A stretch of 59,775 bases of DNA, counting the filler, from Stramenopiles sp. TOSAG23-3 (Eukaryota): assembly GCA_900128585.1 (NCBI GenBank). It is 6 parts of 6 records of this genome, joined end to end, with 100 filler letters (N's around TTAATTAATTAA, not from the genome) between each part and the next. Parts side by side here need not be neighbours in the genome. Positions count along the whole stretch, not along the records: positions 35,987 to 53,798 come from LT642439.1; 5 more parts are not named here. One strand, written 5' to 3'. Below are positions 1 through 59,775 of this stretch, piece after piece. Every line of letters starts with the position of its first letter. Position 1 is the first letter of the stretch. A program made the translations under genes and the position numbers. Below the pieces are notes generated by a model. That model was not told where the DNA came from, ran no database searches, and saw only the letters and a list, made by a program, of their open reading frames with translations.

Positions 1-1
1 A

Positions 2-2530
2 GCGAACAATCCAGTGCTATTGCAGCGAGACGGGAGAGAGATGGACGCGGCGGACAAAAGGGCGGAGGCTTTTAGCAACGAACGGACCGTTATGTATTAC
101 AAGATGAAAGCGGACTACCACCGGTACCTCGCGGAGTTTGCCCCGGAGAAAATAGACTCGAAAGCAAAGGGGAACTCGGTAGGGACGAAACGGGGGGCTT
201 TTCCCGCCAGCAGATCCGTGGAGGTTGACTGCGCACTATCAGCGTACAAAATTGCGCTGTCATTGGCCCAAGACAAACTGCCAGCAGCCCACCACTTGAC
301 AATCCTGGTGGCGCATAACTTCAGCACGTTTTACTACACCATGCGGAGGTCCACTCGGATGGCCTGCCACGTAGCCAAAACGGTGTACGAGAATGCTTGC
401 GAACACGTCCACGAGTTGGAAGGAGAGGAGTACGGGGAGACCACGCGTGTACTGCAACTGCTAAGAGAAAATATTTCAAAATGGACCCTTGACATAGCGA
501 GGGGAGACTACGAGAGCGAGGCGGAAGAGTCCGACGTTGAGATTGACGAAGACTTGGAAGACTTGGCAAAAGACAACCAAGAAACCCTGGACGTGGGGAA
601 CCCGGCGGAGGAAGGCTCCCTGTTGCAAATGACGCACGCCCGAATCCAGCAAAAGCCCATGGGCGTGCATAGCACAAAGTCGGTGCAAATATGCAACCAA
701 CAAATGAAGCATTCGTCGACTGTCGCAGCGTTAGAACAAAACCAGGCCAGTGCAAAACCGAAGCAATTCAAGCGTGTGCCTACTTTAAAACGTTCTGCGA
801 CCGCACCCAACTTGAGGTCCGCGGAGTTTACCGTGTCGGGGAAACCTGAAAAACCCGACAATAGAATGCCAGAGCACCACATTATGTCATTGACGTCTGG
901 GTTTGAGGGCATGACCACCATGAAGCTGGATCCGAAGGGGAAAGAGCTTGTTCCAGCGATGCACGAACTGTTTCACTCTTACCTTGAGGGGAAAGTTTCT
1001 ACCCCCGTTGCTGGTAACTTTACGTCAAAGGGCATAAATTTTTCGGAATTGTGGGTGGAGGGGAAGAAGACCAAAGGCCCGCAACTGTACGTGCACGCAT
1101 TGGTGAGGATGCTGAAGAATTTTGAGATTGTTCCAAAAGATTTAGAAGCGGGCACAATAGAGAACATGGCTGCTATGTCCGCCAACGCCACAAAGAAGCT
1201 CAGGAACACTAGCGTTGTGCTGCAATACCAAACAAAATACATGCTTGGAGCAGACATCGACAGCAAACAAGCCAAGAGTGTCGCGGAAGAGGGCGAAGAG
1301 AAAGATCCCGGGCGTTTAATCATCCCAAAAGCCTTGAGTTTTGCAGAGTTTGTAGACACCCTTGGTCGGGTCGCAATCGTGGTAATTCGAAGCACCCCAG
1401 GCTATGAGCAGAAGTATGGGGTGGAGAGCAAGGAAATCATCAACGGGTTCATGCGGGACCGCATGCATCTGTACGACGCCGATATTTGGAGGAAAAAGGT
1501 GCAGAGGCCGTGGGAGGCCGCGGCCAAAGAGAAGGCATCGCTGAGGACGCGGCCAGGAAGTGGAAAGCAGCTGGTTGCAAAGGCAACAGAAGCGGCAGGC
1601 CTTCCCATCAATTTGAACTATCTCTCCGCAGAATTTTCCCTTTCTGCGCAAGCACAAGAGCGTATGAATACGAAAGGAAGGCAGCGGGCCTTGCGGCAAA
1701 TTTTTGACTTTTATCGAAAAGTCAAGACTCTTCACAAAGTCAGCCAGATGAGTGCCGGCCGAGGAAGGGACGCGTTGTTCTCGCAGATTCAGTCGGTGAG
1801 CGAGGTCATCAACTTGGGAGAAATGTTGAAGTTTCTGATGGACTTTGGCGTCTCTCCAGACCTTGTCTCTCGACGAGATGCGTCAGAAATTTTTGTCACC
1901 TGCATGAGAAACTCCCGAAGGGCAGCGAAGGAAGCAGCGAAGAAGGCGGTCGGGGAACACAATAAAACGAGGCCGGGGAGTGGGAAAAATAGTAAATCGA
2001 GGCCTGGGAGCGGGAAAGGCACTAAGTCGAGGCCCAGCAGCGGAAAGGAGTCCCCGGAAGCAAAGGACGACGACCTGAATCCAGAAGAACTTTTGTCTTC
2101 TGGTGGTATAACGGGAGTGGGTGCGACATGGCCGACATTTTTGAACTGCATAGAACGCTATGCTATCTTGGCGGATGCCGTGCCGCAAGAGTACGCTACA
2201 GACCACGAAAAAGTCGAATATTTCATTACTTACTTGGAGCTTGACCAATCTGACAGATGGCGTGGGAAGATGAAAGTTTTTGGTACCCCAGGGGGCAACA
2301 GGTCACGCCTGGCAAAATCTGCGTCGTCTTCAAACATCGGTGCATTCAGTGGCCGAAGGCAACGCCCACACTCTGGCAAAGGCGGCGGCCTTTCTGCCAC
2401 TCTAGGTGCAGTACCGAGGCGGAACCGACTCCTGCCCAAATTGTCCGGCCGGGGCACCCCAGCAGCAGGTGGAGGGTTGTCCGCGTCCAGGCAAAGACGA
2501 AAGAAAGGCTTGGGCGCGACAATCGGCTGA
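2..2530 (+). CDS. Divergent 14-3-3-domain protein with long C-terminal extension (5' end outside window)
   Basis: Frame open from the window edge. 14-3-3 motifs YYKMKADYHRYLAE, LVAHNFSTFYY, ACHVAKTVYENA and VLQLLRENISKW, then ~680 aa with EF-hand-like helical segments and RPGSG repeats. Confidence 0.8.
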   Translation, partial: ANNPVLLQRDGREMDAADKRAEAFSNERTVMYYKMKADYHRYLAEFAPEKIDSKAKGNSVGTKRGAFPASRSVEVDCALSAYKIALSLAQDKLPAAHHLTILVAHNFSTFYYTMRRSTRMACHVAKTVYENACEHVHELEGEEYGETTRVLQLLRENISKWTLDIARGDYESEAEESDVEIDEDLEDLAKDNQETLDVGNPAEEGSLLQMTHARIQQKPMGVHSTKSVQICNQQMKHSSTVAALEQNQASAKPKQFKRVPTLKRSATAPNLRSAEFTVSGKPEKPDNRMPEHHIMSLTSGFEGMTTMKLDPKGKELVPAMHELFHSYLEGKVSTPVAGNFTSKGINFSELWVEGKKTKGPQLYVHALVRMLKNFEIVPKDLEAGTIENMAAMSANATKKLRNTSVVLQYQTKYMLGADIDSKQAKSVAEEGEEKDPGRLIIPKALSFAEFVDTLGRVAIVVIRSTPGYEQKYGVESKEIINGFMRDRMHLYDADIWRKKVQRPWEAAAKEKASLRTRPGSGKQLVAKATEAAGLPINLNYLSAEFSLSAQAQERMNTKGRQRALRQIFDFYRKVKTLHKVSQMSAGRGRDALFSQIQSVSEVINLGEMLKFLMDFGVSPDLVSRRDASEIFVTCMRNSRRAAKEAAKKAVGEHNKTRPGSGKNSKSRPGSGKGTKSRPSSGKESPEAKDDDLNPEELLSSGGITGVGATWPTFLNCIERYAILADAVPQEYATDHEKVEYFITYLELDQSDRWRGKMKVFGTPGGNRSRLAKSASSSNIGAFSGRRQRPHSGKGGGLSATLGAVPRRNRLLPKLSGRGTPAAGGGLSASRQRRKKGLGATIG
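1964..2047 (+). repeat. Coding 30-bp tandem repeat x3 (K[T/S]RP[G/S]SGKxx)
   Basis: KTRPGSGKNS / KSRPGSGKGT / KSRPSSGK visible in both DNA and protein. Confidence 0.75.
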
Positions 2531-2653
2531 CCATTTTTGGGTGATAATGTATTTATTCATATTCGTAGCGCTATTTTGATTGTAAATTGAAAAGTAAAAC
2601 TGTGAGATTTGATTGTTTACAATCGCTATTGCGGCATCTCCGCTTCCTGGTAC

Positions 2654-3142
2654 TCAGTCATCTTTCTCCAAAACAACTTTAGTAGGGATGCCCTTGTACG
2701 CCCTCTGGATAGTTTCTGGGTACAAATATGCCTGCAATCCTATACCACCAACGAGCAAGTTTCGCAACAAAATTCTCGGCCCAAACCGGTAGCTAACAGC
2801 CGAAAGGGCTAAAAGAGAGACCCCGTAAGTAATTTCTGGCTTAATTTTGACGTCCTTAAATTTTTGAGCTAATGTTTTTTTCGTAGTTACCAGCTCCTCC
2901 GGCAACACGTCCGTCTCGATTTCCTTGATCTTAGCGTTCGTTTTTGCTTCAATTTCGTCCACTTGCACCGTGACCGTGTCCTTGATCGTGTCTAATTGTT
3001 GTTTGCCTTCAAATTTTATCTTTAGGACGTTCTCCCGGAAACTTCGCACTAGTGGACGAAGAAACGTTCCCTCCCGGGGGATGGTAAAGGTACGGGCGAC
3101 CCGCTTTATTACAGACTCTTCGGTACTACTCCCTTCAGCCAT
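2654..3142 (-). CDS. Small membrane protein, possibly MICOS MIC26/MIC27 (ApoO)-like
   Basis: First ATG at 3142. Amphipathic helix followed by two short hydrophobic segments split by a basic linker and ending ...AYLYPE, resembling the MIC26/27 architecture. Confidence 0.45.
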   Translation of the reverse strand: MAEGSSTEESVIKRVARTFTIPREGTFLRPLVRSFRENVLKIKFEGKQQLDTIKDTVTVQVDEIEAKTNAKIKEIETDVLPEELVTTKKTLAQKFKDVKIKPEITYGVSLLALSAVSYRFGPRILLRNLLVGGIGLQAYLYPETIQRAYKGIPTKVVLEKDD

Positions 3143-4163
3143 ATGTGCACTTCTTCTCAACAAGTTGAAAGCTTTCGAACAGTTGGGGTGATGAAATGCC
3201 TCTCCTACGAATTGCCTTTTTCCAATTTATCGTCTAACAATTGGTGATATTGCATTGATTTAACAAGTAACATATATTTGTAGATTCAATTCAAGTTCGA
3301 CTAGACGACAAAAAAAGATACAAACTACTGGTGTAATTATTATTAATTAATAATTATAATATAGTACCAACTGGTAGAGACTACTAGTCGTCTAATAATA
3401 AAATAAAAAAATAATAATCAATCTCAAAACATAAGCATATTATAATATTAATAGTAGAAGGAGGAAGGAAGAAGGAAGAAGAAAGAAGACGGACTTGATG
3501 ATTGAGAAGAAGAAGAAGTAATAGTACGAATAGTAAGTGGAGTAAGAGACAACCCTTTTTTGATCTTCTTCTTCTTCTTTTTTTTTTTGATCTTCTTTTT
3601 TTGATAAATAAAATAATAAAAAATAGATGAACTTTCTTGTTCCCATATTTTTTTTTTATAAATATCGAATTATGCCCTATAAATAACACTATTATTACAA
3701 ATAAAAATGAATAAATACGTTACAACAAAATGAAATGATGGACGAAAAAACCCACAAAATCACACTGCAGCTATTATAGAAGAGACTATAGATGAGTATT
3801 TTTAGTACCGGTAGTATGTAGTATTTATTATTAGGTGAATAATAACAGGTGATTAATAAAGAGAACAAACAAGTTGCTTGTACAACAATAATAATAATAA
3901 AAATATGCTGCCGCAACAACAACGAATTGGACATGATTTGCTGGTGTGGTGTTGTTTTTTCTTCTTTTTTTTTGTTCCATTTGTTTGAGCTTTGAGCTTT
4001 GCGTGTTTGTTACGTCTACCGTTCGTCGCTCAACACTTCTTCCATTGTGCACTCCGCACTTTTATTTTGTAGCTGATTCTTGGAACAGAGTTTTTGTTTT
4101 GTTTTTCTATAGTAGTGTTACGATACCAACTGTTGCAATTGTTTTTCTAGAAGCAGTTGTGCA

Positions 4164-7100
4164 ATGGGGGATAATTATGAGCAAAGCGATGAGTCAATCG
4201 CACGAGCTATTGCGACTTTGAGGAATATTATTTCCCCTCCCCAAAGAAAGAAGGACGCGAACGATGGCAGCGACGATGGGGAAGACGATTTTCTAGCCAG
4301 GTCAAGGAAACAACGAAAGTCGGGCAAAGGCGTGGACGACGACATAGCGGGTAATGCCGCGTCAAAAACAAAGAAGTCAAATAAAGAAGGGCGCCGCACG
4401 TCTGCGGCTTCCACGGTTGTAGGATACGGAACTGGGGATTTGTTTGGAACCCGAGGAAATTACGAAAAAAGTCTGCTATACCGATCTAGGTTAGGCTCCC
4501 CGACAATAAATACCCAAAAAAACGCAAACGCCTTTGAGAAAAATGCAGTGTTTGCTCGTGTAGTAACCACGCATACAAAAGAGGATGAACAGAGAAAAAC
4601 CAAAGAGAAAACGTTCACCTCCGTTTTTCGGGCGAAAGAAGTTGCAAATAGAATAAAAAGCGATATGAAATCGAAGCGGGATTGTGTCAACGCGATAAAT
4701 AAGTGGGCCTCTAATCCAGATTTGCATGACAATTTACTTCAATTTGGAATAGTCGAGGCCTTGTCTTCTATGATAGAAGGGGATATCGACGAAAGTGTGT
4801 TGACTGAGTGTGTCGAGACAGTATTCCAACTATCTCGAAACCTGGACATCCGGGCTTCCCTAGTCCGTCAAGAATTGCACCTGAAAGTCTTAGACATGAT
4901 AACCCTTGCGGAAAACCTTGACTCCGTAACCAACATAGTAAACTGCTGTTTCGTCCTTTTGAATTTTTCCGACGAGCCAGGCATGAACGACATATTCGTT
5001 CGTAACGGGGTAGTTCCCACTCTCAACCGTCTCCAAGCCACGCACCCGGCAATTTTACGCTCTTTGCTGCAAATCATTTTCAATATGATTAACAAACTGG
5101 AACGAAATGCTCACTGGACACAAGACCTGCTCTACTTCGATTTTGTTTTACTTAAGATGCACAGCATATCCGCCCAAGACGCGGCTTTGATCATGAGGAC
5201 AGTGTCAAGGGCAGCTACTCTGCTTGAAGTTCCTCAGCAACTGTGCGAAAGGGATATTACAGGCACCCTGAGAACTTTACTGCACCGCGTGTCCACGTGG
5301 AAAGAGGAGTATAGAAATCCTGTGGTGAAGTACATTGCCACGACGGCATACTATGTGTCAAAGTCGGTGGAAGCTTCCTCAAAAATGGTAGACGCCGGGG
5401 GGCAAGGGCTAATTCGAGATGTGTTGTCCAACGTTGAAAACGATGATGAGTTAACATGCATCGGCATAGCTACTCTAGGAAATATGGCAAGGAGCAGGCT
5501 GGTGCGCAGCAAATTGGTAAATGATGGAGCAGTGCTTTTATTATGCTCCATTGCCGAACGGTGCTCCCAGCAGATGCAGTGGCTGCAAACTGGGGTGATA
5601 AAAGAGGCTCAATTTGATTTTGGGAACATGCTTAATATGTGCGTCGCGGCGCTAGCCATGCTCTCCCAGGATGATGAAAGTGCTGTCAAAGTGGCCTTGC
5701 AAGGTGGAATGAAGCTACTAGTCATTGTGGCCACTTATGCGGGCGAGGTCACGATTCGCAGTGAGGCCATCGTAGCGCTGTGCAATTTGCTGTGCTCTCG
5801 GGAGCTGAACAAATTGTACGAGTCGGTGGGGGACACGGTCAAGTCGGCAATTGATGTTTTAGTGTTGTACCACAAAGAAATTTTGGTGCACGACATTAAA
5901 ATAGCGGGTTATTTTGCGACTGTGTTTAACAACATGACACTGTCCGCACGGGGCAGAGAAATGACTAAGACCATCGCCATAGCGGATGTGATTGTTTGGG
6001 TTGCCCTTATGGCGGAAGGAGACGATGACGCAATCGAGTTATGCCTCTGCTGCATTTATAACTGCACGGTAGATTCTGTTCTGTTGAAATCATTTCAGAC
6101 CAAAAAGCACATCGGCGCAATCATAGAAATTATGAAAATTTCCAAAGGTACCAGAGTCGACGAACTTTGCATTGCAACATTGCACAAATTAGCCTCAGGA
6201 TTTGCCAACGCGGGTAAAATATTTGCGGACGAGGGAGCAATGGATGAAATAATTGATTTGACAACGTCAGTTGCCCCCCGCACTCGTGAATTGGCGGTCA
6301 CTACATTAGCACAGATGACACTAGATGATGACAACATAGAAATTTTGGTCGGCAATGGTGCTATCGAAGCCTTGGCGGAGGTCGCCAAGTCATCCGATAT
6401 ATTGGCGCAACGTGCCACGGCTGCTTTAAGCAATATTGCGGGGCACAAACACGGCATGTATGTCACTCAACTTCTGGACGCTGGGGCTGTCAAGACCATG
6501 ATCAAGTTATCTGGAAGCAAAGACCCAGAAGTTCGAAGATTGAGTGCGCACACGATATGCCATTTAGTTTCTTGTGCAACGGGCCCTCGGGAAGAAATGA
6601 TAAAAGCTGGGGCCGTCAATGCTTTGGTTTTGACTGGACTTATTCGTAGCTCGGATGAGGACCTGGTCACCCGGAAGGCTTGCTGTTGCGCCATGTATAC
6701 CCTTTGTAGCACGGGTAATATAGAAGAGCTGGGAGATTGGAGGGTAGTCTGGTCGGCAACGTGCATGCTGGATTTAGGAAAAGAATTTGCGATCATGGCT
6801 GTCACAATTTTGGCCAATCTAAGTTCGTACCCGAGCGGTAGGGATGTTATTTCCAACAAGCAAACCATTGACGGGCTGGTGGCTGTTGCGTGCGGAAAGA
6901 GTAAAGTAAAAGTTTCTTCAGCTGTTTTGAAAAGCGTGGCCCTCATTTTTCACAATGTTGTGTGTGGTTATGGAAGAATTAAGGAACAGAAGAAAAAGAA
7001 AATTAGAGACGTGGACAACTTTGAAGATGAAAGCGATGGTGAAGACTTTGGTGGAGACTCAGACAGTGACAACGACAGCGAGAAAAATGGAGATAAGAAA

Positions 7101-9551
7101 TCGTTTGATGGAACAAATTTGGGTCTGCTGTGGCAGGGGAAAGAGGGTGAGCATCACAAGTCAGCTTGTCGAATTGTTGCGAAATGCGCCGGAACGAAGG
7201 CTTTGTCTGCCCTTGCACGCTTGGAATACCCTGAAACCCGGGAAATGTGTGTTGCAGCGCTTGCGACACTGTGCACCTTGGACGATACGCATGAGAGATT
7301 CTTGAAAGATGGGGGATTCAAAACGATGAATGAAGTGTGCCAACTGAATCGTTTCGATTTAGGGACAAAATGCTGCTGGACAATTCGACATTACTGCCTT
7401 ATTTGCGCTGTGGATGCTGCATTGCGTGCTGGTAGCCGCTACCAAGCGGTGAAAGACGGTGCGCTAGAAATGATTGTCCCAATTGTGGAAAGTAGCAAAA
7501 CTTCAGAAACGGACGAGCACTGCTGCCGTTGTGTTGAACTTTACGCCCAGGATATCTCTGCGCGAGAACTCATGATCGACACGGGCGTGATTGCAGCAAT
7601 GGACGAGCTAACTAGTGGGGAAGATTTGGATAACTCAACTCTGCAAAACCGGGTCAAACGTTTCTCAAGAACTCTGCTGCACGTGTGCTCAACAGACTTG
7701 AAAACAAGGGACAGGCTGGTCCAATACGGTGCCATTCCCCTGATAGCAAGATTCGCTAAGATTCCTTCAGAATCCATTGCAGCTGAAGCCATTGAGGCCT
7801 TAAGCCTGCTGTGTGAGTGCGAAGAGCGGGTAGAAACTATTATATACGACGGAGGCCTTCAAATTGTTAAAGACGTGCTTTCAATTGGTTTGAAGGGTGA
7901 ATTTGGTCGGGAGTCGCACAACATTTGCGAACGGTGCTCCTTCATCGTAGGCAATTTTGCGTGCAACAAGGATGCCATGTACACCATGATAGAAGAGGGT
8001 TTGATCCCTACGGTCAGGTTCTTGAGCAAAAGCGGGTCGGCGGAAGGAATATACGCGTGCGTTAAGGTTGTGGCGTGCGCTTGCCTGGTTGAAGAGGCGA
8101 TAAACCTTATGGTAGAATTAAAACAGCACAAGGATATTATGATTATGTACAACAGGCTGATGACCCAAGAAGGAGACTATGACAATGAAATTCGTTTGCT
8201 TGCTCTCTCCTTACTCAACATGACAAAAACGTCGGATGCAATTGTTCAAGGCGATATTATGAATACTTGCGATGGTGCGTTGTTATTGGAAAATGCAAAG
8301 CAAGTGTCAGACGCAGACCGTGATAATATTTGGCACATGCTCCCCCATTTGCCTCCATCAGACGATCATGGTTTCGGCGATGATGGGGGAGACGAAATGA
8401 TAGTGCCATTGTTCTTTTCCCCCGCGCAGAGAGTTGGCTGGCCCCTCTATAACTTTTTCACGACGCCAAAGCAGCCTGACTCTGCAGAACTGAAGTCAAA
8501 GCCCCAAATCGCTCCTAGATGGAAACCAAAAAGTAATGCGAATGGTGGTGACGATTCCCTTGAAACTCAGATAGCAAAGCAACTGGGGCACTCAGAGGAT
8601 CCTGATAACGAGGACCAAGTGACTTTATCTTCAGTCCCTCCAGTAATCGACCTAGTGAACAGTGCAACGATTGAATTCCACGAAAAAATCTCCAGTTACA
8701 ACATAAGCAGCAAAGATGCGTTCGTGGACTATGACATGCTTGATGAGTGGACGACGAAGAAAAAAAGTTTGCAAAAGCTTTTGGAGGAGCCGAAAGGAGG
8801 GGGGACTGTAACAGTTGATAACAAGAAAAGTATGGCTCCTAGCGAAAGACAAAGTTATTCGGTCCTGAGCCTCGACACCGCCAAAGTAGCGATTGGGGGC
8901 ATCAACTTGCAACTTGATGCGCCGCAGTCGTACGTAGATAGTTTGATGGAGGTTGTTGTCGATCGCATGGTCGAGGAACCACAGCGCATGCTCACCATAG
9001 AACAGTCAAAAAAACAAAACGCTATCACTCGGCTAGAAGCGAAAGATAGCATTGCAGAGGCCAACGGTGCAAAAAGATTGTCTCCGCTCAAAGGATCCCC
9101 TGCACCTGCTTTTAGTATTATGGGAATACCTCAAAAATGGGCTTCACCGTCTTCTCCAGAACAATTGAGAGGGTTAGCGAACTCTCTAGGGACAGGAAAA
9201 CATATTGACAGCGAGAAACGGCGCCAAAAGGCCATAAATTTTGTCGAGATGATGAGGAAAAAATCACAACTGAGCGTGGCCAGCGACAAACGGCAGCTTG
9301 TTGTGAGCTTAGCGTCAACACTTGAATCGTTAAAGATGGGGACCTCCCCGATCAGACGTGCCCGGACAAGCCCGTCAACAAGACGGTCCAGCAACAACAA
9401 CAGTCCCTCTACCAGCTCTGTATTGCCTGATATTAGACGGCCTAGCTCAAATGGTGGGAAAGAAGAATTTTCAAGGATAAAAATTGCCAGCACTGGTCGA
9501 AGTCCAGGCACTAAAAAAAGGCTCAGCAAAAGTAGTAGCAAAAAGAAATAA
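4164..9551 (+). CDS. Large armadillo-repeat protein
   Basis: 1795-aa uninterrupted ORF with many ~42-aa helical repeats (LVNDGAVLLL, LLDAGAVKTMIKL, IKAGAVNALV, LVQYGAIPLI) and disordered N- and C-termini. Confidence 0.85.
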   Translation: MGDNYEQSDESIARAIATLRNIISPPQRKKDANDGSDDGEDDFLARSRKQRKSGKGVDDDIAGNAASKTKKSNKEGRRTSAASTVVGYGTGDLFGTRGNYEKSLLYRSRLGSPTINTQKNANAFEKNAVFARVVTTHTKEDEQRKTKEKTFTSVFRAKEVANRIKSDMKSKRDCVNAINKWASNPDLHDNLLQFGIVEALSSMIEGDIDESVLTECVETVFQLSRNLDIRASLVRQELHLKVLDMITLAENLDSVTNIVNCCFVLLNFSDEPGMNDIFVRNGVVPTLNRLQATHPAILRSLLQIIFNMINKLERNAHWTQDLLYFDFVLLKMHSISAQDAALIMRTVSRAATLLEVPQQLCERDITGTLRTLLHRVSTWKEEYRNPVVKYIATTAYYVSKSVEASSKMVDAGGQGLIRDVLSNVENDDELTCIGIATLGNMARSRLVRSKLVNDGAVLLLCSIAERCSQQMQWLQTGVIKEAQFDFGNMLNMCVAALAMLSQDDESAVKVALQGGMKLLVIVATYAGEVTIRSEAIVALCNLLCSRELNKLYESVGDTVKSAIDVLVLYHKEILVHDIKIAGYFATVFNNMTLSARGREMTKTIAIADVIVWVALMAEGDDDAIELCLCCIYNCTVDSVLLKSFQTKKHIGAIIEIMKISKGTRVDELCIATLHKLASGFANAGKIFADEGAMDEIIDLTTSVAPRTRELAVTTLAQMTLDDDNIEILVGNGAIEALAEVAKSSDILAQRATAALSNIAGHKHGMYVTQLLDAGAVKTMIKLSGSKDPEVRRLSAHTICHLVSCATGPREEMIKAGAVNALVLTGLIRSSDEDLVTRKACCCAMYTLCSTGNIEELGDWRVVWSATCMLDLGKEFAIMAVTILANLSSYPSGRDVISNKQTIDGLVAVACGKSKVKVSSAVLKSVALIFHNVVCGYGRIKEQKKKKIRDVDNFEDESDGEDFGGDSDSDNDSEKNGDKKSFDGTNLGLLWQGKEGEHHKSACRIVAKCAGTKALSALARLEYPETREMCVAALATLCTLDDTHERFLKDGGFKTMNEVCQLNRFDLGTKCCWTIRHYCLICAVDAALRAGSRYQAVKDGALEMIVPIVESSKTSETDEHCCRCVELYAQDISARELMIDTGVIAAMDELTSGEDLDNSTLQNRVKRFSRTLLHVCSTDLKTRDRLVQYGAIPLIARFAKIPSESIAAEAIEALSLLCECEERVETIIYDGGLQIVKDVLSIGLKGEFGRESHNICERCSFIVGNFACNKDAMYTMIEEGLIPTVRFLSKSGSAEGIYACVKVVACACLVEEAINLMVELKQHKDIMIMYNRLMTQEGDYDNEIRLLALSLLNMTKTSDAIVQGDIMNTCDGALLLENAKQVSDADRDNIWHMLPHLPPSDDHGFGDDGGDEMIVPLFFSPAQRVGWPLYNFFTTPKQPDSAELKSKPQIAPRWKPKSNANGGDDSLETQIAKQLGHSEDPDNEDQVTLSSVPPVIDLVNSATIEFHEKISSYNISSKDAFVDYDMLDEWTTKKKSLQKLLEEPKGGGTVTVDNKKSMAPSERQSYSVLSLDTAKVAIGGINLQLDAPQSYVDSLMEVVVDRMVEEPQRMLTIEQSKKQNAITRLEAKDSIAEANGAKRLSPLKGSPAPAFSIMGIPQKWASPSSPEQLRGLANSLGTGKHIDSEKRRQKAINFVEMMRKKSQLSVASDKRQLVVSLASTLESLKMGTSPIRRARTSPSTRRSSNNNSPSTSSVLPDIRRPSSNGGKEEFSRIKIASTGRSPGTKKRLSKSSSKKK

Positions 9552-10051
9552 TAGTTTTAAAGGACGGACCGGGGGGACTATAAGGAGATAATAGGGAAGG
9601 CAATTTAATATCGTACATGGTACCGGTACTTATATACTAATAATAATCAAGTATAATATAAAATTATATACCAAAAAAGCTCATAGTCATCCTTCTACTG
9701 GATCTACAAATCTACATGCTCTCCTGCTCTCCTCTCCGCTTCTATCCTCCTCTCCTTCCTTCTTACTTTTTTTCTCTTCTTTTTTTTACCTCCTCTCCTC
9801 CTCTCTCCTTTTGTTGCTCCTTGCCGCACCATGATGATGATTCTAATGATGGGCGTCATGATCAGAGTATTCTCGATCGCATTGAACAAACACGCTCCAA
9901 GCATATGAGACCGTACAGCGAAACGTCTTTACGTGCGCTGCGCACCTTTCTTGGATAAAAAACTGTTAAATATTTAGATTCCAGAAGTTAACCCGTATTA
10001 TGCTTGCACCGATTGTCCCGTGACCTCCAAAAAGAGACACCAGAAAGCATT

Positions 10052-10876
10052 ATGGGACAAAAGTCAACCACTCAAAGGCGACTCGACACCGGTAGTAAGA
10101 CTGGGGTTCTTGCCTTTAGCGGGAAAAAACTGAAGCAAATACCTAAGAAAGTGTTGAGTATGAAAAATATAAGGGTTTTGGATTTGTCTGACAATTTGCT
10201 GCCGCTAATTCCTGTCGAAATAAGCGCACTGGTGATGCTCAAAACGTTGCATTTGAAGAATAATCGAATAACGGGGTGTCAAGACGGCGGCGAGTGTTTG
10301 TCCGCCCTAAAGAAGTTGGAAGTATTGACACTTGATGGCAACCGTTTAGAGCAGATCCCAAAGCTACCGACGAAACTGACCAAATTTTCAATCACAAAGA
10401 ACCAGCTCGTGACGATTCAAATTCAGGGCAAGATGAAGAATTTAAAGCACTTTGATGCATCGGGAAACAAGATCGTCCAGGTTGACAAATCTATTGGGAC
10501 CCTGAGTGCCGTCCAAGTCTTGAACTTGTCCCACAACCAGCTAATCGAGCTGCCCAAAGAAGTGGGCGATATGGGAAAACTGTCAGACTTGGACGTCTCT
10601 TATAATTCTTTGGAAGACCTGCCCGCAGAGTTAGGAAATTGTGATAATTTGCAGGTGATTCTGGCGAACAGCAACAGGCTCTCCATCGTTGACCGTGCTA
10701 TTTTTGAATCAAAATCATTGTCCCGACTACGCTTGGAAAACAACAAGATCACGAAAAAATCATTTTTGCAATTTGATGGCGTTAAGGAGTTCATGGAGCG
10801 CCGAAATGCCAGGGTCGATCGTGAACTGGCAGGCGGCATGCACGAAACAGACCGGTCAATCTGTGGCTTGGATTGA
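10052..10876 (+). CDS. Leucine-rich-repeat protein, LRRC57-like
   Basis: ATG at 10052 gives MGQKST (candidate myristoylation site) and ...SKTGVLAF, then LxxLxLxxN repeats and a C-terminal FMERR segment as in LRRC57. Confidence 0.75.
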   Translation: MGQKSTTQRRLDTGSKTGVLAFSGKKLKQIPKKVLSMKNIRVLDLSDNLLPLIPVEISALVMLKTLHLKNNRITGCQDGGECLSALKKLEVLTLDGNRLEQIPKLPTKLTKFSITKNQLVTIQIQGKMKNLKHFDASGNKIVQVDKSIGTLSAVQVLNLSHNQLIELPKEVGDMGKLSDLDVSYNSLEDLPAELGNCDNLQVILANSNRLSIVDRAIFESKSLSRLRLENNKITKKSFLQFDGVKEFMERRNARVDRELAGGMHETDRSICGLD

Positions 10877-11493
10877 ATTGATACGACGGAGAGTATAGTG
10901 GGAAACAAGGAGTGCCCTGAAAGTTGTGCTGCAACAAAGGATGTAAATAGAAAAATTACCTTAATAGCTAAATATATAACACCGATAATTTGGGTGAAAT
11001 CATTTCTTTTCACCGATTATTAATTGTAACAGGTACATACTATTCAATTGATGGCCTGTGCGTGTTTGGGTTATGAGTACCTATTAAAAGAATACGCCAT
11101 AAAAACATACTAAATCTTTCTTATTCCCAATTGCACACAGGACACAGTGAGGCACAGGGCACAGGGCAGAGGCCTGATGAAGGAAGCTTTGAGCACAGGG
11201 CAAGGGCAGGCTGGCATTGTTTTACATATAAATAGTATTGCAGGTTTCCAAAATGGAGGAGAGAATCAAAAGGGAGGCTATGAAGCTGGTGGGGCGTTTT
11301 CTATTTCTTCTGTTTGAGAAGGATTTTAACTGTTTTTGGAAAAGAGATGGATCCCCCAAAGAAGGAAAGTCAACGGAAGAACGAAACGAGGATGGGGCGA
11401 AGTGTAGCGGGTAGGTACACTGTACGTAGCATTCAACTATACACAAATAAGGAATTTTTTCGGTTTACTGAATAAAAAAGGTCCACCAATAAC

Positions 11494-12048
<555 letters not shown>

Positions 12049-14067
12049 TTACAGTTTATGGAGTCTCTGTTTTACTAATATGCAGTGTTGGGGTTTGTTA
12101 TAATTTTGTTTACACTTTTTGCACACGAACTTTTCTTTGTATACACGCCACCGGTCGTAAGGTAGCAGAAGCCACCTGGATTCTTTTCGTTGTTTCTTTT
12201 GTTTTAGTAGTGGTGTGTTCATCAATGTTATTTCTCTTTGTTTTTTAGTTAATATTTATTTATATTATTAGTCTCTCCTCCTCCGTCCATCAATTAAGGT
12301 GCATATATTTAACGTTAATATTTATTACATTTTTAAATCTATATATATATAGTTGAAACTATTTTCAGTTAAAAACAAAATAGTAATCCATATAGATATA
12401 ACCTCCTTAATTAACGACGCAAATTGGATATCAAACAAGTCGTTGCAAAAAACTAAATGTTACAAAAGAATTTATGGTGTGTCTATATTATATTAACTGT
12501 GCTAATCCAATATATATGTATTATATACAGGTATATAGCATTGAAAAATTAGCATCGGGATTCTTTTAAATCACTTCGTTGTTTTGTTTATTAAGGAAAG
12601 ATATATATTATAGATTAGGTAAAAGTAAATAATATTTGATATATGTATTATGTTTTAATTATTTATATTAATGTAGAATTAATATACCTTAATTAGCGAA
12701 GAGAAGTAATTGCTATTCCAAATTAAATTATGTTGTGACGTGTTATAACGTGTTGTGACGTGTTAAATTGCTTTTTCATCCGAAGGAAGAAAGAAGGACC
12801 CCATATTTTAAAATTCTACCCTGTGTCTATAATGTAAATATGTATTTACGACAGAACGAACGATGAAACTGGATCGTGTTTTTTTGTTAGTAGTTACAGT
12901 AGTTACGAGAATAATACGAGGAGTTGTAAAAACAAAACACAAAGCACATTCATTACTATTAATTTAAACTACCAACGCACAGTACGAATACTGACTAACA
13001 AGAAATAATAGTGTTTTTAATACAGTAATATTTTATCCTCATTCTTCTTCTTCTCTCTTCTTCTTCTTTATTTTTTTTTTTTTAAAAGTACGAGGAGTAA
13101 TAGAGACAGACTCTCGAATCTAGACCTCTCCTCGTAGTGTACATTATAGTGTGTAGAGGTATTTTAGAAAAGCTTGTCCTACAGTTCGTAGTTCGTTCGG
13201 TTTTCCTATGATTTCCTTGTTTAGTATACATATAAAGTGACAAATAGTACAGTACAAAATCACAATTTCCCAATTTTTTCCCGTTTCTATAGTTATTTAT
13301 TTTTTTAGTCGTCTATTTTTACTCATTGTGTACCTGCATTATTAAGATTAAAATACTGTACTGCCTTTTTCCCTCTCAACAGCAAGGACCTCCTAGGACT
13401 AAAAACAAAATTTGGTCCATTTTGAAGTCAAATTCTCATTGAAATACATTGCACAGCATTTCTATTGTTTTCTTATTAAAATTAAATAATATATTTTATT
13501 TACATAGGAAGCCATTCTACGGTATCTCTATACTTGTATCGAGGAATCGATACGTATAGAATGCTGTGTAATGTATATATAACAAGCAATTCATATTAAA
13601 ATGTAAAATAGAAAGAGGAATGGAAATCCAGGGAAACTTGCATTGTTACAGAAAGAAGAGGGGGGGGGGGATGCTGGGATTGTGAAATATGGTAGTAGAG
13701 GTACTGGAATGATTATTGCAATGATATTTGCTGTTAATATAAAATTACAAGTTAAATAGAAGGTGTAACTAATAATAGGGTTATTCATAGTATTTTTATA
13801 TATATTATAGTGTTTGAATATTTTGTTGCTTCGAATCATCTGTGTCGTTAGTGGGGGGGGAAGAATAAGAATAGAACGAAAGAAAGAAAACAAAGAGAGA
13901 GTAATCGACGTTCATTCCATTCACGGGGTTACGGTTGGCTGTCCACGTTGAAATAGCTCCAACGGTCAACGGTGAACGAAGACGGTGGAAAATACTTAGG
14001 TTAACAATTCACAGTATCTGTGGAACTATTTATATAATCAGAAACAGCTTATAGGTTGTAGAAAACG

Positions 14068-15891
14068 ATGAGCTCCAAGAGGTTCCTGTTGTGTTTACTG
14101 TGCGTGACCGCGTTCGGTTCGGCGCTGTCCCTAACGTCCGTAGAGACGAACGAAACCAGTGCAGAGGGCAATGAAACTAGCGCACCGGTTCAGGTGAATG
14201 CGTCCATGGTGCCGGAATTCCCGGTTGTAGATCCGGTGAAGAAACTTTCCGTTGAAGGAAAGGTCAAACTTGCGAAAAAGGCCATCCAAGAAGTAATTAA
14301 CGCGAAGAACATGCTTCGAAAACATTTCGCGGAAGCCGCGGACCAGGAACGAAACGACTACCAAGAGAAGCTTGACGTCGTCAAAGAATACTTCCAGACC
14401 TTCAAAAGCAAAATGGACAAGGTTCGTTTCACCAAAGAAATCGAAGACGCTGTCAAAAATATCAAAGTGATGCGCGCAGATTTAAACGAGACAAAGCAGA
14501 GGCAGAAGACTGCGGAAGAAGACAAGAACAAAGTGGTCGTCTCCTCGGCGCGAGGCAAGAAGGACTGCCAGGACCTTGCCGTCACCGACCCGGGTGACAA
14601 CGCGTTCCCTCATGCCGTGCTGAAGCAAGAAGTTGACTTGATCAACACCCTCCGTGCCTACTTGACGAAGTTGGCGCACGGGAACAAAGTCCACGACATG
14701 GAGAGCAACCGATTGTCCGCCCTCCTCGAGTACAACAGCGTCTACGACGGCCTCCTGCACGGCAAGCGCAACGAAAAGATTGAGAACGGCATTTTAAAAG
14801 AACTGGGTCTGTCTCGTAGCGACTTTACTTTCACGGACTTCAGGCACGATACCTTGAAGAAGAATGTTGACCTGAGCGCCCCGACTCGCCACGGTCTGTC
14901 GGTAAAGCGGGCGATCGCCATCCTCGGCAGGGCCGACAAGCTCACCCGCCAAACGGGCAAGCTCTACACACTCCCAGAAGACAACACAATCATTCAGAAA
15001 TGCTTCAAGCGCTGGAACGCGGTTGTCGGCTTGGCCCGAAAAAAGAATGCAGAAATTGCCGAAGAGATCAACGAAAAGGAGGACTCGCTAAATGCAATGA
15101 TTGTAGACTTGGCGCAGAAACGAAAGAAGCGTGACCTGAACGTTGAAGTTTCCGTATTTTTGCCCGCATACCACAACGCATTGTGGGAGTCTGGCGAGCG
15201 CAGCAAGGTCATAACGGATGCCTACGCCTTCGTAATGCAGCAGCACGAATGGTCCTTCAAGAAGAGTATGGGTGTCTTGAACAGACAACTAGAGGCCCTC
15301 AACGAGAGAATGACCGATCTTGTTCGTGAACGCGACGCAGATGCGGGGGTTGCAGAGACTTGCTTGACGGAGAAGTCTCCCTTGGGCCAAATGACTGGCG
15401 GGCCGTCCGACCCGACCAACGAGTGGAACGTAGAGTGCGATTCCGGGTTAGTAATGAAAGGATTGTGGATATCAGAAAGCGGAGATAAGAACGTGGAGGA
15501 CATGAAATGCTGCAAACTTCCTGAGGGTTCATATGTGAACGCAAACAAGTGCAAAGCAGAATCAATAGAAAAAACAGACAAAGATGCGCGCTGCTCCGAA
15601 GGCGTTGCCGTGGGCTTCCACGCCCTGACGCGGACGAGGGCACCCGAAATTCTCAAGTGCTGCGACATATTTGGCGACCTTGAAGTCGACACGGAACAAT
15701 GCATGCGAATTCCATTGGGCGGTTCCAAAGCCGCTGGTGGCACAGCACGATCCAACTTGGTGTGGCGAGGCGAGTGCCTTCACAACACTGTTTTGACAGG
15801 GTTTTACTTGAATGAAAATAGGGACATAGATGGAGCCAGCTGCTGCGCGACGAAGAAGAAGGAGCAACGTCCAAAGAAGTCGCTGAAGTAA
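14068..15891 (+). CDS. Secreted coiled-coil protein with C-terminal triple Cys-Cys repeat domain
   Basis: Signal peptide MSSKRFLLCLLCVTAFGSALS, N-glycosylation sequons (NETS x2, NAS), helical middle region and three C-x-x-(G)...G-F/L...CC repeats. Confidence 0.75.
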   Translation: MSSKRFLLCLLCVTAFGSALSLTSVETNETSAEGNETSAPVQVNASMVPEFPVVDPVKKLSVEGKVKLAKKAIQEVINAKNMLRKHFAEAADQERNDYQEKLDVVKEYFQTFKSKMDKVRFTKEIEDAVKNIKVMRADLNETKQRQKTAEEDKNKVVVSSARGKKDCQDLAVTDPGDNAFPHAVLKQEVDLINTLRAYLTKLAHGNKVHDMESNRLSALLEYNSVYDGLLHGKRNEKIENGILKELGLSRSDFTFTDFRHDTLKKNVDLSAPTRHGLSVKRAIAILGRADKLTRQTGKLYTLPEDNTIIQKCFKRWNAVVGLARKKNAEIAEEINEKEDSLNAMIVDLAQKRKKRDLNVEVSVFLPAYHNALWESGERSKVITDAYAFVMQQHEWSFKKSMGVLNRQLEALNERMTDLVRERDADAGVAETCLTEKSPLGQMTGGPSDPTNEWNVECDSGLVMKGLWISESGDKNVEDMKCCKLPEGSYVNANKCKAESIEKTDKDARCSEGVAVGFHALTRTRAPEILKCCDIFGDLEVDTEQCMRIPLGGSKAAGGTARSNLVWRGECLHNTVLTGFYLNENRDIDGASCCATKKKEQRPKKSLK

Positions 15892-16348
15892 AATATTTTT
15901 AAAAAAACTAATGATACATATAACTGCGCACGCGCACGGCTTTGAAAAATTTTTTAAATAAATTCTATTTAGAATTATTAAACACGGGGAGTAAAAATGT
16001 ATAAAAAGAGTATATTTCGTTTTCTCATTTTGTTTTCAAAAAGGAAAAAGGGGGTTTCTGTTTTCTCAAGAACCAAATCTCCTCCGGTTGCAGATCCTTC
16101 CCAATTTCTGGTCAAGGCTCCAATTGGCTAAATTTATAAAAAACAGCGGCACTAAATAACTAAACTTGCTAAATTTTATAAAGCGTATTTTATTTCAAAA
16201 ATTTAAAAAAGAAAGTAACTACACTCGTACGACTTTAGCGGGTTTGCACACTTGATGCGCTTTAATGCGCGAAAAAATGTACATATAATTCTTATAATAC
16301 TTAGTGCTTTGTGCGTTTTCTGGTACCTATAGCGGGTTCTTTAAGAAA

Positions 16349-16395
16349 NNNNNNNNNNNNNNNNNNNNNNNNNNNNNNNNNNNNNNNNNNNNNNN
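16349..16395. other. Assembly gap without linker
   Basis: Run of N with no TTAATTAATTAA insert, unlike the other gaps. Confidence 0.95.
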
Positions 16396-16625
16396 TTCTG
16401 GAACAAGGAGGAGTTTGGGTTCTTGAACGGTTTTACCTTCTTTTTTCTTTTCTTTTTTGACTTATTAAAACATAATACTATATATAATTTGTTGTCATAA
16501 TTTGTTTTTTTTTTTAATTTGTGTTGTCTAAAATATGAAAAATAATTTTTTTGTTCCTTGTCTCACGCAAAGCTCGGGGACACATCTTCGCAGAGCGAAC
16601 TTACGAACCGGCGGATCGCACACGA

Positions 16626-17243
16626 TTATTTGCAACACTTCACTGGCATCTTACTCTTTCGGCCATCTTCTGCAAGGATGTTCCGTGTCTTCTTCTCCTG
16701 GGAGTTGGATTCCGCCCTCGCCTTCTCCATGAGCACTTTAGCAAGTTCACAAAAAGCTTCTTCAACGTTTTCTGACGTTTTTGCGCTGGTTTCGATCAGT
16801 GGAATTCCTTCTTCACCCAATCCGTCCGCGTACGCCTGCGCCCTTTCTTTCGGGACCACCTTGTCCGTTTTGTCGTTCTTGTTTCCAATCAGTAGCTTGC
16901 ATGTTTTTTCACTTGCGTATTTGTTCACTTCATTCAGCCAGTCTTGGACATGATCAAAACTTTCTTGCTTCGTAACGTCATACACCATTATTATCCCGTC
17001 TGCCCCCCTGTAGTACGCACTCGTAATGGTTCGAAACCTTTCCTGACCTGCGGTATCCCATATTTGCAATTTGACAGTTTTATCCAGTATTTTAACCGTG
17101 CGAAACCTAAAATCTACGCCAATCGTACTTATATAACTGTCCGTGAAATTGTCATCCGCGAACCTCAACAGCAAGCAAGACTTTCCTACCCCACTATCCC
17201 CGATAAGGACCAACTTGAACAGGTGGTCGTACTCCCTAGCCAT
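16626..17243 (-). CDS. RAB1A: Rab1 GTPase, Rab1A-type paralog
   Basis: [53 protein letters not shown] and C-terminal CCK prenylation motif. Confidence 0.9.
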
Positions 17244-17904
17244 GGTATCGCACCACTCTCGTAGTTTGTCTTTTTGGTGGTGGTCAAAAGTAAAGCAATA
17301 GGTTGCAATGGAGTGAGAACAATCTAGACTAGAACCTCACGTGCATAAACCTTCTTTTATCTTGCAACTTCTATTACAACTGCACACATCACTTCCGTCC
17401 ATATATTTAAATAGTTAAGTTATTCCACATAAGTAGGCGTTCTACAGATTATTGTATAAAAATATAATAATAATAATAGACCTAATAAATTATTTTGGTG
17501 GTGGTTTTTTTGGTTGTTGTGTTGTTGGTTCGTAGTTCGTAGTATGCTGGTTTTTTTTTTTGGATTTTCTTCTTCTTTCGTTCTCTTCTACTACGGTACC
17601 AACAGGTACAATTAAAATAATATTTGGGATGAATGTGGAAGAATTATATTTACGCGTATTACCTACGAGGAATTGATAGTACGGTACGGTATTTGTTGGA
17701 CAGTTCTTTAATTGCGTCCATAGTGGCCCTTGACTTTTTTATTCTATTCTATTCTATTCTTCTACCTTCTCAGTCATATTCTAGACCGACTATCTTTCCT
17801 CCCATTTATTTACTTTTAAACCTTCCGGTTCTCCTTGCTGTCTTGATGTTTGCTTGATTTTTTGTTTGTTTCTAATCGTCGTCTTGTTTAGTTTACGAGG
17901 AGTA

Positions 17905-18004
17905 NNNNNNNNNNNNNNNNNNNNNNNNNNNNNNNNNNNNNNNNNNNNTTAATTAATTAANNNNNNNNNNNNNNNNNNNNNNNNNNNNNNNNNNNNNNNN
18001 NNNN
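17905..18004. other. Artificial contig-join spacer
   Basis: N44-TTAATTAATTAA-N44; the 12-mer has stops in all six frames. Confidence 0.95.
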
Positions 18005-18006
18005 AC

Positions 18007-18219
18007 GAGCTCTGGGGAAACCTCGGAAGCGTTCGAGCGCATGACCCAGTCAACAACCGCCTTTACTTTTTGATGGGGAAACAACGCTCGCAGCAGATCC
18101 ATTTAGGTACAATCGACATCCAAACGGGCAGTTTAATGTCACCAACCCCGCCGCCCCTGAACGGCGACACTGGTTTTTCTGGGGAAATTCTGATGCAGCT
18201 AGCACTGCTCAGGGGTTAG
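18007..18219 (+). CDS. 3' end of an unknown gene truncated by the gap (absent from the ORF track)
   Basis: Open frame from the gap edge: ELWGNLGSVRAHDPVNNRLYFLMGKQRSQQIHLGTIDIQTGSLMSPTPPPLNGDTGFSGEILMQLALLRG*. Coding-like GC ends at TAG 18217-18219; resembles a beta-propeller blade. Confidence 0.65.
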   Translation, partial: ELWGNLGSVRAHDPVNNRLYFLMGKQRSQQIHLGTIDIQTGSLMSPTPPPLNGDTGFSGEILMQLALLRG

Positions 18220-18470
18220 GCAAACAATGTCCCCGATCAGAAAAGAATATTAAGGCGCGAGGAGGCGACAAGAAGAAGAAAGAAAGAAAGAAAGAAATAC
18301 AACAACAATATGAAGGAGGAAATTAATCGGATTCCTATGCATGTTTTTTAGTCAAACTATAGTACCTGGTACCTGGTACACGCGTCAAATAAGAGTTTTG
18401 CTTTTTACATTACACAGCAAGTGTAACAATAATACTACACACCATTAGACAAATAAGAGACCCGCTAGGC

Positions 18471-20111
18471 CTATATTGTGCGGTAGCGGCGCAGTCGGAG
18501 CCTTCTTGGTTTCGAAATTAGCAATCGATTAGAAATGTTTGCCCTCTTTAACGCGCCCTGAATAAAATGTAAACTGGAGTCCAGGGCTTTGTTAATTACT
18601 TTACCTCGGGCACTATTCATATCAAGATACTTCACGTATGCTTCATGCCCTAATCTCTGCATCTTCGCAACTTTTGATTTATCTTCTGATATTGCCTTTA
18701 AGCGTTTGATAAATGCTTTCGGCTCCATCAATGCAGTCTCCGGCATCCTTACAGCAATATCGTTCCAATTGATTCCCATATCGGAAAATGGCAATATCAG
18801 GGGGTCGCTCAAGATGACTGGGATGGCACCGTAGCTTAAGGCTTCAAACAGTCGGTATGAGCTGAGCCCGTAGCCCCTGATGACCAGAGCAAAGACCGAC
18901 TGTTTCATTACGTAATCATAAACTTGTGATTTAGTGTACTTGTTGACACTTTTCACGACATCTTTCGGAATAGCACTGGTAGCCCCCAGATTTTTAGGCA
19001 GAACACCAACCGGATTTCCCGTCCCTCTACTAAAGACGTTTATAACAACGGTGTCATTCGTGGTCGACATTTTGTTTAGTGCAGTCGCTGCTTCCCTAAT
19101 ATGCGAGTGGTATTCCATATTTTTTACAGATGTCCCACGAAAAGAGACGAGGATACAGCGTTGAGAACTGTTCAAAAGGCCGCTCCCAAAATACCCATTT
19201 ATTGCGGGCAGTGGCAAACTGACATCGAATTCGGGTCGAAAGTACAGCGACGACATGCTTGCTTTGTAGCACAGTGCTGCAGACGGCGACGATATGGACG
19301 AAGTGCATCCCGTTATTGGATCAGTCAGTCCTACAGAATGAAAATATGGATTCTGGGAAAAAAACCCTTCGAATACCATTTTTATTACCGACGGAACGAA
19401 CCTCAAATACTTGCTACGGTATAACTTTATAAGCTCGTGGCCCTGGGGCATGCCCCCTTTTCTCCAGTACTGATCTTTTCCACCTTCAATGACCACATGA
19501 TTCTCTCCATGATCTCCCCAGTACGGCAAGTCTTCTAAACTCTTCTTACATGATACGAGACTATAGGGAACGACCAACAAGCATGCCTCCTCAGGGTCGG
19601 TGGTCTCCGCAAATAACTGCCCACTTTTGACAATAGGCCAATACTGTCTTGACTCATTCAACCTCATAGATTCCAATTTTGTGTCGCAATGATCTTCTTC
19701 TGGGTAAAAGTAAATTTTAGCTCTAGCGTTCTCTGAGTGTGCACACCGAGCGAGGTCAAAACAATCGTCATTTAGAAAAGAACATTTAGAAAAATGTGTT
19801 ACTACACTGGCAGGTCCATAGGTTTTGCGCAGATATGATTCAGAGTATACAAGGTAGCAAAGTGCCCATCCGATGGTAAGACGCAGTACGATTGATTTCC
19901 ACCTCCTATGTTTCTCGAGGTACAGTATTAAAAGGAGTAGGAGGTAGCCAATCAAAGACGTGACAAAAAATATCAAAACTATAATGTGTGCTGTAAATGT
20001 CGTATTTATCAAAAGCGTTGAAACAAAAAATCGTGAGACCACTAAAGTGCACGCATAGAACAGAAGAAGAAGCGACAGAATGAACCGACTGTCGACCCGC
20101 TCCCCCACCAT
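18471..20111 (-). CDS. Exostosin-family (GT47) glycosyltransferase
   Basis: TTDPEEACLLV, LPYW..GENHV, FRPEFDVSLP, SFRG, SVFALVIRGYGLSSYRLFEALSYGAIPVILSD..LPF; N-terminal transmembrane helices. Confidence 0.9.
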   Translation of the reverse strand: MVGERVDSRFILSLLLLFYACTLVVSRFFVSTLLINTTFTAHIIVLIFFVTSLIGYLLLLLILYLEKHRRWKSIVLRLTIGWALCYLVYSESYLRKTYGPASVVTHFSKCSFLNDDCFDLARCAHSENARAKIYFYPEEDHCDTKLESMRLNESRQYWPIVKSGQLFAETTDPEEACLLVVPYSLVSCKKSLEDLPYWGDHGENHVVIEGGKDQYWRKGGMPQGHELIKLYRSKYLRFVPSVIKMVFEGFFSQNPYFHSVGLTDPITGCTSSISSPSAALCYKASMSSLYFRPEFDVSLPLPAINGYFGSGLLNSSQRCILVSFRGTSVKNMEYHSHIREAATALNKMSTTNDTVVINVFSRGTGNPVGVLPKNLGATSAIPKDVVKSVNKYTKSQVYDYVMKQSVFALVIRGYGLSSYRLFEALSYGAIPVILSDPLILPFSDMGINWNDIAVRMPETALMEPKAFIKRLKAISEDKSKVAKMQRLGHEAYVKYLDMNSARGKVINKALDSSLHFIQGALKRANISNRLLISKPRRLRLRRYRTI

Positions 20112-21087
20112 GTGAATTATGCAGAGTTGCAGTCAAGCAGAAATCGAACGACACCAGTGACTGAACTTGTTTTCCAAGTGTAACGGTAACACGGACTGTC
20201 AACTTTTCTTTCTGTGGTACAAAATTCCGAAGTAGGTTTTGGAAATTCATTCTGTGCACAGATATATGAGAATGATCGACTGTACAAGTATGTAGATCAA
20301 AGTTACAATAGTAGTATTTTTTGCATTGTTTTGTTATTGTTGTTATTTGTGGCAGCGGCGCACTCTTCTTCTTATTTTTTATACTACATATATACTACAC
20401 AGCAGTATTGAAAAGAATGAATCTCCACTTTTTGATTTTCAACTGAATTTCGCGGAGAATAAAAATAATACCTGATGCTATCTTGCTATTACTACAATTC
20501 TGAATCTTCTTTCTTCAATGACGACGAATCTTCTTCAGAAGAAGAACGAACGACGAAGGTTGGTGTGGTGGTGTTTGTTGACTACTCGTATGGTGTACAG
20601 GTATTAATAGCAGCATATGAGGATGATGGAAGGTTTAAGAATTTAAAGTATATACAGTGTACAGTGTACAGTAATATAATTTTTTTTTAATTATTCTTCT
20701 TCGTTCTTCCAATAAACTACGTGGCGGGGGTAGGAAAGCCGACGAGATTAATGTTATTATTATATTTTCAACAATCAATTATATAAAATATTATTAATAG
20801 CTATTACAATGACACGACTAATTTTATTATTATTATACTTACAAAAAAACATTTTTTATCACACAACAAGAAAATTTAGACAGCAGTAAGACATTTTTAA
20901 AAGAATAGATCTATCTATAGAAATATATATACATAGTCCAACAGATTATATAGGATACCGTCGTCGTGCGTTTCTTTCGTTCCATGTCCTCGCATCTATT
21001 CTACGAACAAACACAAAACTCGTCCATGCCACGGACCCGATTTTTTTAAAGTCTTGCACAACAACATAATTTTGACGACAAAAAGAT

Positions 21088-23277
21088 ATGCCATCCGATT
21101 TACACAGGCAGGCTCTGTTCGTTGTGCCACGGGCTATTATTAGGAAAGCTATAGATGAGAAGGATTTTACCGCTTTAAAGGCCATTCATAGGATCAACGC
21201 GTTGACCGTGTGCAAGTCCGCGGAGCATGGGTGGATCGGGGCGTCGTTCTCGTGCATGGAGCTGCTCTCCATGCTTCACCTGTTTCTTGGGGCCGATAAG
21301 GTTGTCCTTGCGAAAGGGCACGCGCTTTACGCAGACGGAGTGCTGAGCGAGGAGGATCTGAAGAACTACAAGAATGGCTCGTTGGGGTTAGAAGCCCACG
21401 CCGACATTGACATGGACACTGGGTCCCTTGGCATGTGCCTCTCTTCTGTTGCCGGGATGGCAGCAGCCCAGAAGGGCCCCGCCAAATACGCTGTGGTGTT
21501 AGGCGACGGTGAGATGCAAGAGGGGCAGTGTTACGAGGCCCTCATGACAATTAAAAAGTTGAAACTGACCTCGGTCGTTCCGATCATTGACCAAAACAAT
21601 TTTCAAAGTGACAACCTGTGCGACGAAATAATGCCCATCCATGACATTTCCACGGTCCTGCGCGGGTTTGGCTTCGAAGTCCTCGCTATCAACGGGCACG
21701 ACCCGCACGAAATTAGTTCCGCATGGAAGACGGCCACGACAGCTGACCATAGGAAAAGCTACGTTATCCTTGCCAAGACGACCAAAGCTGGGGGGACAAA
21801 TCTTTTGAAGCCGTCCACGCACCCGGAGACGGGACTCCTGTACCACCCGTGGCATACAAAAGTTCCGAAGTGGGACCTATACATAAAAGTAATAGAGGAG
21901 CAGATTCGACATAGCAGGCTGGAGGCGTTGGACAACGCGTTTAAAAAGCACAAGGCGGTCCGTTTCAGAGGGGACCAAGTCTACACCCTGCCGAACACGC
22001 ACCGGCCCGTCTACAAATCGTGCGAAATAGGAACGGGCAAGGCGTTTGGCAGATACTTGGTCAAGTGTTTGAAAAGTCCCCAGCATGAGAAACACAAAGA
22101 TATTGCTATCGTGGACGCCGACCTGGCAACCTCCTGTGGAATCAATGGGGCAGTGAACCATGCCGGGTACTACGAGGTAGGGATCAGCGAGCAGGACGCT
22201 ATTTCGTTTGCCGCGGGCCTTGCCTTGGCCGGGAAACGCCCCGTAGTGAACACGTACTCCAACTTTCTCAAACGCGGCTTTGAAAATATTTTTATATCTG
22301 TCATAGAAGGTGCAAACGTAATCATGGCTGGCCACTACTCTGGCCTGTGCTACCACACCGACGGGAAGAGCCACCAGAGTTTTGACGACCTGGGCGTCTT
22401 CTCCGCGCTGTCTCCCAAGCTCCTTGTCGTCGACCCCGTGACTCCAAGGCAGGCCGAAATGTTTCTGGAGAAGTGCTTTGCTTTGGATCGCCCGGTGTAC
22501 TTCAGGCTGAGGAGAACCCCAGACCCTGGCATGTTTAAGAGAATTGACAGCACCTTGGGCTTGAACGATGGGTGGGAAATGCCGCTGCTGTTCAACACTC
22601 ATTTTGATTTGGGGGACCTGAAGGGGAAGAAAGTTCGGCGCTCGGTGCCCAGCCAGGACCCAAATAGCCCCCCTCTGTTCGTAACGATTGGGACCGTTGC
22701 CACCCGGCTAGCATTCGATTGCATCGACCAAGAAGATCGTTTCAAGCACTCCCCGATTGCAGTTGTTAGTGTGCTGAACCTTCAGCAGCCTAACGAGGGG
22801 AGCAATACGGAAGTTGACCTCGTTTGGGCGACTTTGTTTAAGAATCACAGGCATGTTATAGTAATTGAGGATGACCCAGGCGCCCTGTACAAATTCGTTT
22901 GCTCCCGCATTGTTGAGGTCTGCTCCAGCAATGTGGACGTTCGAGAACAAATTGGTGCGGTCAGCCCGCCCTTGCGAGTGATATCGAAGAATGTTCCCGG
23001 CCACGGTCCATCACAGAGGACTCTCAAGGCATGCTTGCAATACTTTGGGTTCACCGTAGACAGCATAAAGGAGTTGTTCTTTAACGACCACTTCGATGGT
23101 TCGGTGGTGGCGAGTGCTTCAAATAAGAAAGGGAGTGGGGCAACGTATGCAGAGAAACTTCAGCACATGGACAAGATCGAACGGCGCTTGGCGATGGCAG
23201 AGAAGAATGTAGCAAGCGGCGGCACTGTTGCGGAGGATTCCCCCAACCCCTCCCCTAGCAAGAAGCGAAAACGTTGA
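21088..23277 (+). CDS. Transketolase-like ThDP enzyme (single chain, atypical active site)
   Basis: LAKGH, TGSLG, GDGEMQEGQ...IDQN ThDP motif, INGHD, DADLATS, EVGISEQ, DGKSHQ, PVYFRL, VIED. Confidence 0.88.
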   Translation: MPSDLHRQALFVVPRAIIRKAIDEKDFTALKAIHRINALTVCKSAEHGWIGASFSCMELLSMLHLFLGADKVVLAKGHALYADGVLSEEDLKNYKNGSLGLEAHADIDMDTGSLGMCLSSVAGMAAAQKGPAKYAVVLGDGEMQEGQCYEALMTIKKLKLTSVVPIIDQNNFQSDNLCDEIMPIHDISTVLRGFGFEVLAINGHDPHEISSAWKTATTADHRKSYVILAKTTKAGGTNLLKPSTHPETGLLYHPWHTKVPKWDLYIKVIEEQIRHSRLEALDNAFKKHKAVRFRGDQVYTLPNTHRPVYKSCEIGTGKAFGRYLVKCLKSPQHEKHKDIAIVDADLATSCGINGAVNHAGYYEVGISEQDAISFAAGLALAGKRPVVNTYSNFLKRGFENIFISVIEGANVIMAGHYSGLCYHTDGKSHQSFDDLGVFSALSPKLLVVDPVTPRQAEMFLEKCFALDRPVYFRLRRTPDPGMFKRIDSTLGLNDGWEMPLLFNTHFDLGDLKGKKVRRSVPSQDPNSPPLFVTIGTVATRLAFDCIDQEDRFKHSPIAVVSVLNLQQPNEGSNTEVDLVWATLFKNHRHVIVIEDDPGALYKFVCSRIVEVCSSNVDVREQIGAVSPPLRVISKNVPGHGPSQRTLKACLQYFGFTVDSIKELFFNDHFDGSVVASASNKKGSGATYAEKLQHMDKIERRLAMAEKNVASGGTVAEDSPNPSPSKKRKR

Positions 23278-23856
23278 ACATCCCTGGAACGATTTACAGA
23301 ACCGAACACGAGCACCTTCACATTTGCTCTTTCTAAAAACAAGAAAATTGGCTGTTATAATTAAGCCGCTGCTTGAAAGAGGGTACAAGGATTGATTTAT
23401 CTCTGAGTGAGATATCGGATGAGGCCGTTAATGGACAAATGGAATCAACTCGTTCATTGGAAATTATATCATCCCCTCGGTGATTGACAACCAACAACGA
23501 AAAAACAAAATTTTAGAATCAAGTTAGGATTAGGGTTTGAGGAAGCTAAATTTAATTACTTATAAATAACAGCCAATTTTCTTGTTTTATGTTTGCTCTT
23601 TCTTCTCCTCTTTTTCGGCGTGCATAAATTTGTTTTATCACAACTTATAAGAGAGATAGAGAAGAAGGGGTAATAAAAATTATTTTTTAGCAGTCTTTTT
23701 TATTTCAATCAATTTAATACTTTGGAATTGGCGCGCATAATGTTTCACAAAAAAAGGAACGCGGTTTATACCTTGCTTTTTGATGGTGATGTGTGTGACC
23801 TAGTGACCTGTCCTCTCTCCACCGCTCTCCTCCACCAAACGCACAGTGAATCGGCC

Positions 23857-24918
23857 TCAGCGGTCCTTGCCCTTGATTTTCTGACAGAACTCCTTGTACG
23901 TCGAGCCGCCAGCATCTTGATCGGACTCCATCCCCATGATTTCAAAAACCTGTTCCTCTTTTTTGCCCATTCCGTCAATAAACTGGTCGACCATGTCCAT
24001 GCACTTATTGTTCCTCTCCCTCCATATCGCCTTTACTGCTTTCAACTTTTTGATCGTGTTCTCGCGCAACTTGGGATCAACCACTTCCCCCCCATCTTCC
24101 AATCGGCTGAGTTTCTCTTTCTTTTCGTTCAACAGTGTTTTCGTTTCCTCGTGCTGGGCCTTCAACTCGTCTAACGTTGGCCGACTTCTAAGTTTTCCAA
24201 GCGTGTATTGCTGAGATTTGAGGTTGTCCTTTAGACTTTTCTCTTCGTCTTTAAGTCGCATGATTTCGCCATCAAGCTGCATCATGTCTTCCTTGGAAAT
24301 TGTTTCGTACTGGTCCTGCCTGGACCAATACAACTTGAATTTCCCGTTCATGCGGTGCCCGAGCTTTCCGTCCACGTGCAGCTTCACGAGGAGCTTGTTG
24401 AACGCTGCTTTTCCGATAGGTTTGTGCATGTTATCATGAATTTCTTTGTCTGAGTAGGGCCTATTGGTCTCGTCTAAGTACTGCACGATCGCCTCTCCGC
24501 ACTGTTTTTCCGTCATTTTCTTCTTCGGCGCCGCTTTCTTCTTCGGCGCCGCTTTCTGTGCAGGTGCCGCTCTCCGCTGGGGCTTTGCGTTCTCTTTGCC
24601 TTTTGGGGACGCCTTTGCCTTCTTTGCAGCTGCTTGTTTGGTCGATTTCGCGGGGGGCGACTTTCGCTTCGGGGGTGATTTCTTCGCTGGGGCCTTCTTC
24701 TTCGCGGCTGGTTTCTTGGCCGGGGCTTTCTTTCGTTTCTTCGGTGCCGGCTCAAAGTCTTCATCGTCTGAATCGTCTTCCTCGCTGCTGCTTTCAAAGT
24801 CTGCTGGATCGTAGGTATCCGAATCTTCTTCTTCCGACGAAGATTCAGAAGAGGACTCGCTGCTCTCGCTCTCTTCGTCTTCGATCTTTTCTTTTCCTTC
24901 CGGCGTGCTGGTAGACAT
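23857..24918 (-). CDS. HOP2: Homologous-pairing protein 2 (HOP2/TBPIP) with acidic and Lys/Ala/Pro-rich N-terminal extension
   Basis: Winged helix IVQYLDETNRPYS...GKAA...GKL...GKFKLYWSRQDQ, then a coiled coil and WRERNNKCMDM...MGMESD. Confidence 0.9.
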   Translation of the reverse strand: MSTSTPEGKEKIEDEESESSESSSESSSEEEDSDTYDPADFESSSEEDDSDDEDFEPAPKKRKKAPAKKPAAKKKAPAKKSPPKRKSPPAKSTKQAAAKKAKASPKGKENAKPQRRAAPAQKAAPKKKAAPKKKMTEKQCGEAIVQYLDETNRPYSDKEIHDNMHKPIGKAAFNKLLVKLHVDGKLGHRMNGKFKLYWSRQDQYETISKEDMMQLDGEIMRLKDEEKSLKDNLKSQQYTLGKLRSRPTLDELKAQHEETKTLLNEKKEKLSRLEDGGEVVDPKLRENTIKKLKAVKAIWRERNNKCMDMVDQFIDGMGKKEEQVFEIMGMESDQDAGGSTYKEFCQKIKGKDR

Positions 24919-25257
24919 GTTTTCTTCGGTGTGGTATGTATCTATTGCGTCAAGTTGTGTACTGATGTATTCAGTGGCGAGAATGGCAAGTGTGGATCTC
25001 CTTTATACTGAGATGCGAAATCTAATTATTTTTCCCTCTGCGCGCGTGTGTAAATTCAAATAAAATAAACCCTTTTTGTTTTAAAAGCTCTCTGTCGTAT
25101 GATGATCGTTACTTTAAATCATTTAGTGTCAAAATGTATCATTTCTATCTTCTTCATTTAGTTTTTCTTTTGAAGATTATTGAATTGAATTGAATTGAAT
25201 ACTATAATATATAATAATAATAATATAATAATAAATATAATAATAGAGTATTAATTT

Positions 25258-25477
25258 GAAGAAGAAGAGAAAGAAGAAAGAAGAAGAAGAAGAAGAAGAA
25301 GAATGAGAAAGAAGAAAGAAGAAAGAAGAAAGAAGAAGAAAAAGAAAAAGAAAAGAAGAAAGAAGAAAAAGAAGAAGAAGAGCTTTAATAGTACAGTAGT
25401 ACTAAGGCAAGCAAGAAAAAAAAGAAGAAAAAAAAGAAGAAAAAAAAGAAGAAAAAAAAGAAGAAAAAAAGAAGAAT
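25258..25477. repeat. GAA/GAAA-rich low-complexity repeat
   Basis: (GAA)n, (GAAAGAA)n and (AAAAAAAAGAAG)n tracts. Confidence 0.9.
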
Positions 25478-26099
25478 GGATTTTAATAAAATATCTATTC
25501 CTATGTTATGTAATGTTATTTATATATATCCTATTCACATAACTATTATAACTATAAATAATTGTATTCTAATATTACTTTTATTCAATTGAATCACTTT
25601 TTTTTTTTTTTTGGTTGTTTTTTTTTTCTTCTTCTTTTCCTGCTTTGGTGGCTCTTTCAGTCTTCCTCAGTTTGCCGCGAAATGACATGGACCTCTTATA
25701 ACCCTAATACATAACTCTTATATAAACTAAAAGAAGAGAAGAAGAGAAGAAGGTTCCCGCGCTTCCTCTTACGCTACAAAGTCTCTAGCGTAAGTACCTG
25801 TATAAAGTATTAGTAATATCCTCTTCTATAAAATGCTACCTACCGACCTGTATTTACAGGAAGCGGCCAACTTTTTGTGATCGACGATATCATCGATCCA
25901 TTTTTCTTTCAATGTCAACAATTTTATTAAACTAAAAACTAATTGAGAAAAAAAAAGAAAGAGAGAAAGAAAGAAAGAAAGAAAGAAATAGAGAGAGAGA
26001 AAGAAAGATATATAGAAAGAAAGTGATATCAAAATCTGCGCCTTTGTGTTTATATTATTTCCTTTCTATTAGTCTTGGTTGGTTAGTTTTTTTTTAATT

Positions 26100-28700
26100 A
26101 TGCCGAGGTTTGCTCTTCCTGGCCGTTCATCCTCAAGGCGGGGGACGAAGGGGAGAAGGGTATCGGGTGCGCGACTATCCGTTCGAAACACGGAGACTGA
26201 AGACAAGATTTTGGATGAACCCATAAGCAAGGCAGCGGTGGAACAAGAAGCCGTCGAAGTGGGGGGCGCAGTCTCGGCAAGCAAAACTAGCGAAGGGGAT
26301 ACCGTGCCAAAACTTTTGGAAACGTTTGCGGGGTCACTGGCAAGGTTTGGCGAAAGGTTGCTATGCCCTGTGTGCCGATCGCTGTACAAAAATGCAGCCA
26401 AGCTTCCGTGCAACCACGCCTTCTGTCGCGACTGCATCATGCAGTCCCTCTCCTACAACCAAAAGTGCCCCGAATGCCGGGCCCCGTCGACGAGGCGGAA
26501 CGTTACCGACTTTGAGTGCATGCAGCGAATTGTGCGGTGTTTTCAGACGCTTCACCCGAACTCAAACCACGCGAACCAGGGAAGCAACGGCAGTGGGGCT
26601 GCTGCGGCTGGGTGGTCGCCCTCCGACCTGACCCAACCGGAAACTGCGTCGCAGCTCATGGTGGCGTTCAAAGAAGGCATGGCAGAGTTCTTGGACGAAG
26701 CCGCTCCCGACGGTCCGCAGACCCGACTGCCACACCAATCGGTCGTACTCCAATCGTCCCCTCTCTACTGCAGCCAAGAGGAGGAGGCTCCGTTGCCTGG
26801 GCTGGAAGACCTTGCTGCGAAAACGAGCGAATGTGATGACGGCATGGATCATGCGGAAGCGGAGATCGCCCCCGTGCTCCAACTCTCGGCCAACGCTCCG
26901 TCGCCTTCTATTCCCCAAAGTGCCGTGCCGCAAACGCTGCCGCCGTCCGCCGGGAGCAAAGATGTGCCGGCCTCTCCCCCATCCGAAGACGAACCTAGCG
27001 CCGTTGGGCCAATTAGTCCGTCCGATTGTGCGCCGCCGCCCAGCGGCAACTTGGAAAATGACAAGGACGCCGTCGGCGAGATCAAAGAGCAAATAGAAAT
27101 GGTGGATGTCGCCCCTGCATCTCAAAATGAGACCCCGGAAAAATCCTCGAAGCGCGAGCCGTATGACGGGATTCTGACTGTCGGAAGTTTCGTAGACCTT
27201 GCCGCAGACTGGTCGCCTGGCCGCACGCTCGACGGGGGCCTTGGCATCGTTATGGATATAACCCCAACAAAGATCGATGGGGTCGATGAAGAACTGATCA
27301 CCGTGCGACTGGTCATAAGCAAAACGACTCAAAAGGTGACTCGGTCAAGAATCATGGGGGTGAACATGGACATGTTGACAGAAAACAGTCGGCGCCCCAG
27401 GCGGAGTAGGACCCCAACGAAATATTTTTCGGAGACTGTGTTATCCACGCATTCGTCCAATTATACCAGGAGCAGCAACAGCAAACAACGGTCAAAGATA
27501 GTGTCCAGCAACGATATGCCCGGTCCCAGTGCGTTGCCCAAGCGTACCGAAGAGAGTATTAGGCCGTCCAGTCTGAAGAAGTCGAAGAAGAAATCCCGTC
27601 GAAAAACGGTAAAATTCTCTCTCCCTGCCGACGACAACGATGAAAACGCGCCCTCCAGCTCCTCGAAGAAGCGGAAAAGGGTGCGTGCACACAAAACATT
27701 AAAGCGCAGGAAGACGGAGAGCAATATTAAACGAAAAGAGAACGAAAGCGATCCTGCGGAAGATTTGGAGGAGAAGGAAACGGAATGTCCCAATGCACCA
27801 CCGACGACGGAGCAAAAAGCTGCACGTGCGCCGAAGAAGCGTGCTGCGAAAAAGAAAGTGGGCAAAGCTTCGAAGCCAATCAAATTTACGAACAATCCAA
27901 ACGCTGTCTTGCTCTGCCTGGGTTTCAAGAAGCCCGACTTGGATATGTACAAGTCTTTGGCCCAAGAGTTGGGCGGCAGGGTGAACACGAGCGTGCGGCA
28001 GTGCGATGCCCACAGGCCTACGCACGTTATTGTAAAAACGGCTTCGTCGTGTAAATTAGGGACTGATATACTCCTTGCAGCGTCGCGTACCATGGCGTAC
28101 ATGATTGGCGTGATGCAAGGCGCGTGGATCGTTAGTGGCGGGTGGGCCGAACAGTGCAAAACTGCCAAATATTGGGTAGACCCGGGGCCTTTTGAAGTGC
28201 AAGGTGCGGCGAATATCAAGTCCTTGAAACCGGGAGGGCCAGAGAGAGCAAGGCTAGCCAAGGCCGCGCTCGAACTGATCACAACCCAGAACGCCGAGTA
28301 TAGTGGCCTATTTGATGGGCTCACGTTTTTCATGTGTGGCAATTTAAAGCCGCCAATAAAGTCGCATGAGCTAGAGAGCATGATTCGCCTCGCAGATGGC
28401 AGGGTGTTTGATATCAACCGTATTTTAGAGAAAGCGGAAGATAAAGAGAAGTGTTTTTTGCTCGTGGCTCCCGGGGTCGGGGTCCCAGAGTTTATTGTCG
28501 AAATGGTTTCTGGTAATAAAATCACGATCGTTCATGTGGACTGGGCTCTGGATTCCATATCCAACTATGAATTAATGGACTTTGCCGAGTATTGTTTTGA
28601 ACAAGGCGACGAATCAAAAACACAATATAGTGGTAGGAGTGCACGAAGTGGTGGAAGAGTCGCACGACGACGAAGTTCTCGGCGAGGAGATGTTCGTTAA
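26100..28700 (+). CDS. BRCA1/BARD1-like RING + tandem BRCT protein
   Basis: ATG at 26100. C3HC4 RING CPVC...LPCNHAFCRDC...CPEC; BRCT1 THVIV...RTMAYMIGVMQGAWIVSGGW; GPERAR linker; BRCT2 LFDGLTFF...LESMIRLADG...DWALDSIS. Confidence 0.88.
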   Translation: MPRFALPGRSSSRRGTKGRRVSGARLSVRNTETEDKILDEPISKAAVEQEAVEVGGAVSASKTSEGDTVPKLLETFAGSLARFGERLLCPVCRSLYKNAAKLPCNHAFCRDCIMQSLSYNQKCPECRAPSTRRNVTDFECMQRIVRCFQTLHPNSNHANQGSNGSGAAAAGWSPSDLTQPETASQLMVAFKEGMAEFLDEAAPDGPQTRLPHQSVVLQSSPLYCSQEEEAPLPGLEDLAAKTSECDDGMDHAEAEIAPVLQLSANAPSPSIPQSAVPQTLPPSAGSKDVPASPPSEDEPSAVGPISPSDCAPPPSGNLENDKDAVGEIKEQIEMVDVAPASQNETPEKSSKREPYDGILTVGSFVDLAADWSPGRTLDGGLGIVMDITPTKIDGVDEELITVRLVISKTTQKVTRSRIMGVNMDMLTENSRRPRRSRTPTKYFSETVLSTHSSNYTRSSNSKQRSKIVSSNDMPGPSALPKRTEESIRPSSLKKSKKKSRRKTVKFSLPADDNDENAPSSSSKKRKRVRAHKTLKRRKTESNIKRKENESDPAEDLEEKETECPNAPPTTEQKAARAPKKRAAKKKVGKASKPIKFTNNPNAVLLCLGFKKPDLDMYKSLAQELGGRVNTSVRQCDAHRPTHVIVKTASSCKLGTDILLAASRTMAYMIGVMQGAWIVSGGWAEQCKTAKYWVDPGPFEVQGAANIKSLKPGGPERARLAKAALELITTQNAEYSGLFDGLTFFMCGNLKPPIKSHELESMIRLADGRVFDINRILEKAEDKEKCFLLVAPGVGVPEFIVEMVSGNKITIVHVDWALDSISNYELMDFAEYCFEQGDESKTQYSGRSARSGGRVARRRSSRRGDVR

Positions 28701-28858
28701 ACGCATAGTTCGTACGTACCTTGCTGAACAAAGTTCGAGTACATGTGTGATAATGACATTTACGAAGTACTAAGTACTAAAAGTTAAGATAACGAAATAT
28801 AAAAGTGTAGAGCCATCTTTTCAAAAACTTTTAATTACGAGGGTCTAAAATGTAATTT

Positions 28859-29602
28859 TTAAATTAAATCTACTTTACTCTTTGCAGCCGGTTGATGCCC
28901 GGCACTAGCGCTGTCCTCGACCTCCACGCCGTTTTCGTAGCTTTCTCTGGAATAGTTCCGCTTCATCAATTTGCATCTTATCATACAGTTTGCAAGCTTC
29001 TTCGCTGCCTGGATCCCACACGCCTTTTCGCTTGCCCCATCTTCTACGATCGCCTCGTCGTGTGCCATGTCTTCCAAAGCTTGTTCTGACAGCCGAGTGA
29101 ACACTTGCCCCATAATGACACCAACGATAGCGGCCGCCATAAGCGTGAAGGTACCCGCGCTAAAGCTGACACCGACGCTGAAGCATTCACTGTCCCCACT
29201 TGGAAAGAGCGCGCTAAAGTAATCTTTAAGGTACGGTTCAATAAAACCACACTTTTCCCCAACGATAAACTTGGCAAACTGGTTAATTTCAAGCAACGCC
29301 GCCAGCAAAGATAGAATAAAAACCTCCAAAGCGCCCCAAGCATCCAGGACCTCGGCGGCAAGGAAGAGGTTCCGCTGCATATTCAACCTCATCGGCAGAG
29401 CCCACAGGACCAGAAGCACGATCAAGTGCGCTAATGGAATGGCCAGGCAGAAACTGAGGAATGCCCCCCACAGTATGAACGACGACACGTCATCATGGTA
29501 CACGGCATTGGCCACAGAGATCAAGGAGTAACTTGTCTCTGCCCCATCTCCCAATGCAATCCCTGCTAGGCCGAGAAATTTAAATGAAAACGAGTACACC
29601 CT
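28859..29602 (-). CDS. PqiA-like multi-TM protein, C-terminal part only (5' truncated)
   Basis: SYSLIS...LVLWALPM...AEVLDAWGALEVFILSLLAALLEI matches the PqiA W-x-x-x-D/EVF pattern. An in-frame TAG at 29605-29603 precedes it with no nearby ATG. Confidence 0.7.
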   Translation of the reverse strand, partial: RVYSFSFKFLGLAGIALGDGAETSYSLISVANAVYHDDVSSFILWGAFLSFCLAIPLAHLIVLLVLWALPMRLNMQRNLFLAAEVLDAWGALEVFILSLLAALLEINQFAKFIVGEKCGFIEPYLKDYFSALFPSGDSECFSVGVSFSAGTFTLMAAAIVGVIMGQVFTRLSEQALEDMAHDEAIVEDGASEKACGIQAAKKLANCMIRCKLMKRNYSRESYENGVEVEDSASAGHQPAAKSKVDLI

Positions 29603-30837
29603 CTACGGGCAGCAGTTTCGACAGTAGTGTATCGTTTGCATCGGATAGGAGTAACCCAAATGTCAATCCAAACCACCGTGGGTCGACTGGCGGCAGTCGC
29701 GTTTCAACCGAGCGGCCACCTGCAGCTACGGAAGAGAAACGTAGAGAGACAGTAAAAAACGTGTTGAACGATATGGGCGTTTCTCGAAATAAAGTTGAAA
29801 GTGATGCGCCTCCTGGTGCTAGCCGGGAAAAAAATCAATATTTGCTTTTATCGGCACCTATGAATCAGCGCTTCTTATCAGCCCTGAGCCTGAACGACGA
29901 CGTTTTCAAGAAACTCCCCAGCCGCCGGAAAGAAATAATAGAACTGTTCAAGGCTATCGATAAAGCGAATACTGGTTGGATCACGACTCAAAGTCTGGAA
30001 CAGCACCTCCGATCCCTTGGTTTATCAATAACCCCGTCGGAAGTTTATCGATTAGTAAAAATGTGCGATCTAAACGAAGACAATTATATACAGCCGATTG
30101 ATATGGTAAACGCGTTCCAGAAGCTGCAACCCATGCAGTCCGTAGGCATGTGCATGCCGAGCCATTTGGGTCGCGCGAAGCACATTGCAGACATGATCCT
30201 GTTGTCCGACGGTGTGGGACAAAAAACGTTGCACCGCAACATTGCTGGGTTCACACCGGAAAATCCGGGCGACGTTTTAAACGACATATTTGACTTCAAT
30301 TCTCCGATTCAAAAATCATCTGTCCAGCAGCCAATAAAGCCAAAGCCATATGGCGAATCGCTGATCGTTCCCAACAAACACAGTGATCAGTACGCCGACA
30401 GCACAGAGCGCATGGAAACCATGAACCAAGTGATGGACTGGAACAACCCCTTTGGGACAAAACCGCCCGGAATAGAAGAGACCCATAAACGCGCCCACCA
30501 AAGAAACAGGCGGTTGGATCGGATAAAGAATTACGTCGACGATCAGACCGTAGCCTGCCGTGAAAGGGACGCGAAACGAGACAATTACGAGGAAGGGCGG
30601 ATTAACACAAAAATCAAGCAGCGCGCAAGGTACACTAAAGCCGCTTTGTTTGGTGCAGATCTGTATGATCGTGTAGAAGAGAAGAAGAAAAATAGAATGG
30701 AGAAGATGGGGCGATCCCCTATTCATAAACAAACATTTGCAATCTCCCCTAGGGGCACGGTTCAACCAGTGTATTTTTACCCGGGTACAAACCAGTTTGT
30801 GGAACTGGAGGACGGCTGTAGCACCCCTCGGGGCTAG
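29584..30837 (+). CDS. EF-hand-containing protein (start uncertain, possibly 5' truncated)
   Basis: ELFKAIDKANTGWITTQSL and LVKMCDLNEDNYIQPIDM EF-hand pair, with a helical C-terminal region. Confidence 0.75.
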   Translation: MKTSTPSTGSSFDSSVSFASDRSNPNVNPNHRGSTGGSRVSTERPPAATEEKRRETVKNVLNDMGVSRNKVESDAPPGASREKNQYLLLSAPMNQRFLSALSLNDDVFKKLPSRRKEIIELFKAIDKANTGWITTQSLEQHLRSLGLSITPSEVYRLVKMCDLNEDNYIQPIDMVNAFQKLQPMQSVGMCMPSHLGRAKHIADMILLSDGVGQKTLHRNIAGFTPENPGDVLNDIFDFNSPIQKSSVQQPIKPKPYGESLIVPNKHSDQYADSTERMETMNQVMDWNNPFGTKPPGIEETHKRAHQRNRRLDRIKNYVDDQTVACRERDAKRDNYEEGRINTKIKQRARYTKAALFGADLYDRVEEKKKNRMEKMGRSPIHKQTFAISPRGTVQPVYFYPGTNQFVELEDGCSTPRG

Positions 30838-31021
30838 CGTTCGTGTAACTTACATCAAAATTAAAAAAATTTATCCTTTTCGTATAAAAAAAAAACTAAT
30901 ATATTAAAAACCATGCACATATGTTTGATTGAAAAACTAGACGACTAACAGTAGAAGGATACACTGGACAGGAGAAAGGTATAGTTGGCAATAGTGCACG
31001 ACAGAAAGTATCCTCGCATCC

Positions 31022-33454
31022 TTACTTTTTCGTTGTCTTCTTCTTCTTCTTTATAGGGTCATGAGCTTTCTTTTTTTTTGCTTTATCCTTCCGTTTCTTT
31101 CCTTTCACCGACCCTTTCTTCTTTTTCTTCTTTTTCTTCCTCATTTTCAGCTTTTTCCTCCGAAGAATTTCTTTCTCCCGCTCTATGGCCTCTTGTTCGC
31201 GCTTTTTTTTCAGCGCTAGAGCCTGCCGCTTTGCCTCAAGCTCTGCTTGCACCCGGGCTTTGGCTTCCCTTTCTAATTTTAGCCTCAGCGCTTCCTCTTT
31301 CTCCCTTTCGAGCCGAAGGCGCTCCTGCTCGGCATTGTATATTCTTTCCTCGCGTTGTCGAATGAAATAGTCTATCACCGACGCGGCAGAGTTGTGGCCA
31401 AGCTTTCTCGCAATTTGAACCGCCGATTCCCCAATTATATTTTTGTACATAAAATCTGCGCCAGCGTGCAGCAAGTGCCCGATGACGGTTGCTGAGCCAC
31501 CCATTGCAGCAAACATAAGGGGCGTCGCTCGCCCATACTCTCCGTAATCCCGTGCCTCCAACTCTGCCCCACGACTTAGTAGCGAGCTGACAATGTGCTT
31601 ATTTCCAGACCATCGGCACGCCAAGTGAAGAGGTGACTGACCATACACTGTCCTCGCGTCGATTATACAGTTCTTTCGTTTCATCAAAAATTTTGCAATC
31701 TTTTCATGCCCTTTGTGACACGCAACGTGCAGCAGCGTCCATTTGTTTTCTTCCTTTTCTCGGTTGCATATAGGCCTTGCACGGAACAGCGCTTCAACAA
31801 TTTCGAAATGTCCCCGCTCGCATGCGATGAAAACGGGGGGCGCTTTGTCCGCACCCCGTATGGACGTGTCGGAGTTGTATTTTAGTAGCTTATGGACCAT
31901 TTTTAAGTGTCCTTCACGGCATGCCCGGTGCATTGCGGTCGCCAAATCATTGCTCTGCAAGTTGACATTTGCCCCGAACTTGAGCAAGCATTCTGCAACT
32001 TCCAAGTGGTTGTTGTTTGCTGCCATCATCAGTGCAGTCCAGTCGTATTTATTTTGAGCATCGGCGTTTGGCTCAGCTTCTGGCGACAGTAAAATTTCTA
32101 CAGTTTTGAGGTGCCCGTTGGTTGCAGCCAGCATCAGCGCCGTCGAGGAGCTTGGATCAGGCAGGTGGATATTTGCCCCACCCTTTATCAGGCATTTGAC
32201 TGTTTTCCAGTCGCCATAATGCGATGCCCACTTTATCGGCGTCCAGCGTTCTTTCAAGTCCCTCTCGTCTGGGTTTGCGCCTTGGCTCAACAAAAAGCGT
32301 GCTGCCTCCGATTGTCGCTTGGAGGTAGCCAGTACCAAGGCACTCAGACCAATCGCATTTTTCTCGTTCGGGTCGCACCCGGCCTTGACGAATGCGTCAA
32401 TTATTTTGACACTGCCGATTTCGCACGCATACAAGAACAAAAGCGATTTGCCTGGAACATAAACTTTTTCAAACTTTGCCCCATGCCGGAGAAGGACATT
32501 CACCACCCCAGGCCACTTGTTCTGCACCGCGTACATCAACGGGGTCCACTTGCTTCGTCTACATTTGAGGTCAGGCTTGGCCCCAAACCGTAAAAGAGTT
32601 TCGCAAGCAACGGCGTGACCATTAATAGCTGACAACAACAGCGGGGTGAAGCCCTTCTGATCGAAATCGTCTACCACTGGGGGGGGCAAACGGCCGTATT
32701 CATCCCGCAGCAGCTCTTCGATCACTTCTGGGTACCCGGCTGTCGCCGCATAGTGCAGGCCTGTCATCCCAAACGCGTTTTTTCCCCCTGGGTCCCCACT
32801 ATGCTCCAACAATATTTTTATCACATTATCGTGGCCATGTTTGGAGGCAAAAAGGACGGGGCTTTCGCCCGACCATGGCGCAAAATTGACCGGGGATCCA
32901 CTTTTCAACAGTAGGTGGACCAGCTCTTCGTTACCAGTTTCCGATGCCAATATAAGCGCGGACGTTTTGGCACCACCAAGCGGCGAAGCGGTGGACCCCA
33001 AGTCGACGTTTAGCCCTAACAAATACGCCGCAATGGCAGTGTATTTGCGCTGACAAGCAAGCATGGTTATTGTAAGCCCCTTTTCGTTTTTACTGTTCTT
33101 GTTCATCCCAGTCTCAATGAGAGACATCACTTTCCCCAGGTCTCCTTTCTCGACCGCCGTCACCAGTTTCGAAGACCTCGACGATTCCCCCTTGGCGCGA
33201 AAACCCTTCGAGGTGAGCATTGACTTTCTGTGTACTCCTCTCGCTGGTTTTGGCTGGGGGTAGAATTTCCCATCATTACCAACTGTAACTTTGACTTTTC
33301 CCCATTTTCCCAAGTGTTCGTCGGGGTGATGAAACGGAATGGGCTTCCTTCCCGGGATATTGTACCATGCGTTCGGGCCCCTGCTTACGCTCTGGGACAC
33401 CTCTGGCAAGAATCCAGACTCCTCCGGCGCCCCCCCGATGAGCGCAGACGCCAT
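31022..33454 (-). CDS. Ankyrin-repeat protein with coiled-coil and poly-Lys tail
   Basis: Many G-x-T-P/A-L-x-x-A...G-H ankyrin repeats, followed by an E/R/K-rich helix and a K-rich C-terminus. Confidence 0.93.
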   Translation of the reverse strand: MASALIGGAPEESGFLPEVSQSVSRGPNAWYNIPGRKPIPFHHPDEHLGKWGKVKVTVGNDGKFYPQPKPARGVHRKSMLTSKGFRAKGESSRSSKLVTAVEKGDLGKVMSLIETGMNKNSKNEKGLTITMLACQRKYTAIAAYLLGLNVDLGSTASPLGGAKTSALILASETGNEELVHLLLKSGSPVNFAPWSGESPVLFASKHGHDNVIKILLEHSGDPGGKNAFGMTGLHYAATAGYPEVIEELLRDEYGRLPPPVVDDFDQKGFTPLLLSAINGHAVACETLLRFGAKPDLKCRRSKWTPLMYAVQNKWPGVVNVLLRHGAKFEKVYVPGKSLLFLYACEIGSVKIIDAFVKAGCDPNEKNAIGLSALVLATSKRQSEAARFLLSQGANPDERDLKERWTPIKWASHYGDWKTVKCLIKGGANIHLPDPSSSTALMLAATNGHLKTVEILLSPEAEPNADAQNKYDWTALMMAANNNHLEVAECLLKFGANVNLQSNDLATAMHRACREGHLKMVHKLLKYNSDTSIRGADKAPPVFIACERGHFEIVEALFRARPICNREKEENKWTLLHVACHKGHEKIAKFLMKRKNCIIDARTVYGQSPLHLACRWSGNKHIVSSLLSRGAELEARDYGEYGRATPLMFAAMGGSATVIGHLLHAGADFMYKNIIGESAVQIARKLGHNSAASVIDYFIRQREERIYNAEQERLRLEREKEEALRLKLEREAKARVQAELEAKRQALALKKKREQEAIEREKEILRRKKLKMRKKKKKKKKGSVKGKKRKDKAKKKKAHDPIKKKKKTTKK

Positions 33455-33727
33455 CTCTCCCGTTTCCGAAAATCTAGCACGTACGACACCGACGGAAGCG
33501 TTGCTTCATTTATGCTGCAGTCAAAAACATTTTCTCTGTTTGGACACTCGCCGTTCACTCCCTTGAAGCAAGACGATGGGTTTATGAGAAACTTGAACTC
33601 AACAAACCCAGAAGAAGGCACGATCGACGGAGGAAGGGCGACTTTCTTCTTCTTCTTCTTCTTCGTCGTTTGTAGTACGTGATGATGTTCTGTCCCTGCT
33701 ATTATATAATACAGCAGAGTTCAGCGA

Positions 33728-33920
33728 ATTTCTTCTTCTTTTTTTCTTCTTTCTTCTTTCTTTTTCTTCTTTCTTCTTTCTTCTTTATCCTTTCTTTCTT
33801 CTTTCTTCTTTCTTCTTTCTTCTTTCTTCTTTCTTCTTTCTTCTTTCTTCTTTCTTCTTTCTTCTTTCTTCTTCTTTCTTCTTTCTTCTTTCTTCTTTCT
33901 TCTTTCTTCTTTCTTCTTCG
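33728..33920. repeat. Pyrimidine microsatellite (TTCTTTC-type)
   Basis: ~190 bp of near-pure T/C tandem units. Confidence 0.92.
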
Positions 33921-34588
33921 TTTCTTATTTGAAGCAGTACGGTAGGTCAGCAATAGCAACCGAACAGGGCAGAAAAATATTATGTACACAGCATCGCAGA
34001 ATGTATGAGTTGAGGCAATCCGATTAAAATTTATGCTATATAAATTACTATATTTATTACATAGTGTAAACAAAACCTTCCAAAAACCTTCCGAAAAAAA
34101 GGTATCTCTGCTATGGTAATGTTATTCATTATTAGTACAACGTTCATTATACTAAATTCATTCATACCTATCTAATATGTATACCATACAATACATAACA
34201 TGACACAGCACTGAAATGAGATTCAAAATTGAAAAATCTATTTTGATTACATTACACAGCATTGACGACAATCGTGAAAATGAAAATCCTTTTTTTCCTG
34301 TTTTCTTCTCTTCTAAATAGAAGAAGTACAACATAATAGCATGAAGGGATTGTGTACGAGAAAAAAAAAGAAAGATGTCAACACACTCCACTGTTCTTCA
34401 TCATCCATTTCTTTCATTATTATTTATTCTATTGATTTGATGAGGGAGAGAGAACAATCTTGTCTTCGAAAGAAATGAATACAATGATGCAAAGCTGAAA
34501 ACGGGAACGATTTTTTCTGTCATCCCCCCACCCCAAAGAAGAATAGAAACGTTGAAGTATTTAGTTTTACTATTAAGTCGAAAGGAAA

Positions 34589-35398
34589 ATGTTTCGCAAC
34601 CAATACGATACTGACCCCACGACTTTCAGTCCACAAGGTCGCATTTTTCAAGTGGAGTACGCCGCGGAGGCAGTGAAGCAAGGTTCCTGCTGCGTTGGCG
34701 CACGGTCAAAGACGCACGCGGTTTTGGGAGTAATCAAGCGGTCTCCTGATGAGTTAGCATCATACCAAGAAAAGTTGTTCAAAATCTATTCGCACATGGC
34801 GGTGGCCATTTCGGGGCTGACCGCAGACGCACGGTTCCTTGGGGACCACATGAGAATGGAGTGTTTGAACCATAGGTTTGTCTACGGCGCAAACATACAA
34901 GTGGGCCGTTTGATCAGCCACATTGCAGATATGCACCAGCGGTGCACCCAAGACATGACGTACGAGCGCGGGCGCCCGTTCGGCGTCGGCCTTTTGGTAG
35001 CCGGCTACGACAAGACGGGCCCTCACATTTACGAAACTTCTCCCACAGGGCAATATTACGAGCACAAGGCGCAGGGTATTGGAAGTAGATCGCAGAGTGC
35101 ACGGACTTATTTGGAAAAAGTATACACCACGTTTGACGACCTGTCGGTGGACGAGTTGGCCGTGCACGTTATCAAATCCCTCGAAGGTGCAGCGGGGGAG
35201 AAAGATCTCACGGCGGACAACGTTGGCATTACCATCGTTGGCGAAGGCCAAGACGTGAAGACCTTGTCCAAAGACGAATTGCAGACGTACCTAGCGGTCG
35301 CTTTTGAAGGAAAAACGGACGACGCCGGCGAGGGCGATGATGATGCTGGCGAGGAGGAAGCGACCAAAACGGAAGATGTAACCATGGAAGAATCTTAG
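34589..35398 (+). CDS. PSMA1: 20S proteasome subunit alpha type-1 (alpha6)
   Basis: MFRNQYDTD..TFSPQGRIFQVEYA, ELASYQEK, ISGLTADAR, RPFGVGLLVAGYD, IGSRSQSARTYLE. Confidence 0.96.
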   Translation: MFRNQYDTDPTTFSPQGRIFQVEYAAEAVKQGSCCVGARSKTHAVLGVIKRSPDELASYQEKLFKIYSHMAVAISGLTADARFLGDHMRMECLNHRFVYGANIQVGRLISHIADMHQRCTQDMTYERGRPFGVGLLVAGYDKTGPHIYETSPTGQYYEHKAQGIGSRSQSARTYLEKVYTTFDDLSVDELAVHVIKSLEGAAGEKDLTADNVGITIVGEGQDVKTLSKDELQTYLAVAFEGKTDDAGEGDDDAGEEEATKTEDVTMEES

Positions 35399-35809
35399 AG
35401 AAAGGCATTTGTTTGTGGTGTTGCGTCAGAAGTCGTGTGTATGTTCGTTTCCCAACAGGTCAGGGTCATCATTCCTTTCGTTTTTAATAACAAAATAACA
35501 AATGTGTATATTTTCTTAGCTATATTTGTTTTGATGATTTGAAAAAGAATAATAATTTTTAACATATTTTTCATTTTTTTGTTTTGTTACTTGATTATGT
35601 TAAAAAACAAACAATCAACAACCTTTGATTCTGTATTTCAAACATGTACCTATCATATTATACTTAAAATAATATTTAGTATACATTTGATGGTTCAAAT
35701 TATACTAGTCTAATATATATAAAGCCCTATATAGTATGTACTAATTTCAAACACCATATAATTCCAAAAAAAAAACCTGTAGGTGGAGGTTATTTTTATC
35801 AAGACAACC

Positions 35810-35811
35810 CT

Positions 35812-35886
<75 letters not shown>
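35810..35886. repeat. (TCTT)n microsatellite at contig end
   Basis: Perfect tetranucleotide array running into the gap. Confidence 0.95.
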
Positions 35887-35986
35887 NNNNNNNNNNNNNN
35901 NNNNNNNNNNNNNNNNNNNNNNNNNNNNNNTTAATTAATTAANNNNNNNNNNNNNNNNNNNNNNNNNNNNNNNNNNNNNNNNNNNN
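35887..35986. other. Artificial contig-join spacer
   Basis: N44-TTAATTAATTAA-N44. Confidence 0.95.
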
Positions 35987-35988
35987 AA

Positions 35989-37605
35989 GAAATATCGCCG
36001 CTAGTCGTGCAGCATGCAGATTCGCTTAACACGCGCTGTTTGGGAACAGTCATGAAATCGTTTGGAATCCTAAAATTCAACCCTGGCCCGAACCTAGTGG
36101 GGGTTCTCCTCCAGTCTGCCGAGAAGGACTTGTTCCGCTTCAAAGGCGACGAGCTGAGCAGCCTCATCACTGGAGTAGAGCACATATATTGCCACTCCAC
36201 CGACTCGATAGAGCCAGACAGCACGTACCATGACGACGTTTTTGACTTTGAGTTCGTCGACACCCTTGACTTGGTGCTTGAATCCAAGCTGGCCTCTTTG
36301 AGTCCAGGGGAGATAACGAGCATCCTTCAGGCGCTGTCAAAACTGAATCGCATCGGACACTTGTCCATGGAGTTGCTCGATAGCTACAGGGATGCCTTGC
36401 TGAATCCTGAAACCTTGAAGCGCTACGATGCAAAATCATTAAGCAGAGTGTTATGGTTGGCCGCGAAAGACAATTCTGGGTTTCCGCGTGATCAGCAGCT
36501 ATTAGAAACGATTACGATACATTTGCGGTCGGTCCTTTCGACCGCCGATGGAAGTGACCTGGCGACCATTCTGTGGGCTTTTCAACAGCTAGAATTTAAC
36601 CCTGGATCTCAATTCCTGGATGAGTTCTGCGTGTACAGTGGGGCCAAGCTGGCCAAAATGCAGCCAAGAGACTTTGCGACTGTTCTTTATTCTCTAGCAT
36701 CCATGAAGCGCAAATATGTACCCACGAAAACGTTCTTGTCCATGGTAAACCAATCGTTTGAAAAGAAGCTGAAACGATGCAACGGCCACTCTCTCTCAGT
36801 TGCCTTTCTCGGGATAACCCGCCTAGTTCCCCCAGACGACTTTGTTATGGACATATTTACGGAAAGAATAGAGACGCTCGTCAACGCTAACGCCTTTGGG
36901 TCGCAGGCTTTGATAATGATTCTGGTTTCTTATGAAAATTGGGGCGGGAACCCGGGAGAACACATACTTGGACTGATTGCGCAGGAAATCTTGTCCAACG
37001 CCGCGCTAACGCCGGTGTATTTGACCACTGTCTTGCGGACGTTTGCGAAGCTTGACTACTACCCGGGCGATAAAGAAATGGTAGAGCTTCTTGGTAAAGG
37101 TCTGCACGAGTGCAACCTGAAATCTTTTGATCCTGGCAGCCTTGTGAGGCTGGTGTCATCGTTTTCCATGCTCCACTTCTACCCAGGGGACAAGTTCATG
37201 CGCGAATTTCTAAACGTTATCGAAGTTCCAGAGGAAGATTTCGGGGAGGACGAAACTGTAGAACAATTTGGGGTCGGCTCAAACTTTGACATCAGTGAAA
37301 TGGGCATTGACTCAGATGATAGTATGCTGGATTACATTCAACAGTACGATAGATTGCATGAACGCTCGCAAGTATTTTTGGGGGACGAACTCGGTGGTGG
37401 TGCCTCCGCTCTTTCAATCAGGTGTTTCGGGGGCGACGAAGAGGACGATGAGGTCACATTTGATCAAGGTGGTCATGACAAACCTGCCATGCGAGCGGAG
37501 CAAAAGTTGATTGTAACCGAATCGTTAAGCAGTCTGATGCGGTTGAAAGAGATGATGAATGGGAGTGCAGGGCGTGGTCCGGACGATGCGTTTGCCCATT
37601 ATTGA
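35989..37605 (+). CDS. Helical-repeat (OPR/HPR/FASTK-like) protein, 5' truncated by gap
   Basis: ~37-38-aa repeats (LSPGEITSILQALSKL, DLATILWAFQQLEFNPG, MQPRDFATVLYSLASM, TVLRTFAKLDYYPG, LVSSFSMLHFYPG) typical of organellar RNA-binding repeat proteins. Confidence 0.75.
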   Translation, partial: EISPLVVQHADSLNTRCLGTVMKSFGILKFNPGPNLVGVLLQSAEKDLFRFKGDELSSLITGVEHIYCHSTDSIEPDSTYHDDVFDFEFVDTLDLVLESKLASLSPGEITSILQALSKLNRIGHLSMELLDSYRDALLNPETLKRYDAKSLSRVLWLAAKDNSGFPRDQQLLETITIHLRSVLSTADGSDLATILWAFQQLEFNPGSQFLDEFCVYSGAKLAKMQPRDFATVLYSLASMKRKYVPTKTFLSMVNQSFEKKLKRCNGHSLSVAFLGITRLVPPDDFVMDIFTERIETLVNANAFGSQALIMILVSYENWGGNPGEHILGLIAQEILSNAALTPVYLTTVLRTFAKLDYYPGDKEMVELLGKGLHECNLKSFDPGSLVRLVSSFSMLHFYPGDKFMREFLNVIEVPEEDFGEDETVEQFGVGSNFDISEMGIDSDDSMLDYIQQYDRLHERSQVFLGDELGGGASALSIRCFGGDEEDDEVTFDQGGHDKPAMRAEQKLIVTESLSSLMRLKEMMNGSAGRGPDDAFAHY

Positions 37606-37752
37606 TGGTTGCACACGCGCGCACATATAATTAATGTAAATAAAAATTGCTCACAACTTGTTCAAGATGCGCTCTGCAATGTTACGAGTATTTCTAATAA
37701 TGTCTTTAAATGTTCCACAGATCTAATTACCCCACGCGTATAGGGGCAAAGC

Positions 37753-40700
37753 TTACTTCGTGTACTTGTTTTTCCAATACCCTTTCTTATACCATGAGGC
37801 TCGATTCAAAGCTGGAGAGCGCCGTGACGTTGTGGAAAAGCTGGTTTGAGGAGACGGGGAAGGCACAAATCGGCTGCTTGTGCGGTGGAAAGACTGGTGT
37901 CCTGGGGCGGCTTTGCCGTAGCTCACATTCAAATCTGCCAGCACTCTGTGCGTTTTGGATGAGACATCGTTCGGGATTATATGTTCATTTGATGTTTGCA
38001 AAGAATTTTCCTGCTGGTCTATAACAACAGACCGATATATTGTGTCCGATTCGTTGCTCTTCCTCACTGTCGCAACCATTGAAGCCGCTGCTGCCGCTTG
38101 CGTTTTAAGCAAGCTCAGGTGTTGTTGCAACATATCAATTTGAAGGCTCTGGTCAACCCCAGAGTTTCCCAAGGACTGGTGGTTTGGGATACTGAAGTTC
38201 AAGTTGGCGGAACTTTCTGGGGCCGCAGGGGGGTTCGGCTTACTACGAAATCGAGATTCGGAAGCAACCGAAACGATTTTGGCTGTCGCTGTTGTTAGCT
38301 GTCGCTTGGCCTCTTCAAGTTCGGACTTTAATGTCATCACTTCTTTCTCTTTTACTTCTAGGTTCGCCGCTGACCGAGCATATTTGCGCTCAAATTCTAT
38401 TATTTCTCTATCTTTCTGTTTCAGGTCGTTGTTTGCGTTTTTCAAGTCGAACTTAAACTGGTCGCATGATTCGCGAAGGCTGGCCATTTGTTCGTCACAC
38501 TTTTGCTGCCATTCGACAGTGGTGTCTTGCGATGCTTCATTGGCAGCACGGCGCATAGCAGTTTCTAGCATCATTTTGAACTGGGCCTTGGTTTTCTCAA
38601 GTTTAAGACTCACCTCGTTCGAAAGTGTTTTAAATTTGTCTTTTTCGTCGGTCATGGCTTCCAGGCTGCGCTGCAGCTTGATGGTGCGTTCCTCGTTGGC
38701 GCTGTTGGCTAATTTTCGGCGATAAGTTTCGGCATCTTCTTGGGCTTTCAGGGCTGCTCGGCGTTGTTCGGAACACTCGGCCTGGTCTTCTGCCCGCAAA
38801 GCTTCTACAACCGCCAATCTCTCTGACAATTCTTGGTTCTTCCTTACCGTGGCGCTGCACTCTTCCTCTAATTCGAGCATGCGGGTCTTCTGTGCATGTT
38901 TGGAGTTGTCCGCCACTTCCGCGGCTTTCGCTGACATTAATTTGGCTTCTTCGATTTGTTGTCGAAGCTTCATTTGCTTTGCTTCGGCAACTCGTGCAGC
39001 GGTGCTCTTGTCTTGCATCGCTTTGTCAAGTTTCGCCTCATATTCTTTTCGTAGAACACTAACTTTTTCGTTCTCTACGTGTATGGAAATTTGCTTGTTC
39101 CGCCTCTCTCGCTCCTCTCCCTCTTCTTTAAGTGTTTCGATTTCTTTCATTAATTTTTCATTCTCGGTGGACAAAGCATTTGTTTTTTCGGCCGCGGCGG
39201 TGGCGTCTTGTTTTGCCTGAGTCAAATCCCGCTCGAGTTTTGATGTCCTCTGCTTGTTGGTAAACGTTGAGGTGCTGCTCTCTTCTATTACGCGTTCGAT
39301 TTCTGCTTGAAGGGCCGATTTTGCGTGCTTTAATGCATCTATTTTTGTTCGGTTGTTCTGCAAAGTCTCTTTTTGCGCATCGATTTCCTTCTTGAACGTT
39401 TCCGTTCGAGCCCTTTGGTTTTCCATGTTGCCAACCGCCTCTTTCTTCTCGCGTTCTGCTTGACGTGCCTTGGCGCTCTCCTCTTGCAAATTCTTTCTTA
39501 GGTCTTCGCACTCTTTCTCTGCTTCATTTGCTCGATGCTCGAACTGTTCGTTTTGAATTGAGCTGGTAGACAGTTTTTTCCGTTCCTCTCTCGCAGTCTT
39601 CAAATGCCTTCGAAGCTGCTCGATCTCGGCCTTCAAATGAGAACTGCCCTCGTCGGCTGCTTGGTGCAACTCTTTTTTCGCTTTTTCGAGTTTTTCTCGG
39701 AACCTTGATGAGTCCTCTTTTTCTCGCTTTAATTCGGATGACAATTCTGCCCTTTCACGAACCAGGGAGTCTCGCTCCGAGCGCACCTCGTCACGCTCAC
39801 GGCATACCCGCTCCATTTCTTTTCGCAAAGTTTCCGATTCGCCTGCAGATGCAGCATTGGTCGAAGCGGCGCTTTTGCTCCCTGCCCCTTTGGAAATGGT
39901 GGAGCCTATGGTTTTCCCATGACCCTTTTCGATTTTCTTCTTTTCTGCCAATTTCTTGCCTTCTTGATTTTGTACTTTCACTGACCCGAACAGAGGTATA
40001 TCGGAATCGTCCAACTCGGCCGATTTGTCGTGGTCTATGCTGTCATCGCCTTCCATGGCGTCGGCAATATCATCCATCCAGCTAGAGGTTTTGGGGGAGG
40101 TGGTTATTTTTGCTCCTAGTCCAGAACTACGCTTTGTCCTCTGTGCTCCTCTTTTGGGCATGAACTTTTCTGTCATACTATCAAGAATATCCCCGTCAAA
40201 GCCACCCCGCAAGGATGTCCCCAGGCCCTCGCTAACATTGTCCCGACTTCGTCTTGGTGACGCCGCAGCCCGAGCACGCTGCCTTTCCTGCTCGGCCTCC
40301 GCGCGTTTCTTTTCTTCCTCAAGCTTTGCTATTCGCTCTTTTTCTCTTTGGGCGGCTTTTTCTGCCGCAGCAAAGGCAATGGATTGCTCCCGTTCGCGCT
40401 TTTTTTCTTTCTGTATCCGAGCCTCTTCTCTTTCTCGGGAGCGCTTCTTTTCTTGGTCTTCCCGCTTCGCTTGCTCTTTGTGCTTCACAAGTTCGCTTTG
40501 AAATAGCTGTCGGTAGTGTTCGTCCAACGGATGCTCCCACATGCTTTCGTTCGTTTTTGTGTTGAAATGATAGGGTGTTCCATCGTCGCTGACGCCTTGC
40601 TCCCAATTTTCGGGCAACTGGGCTGTTAGTGCTTCCTCTGCAATCCACAACAGGTGCTCGTGTTCTTCAGGATCCATTCCTAAGAATCGTGCGTGCTCTA

Positions 40701-40962
40701 GTATTGCGGTCTTCATAAACTCGGGGTCCAAGACGCCATCGTCGGCCCCGTCGTCGTCTCCTGGAGGGGGAGGAACGTTCAGTTGAGTCGCCTCCTCAAA
40801 GTCATCATCAAAGCTATCATCAAAATCTTCAACAATGGTACCGTCCCCAGAACCTGCCCAATCATTGCTCTTTTTGTTGTTTCTACGCTCCTGCTTTCGT
40901 TTTTTCATTTCGTTAAATCTCTCCTCCGAGTTCATCTCCTCCCAGCTTGAAAACACTGACAT
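37753..40962 (-). CDS. CEP164-like WW-domain coiled-coil protein
   Basis: EHARFLGMDPEEHEHLLWIAEEALTAQLPENW...YHFNTKTNESMWEHPLDEHYRQL matches the CEP164-type helical+WW N-terminus, followed by a long coiled coil. Confidence 0.8.
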   Translation of the reverse strand: MSVFSSWEEMNSEERFNEMKKRKQERRNNKKSNDWAGSGDGTIVEDFDDSFDDDFEEATQLNVPPPPGDDDGADDGVLDPEFMKTAILEHARFLGMDPEEHEHLLWIAEEALTAQLPENWEQGVSDDGTPYHFNTKTNESMWEHPLDEHYRQLFQSELVKHKEQAKREDQEKKRSREREEARIQKEKKREREQSIAFAAAEKAAQREKERIAKLEEEKKRAEAEQERQRARAAASPRRSRDNVSEGLGTSLRGGFDGDILDSMTEKFMPKRGAQRTKRSSGLGAKITTSPKTSSWMDDIADAMEGDDSIDHDKSAELDDSDIPLFGSVKVQNQEGKKLAEKKKIEKGHGKTIGSTISKGAGSKSAASTNAASAGESETLRKEMERVCRERDEVRSERDSLVRERAELSSELKREKEDSSRFREKLEKAKKELHQAADEGSSHLKAEIEQLRRHLKTAREERKKLSTSSIQNEQFEHRANEAEKECEDLRKNLQEESAKARQAEREKKEAVGNMENQRARTETFKKEIDAQKETLQNNRTKIDALKHAKSALQAEIERVIEESSTSTFTNKQRTSKLERDLTQAKQDATAAAEKTNALSTENEKLMKEIETLKEEGEERERRNKQISIHVENEKVSVLRKEYEAKLDKAMQDKSTAARVAEAKQMKLRQQIEEAKLMSAKAAEVADNSKHAQKTRMLELEEECSATVRKNQELSERLAVVEALRAEDQAECSEQRRAALKAQEDAETYRRKLANSANEERTIKLQRSLEAMTDEKDKFKTLSNEVSLKLEKTKAQFKMMLETAMRRAANEASQDTTVEWQQKCDEQMASLRESCDQFKFDLKNANNDLKQKDREIIEFERKYARSAANLEVKEKEVMTLKSELEEAKRQLTTATAKIVSVASESRFRSKPNPPAAPESSANLNFSIPNHQSLGNSGVDQSLQIDMLQQHLSLLKTQAAAAASMVATVRKSNESDTIYRSVVIDQQENSLQTSNEHIIPNDVSSKTHRVLADLNVSYGKAAPGHQSFHRTSSRFVPSPSPQTSFSTTSRRSPALNRASWYKKGYWKNKYTK

Positions 40963-42065
40963 ATTGGTTACCTTTCGCTAAATACTATTGGGTGAACGAC
41001 AATACGTACGAACGGAACAAAAATGTCTTTGGTGTTGACACTAATCGTTATGCGATTGCTACCAACCAACAAAAGTTCAAATCGCATGAAAATAAATGTT
41101 CAATCGCTTTAAAGTATTGTCTTCTTCCCTTTCTTTTACTTTTGCGCAGAGCTTTTTTTGTTGCCCATTATTTTTTTCTATTATAAATATGAGTAGTAGT
41201 AGTAGGAGAAAGAATATATCATTCATCATTACCACTGATTCTCCTTACTACTAATTTTTTAACACGATCGATGAAGGTAGTACCGGTACTAGTATTAACT
41301 AGTTTATAACGTCTATGATGTGGTAGGTATACGAAGGTCTAGATTTTATTTTGTTATTCGTACTTATGGGTAAAGAAAGATTACGAATAATTAATATTAA
41401 TGCTGTATATATGTAATATTCACAACGTTCAGAAAAAATGGGAAAAAAAATAGTATTAAATAATATAGAAGTAGGTTGGTAGTCAGTCTATATAGTTGGA
41501 AATAGTACTTCTATTATAATTAGACTACATATATAAATAAAAACCCTGAAAGAATTTGGTAATGAATATCGTTAAGCGGTCGAAGTAAGTAGAACTATAG
41601 ATGGAATAGAACGATATAGTATTTTTACTATTTACGTAGTATGGTAAGGTAAGGTATGGTACTTTCCTTTGGAATCGGATGTCGTAGAATTACATCCGTT
41701 GCATTTGTTTGATCTCCAATGCTACAACCAGTTTTAAAAAATTGGTGTATGAGTTTTGCATTGTCATAGAGGCTGTGTGACCTCTTAATAAATACGAAGA
41801 TTGAAATACTGTGTGCATTTTGTACTAATGTTTGTAGTCCATTTATATAGGGAACAACAGGGACGGGAGGAGCTTGATGATTTTCATCATCGTCGTCGTC
41901 GTCGTCGCGCCGCCGTCTCGTAAAATTCCAACTCTTTCTTGTTGACTGAATTGCACAGCTTTGTGTATCATCCGGTAAGAAAGGAAGAAACGTTTTTTTC
42001 AAGCAAAATTGTCGCTTCATTCAGCAATCTCAAGTCCCTTTTGACTGTTTCCGCTGAAAAGAAAA

Positions 42066-45000
42066 ATGTCGGACGATGGCGATTCTGAAGACAGTGTTCC
42101 CCCTATAGTATTTCAGGTTGCGGAGAAGTATCGTAACCCCAAACTGGAAATAACTGATACAATAGAATGGAGCCCGGACCACGCCAAAATACTGTACCTT
42201 ATCTCTCTGTTTGCCAAACCCCCAGTAGAAGAGGGAGATGAGGAAGGTTGGATAAGATCGTTGCCTTTGTTGGTGCTGATGTACGAAGGAATTGTAAGCG
42301 GTACCTTTGAAGAGCCTGACTACGCCCCGTGTTGCAACATAGTGTCTCAAGACGGGCACACCCGTCGTGTTTGGATGAACGTTAGTCAAGAGGGGAAAGC
42401 GTTTATAGATGATCTAAGAGAAAAAACATTGTTGAACGGCTTAAAAATGATGACTGAGGATGGGCAACCCGTGACTTCGTTTCAGTGCAGTCTGTTCGGC
42501 TTGTCTCTCGTCGAGCAAATTCCAGAAGAGTTAAAAGCCCAGGTGGTTGCACTCGTCTACCCCACGGGGGTGGAAGGGGGCCCGAGGAAAATAAGGTTTG
42601 ATCCCGAAGAGGGATGTTTTTGGATGACTACAGACGGTGGTTATAATGAACAAAGTGAAATTTCGGAGTGCGAAGACATTTCGTACGTCAGTAGTCCATA
42701 TTTGCCAGAATGCCTGAGAGAAAACGATAGGCCGAACAACAGCAACAAACACCGAGCCCACGAAGTAGCCGACGGCGGAGGAAACGTTGCGGTGGACACT
42801 AGTGAAGCTGTGACGCTGTCCAACGTCCATGCAATGATTGCAGAATGGATACCTTTCGGGGCAAATCAAATTGTTGCGCTAAACGAGCGGCTGGGTGCGT
42901 TGGATCGGAACCAAGGAGGCTTTTTCACGAACCAGGTAGATGAGGACCCTACATCCACGAATTTCGATGTTCCTCCGGGGTTGACTAGCGTCAAGATTTT
43001 AGACTTTGACTTTGTCCGGTTCACTAATTTTGAAGCAGAGATAAATTACCCCAACGATGAAGGAATCATACAAATAGAAGAATTTGGTATGCATTTAGAC
43101 ATGGATGGAACGATTGTGTACGGAATGTTTATCGAGGCCATAGGCAATCGACTAGCGGACGACCTCAGTGTCGACGACCTAAGTAGGGTAATGGTCGACA
43201 TTCATCAAGATAGCAGTGAAATCATGGATGATATTATTAGTGCGCATCAAAAGGAATTGATGCAAACAGTATTTATGGGAGACAGTGACAACCGTCCAAA
43301 ATTTAATCTTTTGATGTGCGACGGGATCACACCAGCCCTGTCGGGGGAGTTTTTTATGGACCGAAGCGAGCGTGAGTACGAGATCAAACAAATTGTGGGA
43401 GATGTAGTTCACGGTACAATGGTGGGGGGCACAGACACTTTGATACTGGGGAGGGAGGGTATTGTGTACGCTGGCCCGCACGCAACAGAAACAGACAATT
43501 TATTGATTGCCAATGCCTTTATTGCAGGGAAGGAAGTGTTTCTGAGAGCGTACTTTATCCGCATGTTCATTTTAAATAATGAAATTGATACCATTCGTGA
43601 CCTAATCGCAACGTATCTGGATGACCCTCATAAAGTAGATGACTTTCGCACTCGTCTGTCTGAATCATCGTCAACAATTATCCAAATGACTGAGTTGCTT
43701 GGTTATTTAGAAGAATCCATTAGAACGGCGAAATTGCCACCGCGTGCTTCGGGGGGGCAACTGATGCTGGCGTACGACGCGTTAAACATTGAACACCAGT
43801 TCAGGGATTTAAGACTTAGGACGTTCGATTTGAGAAAACTGGTGGAAGGGGCAGGTGGAAAACTTGACATTTTGAGGCTCCAGGGCACATCCGTGAACAA
43901 AAGGTTGTTGGACGTTGTTGTGAAAGGAATGGACGTCAATTTCCAAGGGTTGGTGGCTGCGACTGCATCCGATGCACGTGCTGCCATTGCGAATGAGATC
44001 ATGAACATTGTCTTTGCAGGTAACATGATTTTTGATTTAATTGATCGTGTCGATGGAGACGATACACTAGGGTACGAGGGGGTAGACAGCGGGGGCGGTG
44101 GGGTCCACTGGATCCTAATGGTCTTCAGACCCATATACTCAGTCCCAGGGTTTTTTTTCGTAGTAAATGTAGGATGGTTTTTAATGATGACTTGGTTTCT
44201 GCAAACTTTCATGCGGTTCTTGATAGACAAAACGCTGAATGCCCGCACTATTCGCAAGATAATGTTCCTTAAGGTAAAACTTAAAAATGCAGTAGAGTAC
44301 GTAAGAACAAAGACTTTGATCAGCAGCGATACTGTGGCGTCAGATGATGGAATCTTTTGGAAAATTGCGTGGAAAGATGGTGATAAAGAATCGCATGCAC
44401 ATTGGGGCGGAGACCCCCCGCACATCGTTTGTGAAATTGACCTAGCAACTGGATTCATGATGCAAGTGAACATTAACTGGAACTATCAAACGCTTCCTTG
44501 GAATGCGGAAACTGTTGTGGGTAGATGGGTTGACGAATTGTGTAATTTCAACGTGTTCCATGATATGAACGATAACGTTCGTAGGAAGAAGAGCATTGCC
44601 TTGGCTGCACCATGGATGCCAAAGCATGGCACCGACCACGTAAACACCGAGTCGTACCAGTGGCGCAAAAGTTTGAAACCAGGTGACACCGTTGTCTTTG
44701 ATGCTATTGAAAGAAGAGAGAGTAAGATCATAAAGATTGAAGGCACAGAGGTCGTGGTGAAACCGACGGGTCCAAACTCGAACTTTGCATATAGGACAAA
44801 TTTGTTCAGCAAGCAAATTGTCCCAACAATTGACTACGAACACCCTGAAAAGCCGCTGACTGAGGAAGAAACGGAGCGTCTAAACAGTTTTCCGTTTAAT
44901 TTGAAAGCCGGCGATTTTCTGTTCTTTGATTTGCTGGAAGAGGAAACGCCAAGTCGTCTTGTTTCAAGAACTGGTACACACCTCTTGATAAAGCCGTGGT

Positions 45001-45371
45001 TTGTGGCTGGTCTCGAAAATAAGGGAAATGGGTCAATGGCCTACCATGTAGAAATTGGTGATGGTCGCATCCGCCCACCACCTGACGAGTTTGACCCAAA
45101 CAAAGTCTGGAAGCCACTGCCGAAAGAAGAACACCCCGACGAAATTAAGGCAAGGGGGCGATGGCCAAGAACCCTGAAACCAGGGGAATATGTCCTGTTT
45201 GATTGCTTGGGTTGGAAACCCAGCCGCGTGAGCTCAATCGACAACCACGGTGAAAAAGAGATGGTTGTTGTACCTATGGGATCCAAACATGGGTACCATG
45301 TAAAACTCGACTCGAAGCGGATCAAAAAGATTCCCAAAAACTTTAAACCGCCACTGCCCTCCACGTTTTAA
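42066..45371 (+). CDS. Uncharacterised membrane protein with two TM segments and three C-terminal beta-barrel-like repeats
   Basis: 1101-aa ORF: globular N-terminus, long helices, two hydrophobic segments (~aa 640-720) and three LK[P/A]G[D/E]xxxFD repeats. Confidence 0.8.
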   Translation: MSDDGDSEDSVPPIVFQVAEKYRNPKLEITDTIEWSPDHAKILYLISLFAKPPVEEGDEEGWIRSLPLLVLMYEGIVSGTFEEPDYAPCCNIVSQDGHTRRVWMNVSQEGKAFIDDLREKTLLNGLKMMTEDGQPVTSFQCSLFGLSLVEQIPEELKAQVVALVYPTGVEGGPRKIRFDPEEGCFWMTTDGGYNEQSEISECEDISYVSSPYLPECLRENDRPNNSNKHRAHEVADGGGNVAVDTSEAVTLSNVHAMIAEWIPFGANQIVALNERLGALDRNQGGFFTNQVDEDPTSTNFDVPPGLTSVKILDFDFVRFTNFEAEINYPNDEGIIQIEEFGMHLDMDGTIVYGMFIEAIGNRLADDLSVDDLSRVMVDIHQDSSEIMDDIISAHQKELMQTVFMGDSDNRPKFNLLMCDGITPALSGEFFMDRSEREYEIKQIVGDVVHGTMVGGTDTLILGREGIVYAGPHATETDNLLIANAFIAGKEVFLRAYFIRMFILNNEIDTIRDLIATYLDDPHKVDDFRTRLSESSSTIIQMTELLGYLEESIRTAKLPPRASGGQLMLAYDALNIEHQFRDLRLRTFDLRKLVEGAGGKLDILRLQGTSVNKRLLDVVVKGMDVNFQGLVAATASDARAAIANEIMNIVFAGNMIFDLIDRVDGDDTLGYEGVDSGGGGVHWILMVFRPIYSVPGFFFVVNVGWFLMMTWFLQTFMRFLIDKTLNARTIRKIMFLKVKLKNAVEYVRTKTLISSDTVASDDGIFWKIAWKDGDKESHAHWGGDPPHIVCEIDLATGFMMQVNINWNYQTLPWNAETVVGRWVDELCNFNVFHDMNDNVRRKKSIALAAPWMPKHGTDHVNTESYQWRKSLKPGDTVVFDAIERRESKIIKIEGTEVVVKPTGPNSNFAYRTNLFSKQIVPTIDYEHPEKPLTEEETERLNSFPFNLKAGDFLFFDLLEEETPSRLVSRTGTHLLIKPWFVAGLENKGNGSMAYHVEIGDGRIRPPPDEFDPNKVWKPLPKEEHPDEIKARGRWPRTLKPGEYVLFDCLGWKPSRVSSIDNHGEKEMVVVPMGSKHGYHVKLDSKRIKKIPKNFKPPLPSTF

Positions 45372-45675
45372 ATAGGTCATTAATTTGTATTAGTCTATCA
45401 GTTATGGTAAACAACTATAATAGTAATTCTTTAGCATTCATCAACACACCCCTCGCCGCCTGCTGTGCGCATATTAATAATTATGATTTATATACTTCTC
45501 TTCTTCTTCGCGTACGTACATACCAACCAACGAAGAAGGGAAGAGCTGTAGGGGGATTCGAGACAGTTCGGTCTACACTTTGCGAAATTGTATGCAGGCG
45601 TTTCCTAAATAAGATGTAATTTAAATATATCCTTTTTTTACGCGGTCATTGCGTCGTAATTTATTCCCTGTTATC

Positions 45676-46713
45676 ATGTTGAAGATAGTTGAAAGTGGAG
45701 TCGTTTTTGACGAACAAGGTCAGGCGCAAGTAGAGAGTGTCTGCTTCAATGAGACGGGGACCTTATTGTTGGCTTCTGTGTCTCAACTGTTCGTGAAGAA
45801 ATGGGTTGGCTGCCTTCGGGTGTTTAAGAACACTGGTGGGGATGGTGGTTGCACATTTACGCTGCAACAAAACGTAGAATTGCCTCATGGTAATGCAGCA
45901 TCAGCGGTGTTTTTGAAAAGTGCTAAAAAGAAAGAGCCAGAGATGGTAGTGTCGGCGAGCGACAGCGGCGAAATACACCTTTGGTCGTGCGACGAAGACG
46001 CTTGGAATTTTGCAGCAGTAAATATGCTTTCGGGACACGATGACATGATTTTAAATCTATGCACGGGTGGGCCAATGTCGCCGTCGTGCTTTTTCTCCGC
46101 GAGTCAAGACCGGACCGTTAAACTGTGGAGCGCTGCGCTGGGGAAGTGCGTTCGCACTTTTTCTGGGCACTCGGCTCCGTGCCTCTCTGTCTCTGCGTGT
46201 TTCAAAAGTACCCACCTAAGTGCCTCTGGTGGCATGGATAGATCGTTAATGCTGTGGGACTCTAGAGATTCTAACCCAATCGGTAAAATAAGTCTTGGGT
46301 CCGCTGTCCACTCCGTTGAATGGGACCAAGCCTATGATAATATTGTTGCATGCGGACAGGGAAATGGAGAAGTTTGCGTTTACGACATACGGACTCCTTT
46401 TCAGCCTTTATCTTCCACCAACTTGCATAAAGGAACCGTGGCTGCTTTGTCGTGCAGGACTACTACGAAAGATGAAAAGAACGGCAGTGAGTGTACCTCT
46501 ATGTTTGCATGTGGTGGAGATGACCTAAACTTGTCGGTTTTCTCTTCCCAGGTGCAGCAAGTTCCAGAAAGCGCCTCTGGGGGCTCTGCCCATTTATCGT
46601 CAACACACCGTGATTACATCCGATGCGTGGCGTGGTCTCCCGACGGAACAAGATTCGTCAGTGGGAGTTGGGATGGCTCTGCTAAAATTTTCGATGTAGA
46701 AGCGCACTGTTGA
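45676..46713 (+). CDS. WDR77: WD40 protein, methylosome protein 50-like
   Basis: ATG at 45676. LLLASVSQL..KKWVGCL, SASDSGEIHLW, GHDDMI, HRDYIRCVAWSP and SGSWDG parallel MEP50 motifs. Confidence 0.7.
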   Translation: MLKIVESGVVFDEQGQAQVESVCFNETGTLLLASVSQLFVKKWVGCLRVFKNTGGDGGCTFTLQQNVELPHGNAASAVFLKSAKKKEPEMVVSASDSGEIHLWSCDEDAWNFAAVNMLSGHDDMILNLCTGGPMSPSCFFSASQDRTVKLWSAALGKCVRTFSGHSAPCLSVSACFKSTHLSASGGMDRSLMLWDSRDSNPIGKISLGSAVHSVEWDQAYDNIVACGQGNGEVCVYDIRTPFQPLSSTNLHKGTVAALSCRTTTKDEKNGSECTSMFACGGDDLNLSVFSSQVQQVPESASGGSAHLSSTHRDYIRCVAWSPDGTRFVSGSWDGSAKIFDVEAHC

Positions 46714-47403
46714 AATAGGAGAATACAAGAGTATGCAAAGTACACACTCGTCCACATCGAACGCCCTGCATCTTAAACATGTTGTGCTAAATACTTTAAG
46801 TCCATAAATTATACGAATTTTTAGGAACAATTAGAATCGACCAATCCTGGTTCCTGGTACCTGTACCAGGTATGTATAATATTTTAATATTGTTGAGATT
46901 ATTTAAAGCGCACCACCACATCCTCCCTCCTCTCCTCTCCTCCTCTCCTCCGATTTTTTCTTCTTCTATCTTTTTTTCTTTTTTCGGGTCGTCGGTCGTC
47001 GGTTCGTACCGTAGTTTAGGTCAGTCCAACTACATACCAAGGTATCTTCTCGTAATAAGAATTATATAGTTAATCAATTATTATAATACTGTCGTACCAG
47101 GCAAAACACAACCCTAATCCTAACCATATAAATAAAAACAAGTCAGTCGCGTCAGTTTTGAGTTTTTTTACTGATATTATACTAACTATACCAATAATAC
47201 GAAAGCTAGGGCCCGAACGGTCCATCGTTGGCTTTGGCCATCGTTGTCCCTTTGATATATACATCAGTTATAGATTTAATTCAGTTATAGGTTTAATACG
47301 GTGGCTTATGTTTTTATATTGTAAAAAAGAAACTATTTAGCGTGAGCGCTTCTTTAATTAACCCACGAAGGATAGAAGAAATTGACGGTAAAGGCATAAA
47401 GAA

Positions 47404-48498
47404 ATGGCTGTGACAAGTGAACAAGCAAAGGCGTATTTGGACTCCCTCGCAAAGCCCCCCGGCTCGCTTGGACTTCTAGAGGAGTGGGCAGCGAAACTTT
47501 GCGTTGTACAGAATACAATGAGACCCCAATCGGGTCCGATGTCAACGCTAGTATTTTGCGGGGATCATGGTGTGAAAAAAGAAAACGCTGGCATATCCCC
47601 GTTTCCCCCAGTGATTTCTCAAGTGGTTTTTCGAGCACTGGCAAATGGGGAGTCCGCGACAGGGACGCTTTCCAGCGCTGTCGGGTGCCACCTGACAATT
47701 ATTGATTGCGGCTTAGATGGGGACGTGTCCGACGTCGGAAAATCTACTTTGCCAAAACATATTTCCGTTGTGCACAAGAAAGTGAACGCAGGTACATCGA
47801 ATATACTTACTGGGCCAGCGATGTCCTCCCAACAGCTTTTGGACGCTATGGCCGTAGGAGCCAAGTGCGTGCAAGACGAGAACAAGAAAAGGGGAAGTTT
47901 GGTAATAGCGGTTGGTGAAGTAGGTATTGGCAACACGACAGTCGCTGCTGCTCTGCTATCTGCTGTTACAGGTTCAAGTGCCCAGGATTGTTGCGGTCGA
48001 GGCACAGGGCTTGATGAGGCAGGTTTGGCCCATAAAATAGCAACGGTAAAGGACGCGTGCGAACAACATATTCCCAATTTTAGTAAAATCGAAGACCGCC
48101 CGGAACGTGCGATGGAAATTTTGCGTTCCCTCGGTGGATTTGAAATTGCAGCGATGGTAGGTGCCTACATTGAAGCGAACAAGTCGGGCATTCTAACAGT
48201 AGTCGATGGCTTTATCAGTGCCGTTGCAGCACTGCTTGCAGTGCAAATACAACCTCTGTGCTCAACCAACATGGTTTTTGCGACTGGTTTGGAAGAGGAG
48301 CCGAGAGCCCCCGTAGGTGGGCGCATTTTATGGGAAGCCCTTGGTAAGCCTCGTTCTGCGCTTTCCATGAATCTTTGCCTCGGTGAGACGAGCGCAGCAA
48401 CCCTGGCTTTGCCTCTTATTCGCGCGGCTGCACGAATAGTAACTTCGATGGGGACTTTGGAACAAGTTCAAAGGTTGATTTTGCCAACACAGGAATAA
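47404..48498 (+). CDS. cobT: Nicotinate-nucleotide--dimethylbenzimidazole phosphoribosyltransferase
   Basis: AKPPGSLGLLE, FCGDHGV, GEVGIGNTT, GRGTG, GGFEIAAMVG, VVDGFI and LCLGETS with the catalytic Glu retained. Confidence 0.95.
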   Translation: MAVTSEQAKAYLDSLAKPPGSLGLLEEWAAKLCVVQNTMRPQSGPMSTLVFCGDHGVKKENAGISPFPPVISQVVFRALANGESATGTLSSAVGCHLTIIDCGLDGDVSDVGKSTLPKHISVVHKKVNAGTSNILTGPAMSSQQLLDAMAVGAKCVQDENKKRGSLVIAVGEVGIGNTTVAAALLSAVTGSSAQDCCGRGTGLDEAGLAHKIATVKDACEQHIPNFSKIEDRPERAMEILRSLGGFEIAAMVGAYIEANKSGILTVVDGFISAVAALLAVQIQPLCSTNMVFATGLEEEPRAPVGGRILWEALGKPRSALSMNLCLGETSAATLALPLIRAAARIVTSMGTLEQVQRLILPTQE

Positions 48499-48649
48499 TA
48501 AGTATTAGTGCCTGTGTATAACATACTACGCGTATATAAACTTTTGTTCATTTTTTTAAAAGTATTGATGCCTGTTACACTCTCTAAAATATTTTGATTG
48601 GAGTGTCTCATAAATTTGATAGGACATATGATAGGGAAGAGTGAGCTCT

Positions 48650-49761
48650 TCAACGCTTTGCAAAATACCCAAGCACTTTTGGCAAGGAAAACACAGCAAA
48701 GAGGCGGCCAAATGCATAGAGGTCTGCCCCGTGAAACTGCCCAGATATAGACATATAAATGGCCACTTCAGTCATGCAAATTGTTGCACCAAGAAAGTCG
48801 CCAATGACCCCCCCGATGATTGCCGTACCATAAAAACCGGAAATAACGGTGCACACACTGAACGTCAAGATGGCTCGAAAAGCCGCATCCTGCGGCAAAA
48901 ATAATAGTGAAATTACAGAGGCAGAGACAACTGCAAAGACCACCCGGAACAAACCAAGAATGCGCTTCGACTCTCCAAACCAGTTGTAAAAGTCCCCCTT
49001 CGCATCTTCGTCATCGGTTACGTACTTGCAAGCATAGACCAGTGGTGCGGCCGTAGCCCGACTAAGAGACTGAGAAACCACAATGGCAGAGGCCACGTTG
49101 CTTATCCCAAAAAACTCTGTCACCACAGGTGTCACAGGCTGCGCTACGCTCCCAATGATGGCAATGGAGGCAATTTTCGCCACCATCCAAATCGATGCAC
49201 CCTTAGAAAGGAGGGAAGAAAAAAAGCGTTAGTACGAGCAAGGAAGGGTGAAACAAGAGACAGCAGACTTACAATAGTCGCATACGAGCCATTCCTGGAG
49301 TCTCGCATGATTTTCAAAATCTGGGCTTTCGACCATCCTCCACCAAAGGCGTCCAGAGTATCACAGAGGCCATCCTCGTGAAAGCACCCGGTTAGCCACA
49401 GAGTTCCCCCGCACGAGACTGCAGCGGCAATCATGGGGGTCCAAATTCCAGCGGCCGCATCGTATATAACTGCTTGCCAAGCGCCGATGAGTGATCCAAT
49501 CAAAGGAAAATACGCCATGCCGCGGAGCAAGTGACCAGGATGGTGATCGCACCAGCCTGGACAGGGAAGCCGTGTTAGGAACATAACCCCCGACAGAAAC
49601 GCTCGCGTCTCATCGCGTGGTTTTGCTTCGAATTCTACCAGTGGTGTGCGCACAGCAGTCCCCGTCCCTCGACTTGCTACCTCTTCATTCGTCAAAACTC
49701 CCCGTTTCCCTTTGACTTTCGGTGACTTTTTCGAACGCCCTTTTGACGCACTCCTTGCCAT
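48650..49761 (-). CDS. cobS: Adenosylcobinamide-GDP ribazoletransferase (cobalamin synthase); two exons 49761-49273 and 49201-48650, 346 aa
   Basis: FLTRLP, YFPLIG, LTGCFHEDGLCDTLDAFGGG, IMRDSRNGSYATI|GASIWMVAK, SLSR, IGGVIGDFLGA. Splicing joins two track ORFs in frame and restores the family's DSR-to-K spacing. Confidence 0.93.
49202..49272 (-). other. Spliceosomal intron in cobS (71 nt)
   Basis: Donor GTAAGT at 49272, branch TACTAAC at 49234-49228, polypyrimidine tract, acceptor AG at 49203-49202; phase 0. Confidence 0.92.
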
Positions 49762-50175
49762 TCTTTTTTCTGAAAAAATAAATTGGATGAAAGAGTTGTC
49801 TTTGAATTTCTAAATGATCTCCGCCGTTCTTAAACCTTTTTGCAATGTCTAAAAAGTTGTCTCGTGCTCCTACAAACTGTTTGCATTTGATTCAGATTTT
49901 AAAATTTACTTGAGTGGTGAAGACATTTCCCAGAAGATCTTGTTGTCAATTGATTGGATGCTAATAACCGAACCCTCCCTATCCTATATAATAAATTTTT
50001 TTTGTACTAGTACGTAGTATTATTACTGTAATAAAGATTGAATTCTCTCTCTTCTTTTACCTTCATTATCGTATTTATATGTTAAATTTACAATCCTGGC
50101 CGCTATGAGATACGGTAAGCAGAGCCTTTAAAGTCGTCTAGTCGTCTAGTATGTTTCTACAATTTCGTCCTTTGT

Positions 50176-53100
50176 TTAGAGGGTGACCTTTTCTTTTTCA
50201 TACTCGTTTATTGTTCTGCTGCTTACGGACTGAAAATTGTTTTTTCGGGACACATCCGAAGACTGGCGACGACTTTCAGTAGAAATATTAATGCTAGCCC
50301 TGCGATTTTTGCTCACAGCCCTTGCTGCTCTTGTTAGTACATTTTCCATTTTTTCCAAGTCTGGTGTGCTCATTCTGTTTTTGAACTTCTTCGAGTTGCC
50401 GGCGCCAGAAACATGTTGCCTAGCCAACTCGATTGTGTCCGTGATGGTTTTATGGGACGAGGCAGTAGCAACTGAGGCGCGCCTTGGCTCAGATGATGTG
50501 GTTGTCCCTTTCCTTTCGTGTTCATACTTTGAAGTATTGATTTTCATTTTCGAGGCCATTTCGGTCAAAACTTGGAGTATTTTTTGCTGGTTCTTCTGTA
50601 ACATTGCCACGCTCGATACTATGTTTTCTGCTAAAACTGTGTCGTCGCCACCATCGCTGCTGACCTTCCGATCAATGGTGTTTGGATAATCCAGCCCCGA
50701 AATTTTCACGCTTTCTCCAAAAGCGTGTGCAATTACACGGTGGGAGAAACTTTTTCTCTCGGCTTCATTCTTAAATACCAATTCACAGTGAGAATAATAC
50801 CCGGGCGCGAATGTTAGGTACAAGCGCCTCTTGCTAGACTTAGAAATGTCTATGCGGTGCAATTTCTTCAGCAGAAGCACTCGACGCAACTTATAGTTGG
50901 AGTAGAACGATCTGATCAGAGCCTTTTCGGCGTCAACGATCATGATTCTCACCTGTTTTAACCCATACTTGTTTATCTTTTGCACTGTGAATTCGTTGTA
51001 CCCCGTTTTCACGTCCATGACACCCAATTGCGAAAATTCCATGCGCTTTTCACCCTTCAGCATAAATACACTGTAACACTTCCTGAAAGTAGTAATAATT
51101 TTTCGAGCCAAACATTTTGCAGGATCCAAATGGTCACAGCGTCCCGCCATGTTTGCTTTTCGAAATAAGAGGCAAAGGTCGGAAATTCCCATGTAGATGT
51201 TTTTCTGCAAACCGTGTTTTTCCTCAAAAAATGCCCGAATATACTTGTATAAATTCTTTACTCCAACTACTGTTCTTGCCGTTAGAATTTCGTCCGACGC
51301 TTGTTTTACAACCATCAAAAAATTGATTTCGGCTATCCAATGTTGAACTTGTTCGTTGCCGTGATCGTCGATTCCCACAGTACGATTTTGTTGAGACCTC
51401 CTCTTTCTCAAACACGGGCAACAGAATATCGCGTACATGCACGAATGCAAACAGCCCTTCCCCAGCAATTGAAATTTTAACCGGTAAAACAAGACTACGT
51501 AATGCTTTTGCAGGTCTAACAATGCATTTGGTAAATCTTTCTGCCAAGCATCTTTTGAAGACGCTGCGTGTGACACACTGTAGCCATCCGTGAGAATGGC
51601 GATGAACATATTCATCATTATCATGTACATCAGGAATAGCCATATCCAGTAAAAAATACCGGTAAAGTAAGGAGCAACTTGAGCCATAGAATCATACTCA
51701 TATCCTCCCCCGATAAAGCCCATCATTTCTCGAAAACTTGTCCACAAACTCATGAATGCTGGCAGATGAGGCCCGTACATGTAATGAGCTGCTTGGGCAA
51801 ACCCCAACAAAAATACAATAACCATAATCATGTATATTGCTAAATCCTTGGAAGCGGTTCGCAAAGTGTTTTGCAGGATGGCAGTGCGTCTGCTAAATTT
51901 TGAAAACTGCAAGGTCAAGATTACGTTAAAAACAAAACAGAAGCAGGCTGCCTGTGTGGACGTGTAGAGACCATCAAAAGGTTCAAATATTTCAAAAAAC
52001 TCATCGCTCGCTGCGGATGGCAAGTCCCCCAGGGTTACACCTGTCCTAACGAGCTCGTAATGCCATTGGTACGATCGGTGGAGAAGGAAGGTGGTAATGA
52101 AGGCAATTTCCAACAGAGTTTTCCATTTCATTAAATACTTTAATTTTGAGCTGGCGTGAAGGAACTTTTTAGAAACACTCCTCAGTCGCGACAATATTAT
52201 TCCAAAAGTTACCAGTTCTAAGAGATACCGTGTCCACTGGTCGGCAGAGAATCCACCCAACGGGTAGGTCCGAAGCCTGTACGAGCACGTGATGTAACCG
52301 TTCTCGAAAAATTCGCAGTAGAACTGTGATGCCGTCATTATTTTAGTTGATTCGCTCAACAGGTTATGCTCTACGAATACACCCCGAGTAGCTTTGTCGA
52401 TCCACTTGTCGCCTTTCAGTTCTTGAATTAGAGAGGTTGCGGTTGCGGAGGTCGCATTGTTGGCAGGAAGCAGCCGCGACGGAGGAGGTATGTAGACCGC
52501 AAACCCGCCCGTCCCGTACACACGTTCTAGAAATGTCCTAGAAAATTCACTCCTACCACGGGCGGAGGGCATGGTTGCTTTTGTGGAGAATCCATATTTG
52601 TTCTTCCCAGTAACGTTCTTGTAGTACGAGCTCCCGAAAGTCCCTCTAGGTCCAAATGATTCTTTCGATGCCGTTCGAACGTCATATTCGGCAAAGCATG
52701 TCCCAGTGTTTTTGAAACGGCACTGGACCTGCGGCATGCGAAACTGTCGGAGTCGAAGTGGCCCAATCATGCGAAGATGCCCGCTGATTAAGTCTTCTGG
52801 ACCGTAGGGGTTTCCTTTGTATATACCATTTACCACTGGGCCCTCGAGCCATGAATAAAACTCGTCTAGGGAGTGCACATCTTGGAAATTCTTTTTATAG
52901 GTTGCGGAAGGAAACTCTTCGTCGTAAAATAACTCCAAAACGACCTGATCTTGTTCGTGGGCGTCCTGGACTCTCAAAAACATGCCCATGCTCAAGGTCA
53001 ATATTATAAAGAAGACAACGAGCGTGAAGCAATTGTTAATCATATCCAGGCGCTGGATCTGATATAGGGCTTTTAAAAACGGGCGAATGGGCAAATAATC

Positions 53101-53415
53101 TTCTTCGTCCAAGCTGTCCATCCCAATAAGTTGTATTTTTTCGTGCTTCAAGTCCGGGTTCAACTCTTGCGCTAGTTTCCACAACTGGGCAGTTCCTTCG
53201 TCAGGCCCTTCGTCGGTAGCAGCCATAAGCTGGGCAATTCGTCGCCTTTCCGATTTCATTGCTCTTCCTAGGTCGGATTTAGTTTTAGAAATGTGCCTAG
53301 CTACGCTCTTGCTAACCTGCATCACAGAATCCCTGGCACGTCGAGCGTTGCTGCGACTACGGCCTCTCTTGAGTTGGCGAACTGGGCCCATTTCCACCCT
53401 CACGGCGTCCGTCAT
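50176..53415 (-). CDS. Polycystin-2 (PKD2/TRPP)-like cation channel with C-terminal PH-like domain
   Basis: FYSWLEGP, GPLRLRQFR, LKGDKWIDKATRGVFVE (TOP domain), six TMs, pore GFAQAAHYMYG...F, S6 MMNMFIAILTDGY, distal VQKINKYGLKQVRIM...FKNEAERKSF. Confidence 0.9.
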   Translation of the reverse strand: MTDAVRVEMGPVRQLKRGRSRSNARRARDSVMQVSKSVARHISKTKSDLGRAMKSERRRIAQLMAATDEGPDEGTAQLWKLAQELNPDLKHEKIQLIGMDSLDEEDYLPIRPFLKALYQIQRLDMINNCFTLVVFFIILTLSMGMFLRVQDAHEQDQVVLELFYDEEFPSATYKKNFQDVHSLDEFYSWLEGPVVNGIYKGNPYGPEDLISGHLRMIGPLRLRQFRMPQVQCRFKNTGTCFAEYDVRTASKESFGPRGTFGSSYYKNVTGKNKYGFSTKATMPSARGRSEFSRTFLERVYGTGGFAVYIPPPSRLLPANNATSATATSLIQELKGDKWIDKATRGVFVEHNLLSESTKIMTASQFYCEFFENGYITCSYRLRTYPLGGFSADQWTRYLLELVTFGIILSRLRSVSKKFLHASSKLKYLMKWKTLLEIAFITTFLLHRSYQWHYELVRTGVTLGDLPSAASDEFFEIFEPFDGLYTSTQAACFCFVFNVILTLQFSKFSRRTAILQNTLRTASKDLAIYMIMVIVFLLGFAQAAHYMYGPHLPAFMSLWTSFREMMGFIGGGYEYDSMAQVAPYFTGIFYWIWLFLMYMIMMNMFIAILTDGYSVSHAASSKDAWQKDLPNALLDLQKHYVVLFYRLKFQLLGKGCLHSCMYAIFCCPCLRKRRSQQNRTVGIDDHGNEQVQHWIAEINFLMVVKQASDEILTARTVVGVKNLYKYIRAFFEEKHGLQKNIYMGISDLCLLFRKANMAGRCDHLDPAKCLARKIITTFRKCYSVFMLKGEKRMEFSQLGVMDVKTGYNEFTVQKINKYGLKQVRIMIVDAEKALIRSFYSNYKLRRVLLLKKLHRIDISKSSKRRLYLTFAPGYYSHCELVFKNEAERKSFSHRVIAHAFGESVKISGLDYPNTIDRKVSSDGGDDTVLAENIVSSVAMLQKNQQKILQVLTEMASKMKINTSKYEHERKGTTTSSEPRRASVATASSHKTITDTIELARQHVSGAGNSKKFKNRMSTPDLEKMENVLTRAARAVSKNRRASINISTESRRQSSDVSRKNNFQSVSSRTINEYEKEKVTL

Positions 53416-53798
53416 GTTGAAGCTCTCTGCTGCCCGCTGAAGAACCTCGGACTTACAATTTACTAGTCAGGCGCTGCTTGCAGTCTGCTTCCGGCTGTTG
53501 GTATGCAACACAATATGAAACCGGGTTCCAAAAAGGACCTTTTCGCTTTCTTTTATCAACTCCCAATCTTCATACAATGCCTCAACTGCTCGTATATCTC
53601 ATTGTTGAAATTTTCTTATATTATTTTCCCCTGCTATGGCATGTGCCACGTTTTATTATTAATAAACTCTGTATAAAGGTCCTCCTCGCCTCTGCTGGAT
53701 CGGATCCGGCAGTGTAATACCAGGTAAATAACAGGTAGGTACCTGCACGGGTTTTTTACCTGTTATTAAATACCTGTACAAACTTTCTAGAAGAAGAA

Positions 53799-53898
53799 NN
53801 NNNNNNNNNNNNNNNNNNNNNNNNNNNNNNNNNNNNNNNNNNTTAATTAATTAANNNNNNNNNNNNNNNNNNNNNNNNNNNNNNNNNNNNNNNNNNNN
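53799..53898. other. Artificial contig-join spacer
   Basis: N44-TTAATTAATTAA-N44. Confidence 0.95.
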
Positions 53899-54154
53899 TC
53901 TATTATTTTATTATATTATTATTACGAGGAAAAAAGAACTAATCTCTTCTTTACTTTAAAAAGTATACATTCACAAAGCATAATTATTAGTAAGAGTTTT
54001 ATATACATGTGCAAACTAAATACGGGCCAAACCGTAGCTAACACAATTTCTGACATTTTTTCGGACCCAATATAGAGTTGGAAACCGAAAACCCCATTGA
54101 AATAGTTGTGGTGGGCAGACGGGCAGAAATACCAAAATCCCGGCAGAGTCCCAG

Positions 54155-54385
54155 ATGAGTTCGAAAAGTGACTTCGCGTCGGTGTACCGGCCGAGGCGCT
54201 TCCTTGACGTACTTGAAACGCAATGGCAAGAAGATACTTTATCGGATGACGACATTTCGGTTCCACCAGAATTAGACATTCCCCCTGATGATGCAGACAT
54301 AGATGCAGGGGAAACTGAAGCTGCGAAAAAGGAAGAGGACCGTTGGACAGATCTGGACTTGGAGTCGTTCCGACCGAACGAGTAA
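54155..54385 (+). CDS. ANAPC13: Anaphase-promoting complex subunit 13
   Basis: 76 aa; RFLDVLETQWQEDTLSDDDISVP...KKEEDRWTDLDL parallels the APC13 pattern LDLID..W.ED.LP.EDV.IP...WTDL.L. Confidence 0.85.
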   Translation: MSSKSDFASVYRPRRFLDVLETQWQEDTLSDDDISVPPELDIPPDDADIDAGETEAAKKEEDRWTDLDLESFRPNE

Positions 54386-54513
54386 AAGTGCTAGAGTGTG
54401 GTAAATACTTTAAAAAGTTTACGATAAAAAAAGGTTGTGTATAATATTTACTCGGTCGATAGAAGCGCTTAAATGCCTTGCATATCTAACGTGCGCGCGT
54501 GTGTGTTTAGAAT

Positions 54514-55791
54514 TTAGAATTGCTCGCCCTCTTCTTCGGTGGTCACAGGGTCTTCTCCCCTAATGACATCCAACCCAGTTTTGCAGTACTTGAATATTGA
54601 TTCTTGGTTTGGAATTTTAAGCTTCTTCATCATAACATTGTTCTGAAACGCAACGATGACCTCTGCCACTGTGTTCTCGTCCAAATCACTTTTTAAAACT
54701 TGCCACGTCGTTTCTCGCTTTTCAAATGAATCTAAGTTCTCCATCAAGCCTTTCGCGACCCATTGAATAAACTGCACATGCGATATCCAGCCCTGGTTCT
54801 TCATAAACAACCATTCTTTAACGGTAGACCGTAAGTCCTCTGTAAAATTCTCCGATAGAGATCCTTGCCAAATTATCGTTTCCCCAACCTTTGGCAATGT
54901 CCGCTCTGGAAAGTGGTCGCTGCGCTGCGAAACGCTAATCATTTCGTGGGCGAGCTTTTCATCCGGGGTTTCTTTGTAGAACCGGATTGTTTCGATCTTG
55001 TTCGACAGCTCCGCCCATGCAGCTTCAGCGTCTCTTCGTTGGACAATGAAGGCGTTCTCCTTCACCAGCTCCTCCTTTAAGTTTGCCATGACAATGTGGC
55101 CTTCGCGCCGCATGTCGAAGGAACCGTACAAGATTTTACTATGAAACAGCCCCACGCAGTGACACGCAGCAAGGTCTATCTCTTTCGAAATAAGCCTGTA
55201 TCTGTCAGTTTTCTCCGTGTCCTGGATGGTCATTTCGTCGTGCCTCCAGCTCTCTTCTTGTGCATACAGATCCCTTTGCCGTTCGGCCTCCAACAAAATG
55301 TCCCGTTCCTTGCGCAATTCCGCTACTCGCTGGTTGGCGACAACGGCCCTCCACCAACATTGAATGTTCATCGCTTCCCCACTTTTAAAATCTTGCCACT
55401 CTATGTGGTATTGTTGCCAGGCCAAGAAGCACATTTTCTCTGCACCAAGAAAGAGGCGTTTTACTAGCTCTCGCCGCCGCCGTAAAAATGTGCTGTTTTC
55501 TCTCCAAGTCGTGTAAAAGTGTTCCACGCGGGCGTTGATAGACCCTCTCATCATCCGTCTAAATTTTCGTTGTTTTTTGTATTCTCCTACCCACCCATTG
55601 AACGTGCGGATCATGGCCCCGTGGGTAATGTGCAGCAACAGGCGGCGGACACGGGCCTCCTGGTCGGCGTGTTTTGTCCGCATCCGTGATAAAATGCACC
55701 TTGCACAGTAGATTCTGAAATTCCTCTGAATTACCGAGGCGGCGTGCGTCTGCCGGCTAAGTATTTCCCTCCTTGCGTATGTTCGCAAACC
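54514..55791 (-). CDS. IQ-motif protein with W-containing helical repeats, 5' truncated by gap
   Basis: AASVIQRNFRIYCAR and AMNIQCWWRAVVAN IQ motifs; FNGW / YTTW / FLAW Sfi1-like repeats; frame open to the gap. Confidence 0.75.
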   Translation of the reverse strand, partial: GLRTYARREILSRQTHAASVIQRNFRIYCARCILSRMRTKHADQEARVRRLLLHITHGAMIRTFNGWVGEYKKQRKFRRMMRGSINARVEHFYTTWRENSTFLRRRRELVKRLFLGAEKMCFLAWQQYHIEWQDFKSGEAMNIQCWWRAVVANQRVAELRKERDILLEAERQRDLYAQEESWRHDEMTIQDTEKTDRYRLISKEIDLAACHCVGLFHSKILYGSFDMRREGHIVMANLKEELVKENAFIVQRRDAEAAWAELSNKIETIRFYKETPDEKLAHEMISVSQRSDHFPERTLPKVGETIIWQGSLSENFTEDLRSTVKEWLFMKNQGWISHVQFIQWVAKGLMENLDSFEKRETTWQVLKSDLDENTVAEVIVAFQNNVMMKKLKIPNQESIFKYCKTGLDVIRGEDPVTTEEEGEQF

Positions 55792-55891
55792 NNNNNNNNN
55801 NNNNNNNNNNNNNNNNNNNNNNNNNNNNNNNNNNNTTAATTAATTAANNNNNNNNNNNNNNNNNNNNNNNNNNNNNNNNNNNNNNNNNNNN
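55792..55891. other. Artificial contig-join spacer
   Basis: N44-TTAATTAATTAA-N44. Confidence 0.95.
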
Positions 55892-57783
55892 CGGTAAATC
55901 AGATGGCTTCTCCACCGTCTCAGCACCTCCCTTGACGGCGCCTCTAGAAGCATCATCACCAGCTCCATCAGCCCCACTAGAAGTCGCGTTAGTACCACTC
56001 TCACCACCATTGGTTGGGTCGTTAGTAACCCCCTCTGCACCTCCAGATGTATCAGCACGCGCACCATTGTCACCATCGGATGGGTCGTCTGCACTGCCAG
56101 TGGCCTCGCCTGCACCCACTTCCACAGGAGCCACAGTACCAGTCTCGAACTCAGATTCGTCAATTTCTTCTTCAGGGACGAGCTCCGTGTCTGTTTTCGG
56201 GACGACCACTTCTTCTTTTTGCACGACATCTGGATCGCTTACATTGCCATCGCTCAAGGCCTCTTGCTCAACTTCTTCGTCGCTGCTGGCAACATACGAT
56301 GACGCGTCGCTTCCACCGTATCCTCCGCCCGCGCTATCCTCCTCGTCAATATCGCTCCAAAACGATATCTCATTGTCCTCGTCGACTAAATTCTTGGCCA
56401 TCGTGGACAGTTCCAACTCTCCCACGAACTCTCCAAACGCACCTAGTTTGCTAACAACAAGATCAGCGGCGCTCATTAATTTAGCGTGGGGACCTTCCGG
56501 GAGTTCCAGGTTGTCCATCTGTCCGGCTAGATTGCTTGCAGCTTCCCCTCCGCTCTTTGCTGCATCTATCGCCGCAGAACTTGCAGACTCTACTCCACCA
56601 CTTGCCTCGCTGACAAGATTTTTAAAATCTTCTCCGGCATTTTTTGCTGCATCAGTCGCCGCAGCACTTGCAGCTCCTAGTCCATCGCTAGCCTCACTTG
56701 CAAGGGTTTTCAAATTTTCCCCAGCAGTTTTTGCAGCATCAGTCGCCGCAGCACTTGCAGCTTCTAGTCCATCACTAGCCTCACTCGCAATGGATTTCAA
56801 AGTTTCTCCAGCAGTTTTTGCAGCATCAGTGGCCGCAGCACTTGCATCATGCACTCCGTCTTGAACGGCGTTGGCCGTTTTCTTAATAGCTTCCCCAGCA
56901 GCAGATGCTCCCGTTACGACAGCTGCCGACACGTCTTTTGAAGCTTGTTTCGCTTGTTTTGCAGATTGGTTTGCAGCATTGGCTATCCCGTCGCCAGTCG
57001 TTTGCAACCCTTCTGCCACGGCTCCACTTAAAACTTTGCCTGCTTCCGTTGCCGTGTCCAGCACAGCCTGTATGTCTTCCACCGCACCCCTGGCACTATC
57101 ACCAACAACGCTGGCGGCTTTCGATGCTTCGTCCAGCGCCTGGCTTCCCGCGACGTTGACTTCGTCCGTTACCAATTTTCCTGCTGTTGAAGCGAGCTTC
57201 GCCCCCGACAGCAACTGACTCTTCGAGGAGCTGTACGCGTCCGTGACGAACGAGCTGAGGTTCTGCGCGATTGTCGCCCCAGTTTTGGCCGCAGCGCTGC
57301 GCTTCACCGCATCCAAGCTCTCCGCCGCCGCCTTCTGCGCGGCCAAGGCCTGGGTACGGGCGTACTCTTTCAATTTTTTCTGCTGAAGCAAATGCTCCGC
57401 CATTTTAAACTTTGCAATGAACAAGTAGGTCCGGATTGGGGACACGACCAGTGTGAACAGGATCACCCCTAGGTTGATTAGATTGAACGTGAACAGGATC
57501 ACGTCTTGGACTGTTTCGTTCTCCCAACCAAACCGGATCGACAAGCCGACCAAACAATTCACCACATTCGTTGACCCGGCAAACAGCTCCATCAACGACT
57601 CCATCCCGTCCGAGAAGGGGTGGTACCTCCCAGCGAGAAAAGCCTGGATGGCTACCAAAGCCACGCCAAACCACATCTTGGCACCTCTCACCAGACTCGG
57701 TGGTACGAACAGCAGAATACAGAGCAGCAATACCTTTTGCGCCATCGAAACGAGTTTGTAGTACCGCATGGAAAAACTGTACG
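55892..57783 (-). CDS. Internal fragment of a multi-TM protein with Ala-rich LEA-like repeats and acidic tail
   Basis: Frame open across the whole contig. About four TM helices (RYYKLVSMAQKVLL...YHPF...), then an Ala-rich amphipathic region and an acidic/Gly-rich region. Confidence 0.75.
56530..56850 (-). repeat. Coding 87-bp (29-aa) tandem repeat, about four copies
   Basis: GCATC anchors at 56562, 56649, 56736 and 56823 (87-bp period); unit ASAAATDAAKTAGExLKxxASEASDGLx. Confidence 0.9.
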
Positions 57784-57883
57784 NNNNNNNNNNNNNNNNN
57801 NNNNNNNNNNNNNNNNNNNNNNNNNNNTTAATTAATTAANNNNNNNNNNNNNNNNNNNNNNNNNNNNNNNNNNNNNNNNNNNN
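57784..57883. other. Artificial contig-join spacer
   Basis: N44-TTAATTAATTAA-N44. Confidence 0.95.
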
Positions 57884-58082
57884 TTCCAATTGATTGGTCT
57901 TAAAAGTACACAGCGGCATAAATGTTTTAAAGGGGCTCGTTGTCTGTGGTACTGCTCAATGAGATATCATAATATAATATATGAAATTTTGTTTCGTTGT
58001 TGGTTGTCAATCACCGAGGGGATGATATAATTTCCAATATAATATATAAATAAATATATTTTTCAAAACCTATTTAGGTGTC

Positions 58083-59549
58083 TCAGGTCCCTGCCATTTT
58101 GCATGCTGCCTGTATGTCATCGTAGATATAGCCGTAACTGCATGCCCTTTTGTCGATACCCTTGAGTCCCAAAACGGTTTCCCTCCCATAAAACTGTACC
58201 TCCGTTATGACGACTTGCTCGGGGACGCCGCCACCTTCCACTGCCTTTCCATACGGGCCAGTGTAAGCGCTCTTTACGAAGAGGCGGAAGTAGCGGCCGA
58301 CCGGGACCACCCCTGCATCAAAAAACTTCGAAGACTGCAACCCTTCGTTCCTGTACCCTTGCATTTCTTTACCACTCCAGCGCACCGCAACGTAAGAGCC
58401 CCCATCGTTTCCATCGACCACAAACTCGGCGGCGTCGTAAAACGGCCCAGAGCGCCGGCCTGCAAATTGAATGATACACACGCGCGGCCCATTTGCCCAT
58501 GCTGGGTAGACCCGAAAGCCTGTGATGCTATGACTCTTTTGCAAATCAAACAGGACCCACGTGTCTGAATTTAGTTTCAAGTGCACCCTGGTATCCAAAT
58601 CACCGTCGAAGAGAAGGCTCCCCTCCCCCCACAATTTATTGGCTGGTGCAAGGAACGCTTTCCACCCTTCCTTCGACACCAGCCAACGGTACGGCTGGAC
58701 TTCGGAGGAAATAACCGGGATGGCGATGCGCGGTGGCCGCTCTTCCAGTGTGGGCAACCTTCGAACGACTGCGACACGGGGGTAAAGATCGTTCTGCTGG
58801 GGGTAAAACGGCTGGTGATTGATAATCTCATTCTTGGAGTACAGTTTTCTGCCCTCCACCGCCTCATCCTCGGTCCCTGCCCCCTCCTCGTCGTCGTCGA
58901 CAACTGTTCCGGCCAAGGATGGGTCCAGCCCCCGCCCTCCGCCTTCCCCGCCCGCATCATCGTCGTACGGGTCGCTGTCGTACTGAACGCTAAGCCCGTG
59001 CTTTTTATTCGTTTCCGCGTCTTGCTGAAATAGAACGCTGTTGTCCATGATACCCAGCTGCCGGGGCGCATGGGACGACGGTTCGTCTTCCCCCCCAACT
59101 TTTGCCTTTCTCCTGCGTCTGGTTTCCTGCTCTCTATAAGGGATCGGGACCTCCACCACCGTCAGGATATGGTCTGTATCCTCCGCTTTGATAGTTTCCC
59201 ACCCCGCCTCGTCGTTTAAGATATCGTTTATGTTCAAGTTCTGATTCGACGATTCTGGTTTCGAAGCGTCTTTGACGTCCTCGGCCTTGTGCTGGTACAA
59301 AACGGCCTGTTCCAATTCTCTTTTCCGTTCCATAGCCTTTGCAATGGCATTCTTCACGTCTTCCCGTAGGAACCCCCTCGACATGGATTTCACTTTGCTC
59401 ATCACGTCTATTCCCGAGAACAAGTTCAATGATTCCATGTGCAACGATGCAACGTCCCCAGCCTCCCCATGGATGACCATTGCAAAGTATGCCATGTAAA
59501 TCACCCCAACCGTACACCATGCCCGAAAACCCCCTAAATTGAACTGCAT
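58083..59549 (-). CDS. Signal/anchor-bearing protein with C-terminal F5/8-type-C (galactose-binding-like) domain
   Basis: First ATG at 59549. N-terminal hydrophobic segment, acidic linker, then LFDGDLDT...WVLFDL...ITGFRV...RYFRL...ITEVQFYG. Confidence 0.75.
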   Translation of the reverse strand: MQFNLGGFRAWCTVGVIYMAYFAMVIHGEAGDVASLHMESLNLFSGIDVMSKVKSMSRGFLREDVKNAIAKAMERKRELEQAVLYQHKAEDVKDASKPESSNQNLNINDILNDEAGWETIKAEDTDHILTVVEVPIPYREQETRRRRKAKVGGEDEPSSHAPRQLGIMDNSVLFQQDAETNKKHGLSVQYDSDPYDDDAGGEGGGRGLDPSLAGTVVDDDEEGAGTEDEAVEGRKLYSKNEIINHQPFYPQQNDLYPRVAVVRRLPTLEERPPRIAIPVISSEVQPYRWLVSKEGWKAFLAPANKLWGEGSLLFDGDLDTRVHLKLNSDTWVLFDLQKSHSITGFRVYPAWANGPRVCIIQFAGRRSGPFYDAAEFVVDGNDGGSYVAVRWSGKEMQGYRNEGLQSSKFFDAGVVPVGRYFRLFVKSAYTGPYGKAVEGGGVPEQVVITEVQFYGRETVLGLKGIDKRACSYGYIYDDIQAACKMAGT

Positions 59550-59775
59550 GGTAGGCCAAATTGTCCCCAATTCCAAATTTCAATGTGCTTTCTTAAATAT
59601 CAAATCCACTCGTCTAAAGCTGTTCTCCATCTACAGTATCCTCCAACCAAACCTGAATAAAACACAAAGAAAGAAACATATAAATCATCAATGTTGATTA
59701 TTTTATTAAAATCGCATATGATTCATACGTTTAAAATTATATTTTATATAAATTATTTAAAATTCATTCTTCATA

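Follow-up and report, generated by a model that had tools for sequence, protein, structure and literature searches.

A tail-to-tail cobT-cobS gene pair in an uncultured marine protist, and linkage of the two genes across eukaryotes

The window, by which we mean the whole analysed stretch of 59,775 nucleotides from Stramenopiles sp. TOSAG23-3 (assembly GCA_900128585.1), contains a cobT and a cobS gene arranged tail to tail, with 151 bp (48499-48649) between their stop codons. The pair and its neighbours are laid out as follows.

37753-40962, minus strand: WW-domain protein gene, neighbour on the same stretch
45649-46713, plus strand: WD40 protein gene, neighbour on the same stretch
47404-48498, plus strand: cobT coding sequence, 364 aa, intronless; predicted nicotinate-nucleotide:base phosphoribosyltransferase (open reading frame and Pfam DBI_PRT)
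48499-48649, no strand: spacer between the two stop codons, 151 bp, GC 0.31
48650-49201, minus strand: cobS exon 2; 183 codons and the stop codon, matching positions 105-206 of the 207 in the Pfam CobS profile
49202-49272, minus strand: intron of cobS (71 nt, phase 0); motifs GTAAGT, TACTAAC and AG
49273-49761, minus strand: cobS exon 1; 163 codons, matching positions 2-108 of the Pfam CobS profile and carrying an extension of about 55 aa at the N-terminus
49762-49818, minus strand: 5' untranslated region of cobS, 57 nt or longer; an RNA contig from run X15 extends to 49818
50176-53415, minus strand: polycystin-channel protein gene, neighbour on the same stretch

An earlier note on this DNA had described both genes as intact and convergent with stop codons 151 bp apart. 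The single open reading frame of cobT, the orientation and the spacing were all confirmed, whereas cobS proved to consist of two exons in different frames. The listing of open reading frames gives cobS as two overlapping frames (49144-49761 and 48650-49186); the previously noted span of 48650-49761 on the minus strand is correct, and the gene is split by an intron at 49272-49202. This intron opens with GTAAGT, contains the branch-site motif TACTAAC and closes with AG, and the exons join in frame once its 71 nt are removed. Since the spacer is all that lies between the stop codons, the 3' ends of both genes must fall inside it. Genes lie close together in the window; the spacers next to and within the pair measure 151-1103 bp. 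A Rfam scan of the whole window returned nothing at gathering scores, and a repeat search around the pair revealed only short, weak repeats.

CobT matched the Pfam profile DBI_PRT (PF02277) over positions 9-326 of 329 with an E-value of 1.3e-91 and 307.8 bits, the curated cut-off being 22.6 bits. It also matched the solved structures of CobT from Thermus (PDB 1j33, E 1.7e-48) and Salmonella (1d0s, E 8e-40). Its GIGNTT loop, which we take to be phosphate-binding, and its LGE motif, presumably the site of the catalytic glutamate, line up with Thermus CobT 1j33. Residues G174, G176, N177, T178, T179, G327 and E328 were unvarying across 35 eukaryotic sequences. By these matches, the window protein is a member of the CobT family. 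CobT carries no N-terminal presequence and is therefore probably cytosolic. The base specificity of CobT is not readable from its sequence.

The two cobS exons together covered nearly the full Pfam profile PF02654 (positions 2-206 of 207), with 101.8 bits for exon 1 and 30.6 bits for exon 2 against a cut-off of 23.2 bits. The motifs TGCFHEDG and D-x-x-D-x-x-GGGW were unvarying in 32 aligned sequences, window exon 1 included; the same motifs were used to pick out bacterial CobS. Profile and motifs identify the window protein as a member of the CobS family. Among its relatives, the N-terminal extension of about 55 aa occurs in eukaryotic ones only: the Pfam match begins at residue 59, and bacterial relatives align from about residue 49, eukaryotic ones from about residues 1-25. 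Members of the CobS family are polytopic membrane enzymes. A hydropathy scan, too crude for counting membrane helices, placed three CobS segments above threshold and also flagged two in the soluble CobT. No solved structure for CobS was found by sequence match. The idea of an old intron shared with relatives was dropped, as the intron positions in L005, L009, L011, L012, L014, L034 and L072 differ from that of the window.

Both genes were represented by contigs in RNA libraries. A contig of 1008 nt from run X15 extends on cobS from 48740 through exon 2 and the intron junction up to 49818, and exactly 71 nt, between 49200 and 49272, are missing from it. On the plus strand this skipped segment has the ends CT..AC, which is GT..AG on the cobS strand. 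Contigs from runs X15 and X16 lay on both genes; those on cobT spanned 47586-47881, 47926-48350 (from an oligo-dT library) and 48090-48361. The RNA evidence consists of contigs, among which only the spliced cobS contig proves RNA origin; they give neither expression levels nor transcript ends, and gaps between them, for instance over the spacer or over the initial 180 bases of cobT, are uninformative on expression. At the DNA level, contig 4 of metagenome run X10, which belongs to another study, matched 48245-48838 over 594 nt with one letter different and so links the 3' end of cobT, the spacer and the 3' end of cobS.

These data bear on whether bacterial contamination or a chimeric join within a eukaryotic scaffold produced the pair; a chimeric bacterial insert was among the refuting outcomes listed in the earlier note. 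Both families originate from bacteria, N gaps occur elsewhere in the scaffold, and adjacency of the two genes is usual in bacteria, where 59 of 80 genomes had cobT immediately before cobS on the same strand (median gap 36 bp); a convergent pair, however, was found in none of the 80. The nearest N runs, at 35943-35986 and 53799-53842, flank the stretch 35987-53798 and none falls inside it, so the pair does lie on an uninterrupted contig, as had been stated, together with neighbours that are eukaryotic genes. The GC content, GC3 and codon usage of cobT and cobS were within the range of 11 neighbouring genes, and both proteins fall in eukaryotic clades (see below). Given the intron of spliceosomal type that is removed in RNA, the independent DNA contig across the junction, the eukaryotic neighbours and the matching base composition, we conclude that the pair is a genuine, expressed nuclear one rather than a bacterial insert, and contamination or chimerism is extremely improbable. 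The earlier note had also listed a lack of expression as a refuting outcome; the RNA contigs, above all the spliced one on cobS, speak for expression.

We then asked how the two genes are arranged elsewhere. Linked cobS and cobT were present at 17 of 80 metagenome loci, every one of them eukaryote-type: five were tail to tail, one was head to head, and 11 had CobS followed by CobT on one strand. The tail-to-tail contigs are L015, L016, L018, L019 and L034. Their stop codons are 63 bp (L034), 139 bp (L019) and 306 bp (L015) apart, compared with 151 bp in the window, and these three, the ones examined, have eukaryotic neighbours. The CobT proteins of L015, L016, L018 and L019 are 68-72% identical to that of Nannochloropsis oceanica. 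Both domains occurred in one protein in 28 of 105 long CobS relatives. Among 45 fused proteins, the order was CobS-CobT (S-T) in 40 and CobT-CobS (T-S) in five; an Atlas cluster of S-T fusions was 100% Eukaryota, with Bacillariophyta the commonest and a score of 0.85, which we treat as a lead only. Linkage is not found in every eukaryote: the Emiliania CobS and CobT records, for example, are on contigs of differing length.

The earlier note had held the linkage to be meaningful and had proposed a survey of protists; the recurrence on five other tail-to-tail eukaryotic contigs and in fusions shows that the linkage is not confined to this locus. Nor is the locus special: eukaryotic COBT and COBS are already published, and their pairing or fusion is widespread in public eukaryotic sequence. 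The note had also reasoned that the idea would fall if the adjacency were already widespread and described. Widespread it is; as to its being described, we found no account of eukaryotic cobS-cobT adjacency or fusion in the literature searched, to which the supplementary tables of Helliwell 2016 and the journal version of Vancaester 2020 did not belong. The adjacency joins non-homologous genes for consecutive steps and is kept beyond one lineage, and two genes make the smallest possible metabolic cluster.

Could the adjacency in the window be a chance rearrangement with no functional or historical meaning? Where genes are as densely packed as in this window, any neighbour lies close. At least six eukaryote-type contigs (L011, L022, L023, L026, L037 and L038) are unlinked, with no cobT in the 2.2-9.5 kb downstream of cobS. 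No flanking genes shared with the closest CobS relatives (L001, L002, L003, L005, L011 and L012) were found, and the contigs of these relatives, L011 excepted, end 67-928 bp past cobS, too short to reveal cobT. On the other hand, we judge the odds of two named genes adjoining by chance to be about 1 in several thousand per lineage in a genome of thousands of genes, and five further eukaryotic contigs, scattered over the CobS tree, share the tail-to-tail arrangement. The AU test rejected the four convergent CobS rows as one clade (p 1e-7), with the group defined after viewing the tree. Head-to-head and fused forms exist as well. We therefore regard chance as very unlikely.

The phylogenies proposed in the earlier note set the eukaryotes apart from the sampled bacteria and named no donor. 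In the IQ-TREE analysis of CobS, 43 eukaryote-type rows were split from 30 bacterial rows with an SH-aLRT of 99; in that of CobT, all 30 bacterial rows fell on one side (SH-aLRT 98). Larger FastTree runs agreed with this split for both proteins. The trees had no outgroup, and their bacterial rows were chosen by likeness to the eukaryotic CobS motif; they are compatible with a single eukaryotic origin and a shared bacterial donor for CobS and CobT. The closest company of the window CobT and CobS consists of haptophyte, cryptophyte, dinoflagellate and pelagophyte sequences, and in the CobT tree the window clade is sister to the clade that contains the other convergent pairs (SH-aLRT 89). As for the host, the proteasome alpha subunit has unnamed relatives with 80-86% identity, and the best named ones, from ochrophytes and chlorophytes alike, reach only 54-58%, so that this protein is close to no named alga. 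An index search listed host DNA in marine metagenomes of several studies, among which run X10 was the one checked at read level.

In our preferred reading, to which we assign a probability of roughly 0.7, this is a native nuclear pair of an uncultured marine protist that encodes the two central enzymes of cobamide nucleotide-loop assembly and owes its linkage to a bacterial operon. The linkage would most likely derive from the cobT-cobS adjacency in an operon of the cobU-cobT-cobS-cobC type; the three bacterial loci sampled had cobU ahead of the two genes and a cobC-type gene (His_Phos_1) behind them. The adjacency would then have been kept, rearranged or fused because the two steps work jointly and lineages gain or lose both at once.

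Alternatively, linkage may have arisen several times in eukaryotes and been selected for co-regulation, co-inheritance or substrate channelling. Four arrangements are known (tail-to-tail, head-to-head, S-T fusion and T-S fusion), only the T-S fusions keep the order and strand of the sampled bacteria, and the convergent lineages are not one clade. Nevertheless, a single well-supported branch divides eukaryotic CobS, and another eukaryotic CobT, from the bacteria sampled, which fits one joint arrival, and the sister position of the window CobT clade to other convergent pairs also argues against repeated origins. Repeated juxtaposition of the same two genes de novo would, in our estimation, be improbable. 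We consider several independent origins possible but rather doubtful. A bolder version of the bacterial-operon reading, which we hold to be unlikely, is that a cobS/cobT cassette entered eukaryotes once from a bacterial cob operon, stayed linked, whether as tail-to-tail or head-to-head neighbours or fused in either order, and moved between distant lineages as a unit, and that the host is a grazer turning the pseudocobalamin of its cyanobacterial prey into cobalamin. If true, transfer of the cassette as a unit would account for the scattered occurrence of remodelling among lineages.

What would the pair do under the preferred reading? CobT would take phosphoribose off nicotinate mononucleotide and place it on a free base, for instance dimethylbenzimidazole (DMB), to give alpha-ribazole phosphate, and CobS would attach the activated base to a corrinoid. 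Together they would put a usable lower ligand on an imported corrinoid, that is, remodelling or salvage with no synthesis of the corrin ring. The activities and substrates of the window enzymes are predicted from family membership, and we infer both the removal of the old lower ligand and the reason why the genes stay together. Eukaryotic COBT and COBS were tied to pseudocobalamin remodelling in algae by Helliwell 2016 (PMC4850488); the earlier note had invoked this link, and the window proteins do group with those algal sequences. A 2026 bioRxiv preprint on a COBT knock-out (10.64898/2026.08.07.738727) reports that the remodelling role of COBT was shown genetically in Chlamydomonas, that growth of this alga on pseudocobalamin plus DMB needs COBT, and that a COBS knock-out phenotype was unobtainable there. 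According to the same preprint, algae have COBT more often than they have COBS, which may be dispensable.

Using open reading frames from bacterial cob neighbourhoods as queries, we found no cobU-type, cobC-type or other cob-neighbourhood gene within the window, in agreement with the earlier remark that cobC and cobU homologs were not visible. The same queries, which did not specifically include CbiR, detected no gene of CbiZ, CbiB or CbiR type in the window. Nor did the window show a COBC-type phosphatase, a cobalamin-dependent enzyme of METH or MCM type, or a protein for corrinoid uptake. Most algae have no known CbiZ/CbiR-type enzyme that removes the adenine nucleotide loop, according to PMC4850488.

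The same chemistry might serve another end, namely the salvage of incomplete corrinoids, or the production of alpha-ribazole for use or exchange, rather than pseudocobalamin remodelling. This would suit the lack of a ligand-removing enzyme among the genes seen in the window, the greater frequency of COBT than of the possibly dispensable COBS in algae, and a 2026 preprint whose listing describes alpha-ribazole production by a diatom and whose passages treat the CobT route from DMB. It sits poorly with the need of Chlamydomonas for COBT on pseudocobalamin plus DMB, and with a CobS that is kept with or fused to CobT, which speaks for the activated base being handed to a corrinoid. Moreover, cobinamide salvage needs a CobU-type enzyme, and none is in the window. 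A role other than remodelling thus appears unlikely, and lower-ligand remodelling remains our preferred function for the pair.

Converters of cyanobacterial pseudocobalamin to cobalamin shape the marine supply of vitamin B12, and this locus adds an uncultured, widely detected marine protist to the likely remodellers. The eukaryotic COBT/COBS genes and their connection with pseudocobalamin were already published; what is added here is the linkage. Its repetition as adjacency or fusion provides comparative evidence that eukaryotic COBS works with COBT, a point left unsettled by genetics, in which no COBS knock-out phenotype is available. The pattern of linkage also offers a handle on the spread of the remodelling trait.

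Among known systems, the closest are the algal COBT and COBS of Chlamydomonas reinhardtii and Pavlova (Diacronema) lutheri, which, like the window genes, are encoded in the eukaryotic nucleus and are homologous to bacterial CobT and CobS. The proposed role is also the same, lower-ligand remodelling of imported cobamides (PMC4850488). CobS of Diacronema lutheri is 62% identical to window exon 1 and falls within the same eukaryotic CobS clade. The window genes are tail to tail, whereas the available algal COBT/COBS texts, supplements aside, mention no gene order, linkage or fusion. Unlike those algae, the host here is an uncultured marine protist whose best named proteasome homologues are only 54-58% identical.

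Bacterial operons of the order cobU-cobT-cobS-cobC, and Salmonella enterica CobT (1d0s/1jh8), involve the same Pfam families, with cobT and cobS as neighbours, and the window CobT aligns over its whole length with the solved bacterial CobT structures. The window differs from these operons in that its genes converge, cobS has an intron and the N-terminal extension confined to eukaryotes, and no cobU or cobC is nearby.

The eukaryotic CobS-CobT fusions of about 770-890 aa, probably from diatoms, resemble the window pair in that the two activities would be physically coupled; they form one polypeptide, whereas the window has two genes on opposite strands. In these fusions and in the CobT-CobS fusions of Aphanomyces, the CobS parts share the eukaryotic N-terminal extension and sit in the eukaryotic CobS clade, and the CobT parts group with eukaryotes at the split from bacteria. 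The Aphanomyces proteins are shorter (544-585 aa), and their CobT part is short and very divergent. The five tail-to-tail contigs have the arrangement of the window, with a short spacer, on distant branches of the eukaryotic CobS tree. Their flanks differ from those of the window: L015 and L019 carry genes for tubulin chaperone D and a geranylgeranyl-reductase-like protein, and L034 has FtsJ and N-terminal glutamine amidase genes.

Finally, CbiZ/CbiR remodelling, as in Rhodobacter sphaeroides and Akkermansia, has the same outcome as that proposed here, in that a complete cobamide receives a different lower ligand. In Vibrio cholerae, remodelling requires CobS, as cited in 10.64898/2026.08.07.738727.

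In the window, one gene of the CobT family and one of the CobS family, both native and transcribed, are kept adjacent.

Features of the pair
47404-48498, + strand: cobT, one ORF, 364 aa
49761-48650, - strand: cobS, two exons (translations of 163 codons, and of 183 codons plus stop)
49272-49202, - strand: cobS intron, 71 nt, with GTAAGT, a TACTAAC branch motif and AG

The earlier note had called both genes intact. This held for cobT, a single ORF with exact coordinates, but cobS is split by its 71-nt intron and shows up in the ORF listing as two ORFs that overlap in different frames. The exons cover positions 2-108 and 105-206 of the 207-position Pfam CobS profile. CobT gave a full-length match to Pfam DBI_PRT (E 1.3e-91) and aligned end to end with the solved structures 1j33 (E 1.7e-48) and Salmonella 1d0s (E 8e-40), with the GIGNTT loop and the LGE motif both present. 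The stop-to-stop distance of 151 bp and the uninterrupted stretch 35987-53798 were exactly as first described; the stretch is free of N, with N runs on both flanks.

Four public sequencing runs were placed on 47300-49900. A 1008-nt contig from the metatranscriptome X15 covered cobS from 49818 to 48740 and skipped exactly 71 nt, with GT..AG ends on the cobS strand; the cobS intron is therefore real and spliced. Contigs from the oligo-dT library X19 lay on cobT, and those from a third RNA run, X16, on both genes. In the marine metagenome X10, from another study, a 594-nt contig over 48245-48838, with one letter different, joined the 3' ends of cobT and cobS across the spacer. The neighbouring genes are eukaryotic, encoding a polycystin channel, WD40, WW-domain, FAST-like and RING-BRCT proteins, a proteasome alpha subunit, Rab, 14-3-3 and Hop2. 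Furthermore, the pair lies inside the range of 11 genes around it for GC (0.51, 0.52), GC3 (0.46, 0.51) and codon usage. A chimeric bacterial insert, or a lack of expression, had been named as grounds for rejecting the locus. Given the bridging contig, the spliced RNA, the eukaryotic neighbours and the native composition, both tests favour the locus.

An index search found 47300-49900 at a share of at least 0.78 in DNA runs of seven other studies (marine or seawater metagenomes, or coded organisms), X10 being the only run checked by read placement. This suggests that the organism carrying the locus is widespread. Its proteasome alpha subunit is 80-86% identical to unnamed relatives and only 54-58% to named ochrophytes and chlorophytes alike. 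Directly upstream of the WD40 gene is an uninterrupted 1101-aa ORF (42066-45371, + strand) with no Pfam match at E 0.01. The N-gap sites of the window are 16349-16395, 17905-18004, 35887-35986, 53799-53898, 55792-55891 and 57784-57883. The first is a single 47-N run, and the other five each hold two 44-N runs with 12 real bases between, an odd, regular pattern that seems to have come from scaffolding or masking and not from biology.

The closest non-self match of CobT was an unnamed sequence (58-61% identity). Among named eukaryotes, Chrysochromulina (55%) and Pelagomonas (51%) were followed by Emiliania and Calcidiscus, and then by Nannochloropsis and Pyropia (35-36%); bacterial CobT reached 36-40%. 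CobS exon 1 was much more conserved than CobT, with unnamed sequences at 82-84%, Teleaulax amphioxeia at 76%, Prorocentrum at 65% and Diacronema lutheri at 62%, and further matches in green and brown algae, Hondaea and Aphanomyces. The nearest bacterial CobS by identity belonged to Gemmatimonadota and Bacteroidota (49-55% over exon 1). Common to eukaryotic CobS, and missing from bacterial ones, is an N-terminal extension in which some residues are invariant. In the CobS alignment A1, it takes up residues 1-55 (window 49597-49761), where R31 and E51 never vary and an RGTG-type motif is present; it might have a role in CobT docking. Many eukaryotic CobS have a MAPNNAL start and a short K-E-C tail, and the window CobS and its three closest relatives have neither.

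For the trees, bacterial rows came from 80 genome loci chosen by CobS motifs and, in addition, from the protein matches. The CobS tree (IQ-TREE, LG+C20, 73 rows) separated 43 eukaryote-type from 30 bacterial rows (SH-aLRT 99). The window and three unnamed sequences formed one group (100), joined first by Emiliania and Teleaulax (95) and then by Prorocentrum (97). In the CobT tree (77 rows), the 30 bacterial rows lay on one side of a branch (98), and the window fell in a clade of haptophytes and Pelagomonas (100). FastTree with 194 and 199 rows agreed with these smaller trees. The trees fit a single eukaryotic origin for each of the two genes; with a biased bacterial sample and no outgroup, they identify no donor for either gene and no donor common to both. 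In the CobS tree, the four convergent rows did not form a single clade (AU p 1e-7; the group was named post hoc); in the CobT tree, the two clades holding convergent pairs were sisters (SH-aLRT 89).

JGI metagenome contigs were scanned with the CobS alignment, and both genes were mapped on each of 80 loci.

Arrangement on the 80 contig loci
Tail-to-tail, as in the window: 5 (L015, L016, L018, L019, L034)
Head-to-head: 1 (L042), 295 bp between start codons
CobS then CobT on one strand, fused type: 11 (L017, L020, L021, L024, L028, L033, L036, L040, L043, L072, L079), 313-454-nt link
cobT then cobS, bacterial order: 29
cobS only: 34, most too short for judging linkage

On the three tail-to-tail loci examined (L034, L019, L015), the genes alongside the pair are eukaryotic (tubulin chaperone D, N-terminal glutamine amidase, EGF/PAN proteins), and the stops lie 63, 139 and 306 bp apart, respectively. 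CobT of L015, L016, L018 and L019 is 68-72% identical to that of Nannochloropsis oceanica. The head-to-head pair (L042, 5909-8234) possibly shares a bidirectional promoter. Six eukaryote-type cobS-only loci had no cobT in 2.2-9.5 kb downstream. L023 is eukaryotic, as it carries RPC4 and SBDS genes. Its CobS (9449-11035), like that of L022, L026 and L027, is nested inside the fused CobS-CobT clade and has a ~195-aa N-terminal extension, with neither a CobT domain nor, within 9.5 kb, a cobT gene; this has the look of a secondary loss or separation.

Both domains occurred in 28 of 105 long CobS relatives. The 45 fused proteins comprised 40 in CobS-CobT order and five in CobT-CobS order, among them proteins of four Aphanomyces species. 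By Rosetta-stone logic, the fusions argue that CobS and CobT act as a unit. As a lead only, Atlas places the CobS-CobT type in a eukaryotic cluster with Bacillariophyta as its commonest group (score 0.85). In the Aphanomyces proteins of reverse domain order (P0216, P0218, P0219, P0220), the CobT portion, truncated and with extreme divergence (CobT tree branch ~3.8), may be degenerate.

By family, CobT would make alpha-ribazole phosphate from a free base, and CobS, in the membrane, would attach the activated base to a corrinoid. By analogy with algae, the cell could then remodel an imported cobamide, such as pseudocobalamin, given DMB. The vitamin B12 remodelling module proposed earlier is partly supported: families, expression and linkage agree with it, and the role itself is carried over from algae. 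The statement that cobC and cobU are absent from the window stood. ORFs of 114 bacterial or bacterial-type cob neighbourhoods, cobU and cobC-type included, matched only cobT, cobS and one transketolase-like gene there. The latter (21088-23277, + strand, 729 aa) has weak transketolase/DXP-synthase domain matches (E 1e-7 to 1e-20), too weak for a DXS identity, and gives no verdict on a plastid.

Published work already covers eukaryotic COBT/COBS, including their patchy occurrence, an origin possibly in bacteria, and non-algal matches in Aphanomyces and Sphaeroforma, so the locus is a further case of these genes. Whether the adjacency was already widespread and described received a divided answer: linkage recurs among the 80 JGI loci, but the accessible full-text literature, supplementary tables aside, yielded no description of eukaryotic cobS-cobT order, adjacency or fusion. 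The locus is ordinary for the field; the linkage, in that it recurs, is of use for comparison but is no first-order surprise.

In bacteria, cobT lies directly upstream of cobS in 59 of 80 genomes (median gap 36 bp), and in the sampled loci the pair is preceded by cobU and followed by a cobC-type phosphatase. A convergent pair or a cobS-then-cobT order was found in none of the 80 genomes, whereas the window pair is convergent.
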